Assembly: GCA_023250155.1 (NCBI GenBank)
Contig: JAHFBG010000003.1
Span: forward strand, 102,040-166,039
Length of the DNA stretch: 64,000 nucleotides
Origin: Candidatus Melainabacteria bacterium
GTDB taxonomy: Bacteria > Cyanobacteriota > Vampirovibrionia > 2-02-FULL-35-15
Direction of reading: 5' to 3'
The notes beneath the pieces are model-generated. The model made no database searches, was not told the DNA's origin, and worked only from the letters and a program-made list of their open reading frames with translations. The translations under genes were made by a program, and so were the position numbers. Positions 1 to 64,000 of the stretch are shown here, piece by piece. Numbering within the stretch: position 1 is the first letter of the stretch; each line of letters opens with the position of its first letter.

Positions 1-1
1 A

Positions 2-139
2 TTGAAAGACAAGGTTATATTTGACGGTAGAAATCTATATGATCCTGAAAAACTAAAGCTTTTCGGACTAAGCCATGTTGGTATTGGGATTCCAGTTAGC
101 AAAGTCAAACAGAACTCAGAGCTTAGGGCCCAAAGCTGA
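2..139 (+). CDS. 3' fragment of a nucleotide-sugar dehydrogenase (UDP-glucose/GDP-mannose dehydrogenase family), partial at window edge
   Basis: Frame 2 reads ...KVIFDGRNLYDPEKLKLFGLSHVGIGIPV... to stop TGA 137-139; resembles the conserved C-terminus of UDP-glucose 6-dehydrogenases (IFDGRN.YDP motif). Confidence 0.5.
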   Translation: MKDKVIFDGRNLYDPEKLKLFGLSHVGIGIPVSKVKQNSELRAQS

Positions 140-167
140 AATCTTTATTTTGTTGTACAATATATTC

Positions 168-827
168 ATGAATCAAACAGCAAGACTTACATTTCAAGAT
201 GAACTTCTTAAGCTTCATGGCTTGGTTTTAAACTTGGCGAATGAAGTAAAAATGAATGGTGAACTATTACTTGAGTACTTACAAAAACATGAGGTACCAG
301 AGTTATTTACCAAGATAAAAAATAAAGATAAAGAAATAGACAAAGTCAGATGGCAAGTACATGATTTTGGTGATGAACTTATAGTACTCCAACAACCAGT
401 AGCAAAGGACTTCAGACAAATAATTACATCAATTCAAGTTACTGACAATTTAGAAAGAATAGGTGATCACTTTAAAAAAACTGCTAGATATCTAGAGAAA
501 TTTAGCTTATCTGAGATTGAGGTTCCACAAGAAATTATTAAAATGACTACTTTAGGTTTAAATATGCTCTCTCAATCTATTTCAGCATATTCACAAATCC
601 TTGAAGGCAAAACAAATGAAGTATCTAAACTTGATGATGAAATGGATGAGCTTTATAGACAAACCGTTAAAAAAATTATAAGTTTAATTAAAATTTCCTC
701 AGAAGACAAAATAGACAGTTTATCAAAATTGTTTTTTGTGGCCCAAAGCTTTGAAAGAGCAGCAGATCATGCTGCAAAAATTGGTGATCTTGTAAACTAT
801 TCAATTACTGGAAAAAGAAAAGAATAA
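168..827 (+). CDS. phoU: PhoU-family phosphate signalling regulator
   Basis: Two PhoU repeats with DNLERIGDH and FERAADHAAKIGD motifs; listed ORF 75..827 trimmed to ATG at 168 (MNQTARL...). Confidence 0.75.
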   Translation: MNQTARLTFQDELLKLHGLVLNLANEVKMNGELLLEYLQKHEVPELFTKIKNKDKEIDKVRWQVHDFGDELIVLQQPVAKDFRQIITSIQVTDNLERIGDHFKKTARYLEKFSLSEIEVPQEIIKMTTLGLNMLSQSISAYSQILEGKTNEVSKLDDEMDELYRQTVKKIISLIKISSEDKIDSLSKLFFVAQSFERAADHAAKIGDLVNYSITGKRKE

Positions 828-828
828 A

Positions 829-1275
829 CTATCTTGCTAAAGCCTTTTTAATAGGCTCTTTCAAAACTTTTTTAGTATCAAACTTATGAATTATTCTATG
901 TATTAAAAAGTAAGTTGAGAATTTTCTACCTGGATTACAAAATTGATCACATAAAAAATGTGCCAATACTGACAAAGTAATACCTACTCTCCAAGGAGTT
1001 AAGTCTGGATTTAATGTTAGAAGAAAAAATAAAAGCAACAACTCATATGAATGCAAAGGTACATATAGCTTTCCACTTATCTTTTCATGATGAGCACCAT
1101 TAACTTTTTTCCAATCCCATTTTTTTCCATGAGCATATATATAATCAATGATGTGATCTAGATCAATTAAGGTACCGACTAAAAAGCTAGTGATTGCAGG
1201 TGCTAACTCGCCAAAAGTAGCATATGTAAAAATAGCAACTGATGCTGATACTACAATATGTCCTGAAGTTCTCAT
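829..1275 (-). CDS. membrane-bound metal-dependent hydrolase-like protein (DUF457/YdjM-like)
   Basis: 148 aa, several TM segments, LIDLDH motif similar to DUF457 LPDIDH. Confidence 0.4.
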   Translation of the reverse strand: MRTSGHIVVSASVAIFTYATFGELAPAITSFLVGTLIDLDHIIDYIYAHGKKWDWKKVNGAHHEKISGKLYVPLHSYELLLLFFLLTLNPDLTPWRVGITLSVLAHFLCDQFCNPGRKFSTYFLIHRIIHKFDTKKVLKEPIKKALAR

Positions 1276-1392
1276 GATACTTATTATTTACCCCTTTTAA
1301 TTAAATTATCAACGTATTAGGTTAAAATTTGATTAAAGTTAAATAAGATTGTTAACTATATAGAAGTTTGACATGCTATCTTCTACTATAAG

Positions 1393-1860
1393 ATGAGGAT
1401 TGGACATGGTTACGACATACATAAGCTTGTACCTAACAAAAAATTAATAATTGGTGGGATTGAAATTCCATATTCTAAGGGGCTCCTTGGTCATAGCGAT
1501 GCTGATGTTCTTATCCATGCAATTATTGATGCCATGCTTGGCGCTTGTGGCCTTGGTGATATAGGATTACATTTCCCTTGCAATGATGAAAAGTGGAAGG
1601 ATTCAAGCAGTCTTGATTTACTACTCATCACTAATAGAACAATTACTGATAAAGGATTTCAAATAAATAATATTGACTCTACGATTGTACTTGAAGAACC
1701 AAAATTATTTCCATACATACATGAAATGAGAAAAAAAATCTCTGATGTTTTAAAAATAAATTATGATCAAATCAACATAAAAGCAAAAACCAATGAAGAA
1801 CAAGATTCAATAGGACAAAAAAATTCTATTTGTGCTTGGGCTGTTATCTTAATTAAATAA
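1393..1860 (+). CDS. ispF: 2-C-methyl-D-erythritol 2,4-cyclodiphosphate synthase
   Basis: MRIGHGYDIHKL...GHSDADVLIHAIIDAMLGA motifs typical of IspF; 155 aa. Confidence 0.9.
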   Translation: MRIGHGYDIHKLVPNKKLIIGGIEIPYSKGLLGHSDADVLIHAIIDAMLGACGLGDIGLHFPCNDEKWKDSSSLDLLLITNRTITDKGFQINNIDSTIVLEEPKLFPYIHEMRKKISDVLKINYDQINIKAKTNEEQDSIGQKNSICAWAVILIK

Positions 1861-2054
1861 TTTGATTATTATTTTGAATAGCTATATTTTATAAAAAAAA
1901 TTGTGATATCCCCAACAGTCAGAAAAGATTTTTGTAAGAAAATATATATTTTGTTTGTTAACCCTAAGGAAAAATTAATCGTCAGTAGAATATAAAGCTT
2001 AGACCAAAAAAAATTAGATTTAGTTTTAAAAAAGAGGAAAAACAGGAGAAAAAA

Positions 2055-2984
2055 ATGATCAAGATTAAATTGTTTACGACAACACTAATTGCAATATTTT
2101 GTTTGGGTTTAAATTTTTATAATCACCCAGCAAATGCAGAAAATACTTCCACACCACAAGGATTTTTAGATAGCTATACAATAACGCTAAGTGGTAGTGG
2201 ATTAAACTCTACAACTGCATTAAATATAAAAGTCGATGTTGCACCTTTAAACTCAGCTCAACTAGATACAGGTGTTTCCTTTAAAGGAACTGGAGCTACT
2301 CAGTTGCTCACAGATGTAAACCAAGGAACAGGTACTATCAGCGTAGTCTGGAGTGGTACAGTTACTGATGGAAAAGTTACCATTACAGGAATGTTGAAGC
2401 CTGGTACAGTCAGTTCTACTCCAGGAATAACTATTTCTAAAATAGAAAAAGCTGGTGGTGTCGATATTACAAAAGACTTAACATCTACTATCAATCTTAC
2501 ATCATCAAACCCTTTACCTGCAGCAAGTCCATCTCCATCTCCAAGCCCATCTCCATCCCCATCTCCAAGTCCATCTCCAAAACCAAGTCCATCACCAAGT
2601 CCTAGCCCAACCACACCTCCAAAACCAGGATCATCTCCTACAGATGAAGCAGATGATCCTTCTATAACAATATCTGGTAGTGAACAAATTACAATTCAAT
2701 CAGGCATATTAAATGCTGGAAAACTAAAAGTTAAAGCAGCTGATTTTACTGCATTGAGCAAATGCAGTGTTTCAGCATCTGACTCTGACTTAGTAAAAAT
2801 TAAACCAGCAAGGTTTATTCTTGGGCCAGGAAGAACCAAACAAACTCTTTTAGTTAGAGTACCTCTGTCAGCAGCTAGAGATATTATTGACAGTGGTGAT
2901 ACTGAAAGCGTTACCGTTGAAATCAGTTGTAAAAATGGTGCATTTGATGATACAGAAATACTGCTAGTACCTGAAGAAGATTAG
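2055..2984 (+). CDS. secreted hypothetical protein with (Ser-Pro)n linker
   Basis: N-terminal signal peptide, SPSPSPSP...KPSPSPSP low-complexity linker at 2520..2620, Ser/Thr-rich. Confidence 0.6.
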   Translation: MIKIKLFTTTLIAIFCLGLNFYNHPANAENTSTPQGFLDSYTITLSGSGLNSTTALNIKVDVAPLNSAQLDTGVSFKGTGATQLLTDVNQGTGTISVVWSGTVTDGKVTITGMLKPGTVSSTPGITISKIEKAGGVDITKDLTSTINLTSSNPLPAASPSPSPSPSPSPSPSPSPKPSPSPSPSPTTPPKPGSSPTDEADDPSITISGSEQITIQSGILNAGKLKVKAADFTALSKCSVSASDSDLVKIKPARFILGPGRTKQTLLVRVPLSAARDIIDSGDTESVTVEISCKNGAFDDTEILLVPEED

Positions 2985-2994
2985 TATTAGAAAT

Positions 2995-4740
2995 CTAATC
3001 GATCTTTTTAGCACCAAGCAAATCCTTAATGGCCTTAGTGAAATCATTATCACTAGGGTCATTGTTTTTTTGAGAGATGTTACTAGTAACTAAATTTAAG
3101 CTAGGAGGATCTTTTTGTTGAAGACTTGCTTGAGTAATATTACCTTCAACCTCATTTGGCTCCTTAGCTCTAGCCAAGATCCTAAATCGAATATTTGCAG
3201 GCTCAATCCCACTAACAGTTTTAGTGGCTTGTAAAATCATTTCTTTTTTCTTAGAATCTTTTTCAAGTCTTTGCAAGAAAGTATCTTTCGCTATTCCTAA
3301 CTCTAAGAGATCTTTAGAAAGACTTATGACATAGCTCTCAGACTGATTTAATAATGTTTTTGTTGGATTGCTTTCAATTAGACTTACTATCTGAGTCCAG
3401 AGGGAGTTTAGGTCAGGATTTGAAATTGACAATTGAGAATTGACAATGGGGGATTGCTGCCCAGCAGGGCGAGCCTCACTCACTTCGTGAGCGGGAGAAT
3501 TGAGAATTGAGAATTGAGAGTTAAGAGTTGATACTTTAGGATCTTTGGCTTGTGACTGACTACTGGTTATTGGTTGCTGATTGCTGATTGCTGACTGCTG
3601 ACCTTGTTCTAATCTTTCAATCTTTTCTTTCAACTCTGTAAGTGAAATCAAAAAGTCTCTATCTACAATACTCATAACCTCTACAATAAACTGCAACTCC
3701 TGACTAAGTGCAAAACGTAATTTAGACTGTGAATCCTTAAGCCTGTCAATAATCTTTACTATATGGGCTATGTCTATTGAATTTAAAGCATTTAGATCAT
3801 CAGATAATTCTTTTGATAAACTTTCCCTGAAGTTTGTATTGATTTTAGCTTTGCCAAGATCTATAAATAATTCAATAATTCCCTTCAAAGATTCTTCAAT
3901 ATCTTTTCCACTTTTTACTAAGTTTTCTGCCAAATCAACTGCTTCTTTAATATTAAAAGTTAAAATAGCATTAGCTAACTTAAACAGAACTCTCCTATCA
4001 ATAGTACCAAAAAGCTGAAACACTTCTTCTGAATTTATTGATTTATCATCTGACTGCAAAACGCTTATTTGATCAAGAAGAGATACAGCATCTCTTAAGC
4101 AACCATTGGCTCTTTTCGATATAAATTTTGTAATAGTATTATCAATGTTTATTTTTTCACAAGATGCAATTCCTTGAATTCGTGTTTCAATCTCTTCTTG
4201 TGAAACCGATTTAAAATCAAGTTTTTGACATCTGCTTATAATAGTAGGTATAACTTTGTATTCTTCAGTAGTAGCCAAAATAAATATTACATTTTTGGGT
4301 GGCTCTTCAAGTGTCTTTAATAAAGCATTAAAGGCATGATCCGTAAGCATGTGAACTTCATCAATTATATAAATTTTAAATCTTGATCCATAAGTACCCA
4401 AACTAACTCTGTTTATAAGATTTTCAGCATCTTCTACTTTTCTATGACTTGCAGCATCTATCTCTATAACATCAAGTGAATTACCTTTGGTTATTGATTC
4501 ACAGCTTATACACTTGTTACAAGGATCTATTGTTATACCACTTTGACAGTTCAATGATTTAGCTAAAATTCTTGCTGTAGATGTTTTTCCTGTTCCTCTT
4601 GGACCACAAAACAAATAAGCATGAACAATTTTGTCATAAGTAATGGCATTAGTTAGGGTTTTAGTAACTACTTCCTGACCTATTACTTCAAGTAGCTTTT
4701 GTGGCCTATATTTTAAATATAACGGTTGATATTGTTTCAC
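2995..4740 (-). CDS. dnaX: DNA polymerase III subunit gamma/tau
   Basis: YRPQKLLEVIGQE, Walker A GPRGTGKTS, Zn-finger CNKCISC, DEVHML; central linker contains in-frame heptamer repeats. Confidence 0.9.
   Translation of the reverse strand: MKQYQPLYLKYRPQKLLEVIGQEVVTKTLTNAITYDKIVHAYLFCGPRGTGKTSTARILAKSLNCQSGITIDPCNKCISCESITKGNSLDVIEIDAASHRKVEDAENLINRVSLGTYGSRFKIYIIDEVHMLTDHAFNALLKTLEEPPKNVIFILATTEEYKVIPTIISRCQKLDFKSVSQEEIETRIQGIASCEKINIDNTITKFISKRANGCLRDAVSLLDQISVLQSDDKSINSEEVFQLFGTIDRRVLFKLANAILTFNIKEAVDLAENLVKSGKDIEESLKGIIELFIDLGKAKINTNFRESLSKELSDDLNALNSIDIAHIVKIIDRLKDSQSKLRFALSQELQFIVEVMSIVDRDFLISLTELKEKIERLEQGQQSAISNQQPITSSQSQAKDPKVSTLNSQFSILNSPAHEVSEARPAGQQSPIVNSQLSISNPDLNSLWTQIVSLIESNPTKTLLNQSESYVISLSKDLLELGIAKDTFLQRLEKDSKKKEMILQATKTVSGIEPANIRFRILARAKEPNEVEGNITQASLQQKDPPSLNLVTSNISQKNNDPSDNDFTKAIKDLLGAKKID
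3421..3606. repeat. in-frame heptanucleotide tandem repeats within dnaX linker region
   Basis: (AATTGAC/AATTGAG)n at 3421..3448 and 3496..3531, (TTGCTGA)4 at about 3584..3604; encode LNSQFSILNS / VNSQLSISN / QQSAISNQQ. Confidence 0.8.
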
Positions 4741-5339
4741 GTAATTTCTACTCCATTAAATGTGTTCATTGCAAAGTCTACACTAGAAGTCATGAGTGTT
4801 TCAAGAGCTTGTATTGAAACTTCAACTACTCTTTGAACTAAATTAGACTCGTTTTTAGAGAACTTTTGTAAAACATAGTCTTTTCTTAGGTCTCCACCAG
4901 GATCTGGACCTACTCCAACTCTAACTCTCGTAAACTCCTGGTTTCCACCTAAACACTGAATGATTGATTCAATACCATGATGTCCTGCTGAACCATTGTT
5001 AAAACCAATTCTTATTTTTCCAAGATTCAATGCAACTTCATCATGAACTACTATTAAATCCTTCGATTCAAATTTAAACCAATTTGTTACTTTCTGTACC
5101 GCTTCTCCAGAATGGTTCATATATGTAGTAGGCCATACAAGAACTACATCATATGCCTTACTATCAGACAATGTAATTGTATCTTTTCCATACCAAGATA
5201 AAAGATCATTGTCTTGCTTACCAACAATCTTATACTTCTCACCAAAAGCATCTAAGATGCTAAATCCAATATTATGGCGTGTATTGTCATACTCAGTACC
5301 TGGATTTCCTAAACCAACAATTAATTTTTTGTTTGACAT
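4737..5339 (-). CDS. pth: peptidyl-tRNA hydrolase
   Basis: LIVGLGNPG.EY..TRHNIGF motif; 200 aa; 4-nt overlap with dnaX. Confidence 0.9.
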   Translation of the reverse strand: MSNKKLIVGLGNPGTEYDNTRHNIGFSILDAFGEKYKIVGKQDNDLLSWYGKDTITLSDSKAYDVVLVWPTTYMNHSGEAVQKVTNWFKFESKDLIVVHDEVALNLGKIRIGFNNGSAGHHGIESIIQCLGGNQEFTRVRVGVGPDPGGDLRKDYVLQKFSKNESNLVQRVVEVSIQALETLMTSSVDFAMNTFNGVEIT

Positions 5340-5344
5340 TATTC

Positions 5345-6505
5345 TTATAAAGATACAAGGGGGGAATTGATTCTTAATCTGGTTTCTTTATCTATTTCAA
5401 GGATTTCATCAAGCGAGGTTGGCTTAGAAGAATTGTGTGTCTCTATAGCAGAAGCTATTGTTTTATAAATATCGCTAAATGAGATTTTGTCTTTTAAAAA
5501 TAAATCCACAGCTATTTCATTTGCTGCATTTAAAACTATAGGATAACTATCTCCTTTAGAAGCTACTTCATAAGCTAGCTTTAAGCATGGAAACCTTACA
5601 TAATCAGGTGCTTCAAACTCAAGCTTTCCAACCGTCAATAAATCACAAAATAAATTAAATGGCAATTCTTTACGATGTGGGTAAAAGAGAGAGTACTGAA
5701 TAGGAAGCTTCATGTCTGTAGCGCCCAACTGTGCCATTATATTTCCATCTACGAACTCAACTGCACTATGCATAATGCTTTGAGGATGAATAAAGACATC
5801 TATTTGTTTTTCACTAAAACCAAACAAACTCATGGCTTCTATAATTTCTAATCCCTTATTCATGAGAGTAGCAGAGTCAACCGTAATTTTTTGTCCCATT
5901 ACCCAGGTAGGATGTTTTAAAGCTTGTTCTTTTGTAGCAGCTTGGATTTCTTTTAAACTCCAGGTTCTAAAAGGTCCACCTGATGCAGTTAGTATAATTC
6001 TTTTAACTTGTTCTTTTTTTGATTTTCCTAAACACTGATGAATAGCGACATGCTCACTGTCAAGTGGAATAACTTCACCTCTATGTTTTAGAATCAAATC
6101 TTGAATTAATCCACCTGCAATTACTAAAGTTTCTTTATTTGCAAAAGCTACTCTTTTCCCATGACTTAGTGCTTCTATAGTAGGTTTTAAGCCCAGTGAA
6201 CCTACAAGACTGTTTACAACAATATCACATTGGCATGATGAAATAAATTCTAAACCAACATCACCCCAATATATTTCTAAAACTGGATCTTTTAAAATTG
6301 ATTTTAACTCTTGTGCTAAAGCTACATCTTTTACAGAAACAAAACGAGGATTGTGTTCTTTTATTTGCTCTGCTAATAGTGGTGCATTTCCACCAGCTGC
6401 TAATCCTATAACCTCAAAGTCATTTTTAAATGCACTTAAAACATCTAAAGTTTGTTTTCCTATAGAACCTGTAGAGCCTAGTACTGATACACGTTTTTTT
6501 TTCAT
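5345..6505 (-). CDS. dxr: 1-deoxy-D-xylulose 5-phosphate reductoisomerase
   Basis: VLGSTGSIGKQTLDV N-terminal NADPH motif, 386 aa, MEP-pathway context with ispF. Confidence 0.9.
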   Translation of the reverse strand: MKKKRVSVLGSTGSIGKQTLDVLSAFKNDFEVIGLAAGGNAPLLAEQIKEHNPRFVSVKDVALAQELKSILKDPVLEIYWGDVGLEFISSCQCDIVVNSLVGSLGLKPTIEALSHGKRVAFANKETLVIAGGLIQDLILKHRGEVIPLDSEHVAIHQCLGKSKKEQVKRIILTASGGPFRTWSLKEIQAATKEQALKHPTWVMGQKITVDSATLMNKGLEIIEAMSLFGFSEKQIDVFIHPQSIMHSAVEFVDGNIMAQLGATDMKLPIQYSLFYPHRKELPFNLFCDLLTVGKLEFEAPDYVRFPCLKLAYEVASKGDSYPIVLNAANEIAVDLFLKDKISFSDIYKTIASAIETHNSSKPTSLDEILEIDKETRLRINSPLVSL

Positions 6506-6514
6506 GATGGGTAA

Positions 6515-9286
6515 CTATGCGGGGGTACTATTACATTCTCCTAATAGTTCAATTTGTTCATTAATTGTTTTTATCTGATTCTCTAATTCAATTATATTTT
6601 TCTTAACCTCATCAATTTTATCCTGAGCAGCATTATTAATAAAGCTTGTATTGCTAAGTTTTAAATTCTGAGCATTTAAGTCCTTTTCAAACTGAGCTTT
6701 TTTCTTATTAAAGTTCATAACCATCTTGTCAATATCAACTAAACCAGATAATGGAATAAGAATTCTTGTTTCATTGACTAAAGCACCACTAGATGGTTTA
6801 ACAGGTTCAAAATGGCTTAATACAGAAACTTTGGACTTAGTTAGGTATTCAATATATGAAACAAAACTAATCAATGTATTTTTTTCAAAGTTATTGTTTG
6901 TAAATAGTCTGATTTCCAGTTCCTTTGTCCACGGAATACTTAAAGTCTGTCTTAAATTTCTTATTTCACGAGTAATATCAATGATATAACTAAAGCTTTT
7001 ATCAGCTTCTTTGTTTATGAAAGCTAAGTCTGGTTTAGGATATGTTGCAAAGCAAATAAATTTAGAGCTGACAGCTGACAGCTGACAGCTGACAGCTAGA
7101 TTTATCTCCTCCGTAATAAAGGGCATTATGGGATGAAGGACACGTATAATGCCTTCTACTATATACAATAAAATAACTTGAGTTTGAAGTTTTAGTTTTG
7201 GATCATCTAATTGTTTCTTTGAGATTTCTATATACCAGTCACAAAAGCCATCCCAGACAAACTTATAAATTTGTTTTGATATTTCAGTGAAATTATATTT
7301 TTTATCAGCAAAATCATTTTGAATAAATAAAAGCAACTCATGGTAACTATTTAAAATCCACAAATCTGCAATGGTTAACTGTTCTTTTTTTATTTTTGTT
7401 AAATCAATGTCATATTTTTTTTCTGCTTCAAGGTTTTGAAGCACAAATCTTGTAGCATTCCAAAGCTTGTTTGCAAATCTTTTATACTGTTCAAGTGTAT
7501 CTGATTCCCACTTCCCATCCTTATCTTTTCTACCTGGGAAACGAACATCCTGATTTCCAGTCACTCCAACACTAAAATACCAAAAGCGATTTGCATCAGC
7601 ACCATACTTTTCTATCATTTCAAGAGGATCAATTGCATTTCCTTTAGACTTTGACATTCTTTTTCCATCAGGGGTTTGAATAACAGGATGAATTAAAACT
7701 TCTTGAAATGGAATATTCCCTGCAAATTCTAATCCCATAAATACCATTCTTGATACCCAAAGATTAATTATTTCTCTTGCAGTTGCTAAGATGCTAGTAG
7801 GATAAAAAGCTTTTAAATGCTCGGTTTGATTAGGCCATCCTAAAGTTACAAAAGGCCATAATGCAGAGCTAAACCAAGTATCTAAGACATCAGGATCTTG
7901 AATTAAATTTTTGCTTGCACATTCTTTACAAGAATCAGGAACAGTCTCATTAACAGTTACATGACTGTGTTCTTTACAGTACCAGACAGGTATTTGATGT
8001 CCCCACCAAAGCTGCCTACTAATACACCAATCTTTTATATTTCTTAGCCAATTCAAATAATGATCAGTATATCGATGAGGTGTAAATTTTATCCTTTCTT
8101 CTTCAACTACCTTCATAGCAGGCTCTGCTAATGGTTTCATTCTCACATACCATTGCTCTGAAAGATATGGTTCTATTATAGTTCCACAGCGATCATGTTT
8201 TGACTGAGGCTGGTCATATTCCACTACTTGTTTTAACAGACCCAGTTCTTCTAGTTTTTGTACTGTAATTTCTCTTGCTTTAAAACGTTCTTGTCCTTTT
8301 ATATCTTCTGGAATACCAATGTTTTCTTTATCCTGGATTTTTCCATCCTGAGTTATGATTTCAGGATAAGGATAAAAATGAGTCCCATATTTTTTAATGG
8401 TGTCTTTGTTTCTATCAAATATTTCATAGTCTACAGAATCATGTGCTGGAGTGACTTTTAAAGCACCAGTTCCAAAATCCATTTCTATAATCTCATCAGA
8501 AATAATGGGTATTTGTTTATTTATAAATGGTAGAAATACTTTTTGTCCAACAAGTTTTTTATATCTACCGTCATTCGGATTCACACAGACAGCTATATCA
8601 CCAAACAAAGTCTCTGGACGTGTTGTAGCAACAGTAATTCCACCTTTTGCAATATCATTAAAGTCAAATGGATACAAAATATGATAAATCTTACCTTTTG
8701 CATGATCAGTTTCTACTTCAAGATCACTAAGACTGGTGAGGCATTTAGGACACCAGTTAACTATTCTTTTTCCACGATAGATTAAGCCTTTATTATAAAG
8801 TGACACAAAGACTTTTGTAATAGCCTGTGAATAATTTTCATCCATAGTAAAAACAAGTCTGTCATAGTCTAAATGACACCCAAGTTTTTTCATCTGATTT
8901 ATAATTTCATTTCCATGTTTTTCTTTCCATATCCAGATCCGCTTTAAAAACTCTTCTCTACCTATGTCATGCTTTCTTTTCTTTTCAACTTTTGAAAGTT
9001 CTTTTTCAACTACCACCTGTGTACCAATACCAGCATGATCTGTACCACCCTGCCATAAAACATTTTTTCCATTCATTTGGTGATATCGAATTAGGACATC
9101 CTGAATAGTATCTCCAAATGCATGTCCCATATGAAGGCTGCCAGTTACATTTGGTGGTGGAAGAGCAATGGAAAAGCTTTCTTTATTTGGATCTATTTTT
9201 GATTTATAAATCTTTTCACTAAGCCAGGTATTTAGCCATTTTTCTTCTACTTCTTTTGGATTATATGTTTTAGAAAGTTCTTGCAT
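6515..9286 (-). CDS. valS: valine--tRNA ligase
   Basis: HMGH and KMSKSKGN class I motifs, 923 aa; contains (AGCTGAC)4 insertion at 7066..7099. Confidence 0.95.
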   Translation of the reverse strand: MQELSKTYNPKEVEEKWLNTWLSEKIYKSKIDPNKESFSIALPPPNVTGSLHMGHAFGDTIQDVLIRYHQMNGKNVLWQGGTDHAGIGTQVVVEKELSKVEKKRKHDIGREEFLKRIWIWKEKHGNEIINQMKKLGCHLDYDRLVFTMDENYSQAITKVFVSLYNKGLIYRGKRIVNWCPKCLTSLSDLEVETDHAKGKIYHILYPFDFNDIAKGGITVATTRPETLFGDIAVCVNPNDGRYKKLVGQKVFLPFINKQIPIISDEIIEMDFGTGALKVTPAHDSVDYEIFDRNKDTIKKYGTHFYPYPEIITQDGKIQDKENIGIPEDIKGQERFKAREITVQKLEELGLLKQVVEYDQPQSKHDRCGTIIEPYLSEQWYVRMKPLAEPAMKVVEEERIKFTPHRYTDHYLNWLRNIKDWCISRQLWWGHQIPVWYCKEHSHVTVNETVPDSCKECASKNLIQDPDVLDTWFSSALWPFVTLGWPNQTEHLKAFYPTSILATAREIINLWVSRMVFMGLEFAGNIPFQEVLIHPVIQTPDGKRMSKSKGNAIDPLEMIEKYGADANRFWYFSVGVTGNQDVRFPGRKDKDGKWESDTLEQYKRFANKLWNATRFVLQNLEAEKKYDIDLTKIKKEQLTIADLWILNSYHELLLFIQNDFADKKYNFTEISKQIYKFVWDGFCDWYIEISKKQLDDPKLKLQTQVILLYIVEGIIRVLHPIMPFITEEINLAVSCQLSAVSSKFICFATYPKPDLAFINKEADKSFSYIIDITREIRNLRQTLSIPWTKELEIRLFTNNNFEKNTLISFVSYIEYLTKSKVSVLSHFEPVKPSSGALVNETRILIPLSGLVDIDKMVMNFNKKKAQFEKDLNAQNLKLSNTSFINNAAQDKIDEVKKNIIELENQIKTINEQIELLGECNSTPA
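7066..7099. repeat. (AGCTGAC)4 tandem heptamer within valS
   Basis: agctgac x4 plus partial; encodes LAVSCQLSAVSS in ValRS. Confidence 0.85.
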
Positions 9287-9287
9287 T

Positions 9288-9500
9288 TTAAGCAGCTAGT
9301 TTTGCACCATACTCAATTGCAGCATTTATATCAATTTCTTTTAGTTGAGGATATTCTTTTAGTATTTGCTTTTTGGATTGGCCACCTGCTAACATTTGTA
9401 AAACCAAATAAACAGGTATTCTTGTTCCTTTTATACAAGCTTTTCCATGGAATACATTTGGATCTGACTCAACTCTATTTTTATTTAGCTTTTTCTTCAT
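9288..9500 (-). CDS. DUF433 domain protein (orphan antitoxin-like)
   Basis: 70 aa, GKACIKGTRIPVYLVLQMLAGGQS...ILKEYPQL matches DUF433 core; no DUF5615 partner adjacent. Confidence 0.65.
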   Translation of the reverse strand: MKKKLNKNRVESDPNVFHGKACIKGTRIPVYLVLQMLAGGQSKKQILKEYPQLKEIDINAAIEYGAKLAA

Positions 9501-9760
9501 TTCTTTATAATAAATATATCATATACTTACACCCACTCCTTACAATACTTTTATAGTTTTTACTCCGGTGGCTCTTGCGGTGACGTTGCTCCTCAGAGCC
9601 ACATTTGCATAGACCGCTCGGTTTGGGACAAACCTCGCTTCATTAACCAACATAGGCTTAGTGGCATTACGTTATGGGGTCCGTGAGTAATTACCTTTCA
9701 TGCTTATTTTAAGTTATTGTTCTACACTTAAGCTAAGTATAGCAATTAGAGGTTTAACAT

Positions 9761-10297
9761 ATGAGCACAATAGCTATGGTAAGTATAGGACTAGATCCTA
9801 CCAATAAAAAACTAGTTAAAGCTTCTTTTTCTAGAGTTGAAAATCTTAACAAGCCTTATAAAGAAATCACAGGAAAACCAATAGAGTTTCTTAGAAAATT
9901 TATTAGTGAATTAAAAATATCAGACATACCAATAAGAATTTATGATCCTAAACCTAATCTTCCTCAAAATCTTGCTTCCATCATACATAGAACCCTTATG
10001 AACTATTGGAGGGCTACACTACCACCGACAAGAGAGTTTATAGAAATAGGCAGAGATTTTGATGGTAAAAAATTCTATGCCTCATATCAAGATTCAAAAG
10101 ACTCTATTCCAAATGAATGGACTGCTTGTGTACAGACTGGGGATGCTCTGACATTGACAAAGGATATTTTAGAAACACTACACAACGGTCATGACAACCC
10201 TGTTGATATTGAATTTAAAAAAGGTGTTCCACAAGAAGTAAAAGATTTAATTACCAAAGCAATAGATCTTTATAATATGTCAGTTGAAAAAAAATAA
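9761..10297 (+). CDS. hypothetical protein
   Basis: 178-aa ORF with coding-like composition; no recognisable motif. Confidence 0.45.
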   Translation: MSTIAMVSIGLDPTNKKLVKASFSRVENLNKPYKEITGKPIEFLRKFISELKISDIPIRIYDPKPNLPQNLASIIHRTLMNYWRATLPPTREFIEIGRDFDGKKFYASYQDSKDSIPNEWTACVQTGDALTLTKDILETLHNGHDNPVDIEFKKGVPQEVKDLITKAIDLYNMSVEKK

Positions 10298-10318
10298 AGA
10301 ATTAATCTTGCTGTTTCT

Positions 10319-12121
10319 TTATGCTGTCAACCGTGATTTTAACTTTTCTATAAAAGTTTCGGCTAAATCAGAGTCACCGACAGCTTCAACGATTTGTTCA
10401 TCTAACTTTTCAGAGACTCCATCACTTCCTAAAGCATTATTCAATGCCGTTTTTAAAGCAACCAAACCTGGATCATTATTTTCTATTGCGCCACTCTTTA
10501 GTTTTTCTACTAGAGCTTCTAACAAGTCTCCACCTGTATTATTGTCGCTTAAATAGCTATCAATATCTTCACCTAATTTTTCAGATGTACTATCATTATC
10601 TAAAGCAGTGTTAAAAGCTGCTTTCAAAGTAACTAAGCCTGGATCATTGTCTTCTATTTTACCGCTCTTTAGTTTTTCTACTAAAGTATCTAATAAGTCT
10701 CCACCTACACTATTGTCACTTAAATATTTATCTACATCCTTACCTAACTCTTCAGAGACAGTATCACTTTCCAGAGCATTGTTAAATGCAGTGCCTAGAG
10801 CAAGTAAGCTAGGATCATCATCTTTTATTTCACTGTTAGCAAATCTTTCTCCCAGAGCACTTAATCGATCTCCTGTAATATCATTTTCACCCAAATAGGT
10901 ACTTATATCTCCACCCAATTTTTCAGCTGTTTCATCACTACCTAGAGCATTGTTAAAAGCAGTGCCTAATGCAAGTAAGCTAGGGTCATCATCTTTTATT
11001 TCACGATTCTTAAACTTTTCCAATAAAGGACTTAGGAAGTCTTCTGCTATCGTATTATTATCAAAATAGTTTTCTAGATCTTTACCTAATTGTTCAGAGA
11101 ACTCAGTGCTTTGTAGAGCAATATTAAATGCATTTCTTAAAGCAAGCAAACTTGAAGCATCATCAGATAAGCTGGTTTTTAATTTTTCCATTAAAGCATC
11201 TATTAACTTGCTTCCTGTATCATACTCAGATACTGCATTGCTAGCCGTATTGGTTAGTGCATCAGTAAATGCTTTACTCTTAAGAGCATCAGTTGTTGTT
11301 TGTCTTAAAGCATTAACACCTTCATCAGTTACAAGATCTTTTTTGGTGAGAGAATTAACTATATTTTTTCCTATCTTCTCACCATCTCCAGAATTTTCTA
11401 ATGCATTAACTACAGTAGTTTCTAAATACTCAGTCAACTTCTTACCTCTTAAAGTTTGAACTGTAGCATCTTTTGTAGCAGCATCTATAGCAGCACCATC
11501 TTTCAATTGTTCTACAAATGGTTGTGACATTGCTGTTCTTAGTTTTTGTAATTCTTCAAGAAAAGGTTGAGCAGCTTGTTTATGAGCATTAACATGTGTT
11601 GAAATAGAATCCAATAAGTCTAAAATTGACTGGACTTGATTAGCATTTTCATTGGCTTCAAATCTAACACCTTCTTTTCTAACAAATTCTTTTAATGTCC
11701 ACTCAATACCAGGTAGATCATTTTCTTCTAACTGTTGAAGTCTTTTTACGGTAGATGAAAGTTCTTTATTTGTTTGTCTTAGGGTTAAACTTTTTCCAAT
11801 TACTTTTTTAACGGCTACTCCTAATATTCCACCAACACCAAAATCAATAGCATGATTAACAGTAATAGAAGGAAGTCCAGCTTCATCAGTATATTCTTTT
11901 GGTACAACCCTAAGATTTTCTTCTTGTCTCTTTTGTGATTTTTCAAGGGCTTTTGTATTTGTTTTATTAGTGTTTTCTTGGGGGGGAGGTGAGTTCTCTT
12001 GATTGTAATCTGTCACTAATTCTTGTGCTTTTTCTTTACCAGCTATAACTAAACTTCCACCTACTCCAAATGCTGCTAAATTAACTAGTCCATTAACTAT
12101 AAATGATCTTCTTGTTTGCAT
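10319..12121 (-). CDS. membrane-anchored repeat protein (about 56-aa tandem repeats)
   Basis: N-terminal TM helix; unit DDDPSLLALGTAFNNALGSD..EKLG.DI..YL..N...GD.L repeated about 5 times in the C-terminal half. Confidence 0.6.
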   Translation of the reverse strand: MQTRRSFIVNGLVNLAAFGVGGSLVIAGKEKAQELVTDYNQENSPPPQENTNKTNTKALEKSQKRQEENLRVVPKEYTDEAGLPSITVNHAIDFGVGGILGVAVKKVIGKSLTLRQTNKELSSTVKRLQQLEENDLPGIEWTLKEFVRKEGVRFEANENANQVQSILDLLDSISTHVNAHKQAAQPFLEELQKLRTAMSQPFVEQLKDGAAIDAATKDATVQTLRGKKLTEYLETTVVNALENSGDGEKIGKNIVNSLTKKDLVTDEGVNALRQTTTDALKSKAFTDALTNTASNAVSEYDTGSKLIDALMEKLKTSLSDDASSLLALRNAFNIALQSTEFSEQLGKDLENYFDNNTIAEDFLSPLLEKFKNREIKDDDPSLLALGTAFNNALGSDETAEKLGGDISTYLGENDITGDRLSALGERFANSEIKDDDPSLLALGTAFNNALESDTVSEELGKDVDKYLSDNSVGGDLLDTLVEKLKSGKIEDNDPGLVTLKAAFNTALDNDSTSEKLGEDIDSYLSDNNTGGDLLEALVEKLKSGAIENNDPGLVALKTALNNALGSDGVSEKLDEQIVEAVGDSDLAETFIEKLKSRLTA

Positions 12122-12294
12122 TGATATAATCTCCTTCTTAAATAAATTTCTAAATTCTACTGCTTAAGATAACAGATTTTAGTTTTCTTAATCAACAGAA
12201 AATCTAAAACAAATCTTAAAGTTTAAATTAAATGTATTGAAGATTCACGAAATTATTTATGGATCTTAAATGTTGGTCAATACGATAGACAGAA

Positions 12295-13032
12295 TTAAGA
12301 ACAGGAAGACACTAAAATTTTCTCTACTTCATTTACATCACTTGGTCTATCAATAGCAGGATAAGCTCTTTTAACAATGCCAAGTTTTATTTTAATTCCA
12401 CTTTCTAGAACACGTAATTGCTCAAGCTGTTCAGCAACCTCAAGTGATGAGGGTGGTAAAAGACTAAACTTTAAAATAGCTTCTCTTGTATAACCATAAA
12501 TTCCAATATGACGAAAATACTTTATGTCATTTCTATTGTCCCTGTTAAATGGTATCTGAGACCTTGAGAAATAAAGAGCAAAGTTGTCTTTGTCCATAAC
12601 TGTTTTTACAATATTTGGATTTGTTAAATCATCAAGCTCCGTCAAAGGTGCAACTAAACTAGACATTTGAGCTTGATTTGATATTAAGAGTTCAATAACT
12701 TTATCAATATATTCAGGTGGCATCAATGGTTCATCACCTTGAAGGTTCACTATGTATTCAATCTCAGAGTATTTTTTTACTACTTCTGTAATTCTATCTG
12801 TTCCACACTTATGATCTCTTGAAGTCATGCAGGCATCTACCTTTAAACTTTCTTTTACAAAATTTAAAATTCTTTCATCTTCAGTAGCTACAATAATTTT
12901 GTTTGCAAGCTTTGATTTCAAAGCTGCATTGACAACCCATTCAATCATAGGTTTTCCAGAGATTAAAGCTAATGGTTTTCCTGGAAACCTAGTACTTTCA
13001 AAACGAGCTGGGATTATGATAGCGGTGATCAT
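12295..13032 (-). CDS. kdsB: 3-deoxy-manno-octulosonate cytidylyltransferase (CMP-Kdo synthetase)
   Basis: IIPARFESTRFPGKPL...GTDRI...LQGDEPL motifs; 245 aa. Confidence 0.9.
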   Translation of the reverse strand: MITAIIIPARFESTRFPGKPLALISGKPMIEWVVNAALKSKLANKIIVATEDERILNFVKESLKVDACMTSRDHKCGTDRITEVVKKYSEIEYIVNLQGDEPLMPPEYIDKVIELLISNQAQMSSLVAPLTELDDLTNPNIVKTVMDKDNFALYFSRSQIPFNRDNRNDIKYFRHIGIYGYTREAILKFSLLPPSSLEVAEQLEQLRVLESGIKIKLGIVKRAYPAIDRPSDVNEVEKILVSSCS

Positions 13033-13100
13033 GTAGGTATTATAGCTTATTTGCTGAAAACTTTGATACTGTTATGCCATAGAGAGACATGATAGACAAT

Positions 13101-13532
13101 CTACTCCCCAATAATTTTAACTAATATTCTTTTATTTCTTTTACCATCAAACTCACCATAAAAGATTTGCTCCCATGTACCAAAGTCTAATTTTCCATCT
13201 GTAACTGCAACTACTACTTCCCTGCCAAATATTTGCCTTTTTAAATGTGCATCTCCATTATCTTCTCCAGTTCTATGATGTCTGTATTTTTCAACATCAT
13301 ATGGTGCAATCTTTTCAAGAAACTCATCAAAATCCTGAATTAATCCTTGCTCATCATCATTTATAAAACAACTAGCTGTAATATGCATAGGGTTTACAAG
13401 TACAAGCCCTTCTTTTATTCCAGATTTCTTTAGTATATCTTCTACCTGAGAAGTAATGTTTATGTACTCTCTTCTTTTTTTAGTGTTGATTGTTATACAT
13501 TCTCTAAATGACTTCATAGATTTATAATCCAT
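13101..13532 (-). CDS. YjbQ/UPF0047 family protein
   Basis: 143 aa with [18 protein letters not shown] and [13 protein letters not shown] segments typical of the YjbQ family. Confidence 0.75.
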
Positions 13533-14078
13533 CTATAACTGTAGAGATTGGTCTCGCCCAACCACTGCCTTAAGTTTTGGTATAGTGATGACCAGGGTAC
13601 CGTCTTCATATCTTGTTGAAAGCTTATCAGTGTTTGCATCCTGTGGTAGAGATATCATTTTTCTGAATGATCCAAAGCTTTGCTCTTTTTTATAAAATCC
13701 ATTTTTATTCTTTTCTTCATTTTGAATATTATGCTCACCGGATACTACAAGAGAATTCCCATCTACCTCAATACTGATTTTATCTTTTTCAATATCTGGA
13801 CTTGTAAGTCTTAAAATATAGTTATTTTTATATTCTTTGAATCCTGTATCATTAGATAAGTTCAATGATTTGTTTATTGCACCTTGAATTTTATTAAACT
13901 CTTCAAGTGGGTCTAAATATCCAGAATGGAATTTAAAAAGATTTTGTGGGTGATATGCTTGGAGATTATTGTCCAAAGTATTTTTATGTTGAAGCTTCAA
14001 TTCAAGCAAATAAGCTGTTTCTACAAATAGAGCTAAAGCTAAAGTAATAACTAAACCAATTAATATTTTACTTTTCAT
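13533..14078 (-). CDS. Hsp20/alpha-crystallin-domain protein with N-terminal signal/TM
   Basis: C-terminal ILRLTSPDIEKDKISIEVDGNSLVVSGEH...YEDGTLVITIPK resembles ACD fold; start set at MKSKIL (ORF 13533..14180 trimmed). Confidence 0.55.
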   Translation of the reverse strand: MKSKILIGLVITLALALFVETAYLLELKLQHKNTLDNNLQAYHPQNLFKFHSGYLDPLEEFNKIQGAINKSLNLSNDTGFKEYKNNYILRLTSPDIEKDKISIEVDGNSLVVSGEHNIQNEEKNKNGFYKKEQSFGSFRKMISLPQDANTDKLSTRYEDGTLVITIPKLKAVVGRDQSLQL

Positions 14079-14130
14079 AATAGTATTCAATTTAAAATTA
14101 TAACTGCTATTAAAAGAATTAAGAAAAAAA

Positions 14131-14409
14131 TTATTTGCCATTACATGTTGAATTAGAATAAGTAGATTTACAGTCTCCACAGCAAGAATTGTTTTTAGTG
14201 TCGATATTATTTTTTTGTACAGGTTGATTTACAATAATATTTTTTTGAGGGGGCATTTGACAAAGAAAATTAGGAGCATTATTGTTTTGACTATTAGTTT
14301 CTTGATTGTTTTGTGTTGGCAAGTTAGCTTTAGCACAATTACAAGCATAGACCCTAGAGTGGCTACTTAATAGGGAAATTAATAAAATTAAATAAACAAT
14401 AAAAGCCAT
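14131..14409 (-). CDS. secreted Cys-containing small protein
   Basis: 92 aa, signal peptide, CNCAK...CCGDCK...CNGK cysteine pairs, Asn/Gln-rich. Confidence 0.45.
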   Translation of the reverse strand: MAFIVYLILLISLLSSHSRVYACNCAKANLPTQNNQETNSQNNNAPNFLCQMPPQKNIIVNQPVQKNNIDTKNNSCCGDCKSTYSNSTCNGK

Positions 14410-14425
14410 AGGCTAAGTGTTTTTA

Positions 14426-14548
14426 TTATTTGCAGTTACAAGGGCTACAATGACAGGGACTACAAGCACAGCTATGGCTTGTGGCCAAAGTAATAACACC
14501 TGTAATCATAAAAAATGCTAATGCAAGTGGCAAGATATATTTTTGCAT
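14426..14548 (-). CDS. candidate 40-aa Cys-rich peptide (MQKYILPLALAFFMITGVITLATSHSCACSPCHCSPCNCK)
   Basis: ATG at 14548 (minus) with GAGGT 7 nt upstream, hydrophobic N-term then CACSPCHCSPCNC; stop TAA at 14428-14426; below ORF-track length cutoff. Confidence 0.35.
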   Translation of the reverse strand: MQKYILPLALAFFMITGVITLATSHSCACSPCHCSPCNCK

Positions 14549-14649
14549 TTTATTTACCTCACGCTTAGTTTCCACGACCTGCTTTGGTTATTCCCACTCT
14601 TGGTAAAGATTAGAAGAGGAATATTGAATGTAATTAAGGAATGATTAAC

Positions 14650-14687
14650 CATCAAGATAAAAAAATAAGGGCGTATAGGATACGCCC
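14650..14687 (-). terminator. intrinsic terminator-like hairpin in leader of Cys-peptide gene
   Basis: GGGCGTAT-AGG-ATACGCCC 8-bp GC-rich stem at 14669..14687 followed on the minus strand by UUAUUUUUUUAUCUUG. Confidence 0.5.
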
Positions 14688-15110
14688 TCTAGCCCTTAAT
14701 TCTTTGATGAATTGTTTGCCCAGAAAATTCCAGGTGGGTGCTCGCGAATAATAGCATCCGTTTTCGATCACGATAAGAGTGGGTTGAAACCCACCCGTAC
14801 AATGCATCGATATACTTAGCTACTAATAATACTGAACTCCCTTAACTTTTAGCTTGTAGGACAAAAAATTAAGTCAAAAAACTAAGAGCTATGTTTATAG
14901 TAGCGTAACTTGTTGATTGGATGCAAGTCTATGAAAGCTATTGCTACACCTCTCTAGAAGGGCTACCCCTTCAATCCTACAGTCTAGATAGTTCAGTGGA
15001 TTTTAATAGGTTTTAATAAAGTGTGATGATAGCCACATATAGATCTTACAAATCAGGGGTATAAGGCTAGTGTAGCTCCAAAAGAGAATAATAAAGAGGT
15101 TTTAAATAAA

Positions 15111-15347
15111 ATGCACAATTTTGTAAGCAAGTTTCTACTCCCAATTACAATATCTATTATTGTAGGGTTAATTCCATTATCTGGTTTTTGTCAGGCTTGT
15201 TCAAGTGAAGGTGAGCCTTGTGGTGATGGATTAGGTAGCTGTTGCCCAACCTATACCAATGAGGCAGGTGAATGTAAAAAACTTACATGTGCCCCTCCAG
15301 ATCATGAGAATGCAGGTACCTGTATAGAAGATGGAGTTTGCGAATAA
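15111..15347 (+). CDS. secreted Cys-rich small protein (10 Cys in 78 aa)
   Basis: signal peptide then CQACSSEGEPCGDGLGSCCP...CKKLTCAPP...CIEDGVCE; RBS-like AAAGAGG upstream. Confidence 0.5.
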   Translation: MHNFVSKFLLPITISIIVGLIPLSGFCQACSSEGEPCGDGLGSCCPTYTNEAGECKKLTCAPPDHENAGTCIEDGVCE

Positions 15348-15371
15348 ATCTATTCGTTGTTTAAATAATAT

Positions 15372-15995
15372 TTAATTTTTTTCTATATCTATTGTTTGCG
15401 CATTGACGACTTTCTTTTTTCTAAATCGTAAATTTTCAAGATTTATAACTCCACCCACACCAGACTTAATTTTTCCAAAGAGTTCTTCGCTTATCTCACT
15501 TGTGCCACGTATGGTATTTAGTGCAGTTGATTTTGCAATATTTCCAATTTTTGCACCTGTATCATAAGCGCACTGACTCAAATCTACAATTGTTCTTCCA
15601 AAAGTATTTGCAGCCTTTGTACTTACTTCATGTGTTCCTTCTATTGTTCCAAGTGTACTTGATTTTAAATTTTTCCCAATCTCATTTACAAAACCAAAAC
15701 CCACTTTAGTACTTTCAATTGAAATCTCTTTTGTTTCACCAATAGTTTTTTTTATAGAGTCTGTAACAGCACTACCAAACTCATTTGAAACTTCTTTTGT
15801 AGAGCGAATTGCAAAAACTGCAGAGTCTTTAAATGTTCCAAGAACTGATCTAAAAATTGTGCTTGAACCATCTAAAACACTGATGATTGCTCCTTGAAGT
15901 GTTTCACCTATTTGTACTGCAAAACCAGGTTCATTATTTGTGTTTTTAGTATCTTTGTTAGTTTCATTTGCTTCCATGTTTTTCTCCTTGATCAA
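15372..15995 (-). CDS. hypothetical protein with repetitive G-T/S-x motifs
   Basis: 207 aa, periodic LGT/IGE/FGR segments, no recognised domain. Confidence 0.5.
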   Translation of the reverse strand: MIKEKNMEANETNKDTKNTNNEPGFAVQIGETLQGAIISVLDGSSTIFRSVLGTFKDSAVFAIRSTKEVSNEFGSAVTDSIKKTIGETKEISIESTKVGFGFVNEIGKNLKSSTLGTIEGTHEVSTKAANTFGRTIVDLSQCAYDTGAKIGNIAKSTALNTIRGTSEISEELFGKIKSGVGGVINLENLRFRKKKVVNAQTIDIEKN

Positions 15996-16180
15996 AATCC
16001 TTCTTAATTAGTCTATGTTCTTTTTATCGTCTCTTTTAGAGAATTTTATGGTATGTAAAGATTAAATAAATCTAAAATTTAAATTTAATCGTTATCTTAA
16101 CCTGATTTTCTTAATCTCAATGCCTTAAAATCGAAATACATAACACGAAAATAATTAAGATCATATTTAAGAAAAATTAT

Positions 16181-17110
16181 ATGCAAGCACCTAGAATTAC
16201 AGACATAGTACAAAAATATAATTTGCCGCTTGGTTTTACCAAGCCAAATGGCCGAGAAGCTACCGTCAGAGATTTGTTAGAGTGGAAGGAAAAAGAAAAA
16301 CCAAATGCTATTCAACAAACATCCTATTTAACATTAGGTGGTTTTGTAGCTAGTGCAGTTGGTGGAATACTTGCATTTTTAGGTGGAAAAAACAATAGTG
16401 GTGGGCTTTTTGGTGGTTTTTTAGGTTTAGTAGGCTTAGCAGCGACGGCTATTGGTTATTATTTTTCACAAGGGATTTACAGTGTAACTAAAAGCTTGGA
16501 AAACAAATCTCAAAAACCAATACAAGAACTAATTACAGAATTAAGAAATAAAGACTTTAAAGCTGAACACAGGGTAAAGGTTATAAAAGACATAAACACC
16601 TACACAAATAAGAAAGATGCAAAAGATGTACTAATAGAATGTTTGAATGACCCATCAAAACAAGTCAGAGAAGCAGCTATTGATGTACTGCACGATATAG
16701 TAAGTGTGACTGATTTAGCTAACCTTATAAGACCTTTAAACAATCAAACTACTGCAGGTGCTAATACTGAACATGAAGAAAAGAAAAAAGATGTAGTTAA
16801 GCTTTTAACTAAATGTTTGAAAGATATAAAAGACAAAGATGCACACAAAGTAAGACTTGAAGCTATCGATGCATTAGTAAAATTAAAAGAAGATAGTGCA
16901 CTTAAACTATTTTTTGAACTATTAAATAATCCAAATGAAAATAAAGAAGTTAAAACTAAACTGCTAGAAGCCCTAGGTTCACTTGCTACTAAAGATACAA
17001 AAATTGGAAAGAAATTAATTCAAACATGCTTAAAAGAACTCCATGATGCTGAACAGGATAATGATTTAAAATCCTCTGTCAATAGCTTATTAACTCAATT
17101 TCATAGGTAA
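16181..17110 (+). CDS. HEAT/PBS-lyase-like repeat protein with N-terminal TM
   Basis: TM segment GGFVASAVGGILAFLGG then repeated EAAIDVLHDI / RLEAIDALVKL / LEALGSL HEAT-like units. Confidence 0.6.
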   Translation: MQAPRITDIVQKYNLPLGFTKPNGREATVRDLLEWKEKEKPNAIQQTSYLTLGGFVASAVGGILAFLGGKNNSGGLFGGFLGLVGLAATAIGYYFSQGIYSVTKSLENKSQKPIQELITELRNKDFKAEHRVKVIKDINTYTNKKDAKDVLIECLNDPSKQVREAAIDVLHDIVSVTDLANLIRPLNNQTTAGANTEHEEKKKDVVKLLTKCLKDIKDKDAHKVRLEAIDALVKLKEDSALKLFFELLNNPNENKEVKTKLLEALGSLATKDTKIGKKLIQTCLKELHDAEQDNDLKSSVNSLLTQFHR

Positions 17111-17179
17111 TAGCTAATTTACACAATGGATATGTTAGTAAAAATATGCTAAATTAATATTAATTAGAAAAGGTATTTT

Positions 17180-17779
17180 ATGTTAAATATAGGAAAAATC
17201 GTAAGATATTTCTTTGGTACAACACCACAAACTAAAAACAAAGTTGAAACTAAAACAGAAGTAGAACATCCACTTGATATTCTAGATGAGCTACATAATT
17301 TTTCTATACCAATTCCTGGGATTTCTGAAAGGTTGTTGAATGAAGAAAAAGAGCTTTTTATACAAGAGGCTCTAACAACATATAGTGAATTTGAGTTAAC
17401 AAATCTTTTAAGTGAAATTTATCTAAGTCAAAGACTAGATAAAAATGTAAAAAATCAAGCTGGTCTTTGTATAAGAGCATTAGTAAACAGTAAGTCAAAC
17501 AAGGACTTACATGGGTTCATTAGTGATGAGATTTATCATCCTGTAGCTCGTAAATGGGCTATAAATACACTAATAGAAAGAAATGACTTAAGCGCAAATC
17601 TTACTTTTATATATCGTGTAATTGTAGATAGTGATGATATCGGGGTAAGAAAACTAGCAGCATTTGGGCTTGGTGAAATAGGCAGTAAAGCTGCTTTTGA
17701 AGTTCTTGGGAATGTAAAACCTACTGATCCTATATATCCGGAAGCTCAAGAAGCAAAGAAGAAGATATTGGCACTATAG
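17180..17779 (+). CDS. HEAT-repeat protein
   Basis: VRKLAAFGLGEIGSKAAFEVLG and ARKWAINTL repeat units. Confidence 0.55.
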   Translation: MLNIGKIVRYFFGTTPQTKNKVETKTEVEHPLDILDELHNFSIPIPGISERLLNEEKELFIQEALTTYSEFELTNLLSEIYLSQRLDKNVKNQAGLCIRALVNSKSNKDLHGFISDEIYHPVARKWAINTLIERNDLSANLTFIYRVIVDSDDIGVRKLAAFGLGEIGSKAAFEVLGNVKPTDPIYPEAQEAKKKILAL

Positions 17780-17909
17780 TACTAAAAAACAACTTATTAG
17801 CTTCCTGCCATGGAATAGTAACAATAGACAGATAGAAGGTTATTTATTATATGGTTTTTAATGTAATTATTTGTGGTATAGTATAAATTACAACGGTGTG
17901 ATTTATACT

Positions 17910-19112
17910 ATGATACAAAATACTACAATTACAAGAAGAGTGGAAAGTGTAATCAAGAAGGATTTAGAAAAGAAAATGGTTCTTCTTGCTGGGCCTAGGC
18001 AGTGTGGTAAAACCACTCTTGCTGAAAGACTGCTCAAGGAAACAAAAGGATCATATTATAATTGGGATATTGATGGGCATAGAAAACTTATAAAATACAA
18101 TGAACTTGACCTAAAAGCCAAACTTTGGGTTTTTGATGAGATTCACAAATATAAAAGTTGGAGAAACTGGTTAAAAGGTACTTTTGATCTACATAAAAAC
18201 AAGCATAAAATTTTAGTAAGTGGTAGCGCAAAACTAGACATTTATAGTAGGGGTGGGGATTCATTACAAGGAAGGTATTTCTTCCACCGTTTACACCCAT
18301 TTACCATCTCTGAGATATTAAATCTTGATGTCAATGAAATAAATAAAATTCCTGAGCTTGAACAAGAGACAAATTTTAAACAAGCTAAGAATATACTTCA
18401 AGATCTTTTAGAGTTTGGTGGGTTCCCAGAACCTTTTTGTTCAGGTTCAAAACAAGAATCATTAAGATGGCATCTCACATATAGTACAAGATTAATAAGA
18501 GAAGATATACGTGATCTAGAAAGAGTTTTTGATCTGGATAAAATGGAAACTTTATATGAGCATCTACCATTTACAGTTGGTTCTATTCTTTCCATAAATA
18601 GCTTGCGTGAAGATCTAGAGGTAAATTTCAGGACTGTAAAAAACTGGATTGATATTTTTGAAAAAAACTATGTTTGTTTTAAAGTTCTTCCATTAGGGGC
18701 AAAAAAAATAAAAGCTGTAAAAAAAGAGAGTAAGCTTTATTTTTGGGACTGGAGTTTTGTTGAAAAACGTTCTGCAAGATTTGAAAATTTGATTGCTACC
18801 CACCTACTTCGTTTGTGTCACTGGATAACAGATGTTTATGGGGAGAAATCAGAACTAAGATACTATAGAGATATAAGAGGACGTGAAGTTGACTTTATAG
18901 TCTTAAAAAATAATCAGCCATGGTTAGCAGTTGAAGTGAAAGAATCAGAACAGGATATTGATTCTAATTTAAATTATCTTCTTAATAAGGTTAAAATTCC
19001 ATATGCATTTCAGGTACACCTAGATGGTGAAAAGTTTAAACGGTTACCAGATATAAATGGTAGTAAGGTACATATAATACCGGCTCACATATTTCTTGTA
19101 AACTTGCCATAG
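17910..19112 (+). CDS. AAA ATPase, DUF4143 family (paralog 1)
   Basis: Walker A LLAGPRQCGKTTL, Walker B VFDEIH, C-terminal DUF4143-like region; paralogous to 21533..22720 and 62665..63897. Confidence 0.8.
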   Translation: MIQNTTITRRVESVIKKDLEKKMVLLAGPRQCGKTTLAERLLKETKGSYYNWDIDGHRKLIKYNELDLKAKLWVFDEIHKYKSWRNWLKGTFDLHKNKHKILVSGSAKLDIYSRGGDSLQGRYFFHRLHPFTISEILNLDVNEINKIPELEQETNFKQAKNILQDLLEFGGFPEPFCSGSKQESLRWHLTYSTRLIREDIRDLERVFDLDKMETLYEHLPFTVGSILSINSLREDLEVNFRTVKNWIDIFEKNYVCFKVLPLGAKKIKAVKKESKLYFWDWSFVEKRSARFENLIATHLLRLCHWITDVYGEKSELRYYRDIRGREVDFIVLKNNQPWLAVEVKESEQDIDSNLNYLLNKVKIPYAFQVHLDGEKFKRLPDINGSKVHIIPAHIFLVNLP

Positions 19113-19282
19113 GATAGTGTTAAACAAGTTTTAACCTACTACCACTTTCTACTTCAGTGCTATCCCTATAAGTTATTAAGAGGATATTATCCCTGCTAAT
19201 GTTTAGTTTTTTTTAAACCCTGGGATATGGCCATGTAGGGTCTAACCCTTAGGGAAAAAGTTTTAATGAAAGGAAGTATGTT

Positions 19283-19504
19283 ATGAAGAAAATATTTTGT
19301 CTTTTACTACTCCCAGTACTAGTAGCTTGTATTTTATGTGCTTCTCAAAAAGCATATAGTGCAGTGACAGACTGTGATGGAGCAGCAGGAGCTCTAACTA
19401 CTGCTCAAGATAACTTAAAGACATGCGTTGATAATCTTAGTCTAACTTGTGCTGTATCTTCACTGTTTACCATATGTAACTGCAACAGGATGCAGTTCTC
19501 ATAA
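19283..19504 (+). CDS. secreted Cys-rich protein, apparently frameshifted (continues in +1 frame to about 19607)
   Basis: signal peptide; N-terminal region paralogous to start of 19704..21029; adjacent frame open 19441..19607 encodes ...CSSHNNAQDCIIGNCKWCGAVNGNNVCVNVVADCPPP. Confidence 0.45.
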   Translation: MKKIFCLLLLPVLVACILCASQKAYSAVTDCDGAAGALTTAQDNLKTCVDNLSLTCAVSSLFTICNCNRMQFS

Positions 19505-19624
19505 TAATGCACAAGATTGCATTATTGGTAATTGCAAATGGTGTGGCGCAGTTAATGGAAATAATGTGTGTGTAAATGTAGTAGCAGATTGCCCTCCTCC
19601 TTAAACAATCTAGTACTAGTTTAA

Positions 19625-19660
19625 TTAAAAAATGGGGGTAGCATAGTTGCCCCCCTTTTT
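19625..19660 (+). terminator. rho-independent terminator-like hairpin
   Basis: GGGGGTAGCATAGTTGCCCCCC followed by TTTTTTAA. Confidence 0.5.
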
Positions 19661-19703
19661 TTAACAATTTTGATGTTAGTTTAAAGAATTAGTGTAGGTA
19701 ATT

Positions 19704-29454: not shown

Positions 29455-32400
29455 TTACTTCCTAAGTACTACTTTCTGAACCCCCATATTACTTTTTATC
29501 CAGTGTTGAAATAATGGTTCTGAGGTCTGGAGTTTATCTGAATTGCAAAATATTAATGCTGTTCCTCTAGATGGAATTGGCATCCAGGGGACACTGTCAT
29601 CTGTATTTAAAACCAATGAATCAGGTGATTTATAGTCATGTTCTTCATAGGCTGATACTATACAGGCACTAAAGGCTAAGAAATGAAGGTTAGAAATAAA
29701 ATCAGCACATCTGGTTCTTTCTCCAAAATTATCTCTTATTACTTCCTGATTTAAACTCTTCATTAAATCACCAGGAGTAACAGTAGTCAGTTTGTTTCCT
29801 CTATAAAACAAATGTAAGTATTGAGATTTTTTTTCATGAAACCCTGAATAAAGTATAAAAACTAAGTCTCGTAAATTTGCAGCCAATCCATCTATGCCGC
29901 CTCCTTCATTAAGCCACTCTAAATCTACTATGTAATGATAAGGATGACGTTCTGTTGATTCAATGCGTTTACGAATAAGTAGCTTGTTTTCTAGTCTAGC
30001 TGAAAGCTTCCAGTCTATATAGCGCGTATCTTCACCTGGTGTATAGCTAACTACTTTATGAGGATCTCCACTATAAGATTCTGTTTTCATTGATATACCA
30101 AATCCATGTGCAAATCTAAGATAACCTTTTCCAAAAAGTGGTTCTTGCTTAGTACGCATTTTACTAGTTAAAGATTCACTGAGTTTTTTTGCAGCTTGAA
30201 ACTCATTTCCTACCGTTGAGAGATAAGAGATATTAAATCTTGCTCCTTCAGACTCATGCATAATTTCACGAGCTAAAATATTTCCCCAGTAAGAATTGTC
30301 TTGCATTAGTATGTTTGGAATTAGTTTACACCCATCGCTTGGAAAATAAGTAGCATAATCCATTTCTAGTGCAGGCTTATAGGCTTCTTTTATACATAAG
30401 AGCTTATTAAGATCTAAAAACAAAATAGGATCTGCAATAATAGCAGATATAACTCTTAATTCATCATCTTTTAGTTTAGACAACTCATGTTTAATCTCTT
30501 TATAATACTTAGTTTTGACAAAATGATACTCATAAATGTCTTTTAGTTTAGTAGAGTCAATATTTATATCTTCAGAGAAATATTTTCTTAAGTCTTCACT
30601 AAGTCTCTTTAAACTCTTGCCATAAGAGGTTTTAATAAGCATGTCATGTATAACTGTAAAACCATATCTTGTACCTTCTTGAATGTTTTGTTTGACTAAC
30701 TCTTTAGCTAATCCTATGTGTAGCTTAAAATGATTCTCATAATATTTACTTACAGTATTTTCAATAATCTCTTGCCAAAGTGGTGCTTCCTTACTTTCTT
30801 TCCATGATAGTCCACTATGTTGTACAAAGGACTTAATAATTAAATTACTGTTTAAAATACTTTCAAACTGTTCTTTGGAAATCAATTGAATGACAGGTGC
30901 TTTAAATATATTATCTGATGCTTGTGGTTTTATATCTTCTTTCTCTACAGCTTTCTTTGCTGCCGCAGATAGTCTTATTTCTTTTTCTTTTAGAATATTT
31001 TCTATATATGTTTTACCCTCTTCTCCATAGAGCTTGCAAAACTCTATAATTTTAGGATTTATTCTACGGAGGTCTACATATCTACAAGATTTTTTAATAT
31101 ACTCTTTTACATTGTCTGGTAGGGTTATAGGTTTTAATTTTTTTGTAGTTTCAAGTAATAAATCTAGAGTTTTATCATCAAGAAGTGAAAAGTCTTGAAT
31201 TAAATATTCTTGAAGTTTCTCCAGGGCTTTTTTACTTGCTACATACTTTACACCAAGCAAAGGTAATATCAATTTTTCTATCAGATTAGATCTACCAGAT
31301 TTTTCTTTTATTAGAAGAAATTCACTTAAGAGCTGGACTTGAACTACTATTGATTTATTTTTAGGTAGACTTTTAAACCAGTCTAAAAAATCTTGTTTAA
31401 ACTTTTCTGGCTTACACTTCTCAAGTAGTGTAAAAATGGAATGATCATACTTTCCTTTTTCTATAAGGCTTTCTAAGTGAGCACTTAAAGTTCCTCCACT
31501 ACTCTCAAGTTTGGATAATGCAGGGATTATTTCACTAACATTATTGTTCTTCAACCAATCATCCCAATTATTTGTTATATCTGTTAGTTCCTTTATCATC
31601 TCATTTTCAAAATGAAGTTTATACTCATCTATTCTCCATGCATCTGTTCTTTTTCTTAAATCGATTTTTGAATATAAACCTGCTTGTATAAACTTAAGTA
31701 GTAAGGGTGCAGACTCTTTCATTTTTTTCTTATCAAATTCTATTCCCCACATTCGTGATTTTGTAGCTTCAAGAATATGTGGTTCATTATCTATAAAACA
31801 TATAGCTTGTTTATGTCCTACATCAGACCTAAATGACTTACCCTCTAAAGTAAGTCCATGCGCTGAAAGTGTAGGAAATTTTGCCAATCTTAATTCATTG
31901 GAAAGCAAATCTGTTAGATGAACACAATGACCACAACGCATATCATAAAGTGATTGAAAATAGTTTGGACTTTCTTTATAAATTTGCTGTATTTCTTTTA
32001 GTTTTGTATAAATCGGATCAAAGCTTTCAAATTTTTGTCTACAAAGATTTATTTTCATCAAGGGTGAGTTAACATTTTCAATTTCTTTGTCAATAGGTGA
32101 CTCACTCTTAGGAAAATAAAATGGCTTAGTCCAATCTACAAATATATTATCAATTGGTTCTATAGCTGTTTTGTTTAGCCTATATTTTACTGTTTTAATT
32201 TGAGAAGGAACATTATACAGTCTGGTAATTCCAAAATAATCCTGCTCTATTCTTATTCCTTCACTAGATACTTGAGTGTTTTTTTTATCTAAAAAGCTTA
32301 TAGCACTTGCTTTAAAGCCTAATGGTGTAGGAAGTGAAATACATTTATTTGATTTACAATTAGATGCATCAACTGGAATTGTTACATCAATCTCATCTTT

Positions 32401-33369
32401 ACCTCTTTTTTCTAAAGCATTAAAATCCCCATTAAACTCTTTTAAAGCCACTACCTTACTATCCACCAATTGACTCTTATTATCTCCATATTCATTAATG
32501 ACTAATCCAATATGAGTTAGATACATACCTTCTCTTATACCTGAATCCTTTTCAATAGAACCCATTGTTCTTCTATTTCCATATGAGTCATTAAAATCAA
32601 TAACCGTAAGCTCATTTGTTAGATCATCAGGTATAGCATTCAAAGTATTATTTTTTGTAGTACCAAAAGCTTCTTGGGTAGGAGTATATTGTTTTCTTGG
32701 TTTTTTATCAGGAATATTAACTGTAGAAAAACCTTTATTTATCTTTGTTGTAAGGGCATATTGAGTTTGTGTCCTTAAAGATTCTATATAACGTTCAACA
32801 ATTTTTAAATCGTTTATTTTTTCCAGAGACCAATCAACATATTCTTTTGATTGGAAAAGAAAAAGTCTAACTAAATCTTTACTTATTGCTTTGTCATCAA
32901 TTTCATCGAACTTGTTTACAAACTCTGATAAAGAAAATAAATCATCTTGAAAACTTGTTAAAAACTTATTTTCATCTTTACTTAAAGAGATATTTTGACA
33001 AGTCTTGTCAAGAAAAGCAGTTACACCTGAAATGTTTTTGTTTAATAATTTATTTGAGTCTGAAACTTCAAATGAACTTAGTAATAAACAAGAATACGAT
33101 TCTATATCTATCATTCTAAGCTTTTCTAACAACTTGTCTAAAGAATCATTTATCTCTTTGCAGAATAAATTTATATCATTGGTCTTATTTAAAATCAGTT
33201 CATATGGAACAGTAATCCTTTCACTCCAAAAATTTAATGTGGTTGGCTTTTCTAAATTCTTTACTGCTTGAGAGCTAGTAATATCGATAGAAGGTACTGT
33301 AGATAGACTAGCTATCTGTGGTAAAGGATTTAAAGTTATAGGATTAGTAATTGCCATCTTCTTAATCAA
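29455..33369 (-). CDS. large multidomain protein with transglutaminase-like Cys region and C-terminal DUF58 (vWA-like) domain
   Basis: 1304 aa; YTPGEDTRYIDWKLSARLENKLLIRKR matches DUF58 core (R.IDWKASAR...L.VRE); MRCGHCVHLTDL candidate transglutaminase-like cysteine site. Confidence 0.65.
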   Translation of the reverse strand: MIKKMAITNPITLNPLPQIASLSTVPSIDITSSQAVKNLEKPTTLNFWSERITVPYELILNKTNDINLFCKEINDSLDKLLEKLRMIDIESYSCLLLSSFEVSDSNKLLNKNISGVTAFLDKTCQNISLSKDENKFLTSFQDDLFSLSEFVNKFDEIDDKAISKDLVRLFLFQSKEYVDWSLEKINDLKIVERYIESLRTQTQYALTTKINKGFSTVNIPDKKPRKQYTPTQEAFGTTKNNTLNAIPDDLTNELTVIDFNDSYGNRRTMGSIEKDSGIREGMYLTHIGLVINEYGDNKSQLVDSKVVALKEFNGDFNALEKRGKDEIDVTIPVDASNCKSNKCISLPTPLGFKASAISFLDKKNTQVSSEGIRIEQDYFGITRLYNVPSQIKTVKYRLNKTAIEPIDNIFVDWTKPFYFPKSESPIDKEIENVNSPLMKINLCRQKFESFDPIYTKLKEIQQIYKESPNYFQSLYDMRCGHCVHLTDLLSNELRLAKFPTLSAHGLTLEGKSFRSDVGHKQAICFIDNEPHILEATKSRMWGIEFDKKKMKESAPLLLKFIQAGLYSKIDLRKRTDAWRIDEYKLHFENEMIKELTDITNNWDDWLKNNNVSEIIPALSKLESSGGTLSAHLESLIEKGKYDHSIFTLLEKCKPEKFKQDFLDWFKSLPKNKSIVVQVQLLSEFLLIKEKSGRSNLIEKLILPLLGVKYVASKKALEKLQEYLIQDFSLLDDKTLDLLLETTKKLKPITLPDNVKEYIKKSCRYVDLRRINPKIIEFCKLYGEEGKTYIENILKEKEIRLSAAAKKAVEKEDIKPQASDNIFKAPVIQLISKEQFESILNSNLIIKSFVQHSGLSWKESKEAPLWQEIIENTVSKYYENHFKLHIGLAKELVKQNIQEGTRYGFTVIHDMLIKTSYGKSLKRLSEDLRKYFSEDINIDSTKLKDIYEYHFVKTKYYKEIKHELSKLKDDELRVISAIIADPILFLDLNKLLCIKEAYKPALEMDYATYFPSDGCKLIPNILMQDNSYWGNILAREIMHESEGARFNISYLSTVGNEFQAAKKLSESLTSKMRTKQEPLFGKGYLRFAHGFGISMKTESYSGDPHKVVSYTPGEDTRYIDWKLSARLENKLLIRKRIESTERHPYHYIVDLEWLNEGGGIDGLAANLRDLVFILYSGFHEKKSQYLHLFYRGNKLTTVTPGDLMKSLNQEVIRDNFGERTRCADFISNLHFLAFSACIVSAYEEHDYKSPDSLVLNTDDSVPWMPIPSRGTALIFCNSDKLQTSEPLFQHWIKSNMGVQKVVLRK

Positions 33370-33462
33370 GTTTATTAGTCCAATTATTATAGTCCTATCT
33401 ATAAGAGAAATCTATTGTATTTCGAGAGATTATTTGCCTTAACCAAAAATCTATTTTTCTAA

Positions 33463-34350
33463 TTAAATATTCTGTAAAACTTCTATATGCCTTTTAACAT
33501 CTGTTTTTACTTGTTCCAAATTTCCACTGAAGATAGCATCACCATTAAACATACCGCTTCCAGGACATACTCCATAAGCATCATACTTGGTTAAAACTTC
33601 TTTCATATTTTTATCATTAATTCCACCAACTGCATAAGTTCTAACTCCCCATGCATTACAAGCTTCAGAAAATCTTTTTACTCTGTCAAACCCTACTTCT
33701 TCATCCTCTGGGAGTTTAATAACAATAGGAGCATATGGTTTTTTCTTATCTTTTAAAACTAAATAACGCTCATAAAACTCTGTTGGTGAACTGATTTCAA
33801 TACATTGTTCAGCAGACTTTCCCAGAGCTTTAAAATCTTCTGAATCAAATGCAACAAGCTTCCAGTTTTTTCTTTTCAATTCTTCAAACTCATCTCTAAA
33901 TGGTTCACTGATTGCTTTATATAATTCTTCATGTGTTTTAACATTTGCTGGAAAGAATTTTTGATCTGCTATTCCAAGAACATGTGCTCTTTCAATCTCA
34001 TTTTCTAAATAAACTCCAGGCAAAACAGGTACATTTTTTTCTTTTGCCATGATAACAACAGAAGGAAATAATCCTGGGCTAACTAAAAACTTAGCACCAA
34101 GTGTAAGTGCTTCTTTAGCGATTTCTTTATTTTTTACAGAACCTACTCCTATATTTAAATTTCTTTTTCTACACTCAGTAACTATGTCCTGCCATGAGTC
34201 TGAATTTGAGGTAATTTCAACAGCTTCAGCACCTGAATCAAATGCTGCTTGAATTGCATTTATAGCGTTTTCTTTTGGTGTACTTGGCTTTGTTCTAAGT
34301 ATTCCAATTAAACGTATATTCAAATAAGGTTTTACTTGTGTAAGACTCAT
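33463..34350 (-). CDS. KDPG/KHG aldolase-family protein with about 75-aa insertion
   Basis: EAVEIT, IGVGSV, GAKFLVSPGL, VLPGV, KFFPA, then insertion, then AVGGI...CPGSG, aligning with Eda motifs. Confidence 0.6.
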   Translation of the reverse strand: MSLTQVKPYLNIRLIGILRTKPSTPKENAINAIQAAFDSGAEAVEITSNSDSWQDIVTECRKRNLNIGVGSVKNKEIAKEALTLGAKFLVSPGLFPSVVIMAKEKNVPVLPGVYLENEIERAHVLGIADQKFFPANVKTHEELYKAISEPFRDEFEELKRKNWKLVAFDSEDFKALGKSAEQCIEISSPTEFYERYLVLKDKKKPYAPIVIKLPEDEEVGFDRVKRFSEACNAWGVRTYAVGGINDKNMKEVLTKYDAYGVCPGSGMFNGDAIFSGNLEQVKTDVKRHIEVLQNI

Positions 34351-34470
34351 TTATTCTCCTTATAACTCTTAACTTTCTATTGTAAACGTAAAAATGACTT
34401 TTCTTATACTTTTAAGATTTTTATAATAATGAGATAATGTAAAGTAATTACAAGTATTAGGTAACTACTT

Positions 34471-36123
34471 ATGCAGGAATTAATAAATAAAACATTAGGA
34501 CAATTACTTGATAGTACTGCTTTAAAATGTGCTGGTAAAGATGCTTTGGTGTTTACTGACCTTAACTATCGATTGACCTACCCAGAGTTTAAGAAAATCA
34601 CAGATGAGGTTGCAAAAGGCTTATTAGCATTGCATATAAAAAAAGGAGAGCATGTCGGTGTTTTTGCCGTCAATTCTCCTGAATGGGTCATCCTACAATT
34701 TGCAAGTGCAAAGATTGGAGCAGTGCTAGTAAACATTAACCCTGCTCTTAAGAGTCATGAGCTGAAATATATACTGGAACAAGGTGATATTACAACCCTT
34801 TTTATTAGTGAGTTTTTTAAGAATCAAAATATGATTGAAGTTCTGCAAGGTCTCCAAGTCAACAATTCAAACAATAATAAACACATCCAACCTATTCACG
34901 ACTTACCTCTTTTGAAGAGAGTGATTACTATTCGCACAGAGAAATATTCAGAGTTTATGAAATGGGATGATCTTTTATCGCTAGCTAAAAATATTTCAGA
35001 TGAAGATTTAGCAGAAAGAGAAAACCAGCTTACTCCAGAAGACATAATAAATATCCAATATACATCAGGGACTACAGGCTTTCCAAAAGGTGCACAGTTA
35101 ACGCATCTTGGAATTCTAAACAATGCATATTATGGTGGACTTAATATGAACCTTACAGACAAAGACTCTGTTTGCATTCCAGTCCCTTTGTATCACTGCT
35201 TTGGATGTGTACTTGGAACCTTAACATGTGTAAATTATGGAATTAAAATGGTTTTCCCATCAGATGTCTTTGATCCAAAGAAAACTCTTGAATCAATTCA
35301 CAAAGAAAAATGCACAGCAGTATATGGTGTTCCTACCATGTTTATTGCCGAGTTAGCACTTGAAGATTTTAATAAGTATGATTTAAACTCGCTTAGAACA
35401 GGTATCATTGCTGGTGCTCCATGCCCTATGGAATTGATGAAACAATTAATTGAGAAAATGAACCTGACTGAAATTACTATTGGATATGGTTTTACAGAGG
35501 CTTCACCTCTTATCACTCAAACCAGATACAATGATCCTCTTGAAGTAAAGGTAGGAACAGTGGGGAAACCACACCAAAACGTAAAAGTAAAAATCTGGGA
35601 CCCAGAATCTAAGCGTGACCTAGGATCAAATGAGCCTGGCGAGCTTTGTGCACATGGATATAATGCTATGAAAGGCTATTATAAATTGCCTGAAAAAACA
35701 AAAGAAGTGATAGATACTGAAGGCTGGATGCATACAGGAGATCTGGCTACAGTGGATGAAAATGGGGTTTATCGAATAGTAGGAAGAATAAAGGATATGA
35801 TCATTCGTGGTGGTGAGAATATTTATCCTGCTGAAGTTGAAGAATTTTTTATGACAAATCCAAAAGTAGAAATTGTACAGGTAGTAGGTGTACCTGATGA
35901 AAAATTTGGTGAGCAGGTTGCTGTAGTTATAAAGTTAAAATCAAATGAAACCTGGACAGAAGAAGAGGCTAAAAAATGGTGCTGTGGAAAAATCGCCAAT
36001 TATAAAATCCCTTGCTATATAAGATTTGTAAATGATTTTCCTATGACTGCCAATGGAAAAATTCAAAAATACAAGCTTAGAGAAATTTTAAAAGAAGAAC
36101 TAAAGCTTACCGTTGTAAAATAA
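34471..36123 (+). CDS. AMP-dependent acyl-CoA synthetase/ligase
   Basis: YTSGTTGFPKGA AMP-binding motif, TGD, ANGKIQK C-terminal lysine motif; 550 aa. Confidence 0.9.
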   Translation: MQELINKTLGQLLDSTALKCAGKDALVFTDLNYRLTYPEFKKITDEVAKGLLALHIKKGEHVGVFAVNSPEWVILQFASAKIGAVLVNINPALKSHELKYILEQGDITTLFISEFFKNQNMIEVLQGLQVNNSNNNKHIQPIHDLPLLKRVITIRTEKYSEFMKWDDLLSLAKNISDEDLAERENQLTPEDIINIQYTSGTTGFPKGAQLTHLGILNNAYYGGLNMNLTDKDSVCIPVPLYHCFGCVLGTLTCVNYGIKMVFPSDVFDPKKTLESIHKEKCTAVYGVPTMFIAELALEDFNKYDLNSLRTGIIAGAPCPMELMKQLIEKMNLTEITIGYGFTEASPLITQTRYNDPLEVKVGTVGKPHQNVKVKIWDPESKRDLGSNEPGELCAHGYNAMKGYYKLPEKTKEVIDTEGWMHTGDLATVDENGVYRIVGRIKDMIIRGGENIYPAEVEEFFMTNPKVEIVQVVGVPDEKFGEQVAVVIKLKSNETWTEEEAKKWCCGKIANYKIPCYIRFVNDFPMTANGKIQKYKLREILKEELKLTVVK

Positions 36124-36130
36124 GACTCAG

Positions 36131-36730
36131 CTAATTACTTTCTCTTTCAAGGACATGCAAGGCTGATTCATAGAGTGTTTTTAAAGAGTCTTTAAAAATT
36201 TTATTCTCTTTAATTAAGCTTGTAGTTTCTTTACTATCTTTTGATTTATTAGTAAGTGCTTTAGCAAGAGCAGCTCTTATATCAATAAGATTACTAAGCT
36301 TAGTAAATTCATTTATATCACCAACCTTAAAGCTTATACAAAGTTCATGATCAACTATCTGTAAATCATCCTCAGTAACCTTTTCACCAGCATTCTCTTC
36401 AGTAAACTCCACCTTCATCCCTGGTATAAGAAAAGCTCTCATAGTAAGATCAGAATTAACTTCTTCATCAAAAAAAATCAAATCATGATTTTCAATGAGC
36501 TCTAATCCTTTTTCCTTTGCTTTAATAAGTAGGTCAGCTTCGCTAATTCCGTGCCCACCTTCAGAGAATCCTAAAATAAAAGATCTGATTTCATCTGATA
36601 TATGTTCTGATTCACTTTTTGCTTTTAAAATATTTGGACTATTATAATAAACATCCTTAAAAACAGATATAAGGTTTTGTTCAATTCTTTTTTTTTGTTC
36701 TGGTGTTAATACTTCTTTTGATCCTGGCAT
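36131..36730 (-). CDS. hypothetical protein
   Basis: 199-aa ORF, no recognised motif. Confidence 0.45.
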   Translation of the reverse strand: MPGSKEVLTPEQKKRIEQNLISVFKDVYYNSPNILKAKSESEHISDEIRSFILGFSEGGHGISEADLLIKAKEKGLELIENHDLIFFDEEVNSDLTMRAFLIPGMKVEFTEENAGEKVTEDDLQIVDHELCISFKVGDINEFTKLSNLIDIRAALAKALTNKSKDSKETTSLIKENKIFKDSLKTLYESALHVLERESN

Positions 36731-36826
36731 GATTTAAGATAAGACGATTTATCTTATGTATGAGTTTCTAAGTATATAGGTAGTAAAATTGGATTTTAAA
36801 TGCTTTTTAATTCAATTTAAGATAAC

Positions 36827-37150
36827 TTATGCCATTAATTCTTCTGAAAAATCTAACTTGCTTAAAGAATTTATATAAAGATCACTCAATTCTTTTTGAG
36901 AAAGTTTGGTGAATTGCTCCCAGATATACTCAACCTTATGTTTATCAGGAGATAAAGTAGGAAATGCTTCTACGCATTGATCAACTGTTGGAAAATATCT
37001 ATAACATGATATGGCCTGAATTAAATCAAAAGCTTCAAGTATTTCTGGTGTATAGTTTGCTTTTCTAACTGCTTGGTTTGCAGCGTCAAAGAATCTTGCC
37101 ATTAACTCTAAAGTATCTCTAGATGCTACTTGGTTTAAAAATGGGTTCAT
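36827..37150 (-). CDS. hypothetical protein
   Basis: 107-aa ORF. Confidence 0.4.
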   Translation of the reverse strand: MNPFLNQVASRDTLELMARFFDAANQAVRKANYTPEILEAFDLIQAISCYRYFPTVDQCVEAFPTLSPDKHKVEYIWEQFTKLSQKELSDLYINSLSKLDFSEELMA

Positions 37151-37349
37151 ATGTTTTTCCTCTTTATGACGTTTATCTTATTTGAAGTTCCTTAATCTGT
37201 ATAACGTCTCTTACTCTCAACTATATTCCTTTAACCGTTTCTTTGTCAATGCTTAATCTCCTTTTAAAGATAAAATTTTTCTCATAATATTTCTTAACCA
37301 AAAATTCTACAAAAAATAATTATTTATTTCAAGAAATAGGACATTTGAC

Positions 37350-38882
37350 TTATGTAGATATTTTACATGCAGTATTTTTGCTAGTGGTAAGACTTGTGCC
37401 ATCTATATATTTTAAGGATTTCAATCCAAATATGTTTAAGATTGTGGGGAAGATGTCAGTTATCTTAGGATTAGATAGGCTCAATGAATTAGATAAGTGA
37501 CCATCAATTGCAAGGATTCCTTCTTTGATGTGATTGCCAGTTGAAAGTGGATGTGGTTCAAGAAATAATTGTTTTTCTGAGAGTCCACTAATTAAATAAT
37601 ATCCCGGGTTTGGAACGATTATGAGATCAGGAATTTTATTTAAAGCTTGGCCATTAAATATTTCTTCTTTTCTATAAATACCGCTAAGAAATAAATCTCC
37701 ATTAATTGGATCTCTTATGTTTTTTAGCTTTTCAATGATTTCATTTTTTAAATTTTCTACTTCATTTTGAGGGACTGTTCCATTTGGTTCACGTCCTAAT
37801 TGGTTTATTTGAACAGTTCCACAGACAGTTCCTATACTACTAAATGCTCTGCTTTCATCATAGTCAATTGGATCAAAATTAGCTCTAGGTACAATAACTC
37901 TTTGCTCTAAGTCTTCTTCTACTTTTCTTTTAATTCTATTTTTTAATTTTGCTAGTGCATCTACTTTGTTTATCATTTTTATTGCAGTGCTTTTTACTGA
38001 GGTGGTTAGTTGTGTACCCATATCTTGTTTTAGTTTTAAATAGCCATGCTCTTGTAGCCAGACATTAGTAGACATACGTCTTTTAACTGGTCCAAATCCA
38101 TGATCGCTTACAAGGAAAAAAGCACCTTCACTGCTTACTTTTTCTTTTATAGCACCAAGATACTGATCTAAACATCTATAGAAGTTCCATATAGCCTGCA
38201 TTGCAGGGTCTTGAGAATTGAAATCAAGACTTGCAATCTCATTCCAGAAACCATGCTGAATAATATCTGTAGTCTGAAAGTGAACCATAAAAAAGTCAGT
38301 AGGCTCAGTTTCTAAAAGCCACAGAGCAGCATCTCCTACCTTCTTCGTAATTTCAATTAAGCTATTTAAAAAATCAACATCTTTAGTTCCTTGTCTATCA
38401 AAGGTTCTAAGGCAAATAGGATAGTCACCCAAATGATCGATTAACTTTTGACCAAGTTCAGGCGGGTGTGTGAAAACTTTTTTATTGCTCGGTCTTTCCC
38501 ATCCAGATACAATAAAACCATTAACTTCAGGTGGTGGATAATTTATCGGAACATCTATAACTCCTACACGAACACCGTTTTCTGAAAGCACTTTCCATAA
38601 GGTATCTACCTGAATTGATTTATTTGTAGTAAGAGTAGGTTTATATGTACCTTCCTGAAACTCATAGAAATCAAACACTCCTGTTTTTCCTGGATTACAG
38701 CCTGTCATAAAAGCAGTCCAGGCAGGTGGTGTTAAAGGGGGTATGGTAGATTCAAGATTTGAATGTTTTCCACTTTCAAGTAGCTTTAAAAGGTTTGGCA
38801 TTATGCCAGCTTTTGCAATGGGCATAAGGTTTGACCATACGCCACCATCAAAACTTATAACTAGTACTTTAGGGGATTTCAT
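37350..38882 (-). CDS. alkaline-phosphatase-superfamily type I phosphodiesterase/nucleotide pyrophosphatase-like protein
   Basis: VLVISFDGG...PNLLKL...TIPPLTPPAWTAFMTG...GVFDFYEF N-terminal metal-site motifs of the NPP/PglZ-like AP superfamily. Confidence 0.65.
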   Translation of the reverse strand: MKSPKVLVISFDGGVWSNLMPIAKAGIMPNLLKLLESGKHSNLESTIPPLTPPAWTAFMTGCNPGKTGVFDFYEFQEGTYKPTLTTNKSIQVDTLWKVLSENGVRVGVIDVPINYPPPEVNGFIVSGWERPSNKKVFTHPPELGQKLIDHLGDYPICLRTFDRQGTKDVDFLNSLIEITKKVGDAALWLLETEPTDFFMVHFQTTDIIQHGFWNEIASLDFNSQDPAMQAIWNFYRCLDQYLGAIKEKVSSEGAFFLVSDHGFGPVKRRMSTNVWLQEHGYLKLKQDMGTQLTTSVKSTAIKMINKVDALAKLKNRIKRKVEEDLEQRVIVPRANFDPIDYDESRAFSSIGTVCGTVQINQLGREPNGTVPQNEVENLKNEIIEKLKNIRDPINGDLFLSGIYRKEEIFNGQALNKIPDLIIVPNPGYYLISGLSEKQLFLEPHPLSTGNHIKEGILAIDGHLSNSLSLSNPKITDIFPTILNIFGLKSLKYIDGTSLTTSKNTACKIST

Positions 38883-38892
38883 TAAAGGTATC

Positions 38893-40407
38893 TTATATTA
38901 TATACTTTTGAGGGGTTTTTGCCAGGATTTTTGCAAATATCTCACTTAGTATTAGTTTTTCAAAGTCCTGATTTTCTAATTTAACATTAAATTCCTTATA
39001 GATTAAATCAGAGATATTAGCTAACTCATCCTTTTCATGATCATAATCACTCATTAAATTGTCAGACATTTCTACTTCATTATCAGCATCCGCCTGCATT
39101 ACCAAGGCTATTATTTTTAATAGTTTTAACTTAGCATCATTAATAGTAGGTTCAGAGGATTTAGTTTCTTTCTCATAAGAGACATTAGAATTTACATAGT
39201 TTACCAAGTCACGCACTGTTCTGCCTTGTACCTCATCAACATCAACACTAAGTCCACAAATTTTAAATTCTTTCTCAAGAGCTAACGCTATATTTGCAGC
39301 ATCTAAAGAATCTACTCCTAAGTCATCAGTAATAAGTGAATCTAGCTTTATTTCATCCTTATTAATACCCCCACTCAAGTTAATTATATTTTTAACATAG
39401 TCAAATGTTTTTTGAAAGTTCTGTGTATAAATAGAATTATCTTTTTGATACTGACTCTTACTACTTCCTTCTTTTACTTCTGCATAAGTCAGTGCTATAA
39501 CATCACCCACTACTATATCTTTATCAAAAGTAATATCTCTATCAAACTCAGCACTTATTGCCTTAGAAAGGGCATCCATATTTATACTTAAATCACTTAA
39601 CCACTTAGATGGTGAAGTGATTTTAGAACCATCATTGTAGCCTAATAAGTTTATAATTTTAAACACTTTTTTCTCTACACTTTTTAAACTGTTTGGATTA
39701 TTTTTTTCTTCTTCAGCTTCTTTTGTAGCTTGAATATTATGATCTCTTTTCTCTATTAATCCTTGCCAGATTTTATTTGAGATTTGTTGCACTTGTAATT
39801 TTGCTAAGTCATCCTGATCTACAGTGACACCAAATTTTTCTTCAATAGCCATAGATAAATTTGTCAAATCAAGAGAATCTGCTCCCCAACTTTGTTTTAA
39901 GTGATCTTCACTTTCTATATTTGTATCAGGCTTAAAATCAAAAGTATCAATGATAGTTTTCTTTAGCTCAGTATTAATTTCCTGGACAGTAGAAATTTTC
40001 TTTGGTTCAGGTAAGGATACAATGCCAGGTACTTGTAAAGAAGCTTCTTGTTCTTCTGGTTTATCATTTTCTTGGAGAACGGTACTATTGTCAGTTGTAG
40101 CCGCCGACTCTAATCCTTCAACTACTTCTTGAGCAAACTCTAAATCAATTTGTGGAGCTTCACGAACAAGATCTTTCTTCATTGCTTCATCCATTACTAC
40201 TAAAACCCATGGTTTAGATGCACTTCTACCTGGTAAACCATATGTGCTTATTAATTGAAGCTCATCAATCTCTTGTGGCTCTTTTAAATACTCTAGATTT
40301 CGTAAAATTCTTAAAGCATCTTTATCATCCTTTGCAGTAATTTCTAAAGTGATTTTTTTATTTCCAGTTGAATTAAGTGTTTCAGCATTTTGTAAGTGGA
40401 CTTTCAT
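38893..40407 (-). CDS. multi-carrier-protein (tandem PP-binding/ACP-like domains) protein
   Basis: At least three GADSLD/GVDSLD phosphopantetheine-attachment motifs (WGADSLDLTNLSMAIEEKFGV, LGVDSLDAANIALALEKEF); no catalytic domain recognised. Confidence 0.6.
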   Translation of the reverse strand: MKVHLQNAETLNSTGNKKITLEITAKDDKDALRILRNLEYLKEPQEIDELQLISTYGLPGRSASKPWVLVVMDEAMKKDLVREAPQIDLEFAQEVVEGLESAATTDNSTVLQENDKPEEQEASLQVPGIVSLPEPKKISTVQEINTELKKTIIDTFDFKPDTNIESEDHLKQSWGADSLDLTNLSMAIEEKFGVTVDQDDLAKLQVQQISNKIWQGLIEKRDHNIQATKEAEEEKNNPNSLKSVEKKVFKIINLLGYNDGSKITSPSKWLSDLSINMDALSKAISAEFDRDITFDKDIVVGDVIALTYAEVKEGSSKSQYQKDNSIYTQNFQKTFDYVKNIINLSGGINKDEIKLDSLITDDLGVDSLDAANIALALEKEFKICGLSVDVDEVQGRTVRDLVNYVNSNVSYEKETKSSEPTINDAKLKLLKIIALVMQADADNEVEMSDNLMSDYDHEKDELANISDLIYKEFNVKLENQDFEKLILSEIFAKILAKTPQKYII

Positions 40408-40515
40408 TTATATTTCTCCTTCAATCAAATTCGTAGGGGCTGCAGTAAGCCACTACAAAGATATTTTTTTAGCAGATAGAATTTTACTCATCGCTTCATC
40501 CATTATTACTAAAAC

Positions 40516-40722
40516 TCATAGTTTCGATGCACTTCTGCCTGGTATATATTTCAATGCACTTCTGCCTGGTATATCTTTCGATGCACTATCGATCTCTTTT
40601 ACATACTCTAAATCATGTAAAATTCTTAAAGCATCTTTATCATCTTTTGCAGTGATTTCCACAGTAATTTTTTTATACCCAGTTAAATTAAATCCTTCAG
40701 CATTTTGTAATTGAATTTTCAT
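40516..40722 (-). pseudogene. truncated tandem duplicate of the 5' end of the carrier-protein gene
   Basis: MKIQLQNAEGFNLTGYKKITVEITAKDDKDALRILHDLEY paralogous to residues 1-40 of 38893..40407; nucleotide similarity 40478..40722 vs 40170..40407; internal 27-bp tandem duplication at 40527..40580. Confidence 0.55.
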
Positions 40723-40770
40723 AAGTTAAACTCCTATATTTTGACTAAGAAATATTACATCAAATATACA

Positions 40771-40815
40771 AATTAATGGGTTAAGAAATTGCACATGTAG
40801 GAAATTGTCGCGCTC
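40771..40815. repeat. short repeat element copy 1 (AATTAATGGGTTAAGAAAT..TGTAGG..GTCGCG) with adjacent GC palindrome
   Basis: 19/19 identity to 41269..41287 plus shared downstream TGTAGG and GTCGCG; followed by CTTGCCGCGGCAAG palindrome. Confidence 0.6.
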
Positions 40816-40852
40816 ACGAGCAAAACGAGTGACTTGCCGCGGCAAGCCACTA

Positions 40853-41218
40853 CTAGGCTGCTTTATTTTCTGGTTTTGTCTTATTTAGCTGGTCAGCTAT
40901 ATGATCAACAACTTCTCTTACTGTAAGGATTTCAATGGGTTTCATTTTGAATTTAATTCCAAATCTTGATTCAATATCTTCAATTAAATTAGTATCATCA
41001 TCTTCAAGACACACCTCTATAGGGGCTAAAATAGCAAAATCTACATTTATGTGATCTGAGATTTTATCGTCTTCTCTTATATCAAAAGCAGGGGAGGTAG
41101 AGTATGTTGCTAATATAGATTTAAATTCTTTTAAGACCTGTGTTCTATTTGTACTTGGTTGAGCTAATTGTCTATTTAAAAAAATTGAATGGCTATCTTG
41201 AATTAAGCTAATTCCCAT
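40853..41218 (-). CDS. ACP-like small protein (degenerate carrier-protein fold)
   Basis: 121 aa, DDDTNLIEDIESRFGIKF...TVREVVDHIA resembles the ACP helix II/III region but lacks the canonical DSL serine. Confidence 0.4.
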   Translation of the reverse strand: MGISLIQDSHSIFLNRQLAQPSTNRTQVLKEFKSILATYSTSPAFDIREDDKISDHINVDFAILAPIEVCLEDDDTNLIEDIESRFGIKFKMKPIEILTVREVVDHIADQLNKTKPENKAA

Positions 41219-41268
41219 ATGTTTTCCCCTCCAAATTTAAAATTTGAATAATATTACTACAAGTTATG

Positions 41269-41325
41269 AATTAATGGGTTAAGAAATGGCCGTACTTGTA
41301 GGTGTGAGTCGCGACGCACACCTAC
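41269..41325. repeat. short repeat element copy 2 with 9-bp perfect hairpin GTAGGTGTG...CACACCTAC, overlapping purB 3' end
   Basis: same 19-mer; hairpin 41299..41326 lies within purB last codons. Confidence 0.6.
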
Positions 41326-42625
41326 GGGGTAAATCTAAAACCCTCTCAAATACCACATCTACATTCTTTAAAAGACTTGTTGGGTTAAAACACTCATTGA
41401 TTTCTTTTTCACTTAAATGTTTTAAAACATCTTTGTCGGCTAATAAATTTGACTTAAAATCACCATCTTTTTTATTCCATGCTAAGTGTGCATTTTTTTG
41501 GACTAGCTTATATGCAGCCTCTCTCTCTAAACCCTTGTCAATAAGCTTTAATAAAACTGTTTGAGAAAAAACTACACCACCAAACTTGAACATATTTTCT
41601 TTCATGTTTTCAGGATAAACATTTAATTTAAAGATTATTTCATTTATTCTATCTAGCATAAAATCAACTGTTGTAGTAGCGTCAGGCAATATCACTCTTT
41701 CAACTGAACTGTGACTAATATCTCTTTCATGCCAAAGAGATATATTTTCTAATGCCGCTTGTGCATTAGATCTCACAAGTCTTGCTAAACCACAAAGATT
41801 TTCTGATCTCCACGGATTTCTTTTATGTGGCATTGCAGAGCTACCTTTTTGATTTGCATAGAATGGTTCTTCTACTTCTAGAACCTCAGTTCTTTGAAGA
41901 TGTCTTATTTCAGTAGCTATTTTTTCAATTATGCCTGCTATTAATGCTAGCTCGCAAACATAGTTTGCATGCCTATCACGGCTTATGATTTGAGTGGTAA
42001 TCAATGCAGGTCTTAATCCTAAATTCTTACTTGCTATTTCTTCAACTCTTGGATCAATGTTTGAGTATGTTCCAACTGCACCAGAAAACATACCTACACT
42101 AGCCTCTTCAATAGCATATTCAAATCTTATTTTTGCCCTGTTTAACTCTTCCCAAAAACCAAGTAATTTCAATCCAAAGGTAGTGGGCTCAGCATGAACA
42201 CCATGTGTTCTGCCAATACAAACAGTGTTTTTGTATTCACCTGCTTTACTTTTTAAGGTAAACAAAAATTTATCAATGCCTTCAATAATCATTTCACCAG
42301 CTTGTTTTAAGAGTAATGATAATGATGTATCAATTAAATCAGAGCTTGTCATTCCAAGATGTAAAAATCTGCTATCTGGTCCAATGGATTCATTTACACA
42401 TGTTAAAAATGCAATTACATCATGGTGTACTTCTTTATCGATTTCATTTATGCGCTTTATGTCAAAGCTTGCTTTTTCTTTTATCTTTTTTAGTGATTCT
42501 TTTGGTACTTGATTTAATTCACACAATGCTTCAGTTGCTGCAATTTCTATTTTTAACCAAACATCATATTTATTCTCTTCTGACCATATTTTTGCTAATT
42601 GCGGCCTTGTATATCTTTCTATCAA
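41279..42625 (-). CDS. purB: adenylosuccinate lyase
   Basis: RYTRPQLAKIWSEENKYDVWLKIE N-term, fumarate-lyase signature region; C-terminal about 17 aa encoded by a repeat/hairpin element. Confidence 0.9.
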   Translation of the reverse strand: MIERYTRPQLAKIWSEENKYDVWLKIEIAATEALCELNQVPKESLKKIKEKASFDIKRINEIDKEVHHDVIAFLTCVNESIGPDSRFLHLGMTSSDLIDTSLSLLLKQAGEMIIEGIDKFLFTLKSKAGEYKNTVCIGRTHGVHAEPTTFGLKLLGFWEELNRAKIRFEYAIEEASVGMFSGAVGTYSNIDPRVEEIASKNLGLRPALITTQIISRDRHANYVCELALIAGIIEKIATEIRHLQRTEVLEVEEPFYANQKGSSAMPHKRNPWRSENLCGLARLVRSNAQAALENISLWHERDISHSSVERVILPDATTTVDFMLDRINEIIFKLNVYPENMKENMFKFGGVVFSQTVLLKLIDKGLEREAAYKLVQKNAHLAWNKKDGDFKSNLLADKDVLKHLSEKEINECFNPTSLLKNVDVVFERVLDLPRRCASRLTPTSTAIS

Positions 42626-42716
42626 TTATCTATCCTACTTTCCTTGTTCTTATTCAGGTGGCTTTAATATAGTTGATGACAGAGGACAAGATATATTCTA
42701 CAATAGTCTAATTATC

Positions 42717-44264
42717 ATGCCTACTACTACACAAGAAAACCTAATAAAAGTAGTTAATCCATCAAGTGGTGAAGTGATTTCTACCGTTTCATACACACAG
42801 GATGTACAGATTGAAAAAATTGTAGACAATGCAAAAGAAGCATTTTTACTATGGAAAAACTTAAGTGTAGAAAAAAGAATTGAATATTTAAAAAAGATCT
42901 ATGAAGTAATTATTAATGATAAAAACAATATTGCTAAGACTATAACTCAAAACAATGGAAAACCTCTGACAGAGTGCTATCTAACAGAAATCGCATCTAC
43001 GCTCCAAGTGATGGAATACTTTATTAAACATGGTAGCGAGCTCTTAGGTGAAAAGAATATACCACTGGGTCCTATCTACCCTATGAAGAAAAGCTCTTTA
43101 GCCTATGAACCATATGGTGTAGTGGCTATTATTGAGCCGTGGAATTATCCTTTCTACATACCATTTTCAGCTATTACTAAAGCACTTATCACAGGCAATA
43201 CATTTGTGTTTAAACCCTCTAGCACTGTTTCTTTAGTAGGAAAACTAATTGAAGAGATTTTATTAAAAGCAAATCTACCTCCCCATGTAACAAATATTAT
43301 CTATGGAAATGGGACTACAGCAGAAATACTTATTAACAGTGATATAGATATGGTAGTTTTTACAGGCTCAGTCAATGTAGGTAAAAAAATTGCTGCTCAA
43401 TGTATACAGAAACTATTACCTATGTGTCTTGAACTTGGTGGCAAAGATCCTGCAATTGTATTGAAAAACTGCAATATTGACTATGCTGCAGGTGGTGTTT
43501 TATGGGGCGCCTTAACAAACTGTGGACAGGCTTGTGCCTCAATTGAAAGAGTTTATGTTGATTCAAGTATTCATGATGAGTTTGTAGAAAAGATATCGAA
43601 ACTAGCAAGTGAATTAAAAATAGGAGATGGACTTAGTGATGATACAGATATAGGCCCTCTTGTTAATGAAGAGCAATTAAATAAAGTTAAAGAACATATT
43701 GCAGATGCTTTAAGTCAAGGTGCTAAATTACACATAGGTGGAAAGCAAGTCAATAGAAGTGGGTATTTCTTTGAACCTACTGTATTGAGCAATGTTACCC
43801 ATAATATGAAAGTAATGAAGGAAGAAACTTTTGGTCCTATTATTCCTATTATGAAATTTGATACCGTAGATGAAGCTATATTCTTAGCTAATGATACAAG
43901 GTATGGGTTATCTGCAAGTGTATGGAGTAGTGAAATCGAAGGAGCAAGAAAAATTGTTAATAGTTTAAATTGTGGGACTGTATGGGTAAATGACTCTTTA
44001 TTTCTACAAGCTCATCCAGCATGTCCATGGATAGGTTATAAAGATAGTGGTTATGGGAACTCTTCTATTTATCAGTTTGTTAAAACAAAACATATAAGCA
44101 TAGATCAAGGGTATATTCCAAGCATACGCCCAAAAAGCTTTTGGTGGTACCCATATAAGGGGAAATCAAAATCTTATTCTGATTTAATAGAGATTGTTTT
44201 TAAAACCGGATTAAAAAATAAAGCAAAAGCTACTTTTCAAGCACTTGTTGATTTATTAAAATAA
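42717..44264 (+). CDS. NAD(P)-dependent aldehyde dehydrogenase
   Basis: LELGGKDP and EETFGPI motifs, catalytic Cys region GQACASIERV; 515 aa. Confidence 0.9.
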   Translation: MPTTTQENLIKVVNPSSGEVISTVSYTQDVQIEKIVDNAKEAFLLWKNLSVEKRIEYLKKIYEVIINDKNNIAKTITQNNGKPLTECYLTEIASTLQVMEYFIKHGSELLGEKNIPLGPIYPMKKSSLAYEPYGVVAIIEPWNYPFYIPFSAITKALITGNTFVFKPSSTVSLVGKLIEEILLKANLPPHVTNIIYGNGTTAEILINSDIDMVVFTGSVNVGKKIAAQCIQKLLPMCLELGGKDPAIVLKNCNIDYAAGGVLWGALTNCGQACASIERVYVDSSIHDEFVEKISKLASELKIGDGLSDDTDIGPLVNEEQLNKVKEHIADALSQGAKLHIGGKQVNRSGYFFEPTVLSNVTHNMKVMKEETFGPIIPIMKFDTVDEAIFLANDTRYGLSASVWSSEIEGARKIVNSLNCGTVWVNDSLFLQAHPACPWIGYKDSGYGNSSIYQFVKTKHISIDQGYIPSIRPKSFWWYPYKGKSKSYSDLIEIVFKTGLKNKAKATFQALVDLLK

Positions 44265-44276
44265 AAAATCTGAAGA

Positions 44277-44747
44277 CTAGTCCACAGAATGATTTTCTTT
44301 TTGAATAGCTTGTAAGTTTTTGATTTCTCTCTCTTTATCATCCCTCATCATATTTAAGAGAAGTTGTTTTTTTATATCTTCTAACACTTTTTTGTGTGCC
44401 TTATCAGTAAACTTTTTATATACAACATCTACACCCTTATCTTTACTTTTATATATTTCATTACTTATATCTGTAAATTTTTGATTGAAAAGCTTTTCTA
44501 TTCTCTTTTTAAAATCTCCCTCTGAAATACCTTCATTAAAAGTAGTATTAGGATTGTCTTTAGGTAAGCCTTGCATTGCTATTTTGTAACCAGCCTCATT
44601 ACTACCAGCATTTTTCCACCTTTTAAAGAAGTCTTGAATCATGGATACATTGGCCAGATCTTCAGTTACTTTTCCATAGGTAGCATTAAGATATGTCTTA
44701 TCATCTCCAAGAGCTTTTATTTGTGCTGTTAAATATTCTTTCTTCAT
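44277..44747 (-). CDS. hypothetical protein
   Basis: 156-aa Lys-rich ORF. Confidence 0.45.
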   Translation of the reverse strand: MKKEYLTAQIKALGDDKTYLNATYGKVTEDLANVSMIQDFFKRWKNAGSNEAGYKIAMQGLPKDNPNTTFNEGISEGDFKKRIEKLFNQKFTDISNEIYKSKDKGVDVVYKKFTDKAHKKVLEDIKKQLLLNMMRDDKEREIKNLQAIQKENHSVD

Positions 44748-45480
44748 AGAGGTAACAACCTTTTTATGACAATACCTTACTAGAGGAGGGTTATGGAAAA
44801 GTTAAATCTTTAGTCAAATAGGAAAGTCTTAATAAATCATCAGGGGAAAACCTAATAGTTCATACCTGAATTTCTTCTTTCAGTACTATATCTGTTCATT
44901 TTTTGCCCTGGATCCAATCCTTGAAGGATGTATAGCATTACAATGGTTATAAGAAGATTATGATTTTATACCAAATAAGGGAAGGACTGATTAGAGGAGT
45001 TCTAGAGATAAAAACTTAAAGATGGCAAAAACTCAAAACGACAAAAACCTCTGAGTATCCTTATCTTCAGATCTAGACCCTATCTATCTTCTAGTCTTCT
45101 TGGACTCTCCAGACCTTGAGGTGGCACTTTTAGCTTTTAAATCGTCTGGGTATATTAAAACAAAGAATTCAATTATGTTACCAAGAATCATTTTTATCAT
45201 ATTTACCATAGCATTTATTGTGTATACTTGGACGCATGCCGGCCAAGCAAATTCAAGTGCTTCAATTAAAACAATAGCTAATAGCGTTAAAGCACAAGAT
45301 CTATAGAATGTAATACATTTATAAGAAAATAGAGTATTGAGTATAGAAGGGAGAAAACAGGCATTGCCTCTCTATCTTCTATTCTATTCTCTACTCTTCT
45401 ATGTACACCCTATTCCCTAATACTTACTCTCGATATATAATCACATAACAGGTGTAAAGAACTTATAAAAGGAGATTATT

Positions 45481-45780
45481 ATGGCAAAGAAAACAGAAAA
45501 GAAAACAGTGAAGAAAGCTACTACAAGAAAACCAAATGCAGCATTTATGAAACCATTACAACCAGATGATGCATTAGCACAAGTAGTAGGCTCAAAACCA
45601 CTTCCTAGAACAGAGATCACTAAAAAACTCTGGGCATATATAAAGAAAAATAAATTGCAAAATGAAAAGAATAGAAGAAACATAGATGCTGATGATGTTT
45701 TAAGACCTATCTTCAATGGTAAAAAACAAGTCAGTATGTTTGAAATGACAAAACTAGTTGCGCAACACGTTTCAAAATAA
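45481..45780 (+). CDS. SWIB/MDM2-domain protein
   Basis: 99 aa; AFMKPLQPDDALAQVVGSKPLPRTEITKKLWAYIKKNKLQN...NIDADDVLRPIFNGKKQVSMFEMTKLVAQHV matches the bacterial (chlamydial-type) SWIB domain; RBS GGAGA upstream. Confidence 0.85.
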   Translation: MAKKTEKKTVKKATTRKPNAAFMKPLQPDDALAQVVGSKPLPRTEITKKLWAYIKKNKLQNEKNRRNIDADDVLRPIFNGKKQVSMFEMTKLVAQHVSK

Positions 45781-45841
45781 TATGTACCTAAGATAAAACA
45801 TAAAGAGAGAACAATCACTGTTCTCTCTTTTTTTATTTAAA

Positions 45842-47206
45842 ATGGAAAATAATAACAAAAATAAAATTGTATTATTGATTGGTTGTTTCTTTATATTCTA
45901 TTTATGGGTTGCAACAAAGAGTTCTCTCACTTTTCATTTTGAACAAGATCATAGAAATTATTACCACCTTTTAACAGATGCATTTATAAATAGAAAACTT
46001 GATCTGTTAATCAAACCTCCACAAGGATTAATAGAATTAAAAAATCCTTATGACCCTGAAACTAATGGGTTTTATAGATGGCATGGCTTTCACGACTTAT
46101 CATATTACAAAGAAAAACTCTATTTATACTTTGGACCAACACCAGTATTGCTCCTATATGTTCCTTATAAATTATTGTTTAATAAAGGGTTACCAGATGC
46201 TTTTGCTATATTTGTTTTTACCTTTGCTACACTTATTTTTTCTGTGCTGTTTTTACTAAACATTAAAAATACTTATTTGAAGAACCTTCCAGATTGGGCT
46301 TTGTTATTAGGTATATTAATTATAGGGATATCAAATTTAAGCATCTACTTTTTACATCATCCATCAGTTTATATAATAGCTATTTCATCAGGAATGTGTT
46401 TCTTAACAGGTGCTTTGTATTTTTTTTCTAAGTCACTTAATAACTTTAATTTAAAATGGATTTCATCAGGAAGCATATTATTAGGCTTAGCAATTGGTGG
46501 AAGATTTTATCTTGTTTTTATAGGTAGCATTTTACTGATCTTTATGTGGATTAATCAAAGCAAAGGAAGTATGCAGTTACAAAATATTTCCGAATCATCA
46601 TTTAGAAAGGCTTTAATAGTTCCGTTTAGTCTTTGTGCAATAGCTCATTTTTTGTATAACTATTTAAGGTTTGATAATATCTTTGAAAATGGTTGTACTT
46701 ATCAAGTCACTATTTGGCAAGTAAAATTTTCTTACCTTAATACTATTAATAGTATTTGTCCAAATTTATATAATTATTTATTGAAACCACCTGTGTTTAT
46801 AAAAAGCTTTCCATTCTTAAAAATAGATTATTGGCAGCCTGACTTTCGTGTATTAGGAGCTCCTGAACCAATAATAGGAACATTATTTCTTTCACCATTT
46901 GTACTTGTCTTTTTCATAGGTATTATCCACTATTTAAAAAATAAAAAGATCTATAATAATGATCTTAATTTTCCATTGAAAACAATTTTTATTTTAACTA
47001 TCCCGATCTTAATTAATTTCTTATTTTTACTTTCTTTTAGATATGTAACATTAAGATATATAGCAGATTATTTAAATCTGTTGGTTTTGTCTTCCTGTAT
47101 TTTATGGTTTTATTTCTTTGACAAGTCAAAATTCATAAAGCTATTTGGATTTGTAACTGGGATCATTAGCATTTATGTTGGCATATTTACGACTTTGTTC
47201 AGATAA
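45842..47206 (+). CDS. polytopic membrane protein, possible GT-C-type glycosyltransferase
   Basis: 454 aa, more than 10 predicted TM helices, large first loop; function assignment weak. Confidence 0.5.
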   Translation: MENNNKNKIVLLIGCFFIFYLWVATKSSLTFHFEQDHRNYYHLLTDAFINRKLDLLIKPPQGLIELKNPYDPETNGFYRWHGFHDLSYYKEKLYLYFGPTPVLLLYVPYKLLFNKGLPDAFAIFVFTFATLIFSVLFLLNIKNTYLKNLPDWALLLGILIIGISNLSIYFLHHPSVYIIAISSGMCFLTGALYFFSKSLNNFNLKWISSGSILLGLAIGGRFYLVFIGSILLIFMWINQSKGSMQLQNISESSFRKALIVPFSLCAIAHFLYNYLRFDNIFENGCTYQVTIWQVKFSYLNTINSICPNLYNYLLKPPVFIKSFPFLKIDYWQPDFRVLGAPEPIIGTLFLSPFVLVFFIGIIHYLKNKKIYNNDLNFPLKTIFILTIPILINFLFLLSFRYVTLRYIADYLNLLVLSSCILWFYFFDKSKFIKLFGFVTGIISIYVGIFTTLFR

Positions 47207-47881
47207 TTTGAGTCCTATGATGCTTACACCATACAAAACAATTAATATTCCACTTACAATGCTCATATTAAAAGGATCTGGTGTAGGTGTAAGAAGTGCG
47301 CCAGAAACTACACTGGTTAGAATTGCATATCTCCAATTTTTTATTAGTATTTGAGAGTTCACTATTCCTATATTTGCCAGCGCAAAAATAAGAACTGGTA
47401 AAAGAAAGGCACATCCACAAATAGCCATAATCATTAGAGTAAATGAGATGAAGCTCTCTATACTAATGCTAGTTAAAATCACATCTTTTCCAAACCCAAA
47501 CAAAAAACTAAGCATTGAAGGTGCTACAAAAAAATATGAAAATAATATACCTAAACAAAATAACAAAGGCGAACTAATAAGTATTGGTGTTATCATTTTT
47601 CTTTCTTTATGATTCAATCCCGGTAAAATAAAACTTGATAATTGCCAGATAATAAGCGGTGATGAAATCAAGAGTCCTATATAAAGGGCTATCCTAAAGC
47701 TTGTAAAGAAAAACTCTCCTGGTTTAATCTGAAGAAAAGTAGTACCCTGCGGAGCAATGCTTGTTAATAACCTAATGACTTCTTTGCTATAAGTAAAACC
47801 AATTGTTGTTGTAATAGTAAGAACAATCAGTGAAACTATAATTTTAATTCTTAGTTCATCCAGATGCTTGGACAATGGCAT
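47141..47881 (-). CDS. tatC: twin-arginine translocase subunit TatC
   Basis: MPLSKHLDELRIKII N-term, six TM helices; start trimmed from 47953. Confidence 0.8.
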   Translation of the reverse strand: MPLSKHLDELRIKIIVSLIVLTITTTIGFTYSKEVIRLLTSIAPQGTTFLQIKPGEFFFTSFRIALYIGLLISSPLIIWQLSSFILPGLNHKERKMITPILISSPLLFCLGILFSYFFVAPSMLSFLFGFGKDVILTSISIESFISFTLMIMAICGCAFLLPVLIFALANIGIVNSQILIKNWRYAILTSVVSGALLTPTPDPFNMSIVSGILIVLYGVSIIGLKLSEQSRKYANINANDPSYKSK

Positions 47882-47959
47882 TAAAGGACTATCATCAGAA
47901 TCATCGCTATCCTTGTTTTTATATAGATCTAATTGTTTTGTAGAAATTGGCATTACATC

Positions 47960-49075
47960 TTACTTTACAATAACAAGATCATCCCTGTGTATAATTGTTT
48001 CTCCATAAGTATAACCCAAGGTTTTTTCTATGATAGAACTTTTTAAGCCCATTATTTTTTCTATATCTAGATTGCTATAGTTTGTAATGCCTTTAGCAAA
48101 AGGCTTGTTTGAGTTGAGAAGACAAATTTCTATCGCAGATCCTCTATCAAAACTACCACTTATTTTTTTAACACCCGCTGGTAATAAACTTTTCCCATTA
48201 TTTACCAAGGCTTTTTGAGCCCCGCTATCTACATAGACTTTTCCATTACTTACCAAAGTATGAGCAATCCAACTTTTTCGTTTATCAATTTTATTTGTAC
48301 TTGGCAAAAACGTTGTCCCAATTTCTTTATCATTTAATATTTCAAGAATTAATTCAGGTTCTTTTCCATATATTATGTGAGTTTTAATTCCTACATTTGT
48401 AGCAAGCTTTGCTGCATGAATCTTGGAAATCATTCCACCTGAGCTAAACTCACTTCCTGTGCCGGCTGCCATTTTTTCAATTTGTGGAGTAATTTTTTCT
48501 ACAACAGGTATGAGTTTTGCATTTTTATTAGTTTTTGGATTTGAATCATATAAGCCTTTTTCATCAGTAAGTATTATCAGTCTATCTACTGAAATCAAAT
48601 CAGCGACCATTGCGCTTAGCATGTCATTATCACCAAATCTTATTTCCTCACTTGCTACAGTATCGTTTTCATTTATTATAGGCAGAACATCTAGGTCAAG
48701 CAATTCTAAAATAGTTTCTCTTGCATTTATATATGTTTCTCTCTGGACAAAACCTTCTCTGGTTAATAATATTTGAGCAATAGGAATCTCATGTTTTGAA
48801 AAGTATTTTTCATAAACCTGCATAAGTAATGCCTGTCCAATAGAGGCACATGCTTGTTTTTTTGAAATAGTTTTTGGTTTTTCTTTTAGGTTTAGTTTCT
48901 TTACTCCAAGTGCAACTGCACCAGAAGTTACAAGAAGTACTTTATGTCCTGATTTTTTTAATTTGGCTATTACCTCTGTAAGTTCTTCAACAACATTAGT
49001 GTTAATACCTTTAGTAATATCGCTTAAAGTATTTGTACCTATTTTTATTATTATTGTTTTGTAGGAGACTTTCAT
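47960..49075 (-). CDS. proB: glutamate 5-kinase with C-terminal PUA domain
   Basis: IIIKIGTNTLSD...VLLVTSGAVALG amino-acid-kinase motifs; 371 aa. Confidence 0.9.
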   Translation of the reverse strand: MKVSYKTIIIKIGTNTLSDITKGINTNVVEELTEVIAKLKKSGHKVLLVTSGAVALGVKKLNLKEKPKTISKKQACASIGQALLMQVYEKYFSKHEIPIAQILLTREGFVQRETYINARETILELLDLDVLPIINENDTVASEEIRFGDNDMLSAMVADLISVDRLIILTDEKGLYDSNPKTNKNAKLIPVVEKITPQIEKMAAGTGSEFSSGGMISKIHAAKLATNVGIKTHIIYGKEPELILEILNDKEIGTTFLPSTNKIDKRKSWIAHTLVSNGKVYVDSGAQKALVNNGKSLLPAGVKKISGSFDRGSAIEICLLNSNKPFAKGITNYSNLDIEKIMGLKSSIIEKTLGYTYGETIIHRDDLVIVK

Positions 49076-49102
49076 CAGGAATTCATTATATAATGATGCC
49101 TA

Positions 49103-49462
49103 ATGATAAATATAAAAAGTATTGTTTCTGGGATATTCCCTGGATTTATTACCAATACAAAATCAAATTTAGATTCAAAAGATAAGCTTCAATCTGATGA
49201 GGCTAAAAATAAGCCTATTGAAGTAATAGTAATTCCTACAAAATCTACAAAAGCAGCAGTACTTCGTGACTGGGTCGCTGCTGGTTTGCTTATAGGATTT
49301 GCAGGATTAACTATTAATGATAGGTTTATCAAACCAAAAGATTTAAGTGATTTAGATCGCATGATAAACATCATTAAAAAATTTGATTCTAATCAAGATG
49401 GACATTTATCTAAAGATGAGTTAGATACAATGACTAAATTTATAAATCAAGTAAAAAAATAG
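49103..49462 (+). CDS. membrane protein with C-terminal EF-hand
   Basis: TM helix WVAAGLLIGFAGL; canonical EF loop DSNQDGHLSKDE. Confidence 0.55.
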   Translation: MINIKSIVSGIFPGFITNTKSNLDSKDKLQSDEAKNKPIEVIVIPTKSTKAAVLRDWVAAGLLIGFAGLTINDRFIKPKDLSDLDRMINIIKKFDSNQDGHLSKDELDTMTKFINQVKK

Positions 49463-49470
49463 GATTTCCC

Positions 49471-49869
49471 ATGAGCATACCGATTAATGGACCGCAAGAT
49501 TTTAAACCACCTCAACCTATTCAAAAAACAAATCCGGTTGAACATAAACTAGAAGTGAAAAGTGAGAAGACTGGTGAAGTACTTAATATAACAATCAGCT
49601 TACCTCAAAATACTACTGACTCCCCGCGCTATAAAAAACTAAAAGAAATCAGAGACTGGACTTTAGCGACATGGACATTGATGACTGGAATTATTTTTTC
49701 TATTTGGGGTCTACAAGGTCTTTATGATAGAAATTTTGGGCACAATAGACCCGATATTCAAAATGCAGTACAAGAAAAAAATAAAAAAGAATTAGATGAT
49801 GGTTTAAAATCAATAAATGATGAATTGAAAAGTATTAGAAAGTTGCTTGAGGAGAAGAAAAATAAATAG
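49471..49869 (+). CDS. hypothetical membrane protein
   Basis: 132 aa, one TM helix. Confidence 0.45.
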   Translation: MSIPINGPQDFKPPQPIQKTNPVEHKLEVKSEKTGEVLNITISLPQNTTDSPRYKKLKEIRDWTLATWTLMTGIIFSIWGLQGLYDRNFGHNRPDIQNAVQEKNKKELDDGLKSINDELKSIRKLLEEKKNK

Positions 49870-49883
49870 TAAAAGGAGAGACT

Positions 49884-50291
49884 ATGGATATAGATAGAGT
49901 AGACAACATTGTTAGAAAAACCACTGCAGGAGCATGCTTAGGGATACTTGCTTACTTTACAGGTGGCATAATATATGGGCATGTTGATAAGCCTTTATCA
50001 GAAGTTAATCCGCTCGTAGCTAAATTTGATGAAGATGGAGATAATAGACTCAGTGTTCAGGAAGCAACAAAGCTTTTAATTAGCCTTGATAAGAATAAGG
50101 ATGGAATTCTCTCTGAAGAGGAGTTAAAAGAAGCAGATAAGTTGCTTGAAAATAGTGAACATACCATTCTTCCATATTATATTAAATATAATATTTTAAA
50201 CTCACAGGGCAATCTTTGGTTAGCTCGTCAAGGTTTACTTAGTACTCAAAATAGTGAAGTGAAAGAATGGTTAGAGAAAAGGAAGAAATAA
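49884..50291 (+). CDS. membrane protein with paired EF-hands
   Basis: TM helix then EF loops DEDGDNRLSVQE and DKNKDGILSEEE. Confidence 0.6.
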   Translation: MDIDRVDNIVRKTTAGACLGILAYFTGGIIYGHVDKPLSEVNPLVAKFDEDGDNRLSVQEATKLLISLDKNKDGILSEEELKEADKLLENSEHTILPYYIKYNILNSQGNLWLARQGLLSTQNSEVKEWLEKRKK

Positions 50292-50349
50292 AAATGAGTA
50301 GTAAATTTACATTCTTTGTTACGATGACAATATTGGGTGTTAAAAAACT

Positions 50350-51066
50350 ATGAATATAAAAAAAGTAGATTTATCTACAGCAGACATAGGAGAGTTGATA
50401 AGAATTGGGAATCAAAATAAACGTAATGTGATTACCGAGAGTTTAAATTTTCTCAGGAGACATCCAAACATCATTACCGGGGTTGGTCTAGGAATAGCAG
50501 CACCATTAGGATTTCTTGGACTAGCGACGGGGCTTGCTGAAGCAAGCCTTGATCTGCCCCCTGTGCGTTCAATGTCTATGTTGCTTCTTAGTCTTGGAAT
50601 AATAGGTGGAACTGACTATATAGATCGTAAATTAGAATCAAATGTTAATTTCTTAGGAGAAGATATTAGAACAACGGATATGACTAAACCTATTAGTGCA
50701 GATGAAGTATTTGAGAAATTAGAAAAAAATAAAAGTTTGCTTGAAAAGATAAAACAATATTATGCATATTATGACAATGAAAATCTATCAAAGAAACTAG
50801 AACAAGAGGAATCACTTGCTAGTGCTGCTCATGACTTGGTACAAAAGCCTAAAGTAAAAGCAGCATTAACTGAAGTCGTTTCTATGACTGGGAGGCTTAA
50901 CGATACACAATCAGATGACAAAACTCAGATTAGAGAATTATGTTTTGAATTAGATAAAAAACTAGACAAGCTATGTGGAGCTTTAGAATTAAATCCAGAT
51001 ATTGAAATTGAAGATGAGCCATATGTTGATCAATGGCAGAAGTCATCTACGGAAATAAAAAAATAA
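50350..51066 (+). CDS. hypothetical membrane protein
   Basis: 238 aa, TM segment GVGLGIAAPLGFLGLATGLA. Confidence 0.45.
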   Translation: MNIKKVDLSTADIGELIRIGNQNKRNVITESLNFLRRHPNIITGVGLGIAAPLGFLGLATGLAEASLDLPPVRSMSMLLLSLGIIGGTDYIDRKLESNVNFLGEDIRTTDMTKPISADEVFEKLEKNKSLLEKIKQYYAYYDNENLSKKLEQEESLASAAHDLVQKPKVKAALTEVVSMTGRLNDTQSDDKTQIRELCFELDKKLDKLCGALELNPDIEIEDEPYVDQWQKSSTEIKK

Positions 51067-51067
51067 T

Positions 51068-51292
51068 TTACTTAGTTATAATTTGTGCATCTAGATTTTT
51101 TAAATAAATAACATAGGGATTATCTAAATCAAATGTTTTCTTAGAGGCTGACAGCACCTCAATACCTTTTACAGTGCCATCAGAAAAATAATCGATAAAT
51201 GTATCTTTGTCTACCTCTTCAGTTTTTACAACCTTACCAGGTTTAAATTCTATATATAAGGTATCGGCTTCTTTATCGTATTCTATTTGCAT
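51068..51292 (-). CDS. DUF2283-family protein (antitoxin-like)
   Basis: MQIEYDKEADTLYIEFKPG...GIEVL typical DUF2283. Confidence 0.7.
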   Translation of the reverse strand: MQIEYDKEADTLYIEFKPGKVVKTEEVDKDTFIDYFSDGTVKGIEVLSASKKTFDLDNPYVIYLKNLDAQIITK

Positions 51293-51297
51293 AATTG

Positions 51298-51552
51298 TTA
51301 CCTGAAATACCTTGTAATCGCTGTAATCACAATTATTTTATCATCTTCTCTAACAAATAAAACTTTAACTTCTTTCTCCCTATAGAATATTCCTTCCCAA
51401 CACCTATTGTATTCAAACACTTTAACAACACTTAGTTTGTTATACCTTTCAACTACTGGCTTTGAACTTTCCAAAGCATCTTTAATTTCACTTAGATCTA
51501 TACCTCTATCATTGGCTCTCTTTAGTACATGTTTAGTAAATTCGAACTGCAT
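51298..51552 (-). CDS. DUF4258-family protein (toxin-like)
   Basis: FTKHVLKRANDRGIDLSEIKDAL....VLFVREDDKIIVITAI typical DUF4258; listed ORF trimmed to Met50. Confidence 0.6.
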   Translation of the reverse strand: MQFEFTKHVLKRANDRGIDLSEIKDALESSKPVVERYNKLSVVKVFEYNRCWEGIFYREKEVKVLFVREDDKIIVITAITRYFR

Positions 51553-51632
51553 AGTTATCGGTATTCTAGTACATGAATTAGAAAAAAACTGTAACCAGGA
51601 GTTACACGAATAATTAAAAAAATAAGAGAGAT

Positions 51633-51782
51633 TGTGTTGATGTGTTGGTGTACTGATGTACTGATGTATTGATGTTATTACGTACTTATATCCACACACA
51701 ATAACAGGATTGAGCTATCAGGATTGAGGAGTGAGCAGAATAAATTCTACTCTCAATTCCCAATCCTCATTCCTCATTCCTC
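51633..51782. repeat. intergenic block of octamer (TNNTGATG)5 and inverted heptamer (AGGATTG / CCTCATT) repeats
   Basis: tgttgatg tgttggtg tactgatg tactgatg tattgatg; then caggattgag...ggattgagga facing ctcaattcccaatcctcattcctcattcctc. Confidence 0.75.
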
Positions 51783-51890
51783 TATATCTTTCCTTAATCA
51801 AGTCCCACACATTGCAGTAAAAAAAATAGTCAGTTATTATTATCGTCAGTTTGTAAAACCAGTGTAAGAGTCAAAGAAAAAAGAGGGAAT

Positions 51891-52514
51891 ATGAAACTAT
51901 CAAATATAGTAGGAGCTACATTAATAGGAGCTACATTAACAACAGCTGGGTGTAATCGTAGTGAAGAGCTTAGAGAAAAAGAACACATAGAACAAGTAAG
52001 AAAAGAGTCAGAAGAACGGCAAGAAGAATGGAAAAAGATTGCAGAGATTCAAGCACACATTAAAAGTGCACTTGTTCAAGGGAAAAAAGAATCTTATTCA
52101 TTAGAGCATTTTAGAGATAAAATTTCTGGAATACATTTATTTGATGGAAATAAAAATAGTATTCTTGAGCTTGAAGAAATAGATCTGTTTATAAAAGTAG
52201 TCATCAATAAAAATAGTGAAACATACACAAAAGAAGGCTTGAAAAAACTACAAGAAATAAGAATGTCGATAGAGAAAGATGGTAATCGTGAATACCAATT
52301 TCGTCCTTTGAACTTTGGCTCTGATGTACGCTGGAGTGGTGCTGAGTTGGATTACAGAACAAGAATAGAGGTAGAAAGACATCAATATACACCTGATAAC
52401 ATAACTCAAACACTTAAAAACATGTCAATTAAATGTAGAGAGTATGAAGAAAAGCTTCGCGAGCAAATAGAATCAGAGATTCAAAAACAAATAAATCAAG
52501 CTTTGAAAAAATAA
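51891..52514 (+). CDS. EF-hand-loop lipoprotein, paralog 1
   Basis: lipobox LTTAGC; FDGNKNSILELEEIDLFIK EF-like loop; C-terminus identical to paralog 3. Confidence 0.6.
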   Translation: MKLSNIVGATLIGATLTTAGCNRSEELREKEHIEQVRKESEERQEEWKKIAEIQAHIKSALVQGKKESYSLEHFRDKISGIHLFDGNKNSILELEEIDLFIKVVINKNSETYTKEGLKKLQEIRMSIEKDGNREYQFRPLNFGSDVRWSGAELDYRTRIEVERHQYTPDNITQTLKNMSIKCREYEEKLREQIESEIQKQINQALKK

Positions 52515-52523
52515 GGGGAATAT

Positions 52524-53015
52524 ATGAACATACTTAAAACAGGAGTACTAGCAACAGCGCTTTCTATGCCATTGATAGGTGCTGGGTGCAATCAAGCTAC
52601 TAATAAAGAGCAAGAAGAGATTGTCGCAGCTAAGCATGAAGGGTTAGCAGAAACCCCATTACCATTAAAAGAACTTAGAAATGTTTCTGATGGTATCCTC
52701 CATTTATTTGATACAAATAAAAATGAAATACTTGATCCTGAGGAAATAGATTTATTTATAAAAGTAGTAATTAATAAAGGCACTGGAAAATATACAGAAG
52801 AAGGACAAAAAAAGTTATGGGACGTAAGATTTCAAATCTATAAACAGGGACGGGGATATGGTAATGGTGGTCCATATCAACCAAATAATATAAAAACTAG
52901 CATTGATAATCTATGGGACAAGGCTGAAGAATATAATACAAAACGACGAGAGCAAATTAATGAAGAAGTAAAACAAGGAATTGAAAAAGAATTAAAAAAT
53001 ACTAAAACAAAATAG
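52524..53015 (+). CDS. EF-hand-loop lipoprotein, paralog 2
   Basis: lipobox LIGAGC; FDTNKNEILDPEEIDLFIK. Confidence 0.6.
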   Translation: MNILKTGVLATALSMPLIGAGCNQATNKEQEEIVAAKHEGLAETPLPLKELRNVSDGILHLFDTNKNEILDPEEIDLFIKVVINKGTGKYTEEGQKKLWDVRFQIYKQGRGYGNGGPYQPNNIKTSIDNLWDKAEEYNTKRREQINEEVKQGIEKELKNTKTK

Positions 53016-53030
53016 CTATAGGAGAAAATC

Positions 53031-53642
53031 ATGAACCTGTCAAAAATAGTAGGAGCTACATTAACAACAGCTGGGTGTTATAGAGGTGAGGAGCTTAAGG
53101 AAAAACAACGCGAAGAACAGAGGTTACAGGAGTTACGAAAACAGGAAGAAAAGGAACAGAAAGAGATTTCAAAGATTCAAGCACACATTGAAAGTGCACT
53201 TGCTCAAAGGAAAAAAGACCCTTATTCATTAAAAAATCTTAGAGATAAAATCCCTGGAATACATTTATTTGATGGAAATAAAAATAATATCCTTGATCTT
53301 GAAGAAATAGATCTATTTATAAAAGCAATAGTCAATAAAAACAGTGAAAAATACACTAAAGAAGGATTAGAAAAACTGCTCGAAGTAAAAGGGCTGATAT
53401 CAAAACAGAGTAGTCGTGAATATCAATTTCGCCGCTTGAATTTTTACTCTGATGAATCTTGGACTGATGGTAATTTGAGTCCCAGAACAAGAATAGAGAC
53501 AGAGCGACATCGTTACACACCTGATAACATAACTCAAACACTTAACAACATGTCAATTAAATGTAGAGAGTATGAAGAAAAGCTTCGCGAGCAAACAGAA
53601 TCAGAGATTCAAAAACAAATAAATCAAGCATTAAAAAAATAA
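53031..53642 (+). CDS. EF-hand-loop lipoprotein, paralog 3
   Basis: lipobox LTTAGC; FDGNKNNILDLEEIDLFIK. Confidence 0.6.
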   Translation: MNLSKIVGATLTTAGCYRGEELKEKQREEQRLQELRKQEEKEQKEISKIQAHIESALAQRKKDPYSLKNLRDKIPGIHLFDGNKNNILDLEEIDLFIKAIVNKNSEKYTKEGLEKLLEVKGLISKQSSREYQFRRLNFYSDESWTDGNLSPRTRIETERHRYTPDNITQTLNNMSIKCREYEEKLREQTESEIQKQINQALKK

Positions 53643-53654
53643 GGAAAAAAAATC

Positions 53655-54182
53655 ATGAACATACTACAAAAAATCTTTTTAGCAGCAGCTTTTACTGCAC
53701 CACTAACGAGCATTGGCTGCAAGAAGAGTGATGATAGAGCTGATTGGCCTACTTCAGAACAATGGCAAAAAGTACGTGAAGATGACAGAAAAAGACGAGC
53801 AGATAGAAGTAGCGAGCTAGCAAAGTCTGTTTATCCACTAGAAAAACTTAGACATGTAGCGCATGGTATACATCTGTTTGATGAAAACAGAAATGAAGTG
53901 CTAGAACCCAATGAAATAGATAGGTTTATAAAGATTCAAATAAATAATGAGACTGATAAATTTACAGAAGAAGGAAAGAAAAAATTCTCAAATATTATAG
54001 ATTCTTTATATAAAGAATCTTGGCTGCCTAATGATGAACTTATTACTGTCAAATATCGTCCTAATAACATAACCAAAACTCTTGAAAACTTTGATGCCAA
54101 GCTTAAGGACTATGATAAAAAATATCTTGATCAAATAGATGCAGAAATTCAAAGCAAAATCAATCGATTAAAAGATCGATAA
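53655..54182 (+). CDS. EF-hand-loop lipoprotein, paralog 4
   Basis: lipobox LTSIGC; FDENRNEVLEPNEIDRFIK. Confidence 0.6.
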   Translation: MNILQKIFLAAAFTAPLTSIGCKKSDDRADWPTSEQWQKVREDDRKRRADRSSELAKSVYPLEKLRHVAHGIHLFDENRNEVLEPNEIDRFIKIQINNETDKFTEEGKKKFSNIIDSLYKESWLPNDELITVKYRPNNITKTLENFDAKLKDYDKKYLDQIDAEIQSKINRLKDR

Positions 54183-54261
54183 ATTTGTAACCAGCGATTA
54201 CAGTTTAATAACAAATACTGTTTTTCATATCTTGACCATGACATAGTATTCTTTTATACTT

Positions 54262-54483
54262 TTGTTCATGATCACCAAGGAACAAGAATATAGAGCTGAA
54301 ATACTTAAGATAGCAGGATTTGCCTTCATTGCCCCATTTGCAAAAATATTTTTAACTCTTCCATTTATAGACTACGGTACAATAGCAATAGATAGCTTGC
54401 TCTATATAATATATATGTTAATGCTTGCAATTGTTGGAATAATATTATTTTTTGATGGCTGTAAGATGATTAGAGAAAGGTAA
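54262..54483 (+). CDS. small membrane protein
   Basis: 73 aa with two TM helices; weak. Confidence 0.3.
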   Translation: MFMITKEQEYRAEILKIAGFAFIAPFAKIFLTLPFIDYGTIAIDSLLYIIYMLMLAIVGIILFFDGCKMIRER

Positions 54484-54603
54484 GAATAAATATGGATTTA
54501 AAAATAATAGTTATGACATTTATGTTTATTTGTATGTTGGGTTTTGCATGGGTTTTAAAATTTGTTCTGGCAAAAGAAGTTCAATCACCTAAAAAGAAAA
54601 AAA

Positions 54604-55059
54604 CTAATATCGAGCATTCTGTAAAGTAACAATTCTAAGTTTTTTTACACCTGAACCAGCAGCAGCATCAAGAACAGCAACTACATGCTTTTGTCTGGAT
54701 TCTTGATCTGCTTTTACTGCAACAGGAATATCTTTTGTACCGGCTTTTTGAAACTCTCTTTTTAATGCATCACTAACAAGTCCTTGAACACGATCTATGG
54801 GCGTTCTTTCATCTGAAACCTTTATACCATTTACTGCAATGAGCCCATCTTTACTGACTTCTACAGTAATAGTTTTATTTCGTTGTTCTGCCCTTCCATG
54901 AGCTGCTACTGGCGGCTCTATTTTCAATGAACTTTGATTTATAAGAGGAGCGATTAGAATCATGATTATAAGCAAGACTAAAAATACATCTGTAAGTGGC
55001 GTAATATTTATTTCGCTAAACGTTTGTCTTCCACCTGAACCACCGCTACCAAATGCCAT
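54604..55059 (-). CDS. exbD: biopolymer transport protein ExbD/TolR
   Basis: INITPLTDVFLVLLIIMIL TM motif, 151 aa. Confidence 0.85.
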   Translation of the reverse strand: MAFGSGGSGGRQTFSEINITPLTDVFLVLLIIMILIAPLINQSSLKIEPPVAAHGRAEQRNKTITVEVSKDGLIAVNGIKVSDERTPIDRVQGLVSDALKREFQKAGTKDIPVAVKADQESRQKHVVAVLDAAAGSGVKKLRIVTLQNARY

Positions 55060-55061
55060 AC

Positions 55062-55751
55062 TTATCTCCTATAACCACCAGAACCTGCTTGCGGACCTTG
55101 TTGTGGGCGATTGGCAATGTTTGAAAAACTTAAAAATAAAAGTTTTAACAATTGAAAATCTTCTTCAAATCTTCTAACAATATTGTTGTAGTAGTTGTTC
55201 ATAATAACTGCAATAATAGCGACGATTAAACCATATCCAGTAGCAATAAGTGCTTTAGCTATTCCTATAACTACTTCCTGTGTTTGACCACCAGATTCAC
55301 CTAATATTTGTAATGTAACAATAACCCCAACTACTGTCCCAAACAATCCTATAAATGGAGCAGTAGCACCGATAGTGCCTAATATAGGTAAGTATTTCTC
55401 TAATTTTCTTCCTACTATATTTACTGTAATATCAAAAGCTCTTGAAAAATCTTCTTTTTCAACCGCAATTAATCTAACACCTTCTTCTGCTACCTCTCCT
55501 ACCACACCACCTAATTGGCTAGCAAGTGCTTGTCCACCCTCAAGATTTCCACGTTCTAGTTCTCTTTGTAACCTTTGAATAAAAGTAGCTACATCTTTTT
55601 TGTTTCTTGCATAATAAAAAAATCTTTCAATTACTACAGCAACTGTTAAAACTGAGCAAATGGTAATTGGCCAAAATGCAAACCAATCTTGAACCATAAA
55701 TGCAAAAAAATATTCTAAAAACTTATTACCATGAGCTGTACTTGCATCCAT
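55062..55751 (-). CDS. exbB: MotA/TolQ/ExbB proton-channel protein
   Basis: three TM helices, IGATAPFIGLFGTVVG motif; 229 aa. Confidence 0.85.
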   Translation of the reverse strand: MDASTAHGNKFLEYFFAFMVQDWFAFWPITICSVLTVAVVIERFFYYARNKKDVATFIQRLQRELERGNLEGGQALASQLGGVVGEVAEEGVRLIAVEKEDFSRAFDITVNIVGRKLEKYLPILGTIGATAPFIGLFGTVVGVIVTLQILGESGGQTQEVVIGIAKALIATGYGLIVAIIAVIMNNYYNNIVRRFEEDFQLLKLLFLSFSNIANRPQQGPQAGSGGYRR

Positions 55752-55793
55752 AAATTTAAAAACCTCATTACAAACTCTAACATATTAAGGACT

Positions 55794-55976
55794 TAGGGTT
55801 GAGGATTGAGGATTTAGCTTTCACAATTTTTTTTAGTAGCAATTATTTTGAACCTAATTTATGAGTACCTAAACATGAGAACAATTTTCCAGTTCTCTGA
55901 TTCTCTGCATCTCTGATTCTCTGTTCTCTTGTTCTCTGTTCTTCTGATCCTCTGACATCTAATTTCTGATCCTCTA
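55794..55976. repeat. intergenic heptamer blocks (TTGAGGA)n and (TTCTCTG)n between exbB and tonB-like
   Basis: gggttgaggattgaggattt at 55794..55816; ttctctgattctctgcatctctgattctctgttctcttgttctctgttcttctgatcctctga at 55892..55976. Confidence 0.75.
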
Positions 55977-57338
55977 GAATTGTCTATAAGATCCACTAGC
56001 ACCAAAAACATTGTAGTCAAAAGTAAATTCAATATCTACTATATTTGGAGCATTTTCTGGGAGTCTTGCAAAAGGTGCAGCAGTTTGAACTGCAAGTAGT
56101 GCAGCTTTGTCAGATGGACCAAACCCACTACCTGTTTTTATCTGTAAGTCTGTAAGTTCCCCACTTCTGTTTATCTTGAATACGACAACTACTCTTTTTG
56201 ATTCATTTCCACGAGGTGGCCTCCAGGAACGTTTTATTCTTCTTTGTAGCTCATTCATATAAGGACCAAAATCTATATCTTTTTTAGCTGCAACACTAGC
56301 TGGTGCAAGCGGACGTGAATTCGGTGGTGGATTACCTACATTTCCTAAACCTCCTACACCACCTATGCCAGGAACTTTAGGTGCTACTGCAATTGCATTA
56401 TTAGTGGATTCTGAGGATGTAGCAGAACCTGGATCAGGTGCTGGTGCTGCAGGCTTTGGTAAATCCTGGGTTTCAGATTGATTATTTTGAATTGGAGCAG
56501 GTTGGGGCTGAGCTTGTGTTATGGCTGGTTGGTTTGATATTTTAGGAACGGGTCTAGGTGCGACTTTTGGTTGTGGTTGTACTACTGGTTGAGGTGCACT
56601 TACCATCTGGGGAACTACTTTTGGAACAGCGCGTGGAGGGCTACTAGGTCTGCTTGGCTGTGCTGGTGAGACTTCTTTTCGTGGATCATGTTTTCCTTGA
56701 TCTCTAGATTGAACAGTAGATCGTCTTTTTGTTTCAGGTGGCGGAGGCTTAGGAGATTCAATCTGAGGAAGTATAAATTCAATTTCAGTAATTTGCTCTC
56801 TGTTTTTAATTGGAATTACAAAAAATAAACTAGTTAGAAATAATAAAATAAATACAATTGAATGAATTATATATGAACTGGCTGTTGATTCTGAAAACTG
56901 AAATATGGTTGAGTCAGTGCTGATAATTTTATAATCATATTTTTGTAGTGCTTTACTGGCATCAAGATATGCATCTGTCATACTATAAATCACAAAACAT
57001 ACAATGGTGATTAGCAAAGAAGTAGAAAATGTACCACCAAACTTTATCGTGTTCATTAAGTACTCAGCAGCAGGAGAAGGTTCAAACTCAAACTTGAAAA
57101 TAAAAGTTAGAAGAAATTTTAAAATCGTTAGAATTATAAGAGAAAACTCCAGTGTCGATATAGGGTGAATAGAAGCATAAATCATGGAAAGACTAATAAA
57201 AGCAGCAACTAAAAACAATATCCCTTTTTTAGTTTTTCCATTATAAAGTTGTCCAATCCCTGGAATGATAGAGTAGAGAGCTATTACAAATGGAGCTGTA
57301 TCAGATTTGTTTTTTCCATCAAATAAAATGCTTGTCAT
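55974..57338 (-). CDS. TonB-like protein with Pro-rich linker and polytopic N-terminal extension
   Basis: C-terminal KRVVVVFKINRSGELTDLQIKTGSGF...LLAVQTAAPFARLP TonB-C-like; Pro/Ala/Gln-rich spacer; N-terminal about 180 aa with 4 TM helices. Confidence 0.6.
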   Translation of the reverse strand: MTSILFDGKNKSDTAPFVIALYSIIPGIGQLYNGKTKKGILFLVAAFISLSMIYASIHPISTLEFSLIILTILKFLLTFIFKFEFEPSPAAEYLMNTIKFGGTFSTSLLITIVCFVIYSMTDAYLDASKALQKYDYKIISTDSTIFQFSESTASSYIIHSIVFILLFLTSLFFVIPIKNREQITEIEFILPQIESPKPPPPETKRRSTVQSRDQGKHDPRKEVSPAQPSRPSSPPRAVPKVVPQMVSAPQPVVQPQPKVAPRPVPKISNQPAITQAQPQPAPIQNNQSETQDLPKPAAPAPDPGSATSSESTNNAIAVAPKVPGIGGVGGLGNVGNPPPNSRPLAPASVAAKKDIDFGPYMNELQRRIKRSWRPPRGNESKRVVVVFKINRSGELTDLQIKTGSGFGPSDKAALLAVQTAAPFARLPENAPNIVDIEFTFDYNVFGASGSYRQF

Positions 57339-57341
57339 ATT

Positions 57342-57908
57342 TTAATCAAACTCTAATTTTAAAGTTTGTCCTTGAGGAATAAATTGTTGATTGGTTTCTG
57401 CGGCATTGGTTGAATTGCTATAAAATATAGCACCTAAAACATTTGATTTTGTTTGCTTATATAATGTTTTGCTTATTTTTGCTGAGACACCGTTTTTTTT
57501 ACCTTCACTTTTTATTTCTAATATTGATTTTGCAGTAAATGCTTCTTTTTCTCCATCTGGTACTAAGTATGAGTCAAAGTAAATAATGTTTTTATTTTCT
57601 TCTTTAGCTAACATTCCTATAAATTGAGTGCCTTTAGGAAGCGCTTTGCCATTAGAGAATTTATATTCAGCTGTAGATAAAGTCGTTATGAGACCAACTG
57701 TATCATTTAAATCAATTTGGTTTTGAAGTATTACTGGAATTACACTTTTTTGAGTGTATTGAGTATAACCATAAACTACAGTACAAGCAACTAATAGAAC
57801 AGAAAGTAGAAAATATAAGGTAGACTTTTTAATAGATTCTTTGCTTGTACTCAGAATGATATTTTTGTCTCCTGCCTCATGCCTCATGCTTCCTGCCTCC
57901 TGCCTCAT
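57342..57908 (-). CDS. hypothetical membrane-anchored protein; 5' end built from heptamer repeats
   Basis: N-terminal MRQEAGSMRHEAG encoded by (GCCTCAT/GCTTCCT)n at 57872..57920; true start may be internal. Confidence 0.45.
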   Translation of the reverse strand: MRQEAGSMRHEAGDKNIILSTSKESIKKSTLYFLLSVLLVACTVVYGYTQYTQKSVIPVILQNQIDLNDTVGLITTLSTAEYKFSNGKALPKGTQFIGMLAKEENKNIIYFDSYLVPDGEKEAFTAKSILEIKSEGKKNGVSAKISKTLYKQTKSNVLGAIFYSNSTNAAETNQQFIPQGQTLKLEFD

Positions 57909-57918
57909 GCTTCCTGCT

Positions 57919-58398
57919 CTATTTCAATTGATAAATAAATTCTATCTCTACTAGTGCATTTAATGGAAGTTCAGAAACACCGATAGCAGATCGCACATGC
58001 TTGCCAAACTCATCTCCAAAAAGAGATACAAGCAAATCAGATGCACCATTTATAACCTTCGGTTGATCTGTGAATCCACTTGAACTATTTACAAAACCAG
58101 TAACCTTAACTACTCGTTTAATTTTGGAAAGGCTTCCTAAGGCTTCTTTAACAGCACTAAGGGAATTTAAAGTAGCTAGCCTGCTTGCTTCATAGCCAGT
58201 TTCAATGGTATTATTTGGACCCATTTTGCCTGTATATAATACTTTTCCATCCTTAAGAGGCAAATTTCCTGATGTGAACAATAAGTCTGAAATAACCAAT
58301 GTTGGAATATAACTTGCAACTGGTTTTGGAGCTTGCGGCAAGGTTAGCCCTAATTCATTTAATTTACTTTCTATATCTATGTTTTTTGTTTCTAGCAT
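57919..58398 (-). CDS. ridA: RidA/YjgF-family enamine/imine deaminase
   Basis: 159 aa, C-terminal ALVEIEFIY, YjgF-like fold signature. Confidence 0.7.
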   Translation of the reverse strand: MLETKNIDIESKLNELGLTLPQAPKPVASYIPTLVISDLLFTSGNLPLKDGKVLYTGKMGPNNTIETGYEASRLATLNSLSAVKEALGSLSKIKRVVKVTGFVNSSSGFTDQPKVINGASDLLVSLFGDEFGKHVRSAIGVSELPLNALVEIEFIYQLK

Positions 58399-58471
58399 CT
58401 TTATTCTCCTTTTAATTATAGATGTAACTAGTTTACCTTATTTTAAACAAATTGGGATCTGTTAGTTTTTT

Positions 58472-58597
58472 AGAATACAAAAAGCATCTTACACTCCGTA
58501 TTGCCTTTCCTCAACCCCTCCGACCATTAACTAGACGTTAACAGTTCCCGTCAGGGCATTCGGAAACGGCAATACTACATTGTGCTTTTTGTATCCA
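58472..58597. other. about 125-nt imperfect inverted-repeat element / candidate structured RNA
   Basis: 5' arm aatacaaaaagca...gtattgcctttcc pairs with 3' arm ggaaacggcaatac...tgctttttgtat enclosing a GC-richer 50-nt core with GTTAAC and CCCGTCAGGG. Confidence 0.4.
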
Positions 58598-58992
58598 GTT
58601 CATTCTCATAAGTTTATACATTGTTTAAAAGTGTGTCCCCAAGAGCTAGTATCTCAATCATTTGTTGTAGGAATTTCTTCCCGTTTTCTCTAAAAGTCTC
58701 AACTTATTGAAAAATCAATACTCCAGAGAATTATCTTTTGTGCCGATTAAATAATATAGGTTTTTACTCAATAAAACTATTCATACTTTTTTTATTGAAT
58801 AAAAGACCTTTAACGAAAAGGGCAAACCACAAGTAATTGTGGGACGCAAAGCCACAAGTCCTTTAAAATCCAAGGGCCAATAAAACATTGCATGTTTATA
58901 TAGCTAGTTTGTTCAATTCTGTTTGGACAAATAAGCGATTAAAACAATGCTGGCTAGGGTGATGATAGAGGATGGTTGGGTTACCGAATTAA

Positions 58993-60432
58993 ATGGTAAA
59001 ACAAACCAGAGATAAAAGAGCAAGAATTAGAGGACGGATAACAAAAGCCTGCCTTACTCTTTTTACATTTTGTTTTGTATTTGTAAACTCTCAACTCTCA
59101 GTGCTTAGCTTTAATTATGAAGCTGATTATGATTCTATAATTGTTCATCCAAAGAAACAGCTACTAAGATCAAAAAGAATTGGTTCATTAATGTATAGAA
59201 GCGGTGTTCAAAGATTCCAAAAAATTAAAGATGATGTTTTTGTAATTCCTTTAGATACTAATAATAGAACTTCTAACAAAGAAACTATTTCACAATTACA
59301 ACAAAGTGGTTTATATGATTTAGTAGAGCCCGACTATAAGTTTTCTCTCGATCAAGAACCCACTGATAGAAAATATGTAAGAATTGCTACTCATAAAGCT
59401 GTAATAGAAGTACCGGGCAACAATTCAGAAGTACCGGGCAACAATTCAGAAGCACCAAGCATCAATTCTCCTGAGATAACAAATACTAATTTAAGTATTA
59501 ATAAGGTTCAAGAAATTACACCTAATGATAAAGGGTTTTCTTCACAGTACTACTTAAGAGAAATCAATGCAACAAAAGCATGGAATACAGCTCTTGGAAA
59601 TGAAATATCAGTTGGCGTGCTGGATACAGGTGTTGATGCAAATCACCCTGATTTAATTGGTAAAGTAAGTGGTGGGATTAATTTAAATGATCAGGATGTA
59701 AAAGATACTATAGGGCATGGAACAAGTGTGGCAGGAATAATAGCTGCAAACACTAATAACAATCAAGGAATTGCAGGGATAGGATGGAATACAAAAATAA
59801 TCTCAATGCGGGTTACAGATGATGTAGGACAGGCAAGAGTATCTACAGTAGTTACAGCATTAGATGAAGCACATAAGAGAGGGATAAAAATTGTTCAACT
59901 TAGCTTGAGTACAAATCAATTTTCTCAAACTTTAAAAAGAGCTATTGAAGAAGCACAAAGCAATGGTATTTTAATTATCTCTACAGGTGGCAATACAGGC
60001 GTAGAGGAAATCCGTTATCCAGCTGCATTTGATGGAGTAATTGGTGTAGGAGCAGTTGGTGAAACAAAAGAGCTTGAATATTATAGTACTACGGGTGATC
60101 ATATTAGCCTTGTAGCACCGGGCTCTGATATTTATACTACAGCTATAGATTCCAGCTATGACAAAGTTACTGGAACATCCTTTGCTGCTCCACAAGTAGC
60201 AGGTGCTGCTGCTTTAGTCTGGTCTATTTCACCAAACTTAACAAACAATGAAGTAAGAGATATTCTTCTTAAATCCGCTGATGATCTAGGACAAGAAGGT
60301 AAAGATAAAGAGTTTGGTTATGGACATTTAAATATTGAGAAGGCAGTAGAGTTAGCAAAAGGTAATGATTCACCACAGTCCAATCCCACAACAACAAATT
60401 CAATAGAAATAAAATCGTGGATTAAGAGATAA
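58993..60432 (+). CDS. subtilisin-like serine peptidase (S8)
   Basis: Asp VGVLDTGVD, His GHGTSVAGII, Ser GTSFAAPQVAGAAAL catalytic triad motifs; 21-nt tandem VPGNNSE repeat at 59411..59452. Confidence 0.9.
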   Translation: MVKQTRDKRARIRGRITKACLTLFTFCFVFVNSQLSVLSFNYEADYDSIIVHPKKQLLRSKRIGSLMYRSGVQRFQKIKDDVFVIPLDTNNRTSNKETISQLQQSGLYDLVEPDYKFSLDQEPTDRKYVRIATHKAVIEVPGNNSEVPGNNSEAPSINSPEITNTNLSINKVQEITPNDKGFSSQYYLREINATKAWNTALGNEISVGVLDTGVDANHPDLIGKVSGGINLNDQDVKDTIGHGTSVAGIIAANTNNNQGIAGIGWNTKIISMRVTDDVGQARVSTVVTALDEAHKRGIKIVQLSLSTNQFSQTLKRAIEEAQSNGILIISTGGNTGVEEIRYPAAFDGVIGVGAVGETKELEYYSTTGDHISLVAPGSDIYTTAIDSSYDKVTGTSFAAPQVAGAAALVWSISPNLTNNEVRDILLKSADDLGQEGKDKEFGYGHLNIEKAVELAKGNDSPQSNPTTTNSIEIKSWIKR

Positions 60433-60434
60433 AA

Positions 60435-61148
60435 TTATTTATATACGACGTTTTCTATAATACTTTCAAACAATCGCTTTCCATCTTCACTACCTAAAAT
60501 ATTTTCACAAGCACGTTCTGGATGAGGCATCATACCAAGGACATTTATAGAATTGAGAGTTGAGAATTGAGAATTGAGTGTAGAGCCTGTAATACCAGCT
60601 ATGTTGTTTATAGATCCATTTGGATTACTTCGCTCACTTACGTTTCCATCCTTATCACAGTACTGAAAAACTATTTGGCTTTTATCAAGATCTTTTGAAA
60701 CATATCTTCCATCACCATGAGCAATAGGAAGTTTTATAATTTCACCTTCTTTATAGAGTCTTGTAAAAGGTGTTTTATTGTTTACTACTTTTAAATAAAC
60801 TTCATCACAAATAAAATTTAAAGATTTGTTTCTAGTTAATGCACCGGGTAGTAATCCTATTTCACAAAGTATTTGAAATCCATTACATATACCTATTATA
60901 AGCCCACCTTTATTTGCAAAGTCTATTACAGACGGAATTATTTTAGAGAATCGTGCTATAGCACCAGATCTTAAATAATCACCATAACTAAATCCACCAG
61001 GAAGTACTATACAGTCTATTCCTTGTGGTAATTTTTCTTCATCGTGAAAGACTTCTACTACATCTTGCTTTAAGATATCTTTTAAAACATAAACACAGTC
61101 TTTATCACAATTTGAGCCTGGAAAAGTAATGACAGAGAATTTCATCAC
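60435..61148 (-). CDS. purQ: phosphoribosylformylglycinamidine synthase subunit PurQ
   Basis: [15 protein letters not shown]..., GFSYGD, catalytic Cys GICNGFQ, MMPHPER; in-frame heptamer insertion at 60549..60581. Confidence 0.85.
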
Positions 61149-61224
61149 TTTTTATTGTATCATTTGTTTTTATGGTCTACCTTAAAAACAATTATTCCTT
61201 CAAGAATCATCATAGTTTATTTCC

Positions 61225-61971
61225 TTATACTTTGTTAAGTTTGACAAGTAAGTCTATGGCTGCATCCTGAGCTAGTTTATTTTCAGTCTTTTTTGCAATC
61301 TCTCCTAAAGTCTCTACTGAATATTGATCTTTTTTAAGATGAGCAAGCAGGTTTATATGATTTGGATTAGAGAGTTTTATAAGTGCAAACTCAGTAACAT
61401 CTTTACCTAAATCTTTATAAACATCTGCTCCTAAAGAAAGAGCATTTATAACCTTTCTTATAAGAGCTTCGGTTACTTTAAACCTGGTCCTCTCATATGA
61501 AAATGAAGGTTTTTTATTTGTAGCAAACTTAAATAATACTGCTGTAGCCTCTTTTGTAGGAATATTTTCTAGAGCTGTTATAACTGCAGACCGAAAGTCA
61601 ATTTCACCATCTAAAGTATAATTGTATCGCCTATTCTCAGACCAATCATTTTTTTCTAATAAAGAACCTAGTACTGGTACTGCTTCTTGTGCTTTCATAT
61701 CTCCAAGTGCTTTTGCTGCAGCTATACGATATATAATGCTATCTCCGTTATCTTGAAGTATTGCTATTAAATTTGGTATTGCCATAGATAGGTGGCGTAC
61801 TGCTATAGTTTCTATAGCTTTGCAGCGTAAATGCAGGTCTGGGCTATTTAAGTTAGAAGTTATTTGTCTCCAGGTCCAATCAGGTGTAGTTTCTCGCCCA
61901 CTAGCTATTTTTTCATCTATTGCAAAAGCTATTCTTGAATTGTTTGTAGGGCCTATAGGACTTATAAACAT
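61225..61971 (-). CDS. HEAT/PBS-lyase-like repeat protein
   Basis: repeats AIPNLIAILQD...RIAAAKALGDM...AVPVLGSLL. Confidence 0.6.
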   Translation of the reverse strand: MFISPIGPTNNSRIAFAIDEKIASGRETTPDWTWRQITSNLNSPDLHLRCKAIETIAVRHLSMAIPNLIAILQDNGDSIIYRIAAAKALGDMKAQEAVPVLGSLLEKNDWSENRRYNYTLDGEIDFRSAVITALENIPTKEATAVLFKFATNKKPSFSYERTRFKVTEALIRKVINALSLGADVYKDLGKDVTEFALIKLSNPNHINLLAHLKKDQYSVETLGEIAKKTENKLAQDAAIDLLVKLNKV

Positions 61972-62054
61972 TGTTATGTCTCCTTGTTTAAATTAGTGGA
62001 ATTACTATATCAAATCTCTTACTAATCTCAAATATGACTTTATAGCTTGACTGT

Positions 62055-62573
62055 TTAAAATGTCTTGTCCAAGACTACTTCAATAGCATCACTTATAGAC
62101 TCTTGTACTTCTATATAATACTGAGTTATCATTTCTTTTTTTGCAGCTTCAAGATTTTCCAAAGCTTTATGTAGTGCTGGTAGTGAATCTTTTGTACCTA
62201 TTCTTTCAAGTGCATATACTGCTCTACTAGTTCGTTCAGAAGGTTTCTCTTCTAGAATTTCACAAAGTATTTTTTCTGCATCTTTTGATCTATATCCTAT
62301 TTCTCTAAGGATATCTATTGCAGCTAAATGAGTATCTTCAGTGTAATTAGAATAGTCTCTTAGTATTCCAGTAAGCACTGGAATTGCTTGTTCTTTTTTT
62401 TCTTTAATTTTATTAACTACAAGGTCTAAAGTTATAGTCCTACCATCACCTAAAAGTCTGACTAGTGCTTGTATTTGTTTATCTGTCAGTTTTAAATCTT
62501 GTGCTTCACCTGCAGCTCTAAACTCAGGTGCATAAACAAGCTTTCTTTCAAGAGATTTATTTAAGTAAATCAT
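62055..62573 (-). CDS. HEAT-repeat protein
   Basis: 172 aa with AIPVLTGILRDY...AAIDILREIG units. Confidence 0.55.
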   Translation of the reverse strand: MIYLNKSLERKLVYAPEFRAAGEAQDLKLTDKQIQALVRLLGDGRTITLDLVVNKIKEKKEQAIPVLTGILRDYSNYTEDTHLAAIDILREIGYRSKDAEKILCEILEEKPSERTSRAVYALERIGTKDSLPALHKALENLEAAKKEMITQYYIEVQESISDAIEVVLDKTF

Positions 62574-62664
62574 TTTTATATTGGGTACAGATTAAAATTG
62601 CTTACTACTATAGCAGAAGTGTTTCTTAATGTACAACTATACTGAATAAGGTTAAAAATATTTC

Positions 62665-63897
62665 TTATAATTCGTTCCACGGAATTGCATAGATATTATC
62701 CTCTAGTTTCATTGCACCTGAGAATTTCCCAATTAAGAACCCTTTTTTAATGCCATATTTTTTATATTCCTCCATAAAAATTTTCAAATGTTTAATGTGT
62801 TCTTTTCTAGGAGTATTTGTATATTTGATTTCTATAGGAATTAATTCATCTTCAGTTTGGATTATAAAATCAACTTCTAGTCCAGTTTTTGTACGCCAAA
62901 AATAATACTTATAGTAAGGATATGCATATTTGATTCTCTTTATTAACTCTAAAATTATAAATTGTTCAAAGAGCTTACCACCTGTTTCAGTTTTTAACAC
63001 TGCTTCATTTATGTGTGTTCTAGAGGCTTCATTTCGAATTCCTACATCAAAAAAAATATAGCGAGGGGTAGATAAAATTTGTTTCCTACTTTTCTTTTGA
63101 AAAGGTGGAATTGAAAATGTTATTAAAGTATCTTCTAAAAGCTGGAAATAATTTTGTACGGTGCTTACCGATATCCCGGTCTCCTGAGATAGCCTAGATA
63201 GATTTGGTGCGCTACCTGATTCATGTGCAGACAGTTCAAGAAATTTTGAAAATGCCCCAAGATTTCTTGCAAGAGCTTCTATTCTAATTTCCTCTTCAAG
63301 ATAATTTAAAACATATGACTTTAACAATTTGCTCTTAAATTCTTGCTGTTCTGTAACTACTCCAGGCAAAGAACCATGTATTAAAAGTTCTTCTAAAGAA
63401 ATTTTCAATTTGTTTCCTCCCTTTACTTTAATAGGAAGAATTTGTTGGTTCTCAGTATTGAAAATTTCAGGAATAATTAATGGGTGCATATATTCTACAA
63501 ACACTCTGCCAGGAAGAAGATTTACATCTTTTGCTCTTAATTTTCTAGCAGAAGAACCTGTTAAAATAACAGAAATTTTATTTTTGTATTTGTCAATTAA
63601 ATACTGACATCCATCAAGCAACTGTGGAATCTTTTGAACTTCATCTATATATAAAATCAAAGATTCTGATTCTAATATTTTTTCAGCCTTTGAGCTTATC
63701 ATTTCAGGATGGAGTATTAACTCTTGGAATGTAGGAATATCCTGAAGTCTATATATAAGGGTTTTGTTCTTTTTGCAGGACTGTAAATAGTTCTCTATAA
63801 GTGTACTTTTTCCTACCTGTCTTGGACCAAGCAATAAAATGCTTTTAGAAGCATCTAAATACTTTTCAATTTGACTTGTTATATACCTATTTAGCAT
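62665..63897 (-). CDS. AAA ATPase, DUF4143 family (paralog 3)
   Basis: Walker A LLGPRQVGKSTL, Walker B YIDEVQ; C-terminus NIYAIPWNEL. Confidence 0.8.
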   Translation of the reverse strand: MLNRYITSQIEKYLDASKSILLLGPRQVGKSTLIENYLQSCKKNKTLIYRLQDIPTFQELILHPEMISSKAEKILESESLILYIDEVQKIPQLLDGCQYLIDKYKNKISVILTGSSARKLRAKDVNLLPGRVFVEYMHPLIIPEIFNTENQQILPIKVKGGNKLKISLEELLIHGSLPGVVTEQQEFKSKLLKSYVLNYLEEEIRIEALARNLGAFSKFLELSAHESGSAPNLSRLSQETGISVSTVQNYFQLLEDTLITFSIPPFQKKSRKQILSTPRYIFFDVGIRNEASRTHINEAVLKTETGGKLFEQFIILELIKRIKYAYPYYKYYFWRTKTGLEVDFIIQTEDELIPIEIKYTNTPRKEHIKHLKIFMEEYKKYGIKKGFLIGKFSGAMKLEDNIYAIPWNEL

Positions 63898-64000
63898 ATA
63901 ACTAATATACCACTATGGTACAAATTAGTAAACTAAATTTAGGGTATACTCTATAAATAGTAAACACTTGAATGTTTTAATTAGAATTTGTTTTAGGATT

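Follow-up and report, generated by a model that had tools for sequence, protein, structure and literature searches.

STRR elements of heterocystous cyanobacteria are heptanucleotide repeats that form short tandem arrays at several dispersed loci, and the STRR1-3 units are CCCCAGT, TTGGTCA, and CAACAGT. Rickettsia palindromic elements (RPE) are another class, of about 100-150 bp, whose palindromic copies are tolerated in housekeeping proteins at surface-exposed sites. Ogata and colleagues reportedly described them in 2000 as inserted in frame in protein genes. As cited in PMC4692102, Calothrix PCC 7601 was the source of the first report of the three STRR heptanucleotides. TAACTGA direct repeats have a patchy distribution among marine Beggiatoaceae, cyanobacteria, and Bacteroidetes (MacGregor 2015, PMC4679880). 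Their forward strand is closed in all frames, while the reverse strand is open and reads LSVISYQ (PMC4679880). They are mostly intergenic and often stand beside start codons, and reverse repeats are found in 11 ORFs, including MurG and an RpoC-like ORF (PMC4679880). The GGGGA(C/T)T and GGGAATC arrays of Nostoc and Xanthomonas have a mode of about four units and show under-representation within coding DNA (PMC4692102). In Nostoc PCC 7120, 32% of the GGGGA(C/T)T arrays are intragenic (Rehm 2015, PMC4692102), and the figure for the heptamer arrays of Xanthomonas is 7-11% (PMC4692102). In the summary that PMC4679880 gives of the survey of long simple sequence repeats with units of 5-11 nt by Mrazek et al. 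(2007), the heptanucleotide class is the commonest. According to the same summary, the richness in such repeats is patchy among genomes, and polymerase slippage has been proposed as their source. Borg tandem repeats are argued, in the abstract of PMC9879509, to make disordered regions under selection.

The window, which is the whole 64-kb stretch of DNA analysed here, belongs to a groundwater metagenome-assembled genome (MAG) of Candidatus Melainabacteria and has a GC content of about 32%. It carries heptamer or octamer arrays at about nine dispersed loci. The STRR-like character proposed in the initial annotation was borne out, since heptanucleotides stand in short tandem arrays at many dispersed loci of an allied lineage, and STRR-like repeats are extended to the non-photosynthetic sister group of the cyanobacteria. 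The differences lie in the units (AATTGAG, TTGCTGA, AGCTGAC, and CATGAGG, unlike those of STRR1-3) and in the host, which is a non-photosynthetic MAG and not a heterocystous cyanobacterium. Like the TAACTGA repeats, the window arrays are TGA-bearing heptamers with a closed and an open strand, whose ORF-internal copies occur in the open orientation only. The ORF-internal repeats of BOGUAY are mostly located at protein ends, whereas those of the window are internal and lie in conserved essential enzymes. The TAACTGA unit itself was absent from the Tandem Repeats Finder (TRF) list of the window. The arrays share with the Nostoc and Xanthomonas heptamers a dispersed, coding-depleted, and partly intragenic distribution, but the latter are G-rich and quadruplex-forming, whereas the window units are AT-rich and have no G-tracts. 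As in long simple sequence repeats, the units fall within 5-11 nt, the arrays exceed chance, and the richness is not common to close relatives. In the Mrazek survey as summarised, the repeats within genes are mostly those with units in multiples of three, whereas the window genes hold non-triplet units and provide clean cases of such repeats fixed within essential enzymes. The arrays resemble RPE as selfish repeats in frame in housekeeping proteins, but they are tandem 7-mers and not palindromic elements of that size. Compared with the abstract on Borg repeats, they are likewise recent, independently arising, located within ORFs, and add low-complexity segments. No report of AATTGAG/CTCAATT arrays, or of such repeats in Melainabacteria, was found in the literature. 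The arrays are a further member of a class of repeat already known from bacteria and cyanobacteria, and not a new phenomenon.

TRF located period-7 arrays in dnaX, valS, purQ, and at one ORF start (Table 1), and the scores of the listed arrays are 42-64. All four loci are where the initial annotation had placed them, although the valS array, given there as (AGCTGAC)4 at 7066-7099, comprises 4.6 units and ends at 7097. The description of these arrays as the same heptanucleotide holds for dnaX and purQ, which have repeat family D6 in common, and fails for valS and the ORF start, where the units are different. Absent from the earlier list were heptamer arrays at 51706-51736, 51749-51782, and 55788-55815 and octamer arrays at 51633-51675 and 55893-55975. 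In the TRF output, the period-7 entries for these regions span 51756-51782 and 55784-55814, and the period-8 entries span 51633-51675 and 55893-55955. The window contains six exact period-7 runs of 17 nt or more, against 0.18 expected from 100 first-order Markov simulations of the window, in which the maximum was two runs. The DNA examined from this genome amounts to about 80 kb (the window and 16 kb extra), and the extra 16 kb held no further arrays; on a span of this size, the genome-wide proliferation put forward in the initial annotation is unsupported or overstated. No RNA family of Rfam was found at any array. Common flanks, inverted termini, and target-site duplications, which mark elements of the MITE, REP, and RPE type, were not found at the arrays. 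GC-rich coding islands at 23056, 25231, 26194, 41300, and 50521 had no signs of insertion on inspection.

Table 1. Repeat arrays of the window and the genes that carry them, in window coordinates.
Feature	Position	Strand	Details
dnaX (clamp-loader tau/gamma subunit)	2995-4740	minus	Pfam DNA_pol3_delta2 (1.4e-46), DNA_pol3_gamma3, DNAX_ATPase_lid
dnaX array a, AATTGAC/AATTGAG-type x4.1	3420-3447	minus	encodes IVNSQLSISN, DnaX aa 432-441; repeat family D19
GC-rich core (~66% GC, 47 nt) between arrays a and b	3448-3494	minus	encodes PAHEVSEARPAGQQSP
dnaX array b, GAGAATT x5.3 (coding strand CTCAATT)	3495-3531	minus	DnaX aa 404-415 (12 residues); repeat family D6
dnaX array c, TTGCTGA x4 (coding strand TCAGCAA)	3574-3601	minus	encodes GQQSAISNQQ, DnaX aa 380-389; TRF 95% matches
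valS (valyl-tRNA synthetase)	6515-9286	minus	Pfam tRNA-synt_1 (3.9e-135), Anticodon_1; HIGH and KMSKS motifs in translation
valS array, perfect AGCTGAC x4.6 (coding strand GTCAGCT)	7066-7097	minus	encodes LAVSCQLSAVS, ValRS aa ~730-741
Octamer array TGTAYTGA x5.4	51633-51675		upstream of DUF4258 gene (51298-51552 in public assemblies)
Inverted pair of RRTTGAG-type arrays	51706-51736 forward, 51749-51782 reverse complement		divergent intergenic region; D17, I18
Intergenic GGTTGAG/GATTGAG array	55788-55815		37-64 nt upstream of exbB start (55751)
Intergenic octamer array TTCTCTGA x ~8	55893-55975		begins directly after tonB stop
CTCCTGC/GCCTCAT block x7 (gene sense CATGAGG/CAGGAGG)	57869-57917	minus	spans 5' end of ORF 57342-57908
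purQ (FGAM synthase glutaminase subunit)	60435-61148	minus	Pfam GATase_5 (1.6e-36); PDB 3d54 PurQ match (4.7e-53)
purQ array, AGAATTG x4.3 (coding strand CTCAATT/CTCAACT)	60549-60578	minus	PurQ aa 191-200 (10 residues)

The arrays were confirmed as genuine and lineage-specific, and the reading in the initial annotation holds in large part. In contigs L026-L029, which derive from other samples, positions 50435-64000 are matched at 99.99-100% identity without gaps, and two more (L155 and L156) are 99.99-100% identical to positions 1-11275 and 1-7477, gap-free over the arrays. Together, the independent contigs span every array, and the copy number is the same in four to five samples. Because these contigs agree on every array that they span, the arrays are real and not products of assembly. 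A reading of the arrays as assembly artefacts or as ancestral conserved sequence is exceedingly improbable. One contig (L157) terminates at window position 3443, within dnaX array a, which would favour an artefact, but over the arrays there is no difference in any base among contigs of four to five samples, and the reading frames run intact through them in dnaX, valS, and purQ, as the initial annotation had stated. Orthologs without the segments speak against ancestral sequence. Both readings were ruled out by the ortholog alignments and the independent contigs. Array length variants were not found in the contigs from four to five samples at the assembly level, and the 90% identity clusters of DnaX, ValRS, and PurQ contained exact sequences only, with no copy-number variants. 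The varying copy number and on/off switching of a phase-variable contingency locus were thus not seen in the assemblies or in these clusters.

A scan of reference genomes with ValRS assigns the window to Candidatus Melainabacteria. The nearest relatives of the host are groundwater Melainabacteria MAGs, with ValRS identities of 82, 74, 71, 70, and 63%, while those of Obscuribacterales are 48-49%. By one and the same criterion, the window has six period-7 arrays, and none was present in five related Melainabacteria loci (valS-dnaX, about 105 kb) or in a further twenty loci (about 300 kb). Alignment of DnaX, ValRS, and PurQ with their orthologs likewise showed that the segments are absent from relatives. 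The arrays are probably slippage-type simple-sequence arrays that were filtered by selection and arose recently within a single lineage of Melainabacteria (Vampirovibrionia). Fair confidence attaches to the kind of element and to the filter, and slippage-type amplification with some copying between sites is favoured. Slipped-strand copying of a 7-nt unit would generate and expand the arrays, starting from a seed that may be a proto-repeat at the site or may have been copied from an array already present. The absence of copy-number polymorphism from the assemblies weighs against slippage. Intergenic DNA receives most arrays. In genes, selection keeps only those arrays whose stop-free strand is the sense strand, whose length changes are divisible by three, and which lie in loops or linkers already variable in length among orthologs.

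The strand rule is visible in the units. In all eight unit types, TGA on one strand closes all three frames, and the complement is open in all three. In dnaX, valS, and purQ, the sense strand is the open strand. TGA is present in all units, against 25% expected for random heptamers of like composition, and this excess, which a neutral model does not predict, counts for copying or dispersal over local slippage. The peptides follow from the same arithmetic. As 7 and 3 are coprime, a 7-nt array visits all three codon phases every 21 nt, and one unit in one orientation therefore always gives the same heptapeptide up to rotation. CTCAATT read in triplets gives LNSQFSI. The initial annotation had pointed to the same peptide in DnaX and PurQ, and LNSQFS(I/T)LNS is indeed shared, but it is not independent evidence, being automatic from the common unit. 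LNSQFSI, SAISNQQ, and VSCQLSA would be by-products of the units and not modules. A change of one or two units in an essential gene shifts the frame, which leaves steps of three units as the viable ones and agrees with the fixed copy numbers. The arrays in essential genes would thus be effectively frozen. These genes expose three rules, namely that the open strand is used, that the net length is a multiple of three, and that the site is a loop or linker.

The dnaX gene is syntenic with dnaX of relatives, which also keep the gene order running from valS through two genes to dnaX. Of the 65 residues in the DnaX linker (aa 379-443), about 47 come from the three arrays and the GC-rich core. This linker showed no conservation among relatives in the ortholog alignment, where its length is 43-62 residues. 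The repeats replace or overwrite a hypervariable linker rather than simply add residues to it. The insertion proposed earlier for dnaX stands as to lineage specificity and falls as a clean insertion, since a linker of similar length in relatives has been replaced. The GC-rich core forms short hairpins with a fold z of -4.05 and is possibly a nested insertion by which a single array was divided. It has no second copy in any DNA examined, and on that ground the core was rejected as a repeat family. By calculation, a change of one unit up or down in any dnaX array gives a product of 388-444 aa, which is predicted to end within or just past the linker, after the clamp-loader core.

This calculation fits a reading of the arrays as functional, with intergenic copies as regulatory or leader elements or phase switches, intragenic copies as selected flexible linkers, and dnaX slippage yielding a gamma-like product. 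The selection argued for the disordered regions made by Borg repeats, in the abstract of PMC9879509, would agree with it. The reading is nevertheless very unlikely. Length variants are missing from all assemblies and 90% identity clusters, the hosts are essential housekeeping enzymes and not surface or contingency genes, and the insert peptides are what the unit encodes and nothing else. The valS array also weighs against function. At its site, the window has TEEINLAVSCQLSAVSSKF, while the closest relative (L001) has TEEIWQTLLGQ----QSNF. The net gain is four residues, and about eight residues are overwritten, including a conserved Trp at the aromatic position after PFITEE(I/L). All seven relatives keep an aromatic residue there, as do PDB 4xkz and 1gax. 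Its deletion by the array looks like a cost and not a benefit. The segment past this residue varies in length among homologs, including those in the PDB. The nearest relative carries GGTCAGCAGTC at this site, one mismatch away from 1.4 units of GTCAGCT, which could be a proto-repeat or a decayed array.

In purQ, public assemblies place the start at the ATG at 61145, and one database entry (P0001) is the identical 236-aa protein. In an exact look-up, the ATG-start PurQ and the ORF at 829-1275 were matched, while the 237-aa GTG-start PurQ and the ORF at 75-827 were unmatched. The baseline loop after NIAGI is INEKG in many relatives and in the Caldicellulosiruptor outgroup, and the loop of the Thermotoga maritima PurQ structure 3d54 has an equal length. 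INEKG is the ancestral loop. The loop in the window has 15 residues, a gain of 10; the initial annotation had rightly seen an insertion after NIAG and put it at about nine residues. In an AlphaFold2 model of PurQ (mean pLDDT 83.6), strands 182-186 and 202-205 flank the insert, which is modelled as a coil and has a pLDDT of less than 50 over residues 190-198. The unconserved DnaX linker, this low-confidence coil, and the length-variable ValRS site are all permissive sites and support a selective filter. In related lineages, the PurQ loop carries arrays of other units, namely CTCCTAA, CGCACTT, TTTCCAA, and CCGTCCT. In P0004 and P0015, the peptide of the loop insert repeats every 8 residues, and octamer units are suggested by this period. 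In a rough PurQ tree, insert-bearing and baseline proteins are intermixed, implying at least six gains or losses. This single loop is a recurrent landing site for differing heptamer arrays across many lineages. In one relative (L153), a 28-nt palindrome lies in frame within purQ, and it is a closer analogue of RPE than the window arrays.

Coding DNA forms 88% of the window but holds 5 of the 11 arrays (binomial P = 8e-4), or 3 of 9 when counted as loci (P = 2e-4). Array density is about 8-fold higher in non-coding DNA. Over these few loci, one array overlaps an ORF start, and the others lie 37-80 nt upstream of starts or after stops. The block at 57869-57917 holds both candidate ATGs of its ORF, with AGGAGG 8 nt upstream of the second, and in supplying both AGGAGG and ATG it would favour a functional role. 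The orthologs of this ORF in L150 and L154 begin about 23 residues further in. Because both start later by that distance, the block is a lineage-specific 5' end of the ORF.

Within the 64 kb, six arrays of the RRTTGAG family occupy unrelated sites and occur on both strands. This bears on a rival of local slippage, in which the arrays are copies of a dispersing non-autonomous heptamer micro-element that spreads through recombination or template switching, possibly horizontally. This origin is considered unlikely, although several results point towards it. A metagenome scan with (AATTGAG)3 as the query matched at least 120 contigs of 30-71% GC, often with several arrays per contig, and identical (AATTGAG)n arrays across such a range would suit dispersal. 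Among the matches listed (745 kb of contigs), there are 154 arrays of the AATTGAG family and about 100 of other heptamers. In IMG/VR, the (AATTGAG)3 21-mer occurs in 61 stretches, against 12 and 7 for two controls of the same composition, and is thus 5-9 times commoner. Some viral contigs of 58% GC contain up to eight dispersed copies of the AATTGAG array, eight of them in one 33-kb contig, and repeated de novo origin of an AT-rich unit is improbable at such a GC content. A viral contig with several arrays (L183) had no match among deposited phages by megablast. The presence of different-unit arrays in the PurQ loop of several lineages also fits dispersal, and a horizontal spread was argued by MacGregor for TAACTGA (PMC4679880). 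However, common flanks are lacking, as are terminal inverted repeats and target-site duplications, and the units of valS, dnaX array c, and purQ are unlike one another. The near-match at the L001 valS site points to local origin, no candidate enzyme was identified, and the recurrent PurQ site is equally explicable as the sole permissive loop of a small conserved enzyme. Together, the six RRTTGAG sites, the wide metagenome occurrence, and the IMG/VR excess suggest copying, dispersal, or selection of this unit beyond local slippage. The recurrent PurQ loop and the widespread CTCAATT arrays likewise hint at a spread, or a favouring, of some heptamer families beyond slippage alone.

CTCAATT arrays directly abut ATG start codons in GC-rich viral contigs, as described for TAACTGA (PMC4679880), and this position would agree with a function in leaders. 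It is also part of a broader proposal, in which CTCAATT/AATTGAG arrays are actively copied micro-repeats that cross lineages and colonise 5' leaders and permissive loops in genomes of 30% to 71% GC, phages included, with TGA selected, for example, as an antisense three-frame stop. This proposal is improbable. Its extension, in which one-unit dnaX slippage gives a truncated product of 388-444 aa without the C-terminal region, is less likely again. In lacking that region, the product would resemble the short DnaX form made by programmed frameshifting in other bacteria. The recurrent PurQ loop, the lost ValRS aromatic residue, and the CTCAATT arrays in enzymes and 5' leaders are of wider interest. 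One and the same array is found across very different genomes, both in frame within enzymes that are unrelated and immediately ahead of start codons. Among the matches listed, 35 of 142 (AATTGAG)n arrays lie within long open frames, always in the CTCAATT sense. The initial annotation had called the spread of such arrays through essential enzymes unusual. This was too strong, as intragenic heptamer arrays are described in PMC4679880 and PMC4692102 and CTCAATT occurs in seven enzymes elsewhere. Pfam confirmed these seven hosts, on unrelated metagenome contigs, as ordinary enzymes, namely ArgRS, RlmN, a P-type ATPase, UDP-GlcNAc 2-epimerase (WecB), a type IA topoisomerase, GH141, and GH97.

In PurQ, the loop that connects NIAG(I) to [11 protein letters not shown], where the window's protein carries an array-encoded insert of 10 residues, is a repeated site of lineage-specific inserts among the orthologs (P0002-P0098). 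At the DNA level, these inserts are heptamer arrays built from differing units, namely CTCCTAA, CGCACTT, TTTCCAA, and CCGTCCT (loci L150, L152, L153, and L154). Proteins with a loop insert and baseline proteins were intermixed in a rough PurQ tree. A second insert site was found after VYLKV in purQ of the relative L153, which contains a perfect 28-nt palindrome, GTAGGGGCGAATGGCCATTCGCCCCTAC, in frame and encoding the peptide GANGHSPLQ. Other PurQ orthologs have resembling peptides at this site (GAYGRTPLQ, AGLKPA, and EAGFKPAS). An intergenic palindrome of the same GTAGGG...CCCTAC style is located at approximately 29411-29442 of the window.

Each of the eight unit types of the window arrays, whether heptamer or octamer, contains TGA, always on the purine-rich strand; among random heptamers of matching base composition, only 25% contain TGA on either strand. 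Scans of IMG/VR detected 61 stretches with (AATTGAG)3, compared with 12 for AGATTGA and 7 for GGAATAT, the two heptamers of equal composition that were used as controls. Four IMG/VR contigs of about 58% GC (L183, L158, L168, and L197) carry (CTCAATT)3-5 arrays, which represent the opposite strand of AATTGAG; there are as many as eight of these arrays in a 33-kb contig, all in a single orientation. Several of them adjoin ATG start codons without an intervening Shine-Dalgarno sequence, which suggests that CTCAATT arrays play a leader role in these genomes.

The DnaX linker, the hypervariable segment after the clamp-loader core, also tolerates other small repeats, because the linker of the relative L017 holds an in-frame GC-rich element (15995-16075; CGTCATTGCGAGGAGC...GACGAAGCAATC) encoding RHCEEPKPRAEGVAVSDEAIS. 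The independent contig L157 terminates exactly within the first dnaX array of the window, at position 3443. Either a break in the assembly at this repeat or heterogeneity at the locus may account for this end.

In addition to the heptamer arrays, the window contains further in-frame tandem repeats whose units are multiples of triplets, including 171-nt repeats (n=4) and long arrays of the CACCAA type with 6/18/66-nt periods, which two ORFs have in common. The tandem paralogous ORFs have DNA segments in common that are 67-82% identical, and a Pfam search with the first of the four gave no match. The c-di-GMP-I riboswitch lies immediately upstream of an ORF (58993-60432) encoding a Peptidase_S8 subtilisin-like protease.

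Positions of the additional features in the window and in locus L153
Feature	Position	Strand	Remark
Triplet-multiple tandem repeats	window 2499-2660		
Triplet-multiple tandem repeats	window 10392-11075	-	in ORF 10319-12121
Triplet-multiple tandem repeats	window 20244-20567	+	in ORF 19704-21029
Four tandem paralogous ORFs	window 51891-54182	+	163-207 aa
c-di-GMP-I riboswitch	window 58811-58988	+	Rfam RF01051, 58.8 bits, full-length model
purQ of L153	L153 6458-7183		second insert site, after VYLKV

Follow-up and report, generated by a model that had tools for sequence, protein, structure and literature searches.

A structured minus-strand segment upstream of a cysteine-rich micro-protein operon in the window (the whole 64-kb stretch of DNA analyzed here) most likely represents an ordinary 6S RNA gene that stands alone and carries a terminator of its own, rather than a leader of the peptide genes. 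We consider it probable that this 6S RNA gene and the peptide operon are independent units joined by a lineage-specific rearrangement, with a role in envelope metal stress as the likeliest function of the peptide module.

Organization of the locus

The locus features described in a sequence-only reading of this region were all found (Table 1), except that the divergently encoded p78 protein contains 9 Cys rather than the 10 counted there. The spacer between the two gene sets (14549..15110, 562 nt) is GC-richer than its flanks, as had been observed (0.35-0.39 vs 0.23-0.33), and the hairpin with a U-tract that had been placed about 100 nt upstream of pep40 is present and ends approximately 110 nt before the ATG.

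Table 1. Coordinates of the features of the locus, with the basis of each assignment
Feature	Coordinates	Strand	Basis or remark
YjbQ/UPF0047 protein	13101..13517	minus	PF01894, E 3e-37
Hsp20/alpha-crystallin protein	13533..14078	minus	PF00011, E 3e-18
p92, 92-aa ORF	14131..14409	minus	N-terminus hydrophobic, 7 Cys
pep40, 40-aa ORF	14426..14548	minus	sequence MQKYILPLALAFFMITGVITLATSHSCACSPCHCSPCNCK
5' region of the peptide operon	14549..14658	minus	fold z, alignments with relatives
Intrinsic terminator of the 6S transcript	14659..14689	minus	terminator scan
6S RNA (SsrS-type) body, ~205 nt	14690..14894	minus	RF00013 match, fold, covariation
6S promoter-like region	14897..14926	minus	block identical in L193
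p78 promoter block	15022..15065	plus	identical/near-identical in L193
p78, 78-aa ORF	15111..15347	plus	9 Cys

Gene boundaries depend partly on the choice of start codon. In the mechanical ORF list, an upstream GTG is taken as the start of pep40, giving 49 aa, while public gene calls begin the Hsp20 ORF at 14141 or 14180 instead of the ATG at 14078 and, for the 143-aa form of YjbQ, use another start codon. The p92 start lies 16 nt past the pep40 stop. Elsewhere in the 64-kb window, the sole riboswitch is located at 58811..58988.

A probable divergent 6S RNA gene

A covariance-model match to the 6S RNA family (SsrS; RF00013; cyanobacterial 6S/SsaA) covers 14678..14894 on the minus strand and the full length of the model (positions 1-187), with 38.5 bits and an E-value of 1.5e-5 in the 3.5 kb searched, or 2.8e-4 at the scale of the 64-kb window, where it is the sole 6S candidate. 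Its score is below the gathering score of 46.4 bits, as is that of the homologue in the related loci L193 and L194 (46.1 bits, E 1.7e-6), and a rescan of the body without the terminator lowers it to 32.6 bits with a local match only. A literature search found no paper pairing 6S RNA with Melainabacteria.

The predicted fold of 14655..14900 (minus strand) reaches -82.9 kcal/mol, compared with -50.7 +/- 4.4 kcal/mol for shuffled sequences (z = -7.4), and this structural excess is restricted to one element, the peptide leader (14549..14666) and the p78 5' region having z values of -0.5 and +0.4, respectively. Like known 6S RNAs, which measure ~180-200 nt, the RNA is ~200 nt long and has a long closing stem, a large central bubble, and an internal stem-loop. 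The closing stem pairs 14890..14874 with 14707..14691 (minus strand; 16 bp in the MFE and consensus folds), whereas the bubble comprises a 5' strand at 14858..14842 and a 3' strand that carries the near-consensus CACCCACCUGGAA inside 14743..14714 (minus strand); the unpaired strands in these folds are UACAAGCUAAAAGUUAA and ACCUGGAAUUUUCU. Both folds reproduce the Rfam helices, namely the closing stem, an 11-bp bubble-side stem, and a GGGAG/CACCC stem. Beyond its score, the window RNA differs from the family in its AU-rich closing stem, which is off the register of the model, in an apical hairpin made 24 nt longer by an insertion relative to L193 (within 14797..14771), and in its genomic neighbor, a small Cys-rich exported protein.

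Every one of the 57 consensus pairs is a standard pair in the window as well as in L193, 4 of them having compensatory changes and 12 a change on one side, whereas slid registers pair at only 39-51%. Shuffling reached the observed covariation in 18 of 500 controls, and the covariation support is thin because its depth is two independent sequences.

Signals for separate transcription flank the RNA on both sides. Upstream, a -35-like TTGCAT (14926..14921) is separated by an 18-nt spacer from a -10-like TACTAT (14902..14897, minus strand), and the block TTACGCTACTAT is unchanged in L193, where it lies directly upstream of the 6S homologue, suggesting that it may function as a promoter; a consensus scan did not report it because its -35 element agrees at 3/6 positions only. 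Downstream, the terminator reads GAGGGCGTAT-CCT-ATACGCCCTT followed by ATTTTTTT, with the hairpin arms GGGCGTAT/ATACGCCC; it has a 10-bp stem with 5 G-C pairs and a T7 run, forms its own hairpin 3' of the 6S closing stem in the MFE fold, and is the sole terminator-like site in 13900..15500. At the level of consensus signals, the conserved promoter-like block and the intrinsic terminator, which characterize a stand-alone 6S gene, argue for an independent transcription unit.

Separation of the RNA gene and the peptide operon in relatives

In the MAG GCA_023250175.1, the 6S-p78 pair lies on contig 25 (L193), and contig 2 (L198/L199) holds the peptide operon as pep42-p89-Hsp20-YjbQ behind a CBS-domain gene. 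The single divergent locus of peptides proposed earlier is not supported, the p78 gene and the pep40 operon being unlinked in this relative. KdsB-anchored loci in GTDB genomes place the lineage in Melainabacteria, but the region is not syntenic there, and BLAST recovered neither the RNA nor the neighboring genes.

This arrangement bears directly on the possibility that the segment acts in cis as a regulatory leader, either a riboswitch or an attenuator and possibly metal-sensing, whose terminator gates the pep40 operon, as the sequence-only reading had suggested. The geometry is in its favor, with a strong hairpin and U-tract on the same strand shortly before the peptide ATG and the stretch from the terminator to the pep40 ORF lacking a good promoter of its own, but we regard this reading as very improbable. 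A covariance-model search of 13000..16500 returned no riboswitch or leader family at E <= 1, whereas 6S RNA was matched over its entire model. The element is conserved with p78 and lies on a different contig from the peptide in the closest relative, and an RNA family scan found neither 6S nor any other structured RNA before the peptide in the five other peptide loci (L082, L097, L138, L198, and L200), where regulation upstream of the peptide appears to take the form of a protein operator. The true peptide leader in the window (14549..14658, minus strand) is unstructured and bears a Shine-Dalgarno GAGG at 14560..14557.

p78 is a predicted exported protein encoded divergently from the 6S gene and outside the peptide operon. 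Its homologue in L193 and L194 is 61% identical, retains 9/9 Cys, and is divergent to 6S as in the window (dN/dS 0.23); only two sequence clusters of p78 are known. Its promoter region on the plus strand contains the palindrome TGTGATGATAGCCACA (15022..15037), followed after 22 nt by TATAAG (15060..15065), and looks like a candidate class II site of the CRP/FNR family (TGTGA-N6-TCACA). Eight of the nine Cys fall in the predicted mature part with the spacing C-x6-C-x6-CC-x9-C-x4-C-x10-C-x5-C, which we take to resemble small secreted knottin or inhibitor-cystine-knot-like proteins, given the shared signal peptide, the C...C...CC...C...C pattern, and a mature domain of ~50 residues. However, p78 has no Pfam or NCBIfam family match and this likeness is read from sequence alone; the AF2 model, built from a 2-sequence alignment (pLDDT 60.8), is too poor for a fold search.

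The pep40 family and its operon partners

Judging from its conservation, pep40 is a real, conserved, and unannotated micro-protein. It has seven homologues of 40-42 aa, in which six Cys and two Pro are invariant; a word-indexed search with pep40 returned none, and an exhaustive HMMER search was required. The layout consists of a positively charged N-terminus, ~20 hydrophobic residues, and a C-terminal CxCxPCxCxPCxCK cluster (14-mer: CACSPCHCSPCNCK), with the six invariant Cys in the order CxCxPCxCxPCxC within the final 14-16 residues. The His of the cluster varies: P0009 has N there and P0011 has Q. The N-terminus is predicted to be a signal peptide or a membrane anchor, which would place the Cys cluster facing the periplasm. 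pep40 has no match in Pfam or NCBIfam at E <= 0.01 and is therefore not filed in any known metallothionein family. The pattern CxCxPCHCxPCxC occurs in 106 metagenome stretches, among which only L097 and L138 are genuine homologues; nearly all remaining stretches examined were simple-repeat artefacts in non-coding frames, and L102, a metallothionein-like, cytosolic ORF that shares this motif but matches no family, was set aside.

p92 is N/Q-rich and putatively exported, contains the Cys motifs YACNCA...FLCQMP...SCCGDC, and matches no family model in Pfam or NCBIfam. An 89-aa homologue occupies the equivalent operon slot in L198 with 38% identity (E 2e-12) and conserved Cys motifs. The Hsp20 protein, whose strongest hydrophobic window spans residues 5-19, is predicted to be a membrane-anchored or exported small heat-shock protein; in L082 and L198, homologues follow the peptide. 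YjbQ is the final conserved gene of the module: copies 84% identical are placed after the peptide or the Hsp20 gene in L082 and L138, and a 138-aa YjbQ gene immediately follows the Hsp20 gene in L198. In relatives, the peptide precedes p92, Hsp20, or YjbQ. Other neighbors, including CBS-domain, pst, and ATP synthase genes, appear in L200 and L198.

The earlier view of the three small ORFs as real, Cys-rich exported peptides is supported by the conservation of all three in relatives, their invariant Cys, and dN/dS values below 1 (0.39 for pep40 against L198 and 0.51 for p92, in addition to that of p78). The window ORFs are intact and identical across at least 4 metagenome samples. Samples in which this organism occurs include ERZ27280021, ERZ27280116, ERZ27276474, and SRR14366772. 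A further suggestion, that pep40 is a RiPP-type precursor with an enzymatically modified Cys-rich core, fits its short length and the Cys-rich C-terminus but appears highly unlikely: six DNA contexts (the window, L082, L097, L138, L198, and L200) contain no recognizable modifying enzyme, protease, or dedicated exporter beside the peptide, the positively charged and hydrophobic N-terminus is signal- or anchor-like and unlike a typical leader, and the conserved neighbors encode Hsp20, YjbQ, and a CsoR-family repressor.

Putative copper-repressor-type control in relatives

The mycobacterial metallothionein MymT is controlled by RicR, a CsoR paralogue. The peptide loci of L082, L097, L138, L198/L199, and L200 each contain a single C-tract/G-tract palindrome (TAC-C-tract...G-tract-GTA), which lies 46-100 nt before the peptide and at or just upstream of the -10 box. 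These palindromes resemble the CsoR type-2 consensus ATATACCCCTNAGGGGTATAT; that of L082 is ATACCCCCTAGTGGGGGGTAT, compared with GGGTACCCCCTAGGGGTATAC in S. lividans (PMC3902906). A PF02583 repressor divergent from the peptide adjoins it in L082, L097, and L138, and is also found beside the P0003 Hsp20 homologue. In L082, the residues H3/C36/H61/C65 can be read from the repressor, which has a His/Cys-rich membrane protein and RND/CzcB/OEP efflux genes as neighbors. This repressor scores far below the NCBIfam cut-offs for RicR, RcnR, and FrmR, which assign no effector to it; since it carries His3, it could be an InrS/RcnR-like Ni/Co sensor, and sensors of persulfide or of formaldehyde also occur within the CsoR family (PMC5016687, PMC8643695).

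Because the relatives' copies sit behind a copper-repressor-type operator, pep40 probably handles metals, and the earlier metallothionein-like reading gains indirect support from the genomic context of the relatives, with their CsoR-type operators and adjoining repressors. In the window itself, no C-tract/G-tract palindrome was found across the 64 kb, nor any homologue of the L082 genes (CsoR, the 303-aa and MetA-like proteins, OEP, and CzcB), and with neither operator, PF02583 gene, nor efflux homologue, the metal link applies to the window by homology only. An ORF in L185 with the N-terminal sequence CDCSPCHCAPCRC, considered as a MelC1-like copper chaperone, was dropped as it has no Pfam match.

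pep40 could also be real but non-chelating, serving as an exported peptide rich in disulfides, as a lipoprotein-like anchor, as a small membrane subunit, or as a redox or sulfide factor under a CstR- or FrmR-like sensor. The sensing of persulfide and formaldehyde within the repressor family, the variable His of the peptide, the contexts of L200 and L198, which are not metal-specific, and the missing operator of the window copy agree with this reading, and six Cys might form disulfides if exported. We nevertheless judge it unlikely, while giving it more weight than any other alternative considered here. The repressor has the C-H-C ligands of Cu(I)-CsoR/InrS and not the C-x-C of CstR, the operators of the relatives are of the CsoR type-2 kind, the L082 repressor is flanked by the membrane protein and efflux genes described above, and the peptide is metallothionein-like in having six Cys, spaced as CxC, within 14 residues (PMC7558416).

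Compared with bacterial metallothioneins such as SmtA/BmtA and mycobacterial MymT, pep40 is likewise very small and Cys-rich, with CxC and CHC motifs. Known members are cytosolic, whereas the pep40 cluster is predicted to be extracytoplasmic via its N-terminal signal or anchor, spans only 14 residues, and is a putative metal binder. MymT is encoded by a small non-annotated ORF, as pep40 is unannotated, and is required for copper resistance (PMC7558416). With regard to CsoR/RicR copper regulons, the relatives share the type-2 operator and a divergent PF02583 repressor with C36-H61-C65; they differ in that the usual targets are copZA-type ATPases and chaperones, whereas here they are a micro-peptide, a membrane-anchored Hsp20, and YjbQ, and the window copy has neither operator nor repressor within 64 kb.

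Expression of the operon in the window and a proposed model

Relatives have a CsoR-type palindrome and a good TATAAT box before the peptide, and both are missing from the 5' region of the operon in the window (14549..14658). Homology with L198 fades just upstream of the ribosome-binding site, and 14549..14666 contains weak promoter-like hexamers only. One explanation is that the RNA is 6S and that terminator read-through or processing of a 6S precursor drives pep40-p92-Hsp20-YjbQ, replacing the lost CsoR-controlled promoter. A longer 6S precursor is processed from E. coli ssrS-ygfA, and the loss of the operator and TATAAT box, the decay of homology near the ribosome-binding site, the weak hexamers, and ORFs that are intact and identical among metagenome samples would all agree with such coupling. 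It seems quite improbable to us, however, considering that the terminator is canonical and strong (10-bp stem, T7 run) and that a weak sigma-70 or unrecognized promoter type may act instead.

The preferred explanation involves two units. The first, a stand-alone 6S gene at 14659..14926 (minus strand), would comprise the promoter-like block, the ~205-nt RNA, and the strong intrinsic terminator; by analogy with characterized 6S RNAs, its product would act as a mimic of an open promoter that ties up the housekeeping RNA polymerase holoenzyme. p78 would be a conserved neighbor, divergent from 6S and with its own conserved promoter. The second unit would be the operon of pep40, p92, membrane-anchored Hsp20, and YjbQ. 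In relatives, a CsoR type-2 operator would overlap or adjoin the peptide -10 box, often with a repressor of the CsoR family (C36-H61-C65) encoded next to it in divergent orientation and, in L082, with a cluster of RND efflux genes on the far side of the repressor. pep40 may bind a thiophilic metal, most likely Cu(I), via its six thiolates, and the anchored small heat-shock protein may hold envelope proteins damaged by metal. In the window genome, the fusion to the 6S gene would have cost the operon its operator and good -10 box, leaving expression to a weak promoter nearby, to read-through past the 6S terminator, or to both.

A bolder version, which we advance tentatively and consider doubtful, is that the pep40 family represents a new class of exported or anchored mini-metallothionein with a 14-residue Cys6 cluster that, together with anchored Hsp20 and YjbQ, forms a CsoR-controlled envelope copper-stress module in Vampirovibrionia (Melainabacteria), and that the window lineage lost the metal-responsive promoter and wired the module to the 6S unit.

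Implications

The RNA part of this locus is ordinary, while the peptide part is a concrete lead with a putative function; nothing here is revolutionary. A tempting call of a metal riboswitch gives way to a divergent 6S RNA in Vampirovibrionia that is narrowly missed by the Rfam threshold, and the window sequence together with those of L193 and L194 could help widen the RF00013 seed into a poorly sampled sister lineage of Cyanobacteria. The pep40 family is mostly skipped by gene callers and absent from family databases, and it has a clear regulatory signature in the CsoR type-2 operator with a divergent repressor. Should the bolder version hold, pep40 would be the first metallothionein-like peptide of bacteria placed outside the cytoplasm. 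If pep40 binds copper there, it would be a new kind of component in bacterial metal homeostasis, and small heat-shock proteins would be tied to envelope metal stress.

Locus layout

The 40-aa, 92-aa, Hsp20 and 78-aa reading frames, the GC-richer spacer and the GGGCGTAT/ATACGCCC hairpin followed by a T-run were all found as the sequence-only reading had described them, except that the 78-aa protein (p78) contains nine cysteines rather than ten. The spacer between pep40, the 40-aa frame, and p78 spans 562 nt, with a GC content of 0.35-0.39 versus 0.23-0.33 in its flanks, and a strongly hydrophobic N-terminal segment is present in all four proteins.

Features of the divergent locus
Feature	Position	Strand	Description
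pep40	14426..14548	(-)	40-aa ORF
p92	14131..14409	(-)	92-aa ORF, 7 Cys
Hsp20-domain protein	13533..14078	(-)	PF00011, E 3e-18
p78	15111..15347	(+)	78-aa ORF, 9 Cys
GGGCGTAT/ATACGCCC hairpin + T-run	14659..14689	(-)	sole terminator-like site in 13900..15500

Window positions 11539..16406 also occur as contig k141_4948173 of ENA sample ERZ27280116 (0 mismatches in 4868 nt), and proteins identical to those of the window are recorded in ERZ27280021, ERZ27276474, ERZ27296333 and SRR14366772, the last two of which also contain the type of the related MAG GCA_023250175.1. Elsewhere in the window, a 600-aa protein (10319..12121 (-)) with a hydrophobic N-terminal segment and a tandem array of repeats some 55 aa long (DDPSLLALGTAFNNAL...EKLG.D...YL) has no convincing Pfam family. 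A c-di-GMP-I riboswitch (58811..58989 (+); RF01051, 58.8 bits where the gathering score is 35; RF03167, 55.4 bits) directly precedes the gene for a 479-aa protein of the subtilase family (Peptidase_S8; 58993..60432); its match covers 178 nt compared with the 80-87-nt model and must therefore include a large insertion.

A probable 6S RNA gene in the spacer

In a permissive Rfam scan of the region, no riboswitch family matched, and the one meaningful match was 6S RNA (RF00013) at 14678..14894 (-), covering model positions 1-187 with 38.5 bits, which falls short of the curated 46.4-bit gathering score (E 1.5e-5, or 2.8e-4 over the whole 64-kb window, where there is no second 6S candidate). Without the terminator, a local match remains (model 12-175, 32.6 bits), since the register of the AU-rich closing stem differs from that of the model. 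The folding energy of segment 14655..14900 (-) is -82.9 kcal/mol, whereas shuffles give -50.7 +/- 4.4 (z = -7.4); the structure combines a long closing stem with a central region and an internal stem-loop, and the terminator hairpin stands apart.

A homologue reached through p78 scores 46.1 bits (E 1.7e-6) and lies upstream of a p78 homologue in the same divergent arrangement, at L193 (Melainabacteria MAG GCA_023250175.1) and L194 (metagenome). In the bubble strands and internal stems, identity between the window RNA and this homologue is about 90%; the two share the block TTACGCTACTAT directly upstream of the RNA and differ in the closing stem and by a 24-nt apical extension in the window. 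All 57 consensus pairs are standard in both sequences, 4 being changed on both sides and 12 on one, and shifted-register controls pair at only 39-51%. The comparison comprises two independent sequences, and the observed covariation was matched by 18 of 500 shuffles. Helix by helix the structure agrees with the Rfam consensus, and a near-consensus CACCCACCUGGAA occurs on the 3′ bubble strand. On these comparisons the structured segment most probably encodes a 6S RNA, and the "leader" reading is rejected. It would be a divergent new family member from Vampirovibrionia, the RNA itself being ordinary; a literature search returned no paper combining 6S RNA and Melainabacteria.

Linkage of the probable 6S RNA

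In GCA_023250175.1, the peptide operon lies on a different contig (L198/L199, contig 2) from the 6S-p78 pair, where a CBS-domain gene precedes it and its genes run in the order pep42 (P0009), an 89-aa homologue of p92, Hsp20, YjbQ. The RNA being unlinked from the peptide operon in relatives, p78 is the conserved partner of 6S RNA; both the 40-aa frame and the structured RNA are conserved, the latter with p78 rather than with the peptide. A riboswitch or attenuator leader for the peptide, whose geometry the sequence-only reading saw in the spacer, is contradicted by this separation, by the five relatives' peptide loci (L082, L097, L138, L198, L200) with neither 6S nor any other RNA family match upstream, and by the unremarkable folding of the pep40 5′ region (14549..14666, z = -0.5). 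For the p78 5′ region, z = +0.4.

Homology between the window and L198 fades just upstream of the ribosome-binding site, and the 6S-pep40 juxtaposition is specific to the window's lineage. Transcription of the window operon may start at a weak promoter or may continue into it past the 6S terminator; functional coupling of 6S RNA to the operon through such read-through is improbable.

Only one p78 relative was found (P0008, in GCA_023250175.1; 61% identity), and it keeps all nine cysteines. p78 remains an uncharacterised, predicted exported 8-Cys domain, whose cysteine spacing we take to be knottin-like, in resemblance only, the AF2 model being unusable. Ahead of p78 (15022..15065 (+)), the palindrome TGTGATGATAGCCACA, which is kept in L193, is followed after 22 nt by a TATAAG box; in position and sequence the palindrome resembles a class II CRP/FNR-family activator site. 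Regulation of p78 independently of the 6S gene is suggested.

The small proteins and their relatives

Against the closest relatives, dN/dS is 0.39 for pep40, 0.51 for p92, 0.23 for p78, 0.21 for Hsp20 and 0.05 for YjbQ, and the three small frames are, on comparative grounds, real genes. The p92 homologue in L198 occupies the same operon position (E 2e-12) and keeps YACNCA, FLCQMP and SCCGxC. A conserved hydrophobic start (MKDKILIGLIIILVLALFVETAYLL) occurs in all Hsp20/alpha-crystallin proteins of the clade (13533..14078 (-) in the window and P0002-P0006), which points to a small heat-shock protein that is anchored in the membrane or exported, unusual for the family.

Seven pep40 homologues of 40-42 aa (L082, L097, L138, P0009, P0010, P0011 and P0013) share a common architecture with six cysteines and two prolines invariant; P0009 is 72% identical to pep40. 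Most copies were missed by gene finders, a word-indexed search with pep40 returned no homologues, and neither Pfam nor NCBIfam has a model for it. Between pep40 (14426..14548 (-)) and L198 2205..2333, dS is 0.38, far below the 1.3-1.6 of p92, Hsp20 and YjbQ in the same genome pair, which could reflect small-sample noise, extra nucleotide-level constraint or recent exchange. In L198, a terminator-like hairpin (AAAGAGCAT...ATGCTCTTT) with a T-run follows pep42 (2340..2385 (+)), and 230 nt separate pep42 from the p92 homologue, versus 16 nt between pep40 and p92 in the window. A metagenome frame without a signal peptide (L102 1224..1373 (+), MKAQIKISSDSQNSKCNCNPCHCDPCTCSTGCSCKDCQCSPCDC) has the same CxCxPCHCxPCxC motif and no family match; it may encode a cytosolic metallothionein-like protein.

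A CsoR-type context and proposed peptide function

A PF02583 (CsoR/RcnR-family) repressor gene lies next to the peptide gene, in divergent orientation, in L082 (MAG GCA_016201905.1), L097 and L138, and a gene of this kind also adjoins that of the Hsp20 homologue P0003. The L082 repressor has H3...C36...H61...C65; C-H-C is the ligand set of Cu(I)-CsoR and also of Ni-sensing InrS, and differs from what CstR or FrmR would be expected to have (PMC5016687, PMC8643695, PMC7558416). Matches to NCBIfam RicR, FrmR and RcnR are sub-threshold only. After this repressor come a His/Cys-rich 303-aa membrane protein and then OEP, CzcB and ACR_tran efflux genes. Proteins of about 300 aa in L082 (4353..5264 (-)) and L085 (2085..2978 (-)) have His-rich and Cys-rich stretches (HESHTDHTHTEECNHDE), hydrophobic segments and a C-terminal CACCGAPVC or CSCCGSPVC, match no Pfam or NCBIfam family, and adjoin a CsoR-family repressor or Hsp20 gene, with RND efflux genes following. 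Such proteins may be uncharacterised metal-handling membrane proteins.

L082, L097, L138, L198/L199 and L200 each contain a single C-tract/G-tract palindrome in the whole locus (examples are ATACCCCCTAGTGGGGGGTAT and GACCCCCCTGGATGGGGTC), and it precedes the peptide start by 46-100 nt. It directly abuts a GGGTATAAT box in L082, L198 and L200, whereas the closest TATAAT follows about 10-11 nt after it in L097 and L138. The palindrome agrees with CsoR type-2 operators as described in the literature (consensus ATATACCCCTNAGGGGTATAT; copZA1 site GGGTACCCCCTAGGGGTATAC; PMC3902906). Its presence in L198 and L200, where no repressor gene adjoins, implies control in trans. The 64-kb window itself contains no CsoR-type operator, PF02583 gene or efflux homologue.

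The pep40 family probably falls within a CsoR-type regulon, most likely one for copper. From its positively charged N-terminus and the hydrophobic segment, export or anchoring in an N-in/C-out orientation is predicted, and its six thiolates plausibly form a metal-binding cluster, comparable in principle to that of MymT, a small bacterial metallothionein (PMC7558416), although the family, unlike known bacterial metallothioneins, is predicted to be extracytoplasmic. The proposed metal binder is strengthened by this comparative context while staying unproven, whereas the proposed RiPP precursor is countered by six contexts without modifying genes and by the signal-like N-terminus. A non-metal role under a CsoR-family sensor is possible, but the repressor's C-H-C ligand set, the kind of operator and the adjoining efflux genes weigh against it. 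The anchored Hsp20 is suggested to protect envelope proteins. The pep40 family, which falls in no described family, would function in the manner of a metallothionein or of a micro-protein for copper stress that a CsoR-type repressor controls, and it offers a concrete, testable lead.

Follow-up and report, generated by a model that had tools for sequence, protein, structure and literature searches.

The island described here lies on a low-GC chromosome, probably of the Caenarcaniphilales (Vampirovibrionia), within a 64-kb stretch of DNA that was analysed as a whole (the window). It fills a slot between tatC-proB on one side and exbD, exbB and a tonB-like gene on the other. All open reading frames that an earlier note had placed in this region are present at the coordinates it gave. 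The slot, its flanks and its contents are as follows.

47141..49075, - strand: genes bordering the slot on the left, tatC (47141-47953) and proB (47960-49075); gene order kept in genomes L017-L019
49103..49462, + strand: g1, bitopic membrane protein of 119 aa ('RDW'-TM-'DRF') whose single EF loop, DSNQDGHLSKDE, is C-terminal (49385-49420)
49471..49869, + strand: g2, 132 aa, paralogue of g1 (RDW-TM-YDRNF) with a coiled-coil-like C-terminus
49884..50291, + strand: g3, 135 aa, N-terminal signal-anchor and EF loops at 50028-50063 and 50088-50123
50350..51066, + strand: g4, 238 aa, hairpin of two hydrophobic segments at residues about 40-90, helical C-terminal half
51068..51292, - strand: DUF2283 protein, 74 aa, antitoxin-like (Pfam cut-off 23 bits)
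51298..51552, - strand: DUF4258 protein, 84 aa, toxin-like (Pfam cut-off 25 bits)
51633..51781, no strand: intergenic repeats 5' of LP1; at 51633-51689 an 8-nt tandem repeat, at 51706-51781 an imperfect inverted repeat of 30 nt
51891..52514, + strand: LP1, 207-aa lipoprotein, EF loop 1 DGNKNSILELEE at 52143-52178, degenerate loop 2
52524..53015, + strand: LP2, 163-aa lipoprotein, EF loop 1 DTNKNEILDPEE at 52710-52745
53031..53642, + strand: LP3, lipoprotein of 203 aa and recent duplicate of LP1, EF loop 1 DGNKNNILDLEE at 53271-53306
53655..54182, + strand: LP4, 175-aa lipoprotein, EF loop 1 DENRNEVLEPNE at 53880-53915
54268..54483, + strand: small two-TM ORF, 71 aa, closing the LP operon
54604..57338, - strand: genes bordering the slot on the right, exbD (54604-55059), exbB (55062-55751) and a tonB-like gene (55974-57338), oriented convergently to the island

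Two operons can be made out in the island from its Shine-Dalgarno-like motifs and from the 8-15 nt that separate neighbouring genes.

The backbone tatC-proB / slot / exbD-exbB-tonB recurs in related genomes. The left flank is 63-69% identical to that of L017-L019, and the right-flank order is kept in L011 and L017-L019 at 72-89% identity. Overall, identity between genomes is 60-89% for backbone proteins and only 20-42% for island proteins. In three related genomes the slot contains a g2-like gene and one EF-hand membrane protein, and nothing more. Thus, the window island represents a lineage-specific accretion of g3, g4, the DUF4258/DUF2283 toxin-antitoxin-like pair and LP1-4. At its core, the slot has two bitopic membrane proteins of the RDW-TM type, here the EF-bearing g1 and the EF-less g2. 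Homologues of g1 in this family are found in L011 and L017-L019, and the 103/104-aa proteins at the position of g2 in L018 and L019 fit the profile of the g1/g2 family, with the same TM segment and YDRN motif as g2 and without an EF loop. Proteins resembling g3, with an N-terminal TM segment and EF loops, adjoin or lie near LP genes in two other genomes, L011 and L016. The island is a real, fast-evolving cluster of small membrane- or lipid-anchored EF-hand-loop proteins in one conserved slot.

EF loops were tested by regular expression, with PROSITE PS00018 as the strict standard. The loops described in the earlier note are present: g1 (DSNQDGHLSKDEL), the first loop of g3 (DKNKDGILSEEEL) and LP3 (DGNKNNILDLEEI) match PS00018, and LP1, LP2 and LP4 match a relaxed ligand pattern only, with S or E at position 6 instead of [DNQGHRK]. 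The other g3 loop (DEDGDNRLSVQE) agrees with PS00018 except at position 13. A scan of all six-frame ORFs of at least 60 aa in the 64-kb window with the relaxed pattern, D.[DNS].[DNS]..[LIVM][DENQSTG]..[DE], returned seven matches, all within 49385-53915, and this is therefore not a chance scatter.

On sequence grounds, g3 qualifies as a genuine EF-hand protein with two loops, as the earlier note had proposed. It exceeds the Pfam cut-offs for EF-hand_1 (28.1 bits, cut-off 25.4) and EF-hand_6 (26.4 bits, cut-off 25), matches calmodulins in the PDB (E 2e-5) and has its two loops spaced 20 residues. The g1 loop, also described as canonical, is perfect by PROSITE but stays below the Pfam EF-hand_1 cut-off (22 versus 25.4 bits). 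In g2, alignment with g1 demonstrates a degenerate loop region with no usable EF loop. Both g1 and g3 weakly match the NCBIfam model of the XopAW-family type III Ca-binding effectors on their EF loops, but at 17-20 bits against a cut-off of 120 this likeness is that of a generic EF loop only, and the annotated genes near the island include none for type III secretion.

All four lipoproteins carry a lipobox of the PS51257 type, and the lipobox Cys reported earlier is invariant in the 26 family members compared. The LP family is tiny, with 31 representatives among 1.84 billion proteins. In its module, the lipobox Cys is followed by a charged helix, then by the motif PLxxLR, EF loop 1 (FDxNxNxxLxxxE), a 12-residue helix and loop 2, and finally by the motif PxNIxxTLxN and a long helix at the C-terminus; loop 2 starts 21 residues after the start of loop 1. 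The second loop of distant members is canonical and lies exactly 21 residues further on than the first; in the window copies loop 2 is degenerate. Across 29 members, loop 1 carries D at position 1 (28/29), N/D at position 3 (27/29) and position 5 (28/29), L/I/V at position 8 and a polar or acidic residue at position 9 (both 29/29), and E/D at position 12 (28/29). These positions are about 95% conserved, and no columns of the family are better conserved than the ligand positions. Only 5 of the 29 members have Gly at position 6, and no window copy does.

The view that the lipoproteins are EF-hand proteins stood at the family level and failed for single sequences. Searched singly, LP1-LP4 match no Pfam EF-hand model at E<=1; among 26 family members, four match Pfam EF-hand_1. 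The 26-member profile finds calbindin D28k (E 2.9e-8, a sum over several weak repeats whose best single stretch has an i-E of 0.16) and secretagogin (E 1e-5) in the PDB, and the matches listed are nearly all EF-hand proteins, in register on the loop. An hhalign comparison of the close LP clade with an independent EF-hand profile is also in register (P 2.9e-4), with a probability of only 40%. The AF2 model of LP4 (pLDDT 83, core >90) is a helix-loop(76-84)-helix(85-96)-loop-helix arrangement flanked by long N- and C-terminal helices, and Foldseek searches of the PDB with the full model and the trimmed EF region returned nothing significant (best E 1.0 and 2.9). We retain the LPs as EF-hand relatives because of the family profile, the Pfam-matching members, the canonical second loops of distant members and the conserved ligand positions; judged by these sequence comparisons, the relationship holds at the profile level.

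Within the array, LP1 and LP3 are 71% identical, and every other pair 38-49%. Over their C-terminal 42 residues, LP1 and LP3 differ at two positions, and over their last ~45 codons at about 5 nt, which bears out the earlier suggestion of recent duplication or gene conversion. The pair shows a dS of 0.30, a dN/dS of 0.58 and a mosaic pattern. The alignments indicate that LP1/LP3 is the only recent duplication, with a conversion-like 3' end; an expansion of the array from A-B to A-B-A'-B' was rejected. LP4 groups with P0005 of a Caenarcaniphilales MAG.

Our preferred reading, which we hold with about even confidence, is a lineage-specific accretion of envelope-directed EF-hand genes in a conserved slot, encoding putative periplasmic Ca2+ sensors or buffers. 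The island proteins are a variant of known bacterial envelope calcium-binding proteins, and by analogy with EfhP or Caulobacter CaBP they would most likely bind or sense Ca2+ on the periplasmic side. In Pseudomonas aeruginosa, EfhP (PA4107) is small and exported, combines two EF-hands with a hydrophobic segment at its N-terminus, is predicted to be periplasmic and binds Ca2+ with a Kd of 13.7 uM (PMC9132961). The likeness of g3 to EfhP is architectural, a hydrophobic segment followed by two EF loops, which in g3 are only 20 residues apart; the LPs differ in being lipid-anchored, with one intact loop and added flanking helices. CaBP is a periplasmic EF-hand Ca2+ sensor of Caulobacter vibrioides, a free-living aquatic bacterium (PMC13171946). 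It is about 133 aa long and Sec-exported, with several EF-hand motifs. However, CaBP is soluble and non-lipidated and is encoded by a single gene linked to an ECF sigma factor gene, while the window LPs are lipoproteins in an array and the island has no such neighbour. By sequence profile, the LP family is matched best by EF-hands of the calbindin D28k/secretagogin type, over the loop and exiting helix (FDxDxNGxLExxELDxFxK), but these are eukaryotic cytosolic hexa-EF-hand proteins, and the likeness is at motif level only, with no fold-level match.

In this model, the island proteins would be exported by Sec and the LPs lipidated at the Cys, so placing the EF domains of g1, g3 and LP1-4, by a topology predicted from sequence, toward the periplasm or cell surface. 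The intact loop 1 would take Ca2+ via positions 1, 3, 5, 7 (backbone), 9 and 12, and the degenerate loop 2 of the window copies would act as a structural partner only. Ca2+ occupancy may stabilise or switch the helical bundle, and the set of proteins could thereby serve as EfhP/CaBP-like envelope sensors or buffers; both Ca2+ binding and this physiological role are putative. At millimolar Ca2+ in the periplasm, a lone EF site may stay loaded permanently, in which case it would be structural and not a sensor. The host association raised earlier finds no sign here, the nearest named relative being a groundwater Caenarcaniphilales MAG.

One possible alternative is that the LPs are variable envelope or surface proteins under diversifying or relaxed selection, for example through phage or predator contact or adhesion, with the EF-like loop a structural Ca2+ site or relic without signalling. 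We consider this rather unlikely. Island proteins are 23-42% identical where ExbB, ExbD and TonB reach 75-89%, the window LPs and those of L011 fall in separate clades of the family, LP array copy number differs by genome with three relatives lacking the array, the window clade has a decayed loop 2, and the LP1/LP3 dN/dS and mosaic pattern fit as well. However, dN/dS is below 1 in all LP pairs, and the loop-1 ligand columns are the best conserved amid rapid divergence, which argues for selection on metal binding. The co-location with EF-hand proteins g1 and g3 in two genomes suggests a shared theme beyond variable antigens. It is improbable that the slot proteins couple envelope Ca2+ status to TonB-dependent uptake via the adjacent ExbB-ExbD-TonB. 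An RDW-TM-EF gene does directly adjoin exbD in 5/5 related genomes examined, and Ca2+ regulation of iron uptake genes needs EfhP (PMC11559002), but EfhP works at the transcription level and not by gene linkage. The slot genes are convergent with exbD and therefore not co-transcribed with it, the genomes are so closely related (ExbB 85-89% identical) that synteny may be simple inheritance, and L001, L008, L014 and L016 have LP family members away from exbBD.

Chance likeness of the LP motif in an Asn/Asp/Glu/Lys-rich low-GC proteome, with the LPs unrelated to EF-hands, would suit the missing Pfam matches of the four LPs and the Foldseek result. It is already largely refuted, and very improbable, given the Pfam-recognised EF-hands in distant members, the profile's almost exclusively EF-hand matches in the PDB, the conserved ligand positions and the absence of the relaxed pattern from the rest of the window. 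Hardly credible is a lanmodulin-like binding of lanthanides or another metal instead of Ca2+. Lanmodulin is periplasmic with compactly spaced EF loops, which the short spacing here (20-21 residues) recalls, and g3 weakly matches the NCBIfam LanM model. That match, however, is 15 bits, far under the cut-off of 135; the island proteins have one or two loops where lanmodulin has four, none of the island loops has Pro at position 2, and no lanthanide-dependent enzyme genes lie among the annotated genes near the island.

As for the remaining genes, the toxin-antitoxin-like pair noted earlier in the middle of the island is sound, with DUF4258 (35.6 bits) and DUF2283 (63.9 bits) both over their Pfam cut-offs. 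The DUF4258 gene is more likely the 84-aa call of public assemblies; a 133-aa GTG-started ORF is probably over-extended. The slots of L011 and L017-L019 contain neither a DUF2283 counterpart nor, compared by size, a gene like the 238-aa g4. An EF loop was sought in g4 and is absent, and g4 has no match in Pfam, NCBIfam, PADLOC or the PDB; a family search with the 71-aa two-TM ORF likewise found none. The repeats upstream of LP1 match no Rfam family and have a predicted RNA fold of -30.3 kcal/mol (z -5.1).

The relaxed pattern of EF-loop ligands matched seven times in all six-frame open reading frames (ORFs) of the 64-kb window, and the matches fall in g1, g3 (two loops) and the four tandem lipoproteins LP1-4. 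Each of the seven loops is 12 residues long, has oxygen-bearing ligand residues at 1, 3, 5, 9 and 12 and is hydrophobic at position 8, and the stricter PROSITE pattern PS00018 is satisfied by g1, the second loop of g3 and LP3. Every ORF listed in the earlier note is present in the window sequence, and the island that they form is organized as follows.

Genes of the island (window coordinates, strand, product)
49103-49462, +, g1, 119-aa bitopic membrane protein with an 'RDW' transmembrane segment and an EF loop
49471-49869, +, g2, 132-aa bitopic 'RDW' membrane protein without an EF loop
49884-50291, +, g3, 135-aa signal-anchor protein with two EF loops
50350-51066, +, g4, 238-aa hydrophobic-hairpin protein
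51068-51292, -, DUF2283 gene (Pfam 63.9 bits, cut-off 23)
51298-51552, -, DUF4258 gene (Pfam 35.6 bits, cut-off 25; 84 aa in the public gene call)
51891-52514, +, LP1, lipoprotein with one EF loop
52524-53015, +, LP2, lipoprotein with one EF loop
53031-53642, +, LP3, lipoprotein with one EF loop
53655-54182, +, LP4, lipoprotein with one EF loop
54268-54483, +, small ORF with two transmembrane segments, closing the LP array

Gaps between the genes are 8-14 nt from g1 to g3, 58 nt from g3 to g4 and 9-15 nt among LP1-4. Shine-Dalgarno-like motifs precede most of them, and no convincing terminators were found inside the island. The DUF4258/DUF2283 genes, described before as a toxin-antitoxin-like pair, both score above their Pfam cut-offs and are separated by 5 nt, both on the minus strand; toxin-antitoxin activity is putative. 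A repeat-rich spacer of 338 nt lies between this pair and LP1. The stretch 51633-51781 contains an 8-nt tandem repeat in about six copies and also GATTGAG/GAATGAG heptamers, which make up an imperfect inverted repeat of 30 nt (RNA fold z -5.1), and intergenic runs of GATTGAG and TTCTCTG heptamers are also found between exbB and tonB (55794-55817 and about 55890-55960). These repeats are reminiscent of the short tandem heptamer repeats of cyanobacteria. Rfam gave no match (E<=1) within 48900-54700, g4 has no relative in Pfam, NCBIfam or PDB, and PADLOC matched none of the ten island proteins, which sets the island apart from known defence systems.

Single proteins differ in how well they match the EF-hand families (Pfam PF00036/PF13405/PF13499; PROSITE PS00018). 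g3 exceeds the Pfam cut-offs for EF-hand_1 (28.1 against 25.4 bits) and EF-hand_6 (26.4 against 25) and matches calmodulins in PDB (E 2e-5); its loops are compactly spaced, 20 residues apart, like the loop pair of the LP family. g1 reaches 22 bits, below the EF-hand_1 cut-off, and LP1-4, searched singly against the Pfam EF-hand models, gave no match at E<=1. Thus the EF-hand assignment of the earlier note is borne out by profile for g3, g1 scores just short of it, and the lipoproteins, taken singly, fail the refuting check that the note itself had set (loops below EF-hand profile thresholds).

The case for the lipoproteins comes from their family. The family is tiny: a six-sequence HMMER profile run exhaustively over 1.84 billion cluster representatives recovered 31 proteins at E<=1e-3, a word-indexed search of 5.8 billion proteins returned six members, a scan of genome contigs found a single relative, and scanning JGI metagenomes with the LP profile yielded none. 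No member is named or has a Pfam family of its own. In the alignment of 26 members, all sequences share the lipobox Cys and nearly all have Gly before it, and further motifs comprise PLxxLR, the loop FD-x-N-x-N-x-x-L-x-x-x-E, PxNIxxTLxN and a C-terminal amphipathic helix. The conserved columns of the first loop coincide with the positions that coordinate Ca2+ in canonical EF-hands, and these ligand columns are 93-100% conserved: D1 and N/D5 in 28 of 29 members each, N/D3 in 27/29, L/I/V8 and D/E/S/T/N9 in all 29, and E/D12 in 28/29. Gly6 is mostly replaced across the family. Five distant members (P0014, P0015, P0018, P0019 and P0021) have an additional loop that is fully canonical, DxDxDGxLSxxE, at a distance of exactly 21 residues from the first, and therefore a single helix both leaves loop 1 and leads into loop 2. 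In the window clade, the second loop is probably a non-binding partner, since it is shorter by one residue and has no acidic side chain at position 12.

The profile of the 26 members matched calbindin D28k in PDB with an E-value of 2.9e-8, which sums over several weak repeat matches, and secretagogins at 1e-5 to 1e-3, in register on the loop; nearly all of the matches listed are EF-hand proteins. Pfam EF-hand_1 was matched at E<=0.01 by four of the 26 members, and the profile of the close LP clade matched an independent EF-hand profile with P 2.9e-4 and a probability of 40%. Judged by these comparisons, the predicted EF-hand character of LP1-4, which each protein alone fails to show against Pfam, holds at the family level. 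An AlphaFold2 model of LP4 built from six sequences (pLDDT 83, pTM 0.70) comprises a disordered lipoprotein tether (1-28), a long helix at 34-56 followed by two short ones at 62-65 and 72-75, the EF region (loop 76-84, helix 85-96, second loop, helix 105-121), a small hairpin and a long C-terminal helix (137-174). Foldseek searches against PDB returned nothing significant for either the full model or the trimmed EF region.

LP1 and LP3 are sisters (71% identity, dS 0.30, dN/dS 0.58), and their final ~45 codons differ by only about five nucleotides, so that dS is close to zero there against 0.3-0.85 in mid-gene; the recent duplication or gene conversion proposed for this pair is thus upheld, and the dS pattern would fit gene conversion or a mosaic origin. 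Duplication of a long-short pair (long-short-long-short) was also considered for the four genes. This was rejected: dS exceeds 1.2 for LP1/LP2 and 1.3 for LP2/LP4, LP4 clusters with P0005 and P0007 from other genomes, and LP2 stands separate, so that only one duplication is recent.

Among named genomes, an LP-family member occurs only in the MAG nzgw190, assigned by GTDB to Cyanobacteria; Vampirovibrionia; Caenarcaniphilales, with a GC content of 32%, from New Zealand groundwater (PMC9562985 supplement). The window likewise has a GC content of 32% and contains HEAT_PBS proteins and a c-di-GMP-I riboswitch. With this groundwater MAG as the nearest named relative, nothing points to the host association that had been suggested.

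A 99-aa SWIB-domain protein, unusual for this lineage, is present in public gene calls at about 45481-45780 (+). SWIB domains are known chiefly from eukaryotes and Chlamydiae. This neighbour and a bilobed hydrophobic segment prompted the idea that the region came from Chlamydiae and that g4 was Inc-like, which we dropped in view of the Caenarcaniphilales relative and the nearby HEAT_PBS proteins and c-di-GMP riboswitch.

Five related contigs share a backbone of tatC-proB(-), the slot(+), exbD-exbB-tonB-x-yjgF(-) and a riboswitch-S8 peptidase unit. In three of them (L017, L018 and L019) the slot holds just two genes: a small one, which in L018 and L019 is g2-like (103/104 aa) and lacks an EF loop and in L017 encodes a 54-aa lipoprotein, and an RDW transmembrane protein of 180-194 aa with a canonical EF-hand at its end. 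The L011 slot contains two RDW transmembrane EF proteins, a g3-like protein and six tandem genes with lipoprotein-like signals ahead of exbD; four of the six belong to the LP family with an EF loop, and one, of 93 aa, lacks the lipobox Cys. The window slot holds g1-g4, the toxin-antitoxin-like pair and LP1-4. By gene lists and Pfam marks, the pair and g4 have no counterparts in the slots of L011, L017, L018 and L019 and look like recent insertions by which the island was divided in two operons. Identity between these genomes is 60-89% for backbone proteins and 20-42% for slot proteins, and the L011 and window lipoproteins belong to different family clades. Given the variable contents, the low identity relative to the backbone and the differing clades, we infer that the island evolves fast and has accreted, in this lineage specifically, around a conserved gene for an EF-hand membrane protein. 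Elsewhere, on contigs that are mostly only 1-4 kb long, LP-family members occur singly or in other contexts, in one contig (L016) again near a g3-like protein. In the Caenarcaniphilales MAG contig L001, the neighbours of the LP4-like gene P0005 include a secreted protein that is rich in Cys and carries Ca-binding thrombospondin type-3 repeats and unrelated 238-251-aa lipoproteins in a tandem array (6749-7888 (-) and 10581-11772 (+)).

Neither g1 nor g3 has a cleavable signal peptide, and each has one hydrophobic segment ahead of the EF domain, for which N-in/C-out is the simplest reading and would place the EF-hands in the periplasm. LP1-4 satisfy a PS51257-type lipobox rule by regex ([LVI..][ASTG][GAS]-C ending the signal peptide) and, by their sequence, would be handled as Sec/Lgt/Lsp substrates. 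Together, these features suggest a set of putative Ca2+-binding proteins facing the periplasm or the surface, and an envelope location is plausible. They may sense Ca2+, buffer it or use it for structure alone. A much bolder proposal, which we consider improbable, is that Caenarcaniphilales have a dedicated, expandable envelope Ca2+ module, in which g1/g3-type membrane EF-hands and a private family of lipid-anchored compact EF pairs would act together, possibly with ExbBD-TonB, in sensing or buffering periplasmic Ca2+, with paralogues tuned to different affinities or partners. The conserved neighbourhood of exbBD-tonB is suggestive of a functional tie since EfhP is linked to iron uptake (PMC11559002), and we give it low weight because the genes are convergent and the genomes closely related.

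Envelope EF-hand proteins are known as a kind, of which the island and the LP family are a variant; precedents are the periplasmic EfhP (Kd 13.7 uM; PMC9132961) and Caulobacter CaBP (PMC13171946). By architecture alone, g3 resembles EfhP-like sensors as a small protein with an export signal and two EF-hands. It scores 15 bits for lanmodulin (NCBIfam NF053806; cut-off 135), whose Pro at loop position 2 is absent from every island loop, and g1 and g3 score 17.2 and 20.4 bits for XopAW (NCBIfam NF041410; cut-off 120). What appears to be new is a very small, uncharacterised family of predicted lipid-anchored compact EF pairs, set in a Vampirovibrionia island of envelope EF-hand proteins that is expandable. 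How bacteria signal with Ca2+ is poorly understood, and studies cover only a few of their exported EF-hand proteins, including EfhP, CaBP, calsymin and lanmodulin. The locus supplies a compact lipid-anchored architecture without its own Pfam family, natural variants with loop 2 intact or decayed, and an evolutionary series that leads clearly from a slot with one EF gene to an island of ten genes, in a cyanobacteria-related lineage that is uncultured. If Ca2+ binding is true, the LP family would be a small, tractable model of single-site EF-hand sensors at the bacterial envelope; if not, these are lineage-restricted hypothetical lipoproteins.

Two flanking features are also of note. The TonB-like protein (55974-57338, -) has a TonB_2 domain at residues 359-440, a Pro-rich linker and a long N-terminal region that looks multi-TM by eye, and this 454-aa form is kept in L017-L019. 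The c-di-GMP-I riboswitch (58811-58988, +; 58.8 bits) lies directly upstream of the subtilase S8 gene (58993-60432), and the same place is occupied by one in L017 (14591-14665), L018 (14465-14539) and L019 (14452-14526). The match in the window is 178 nt long and those in these relatives 75 nt, which suggests an insertion within the aptamer of the window's riboswitch.
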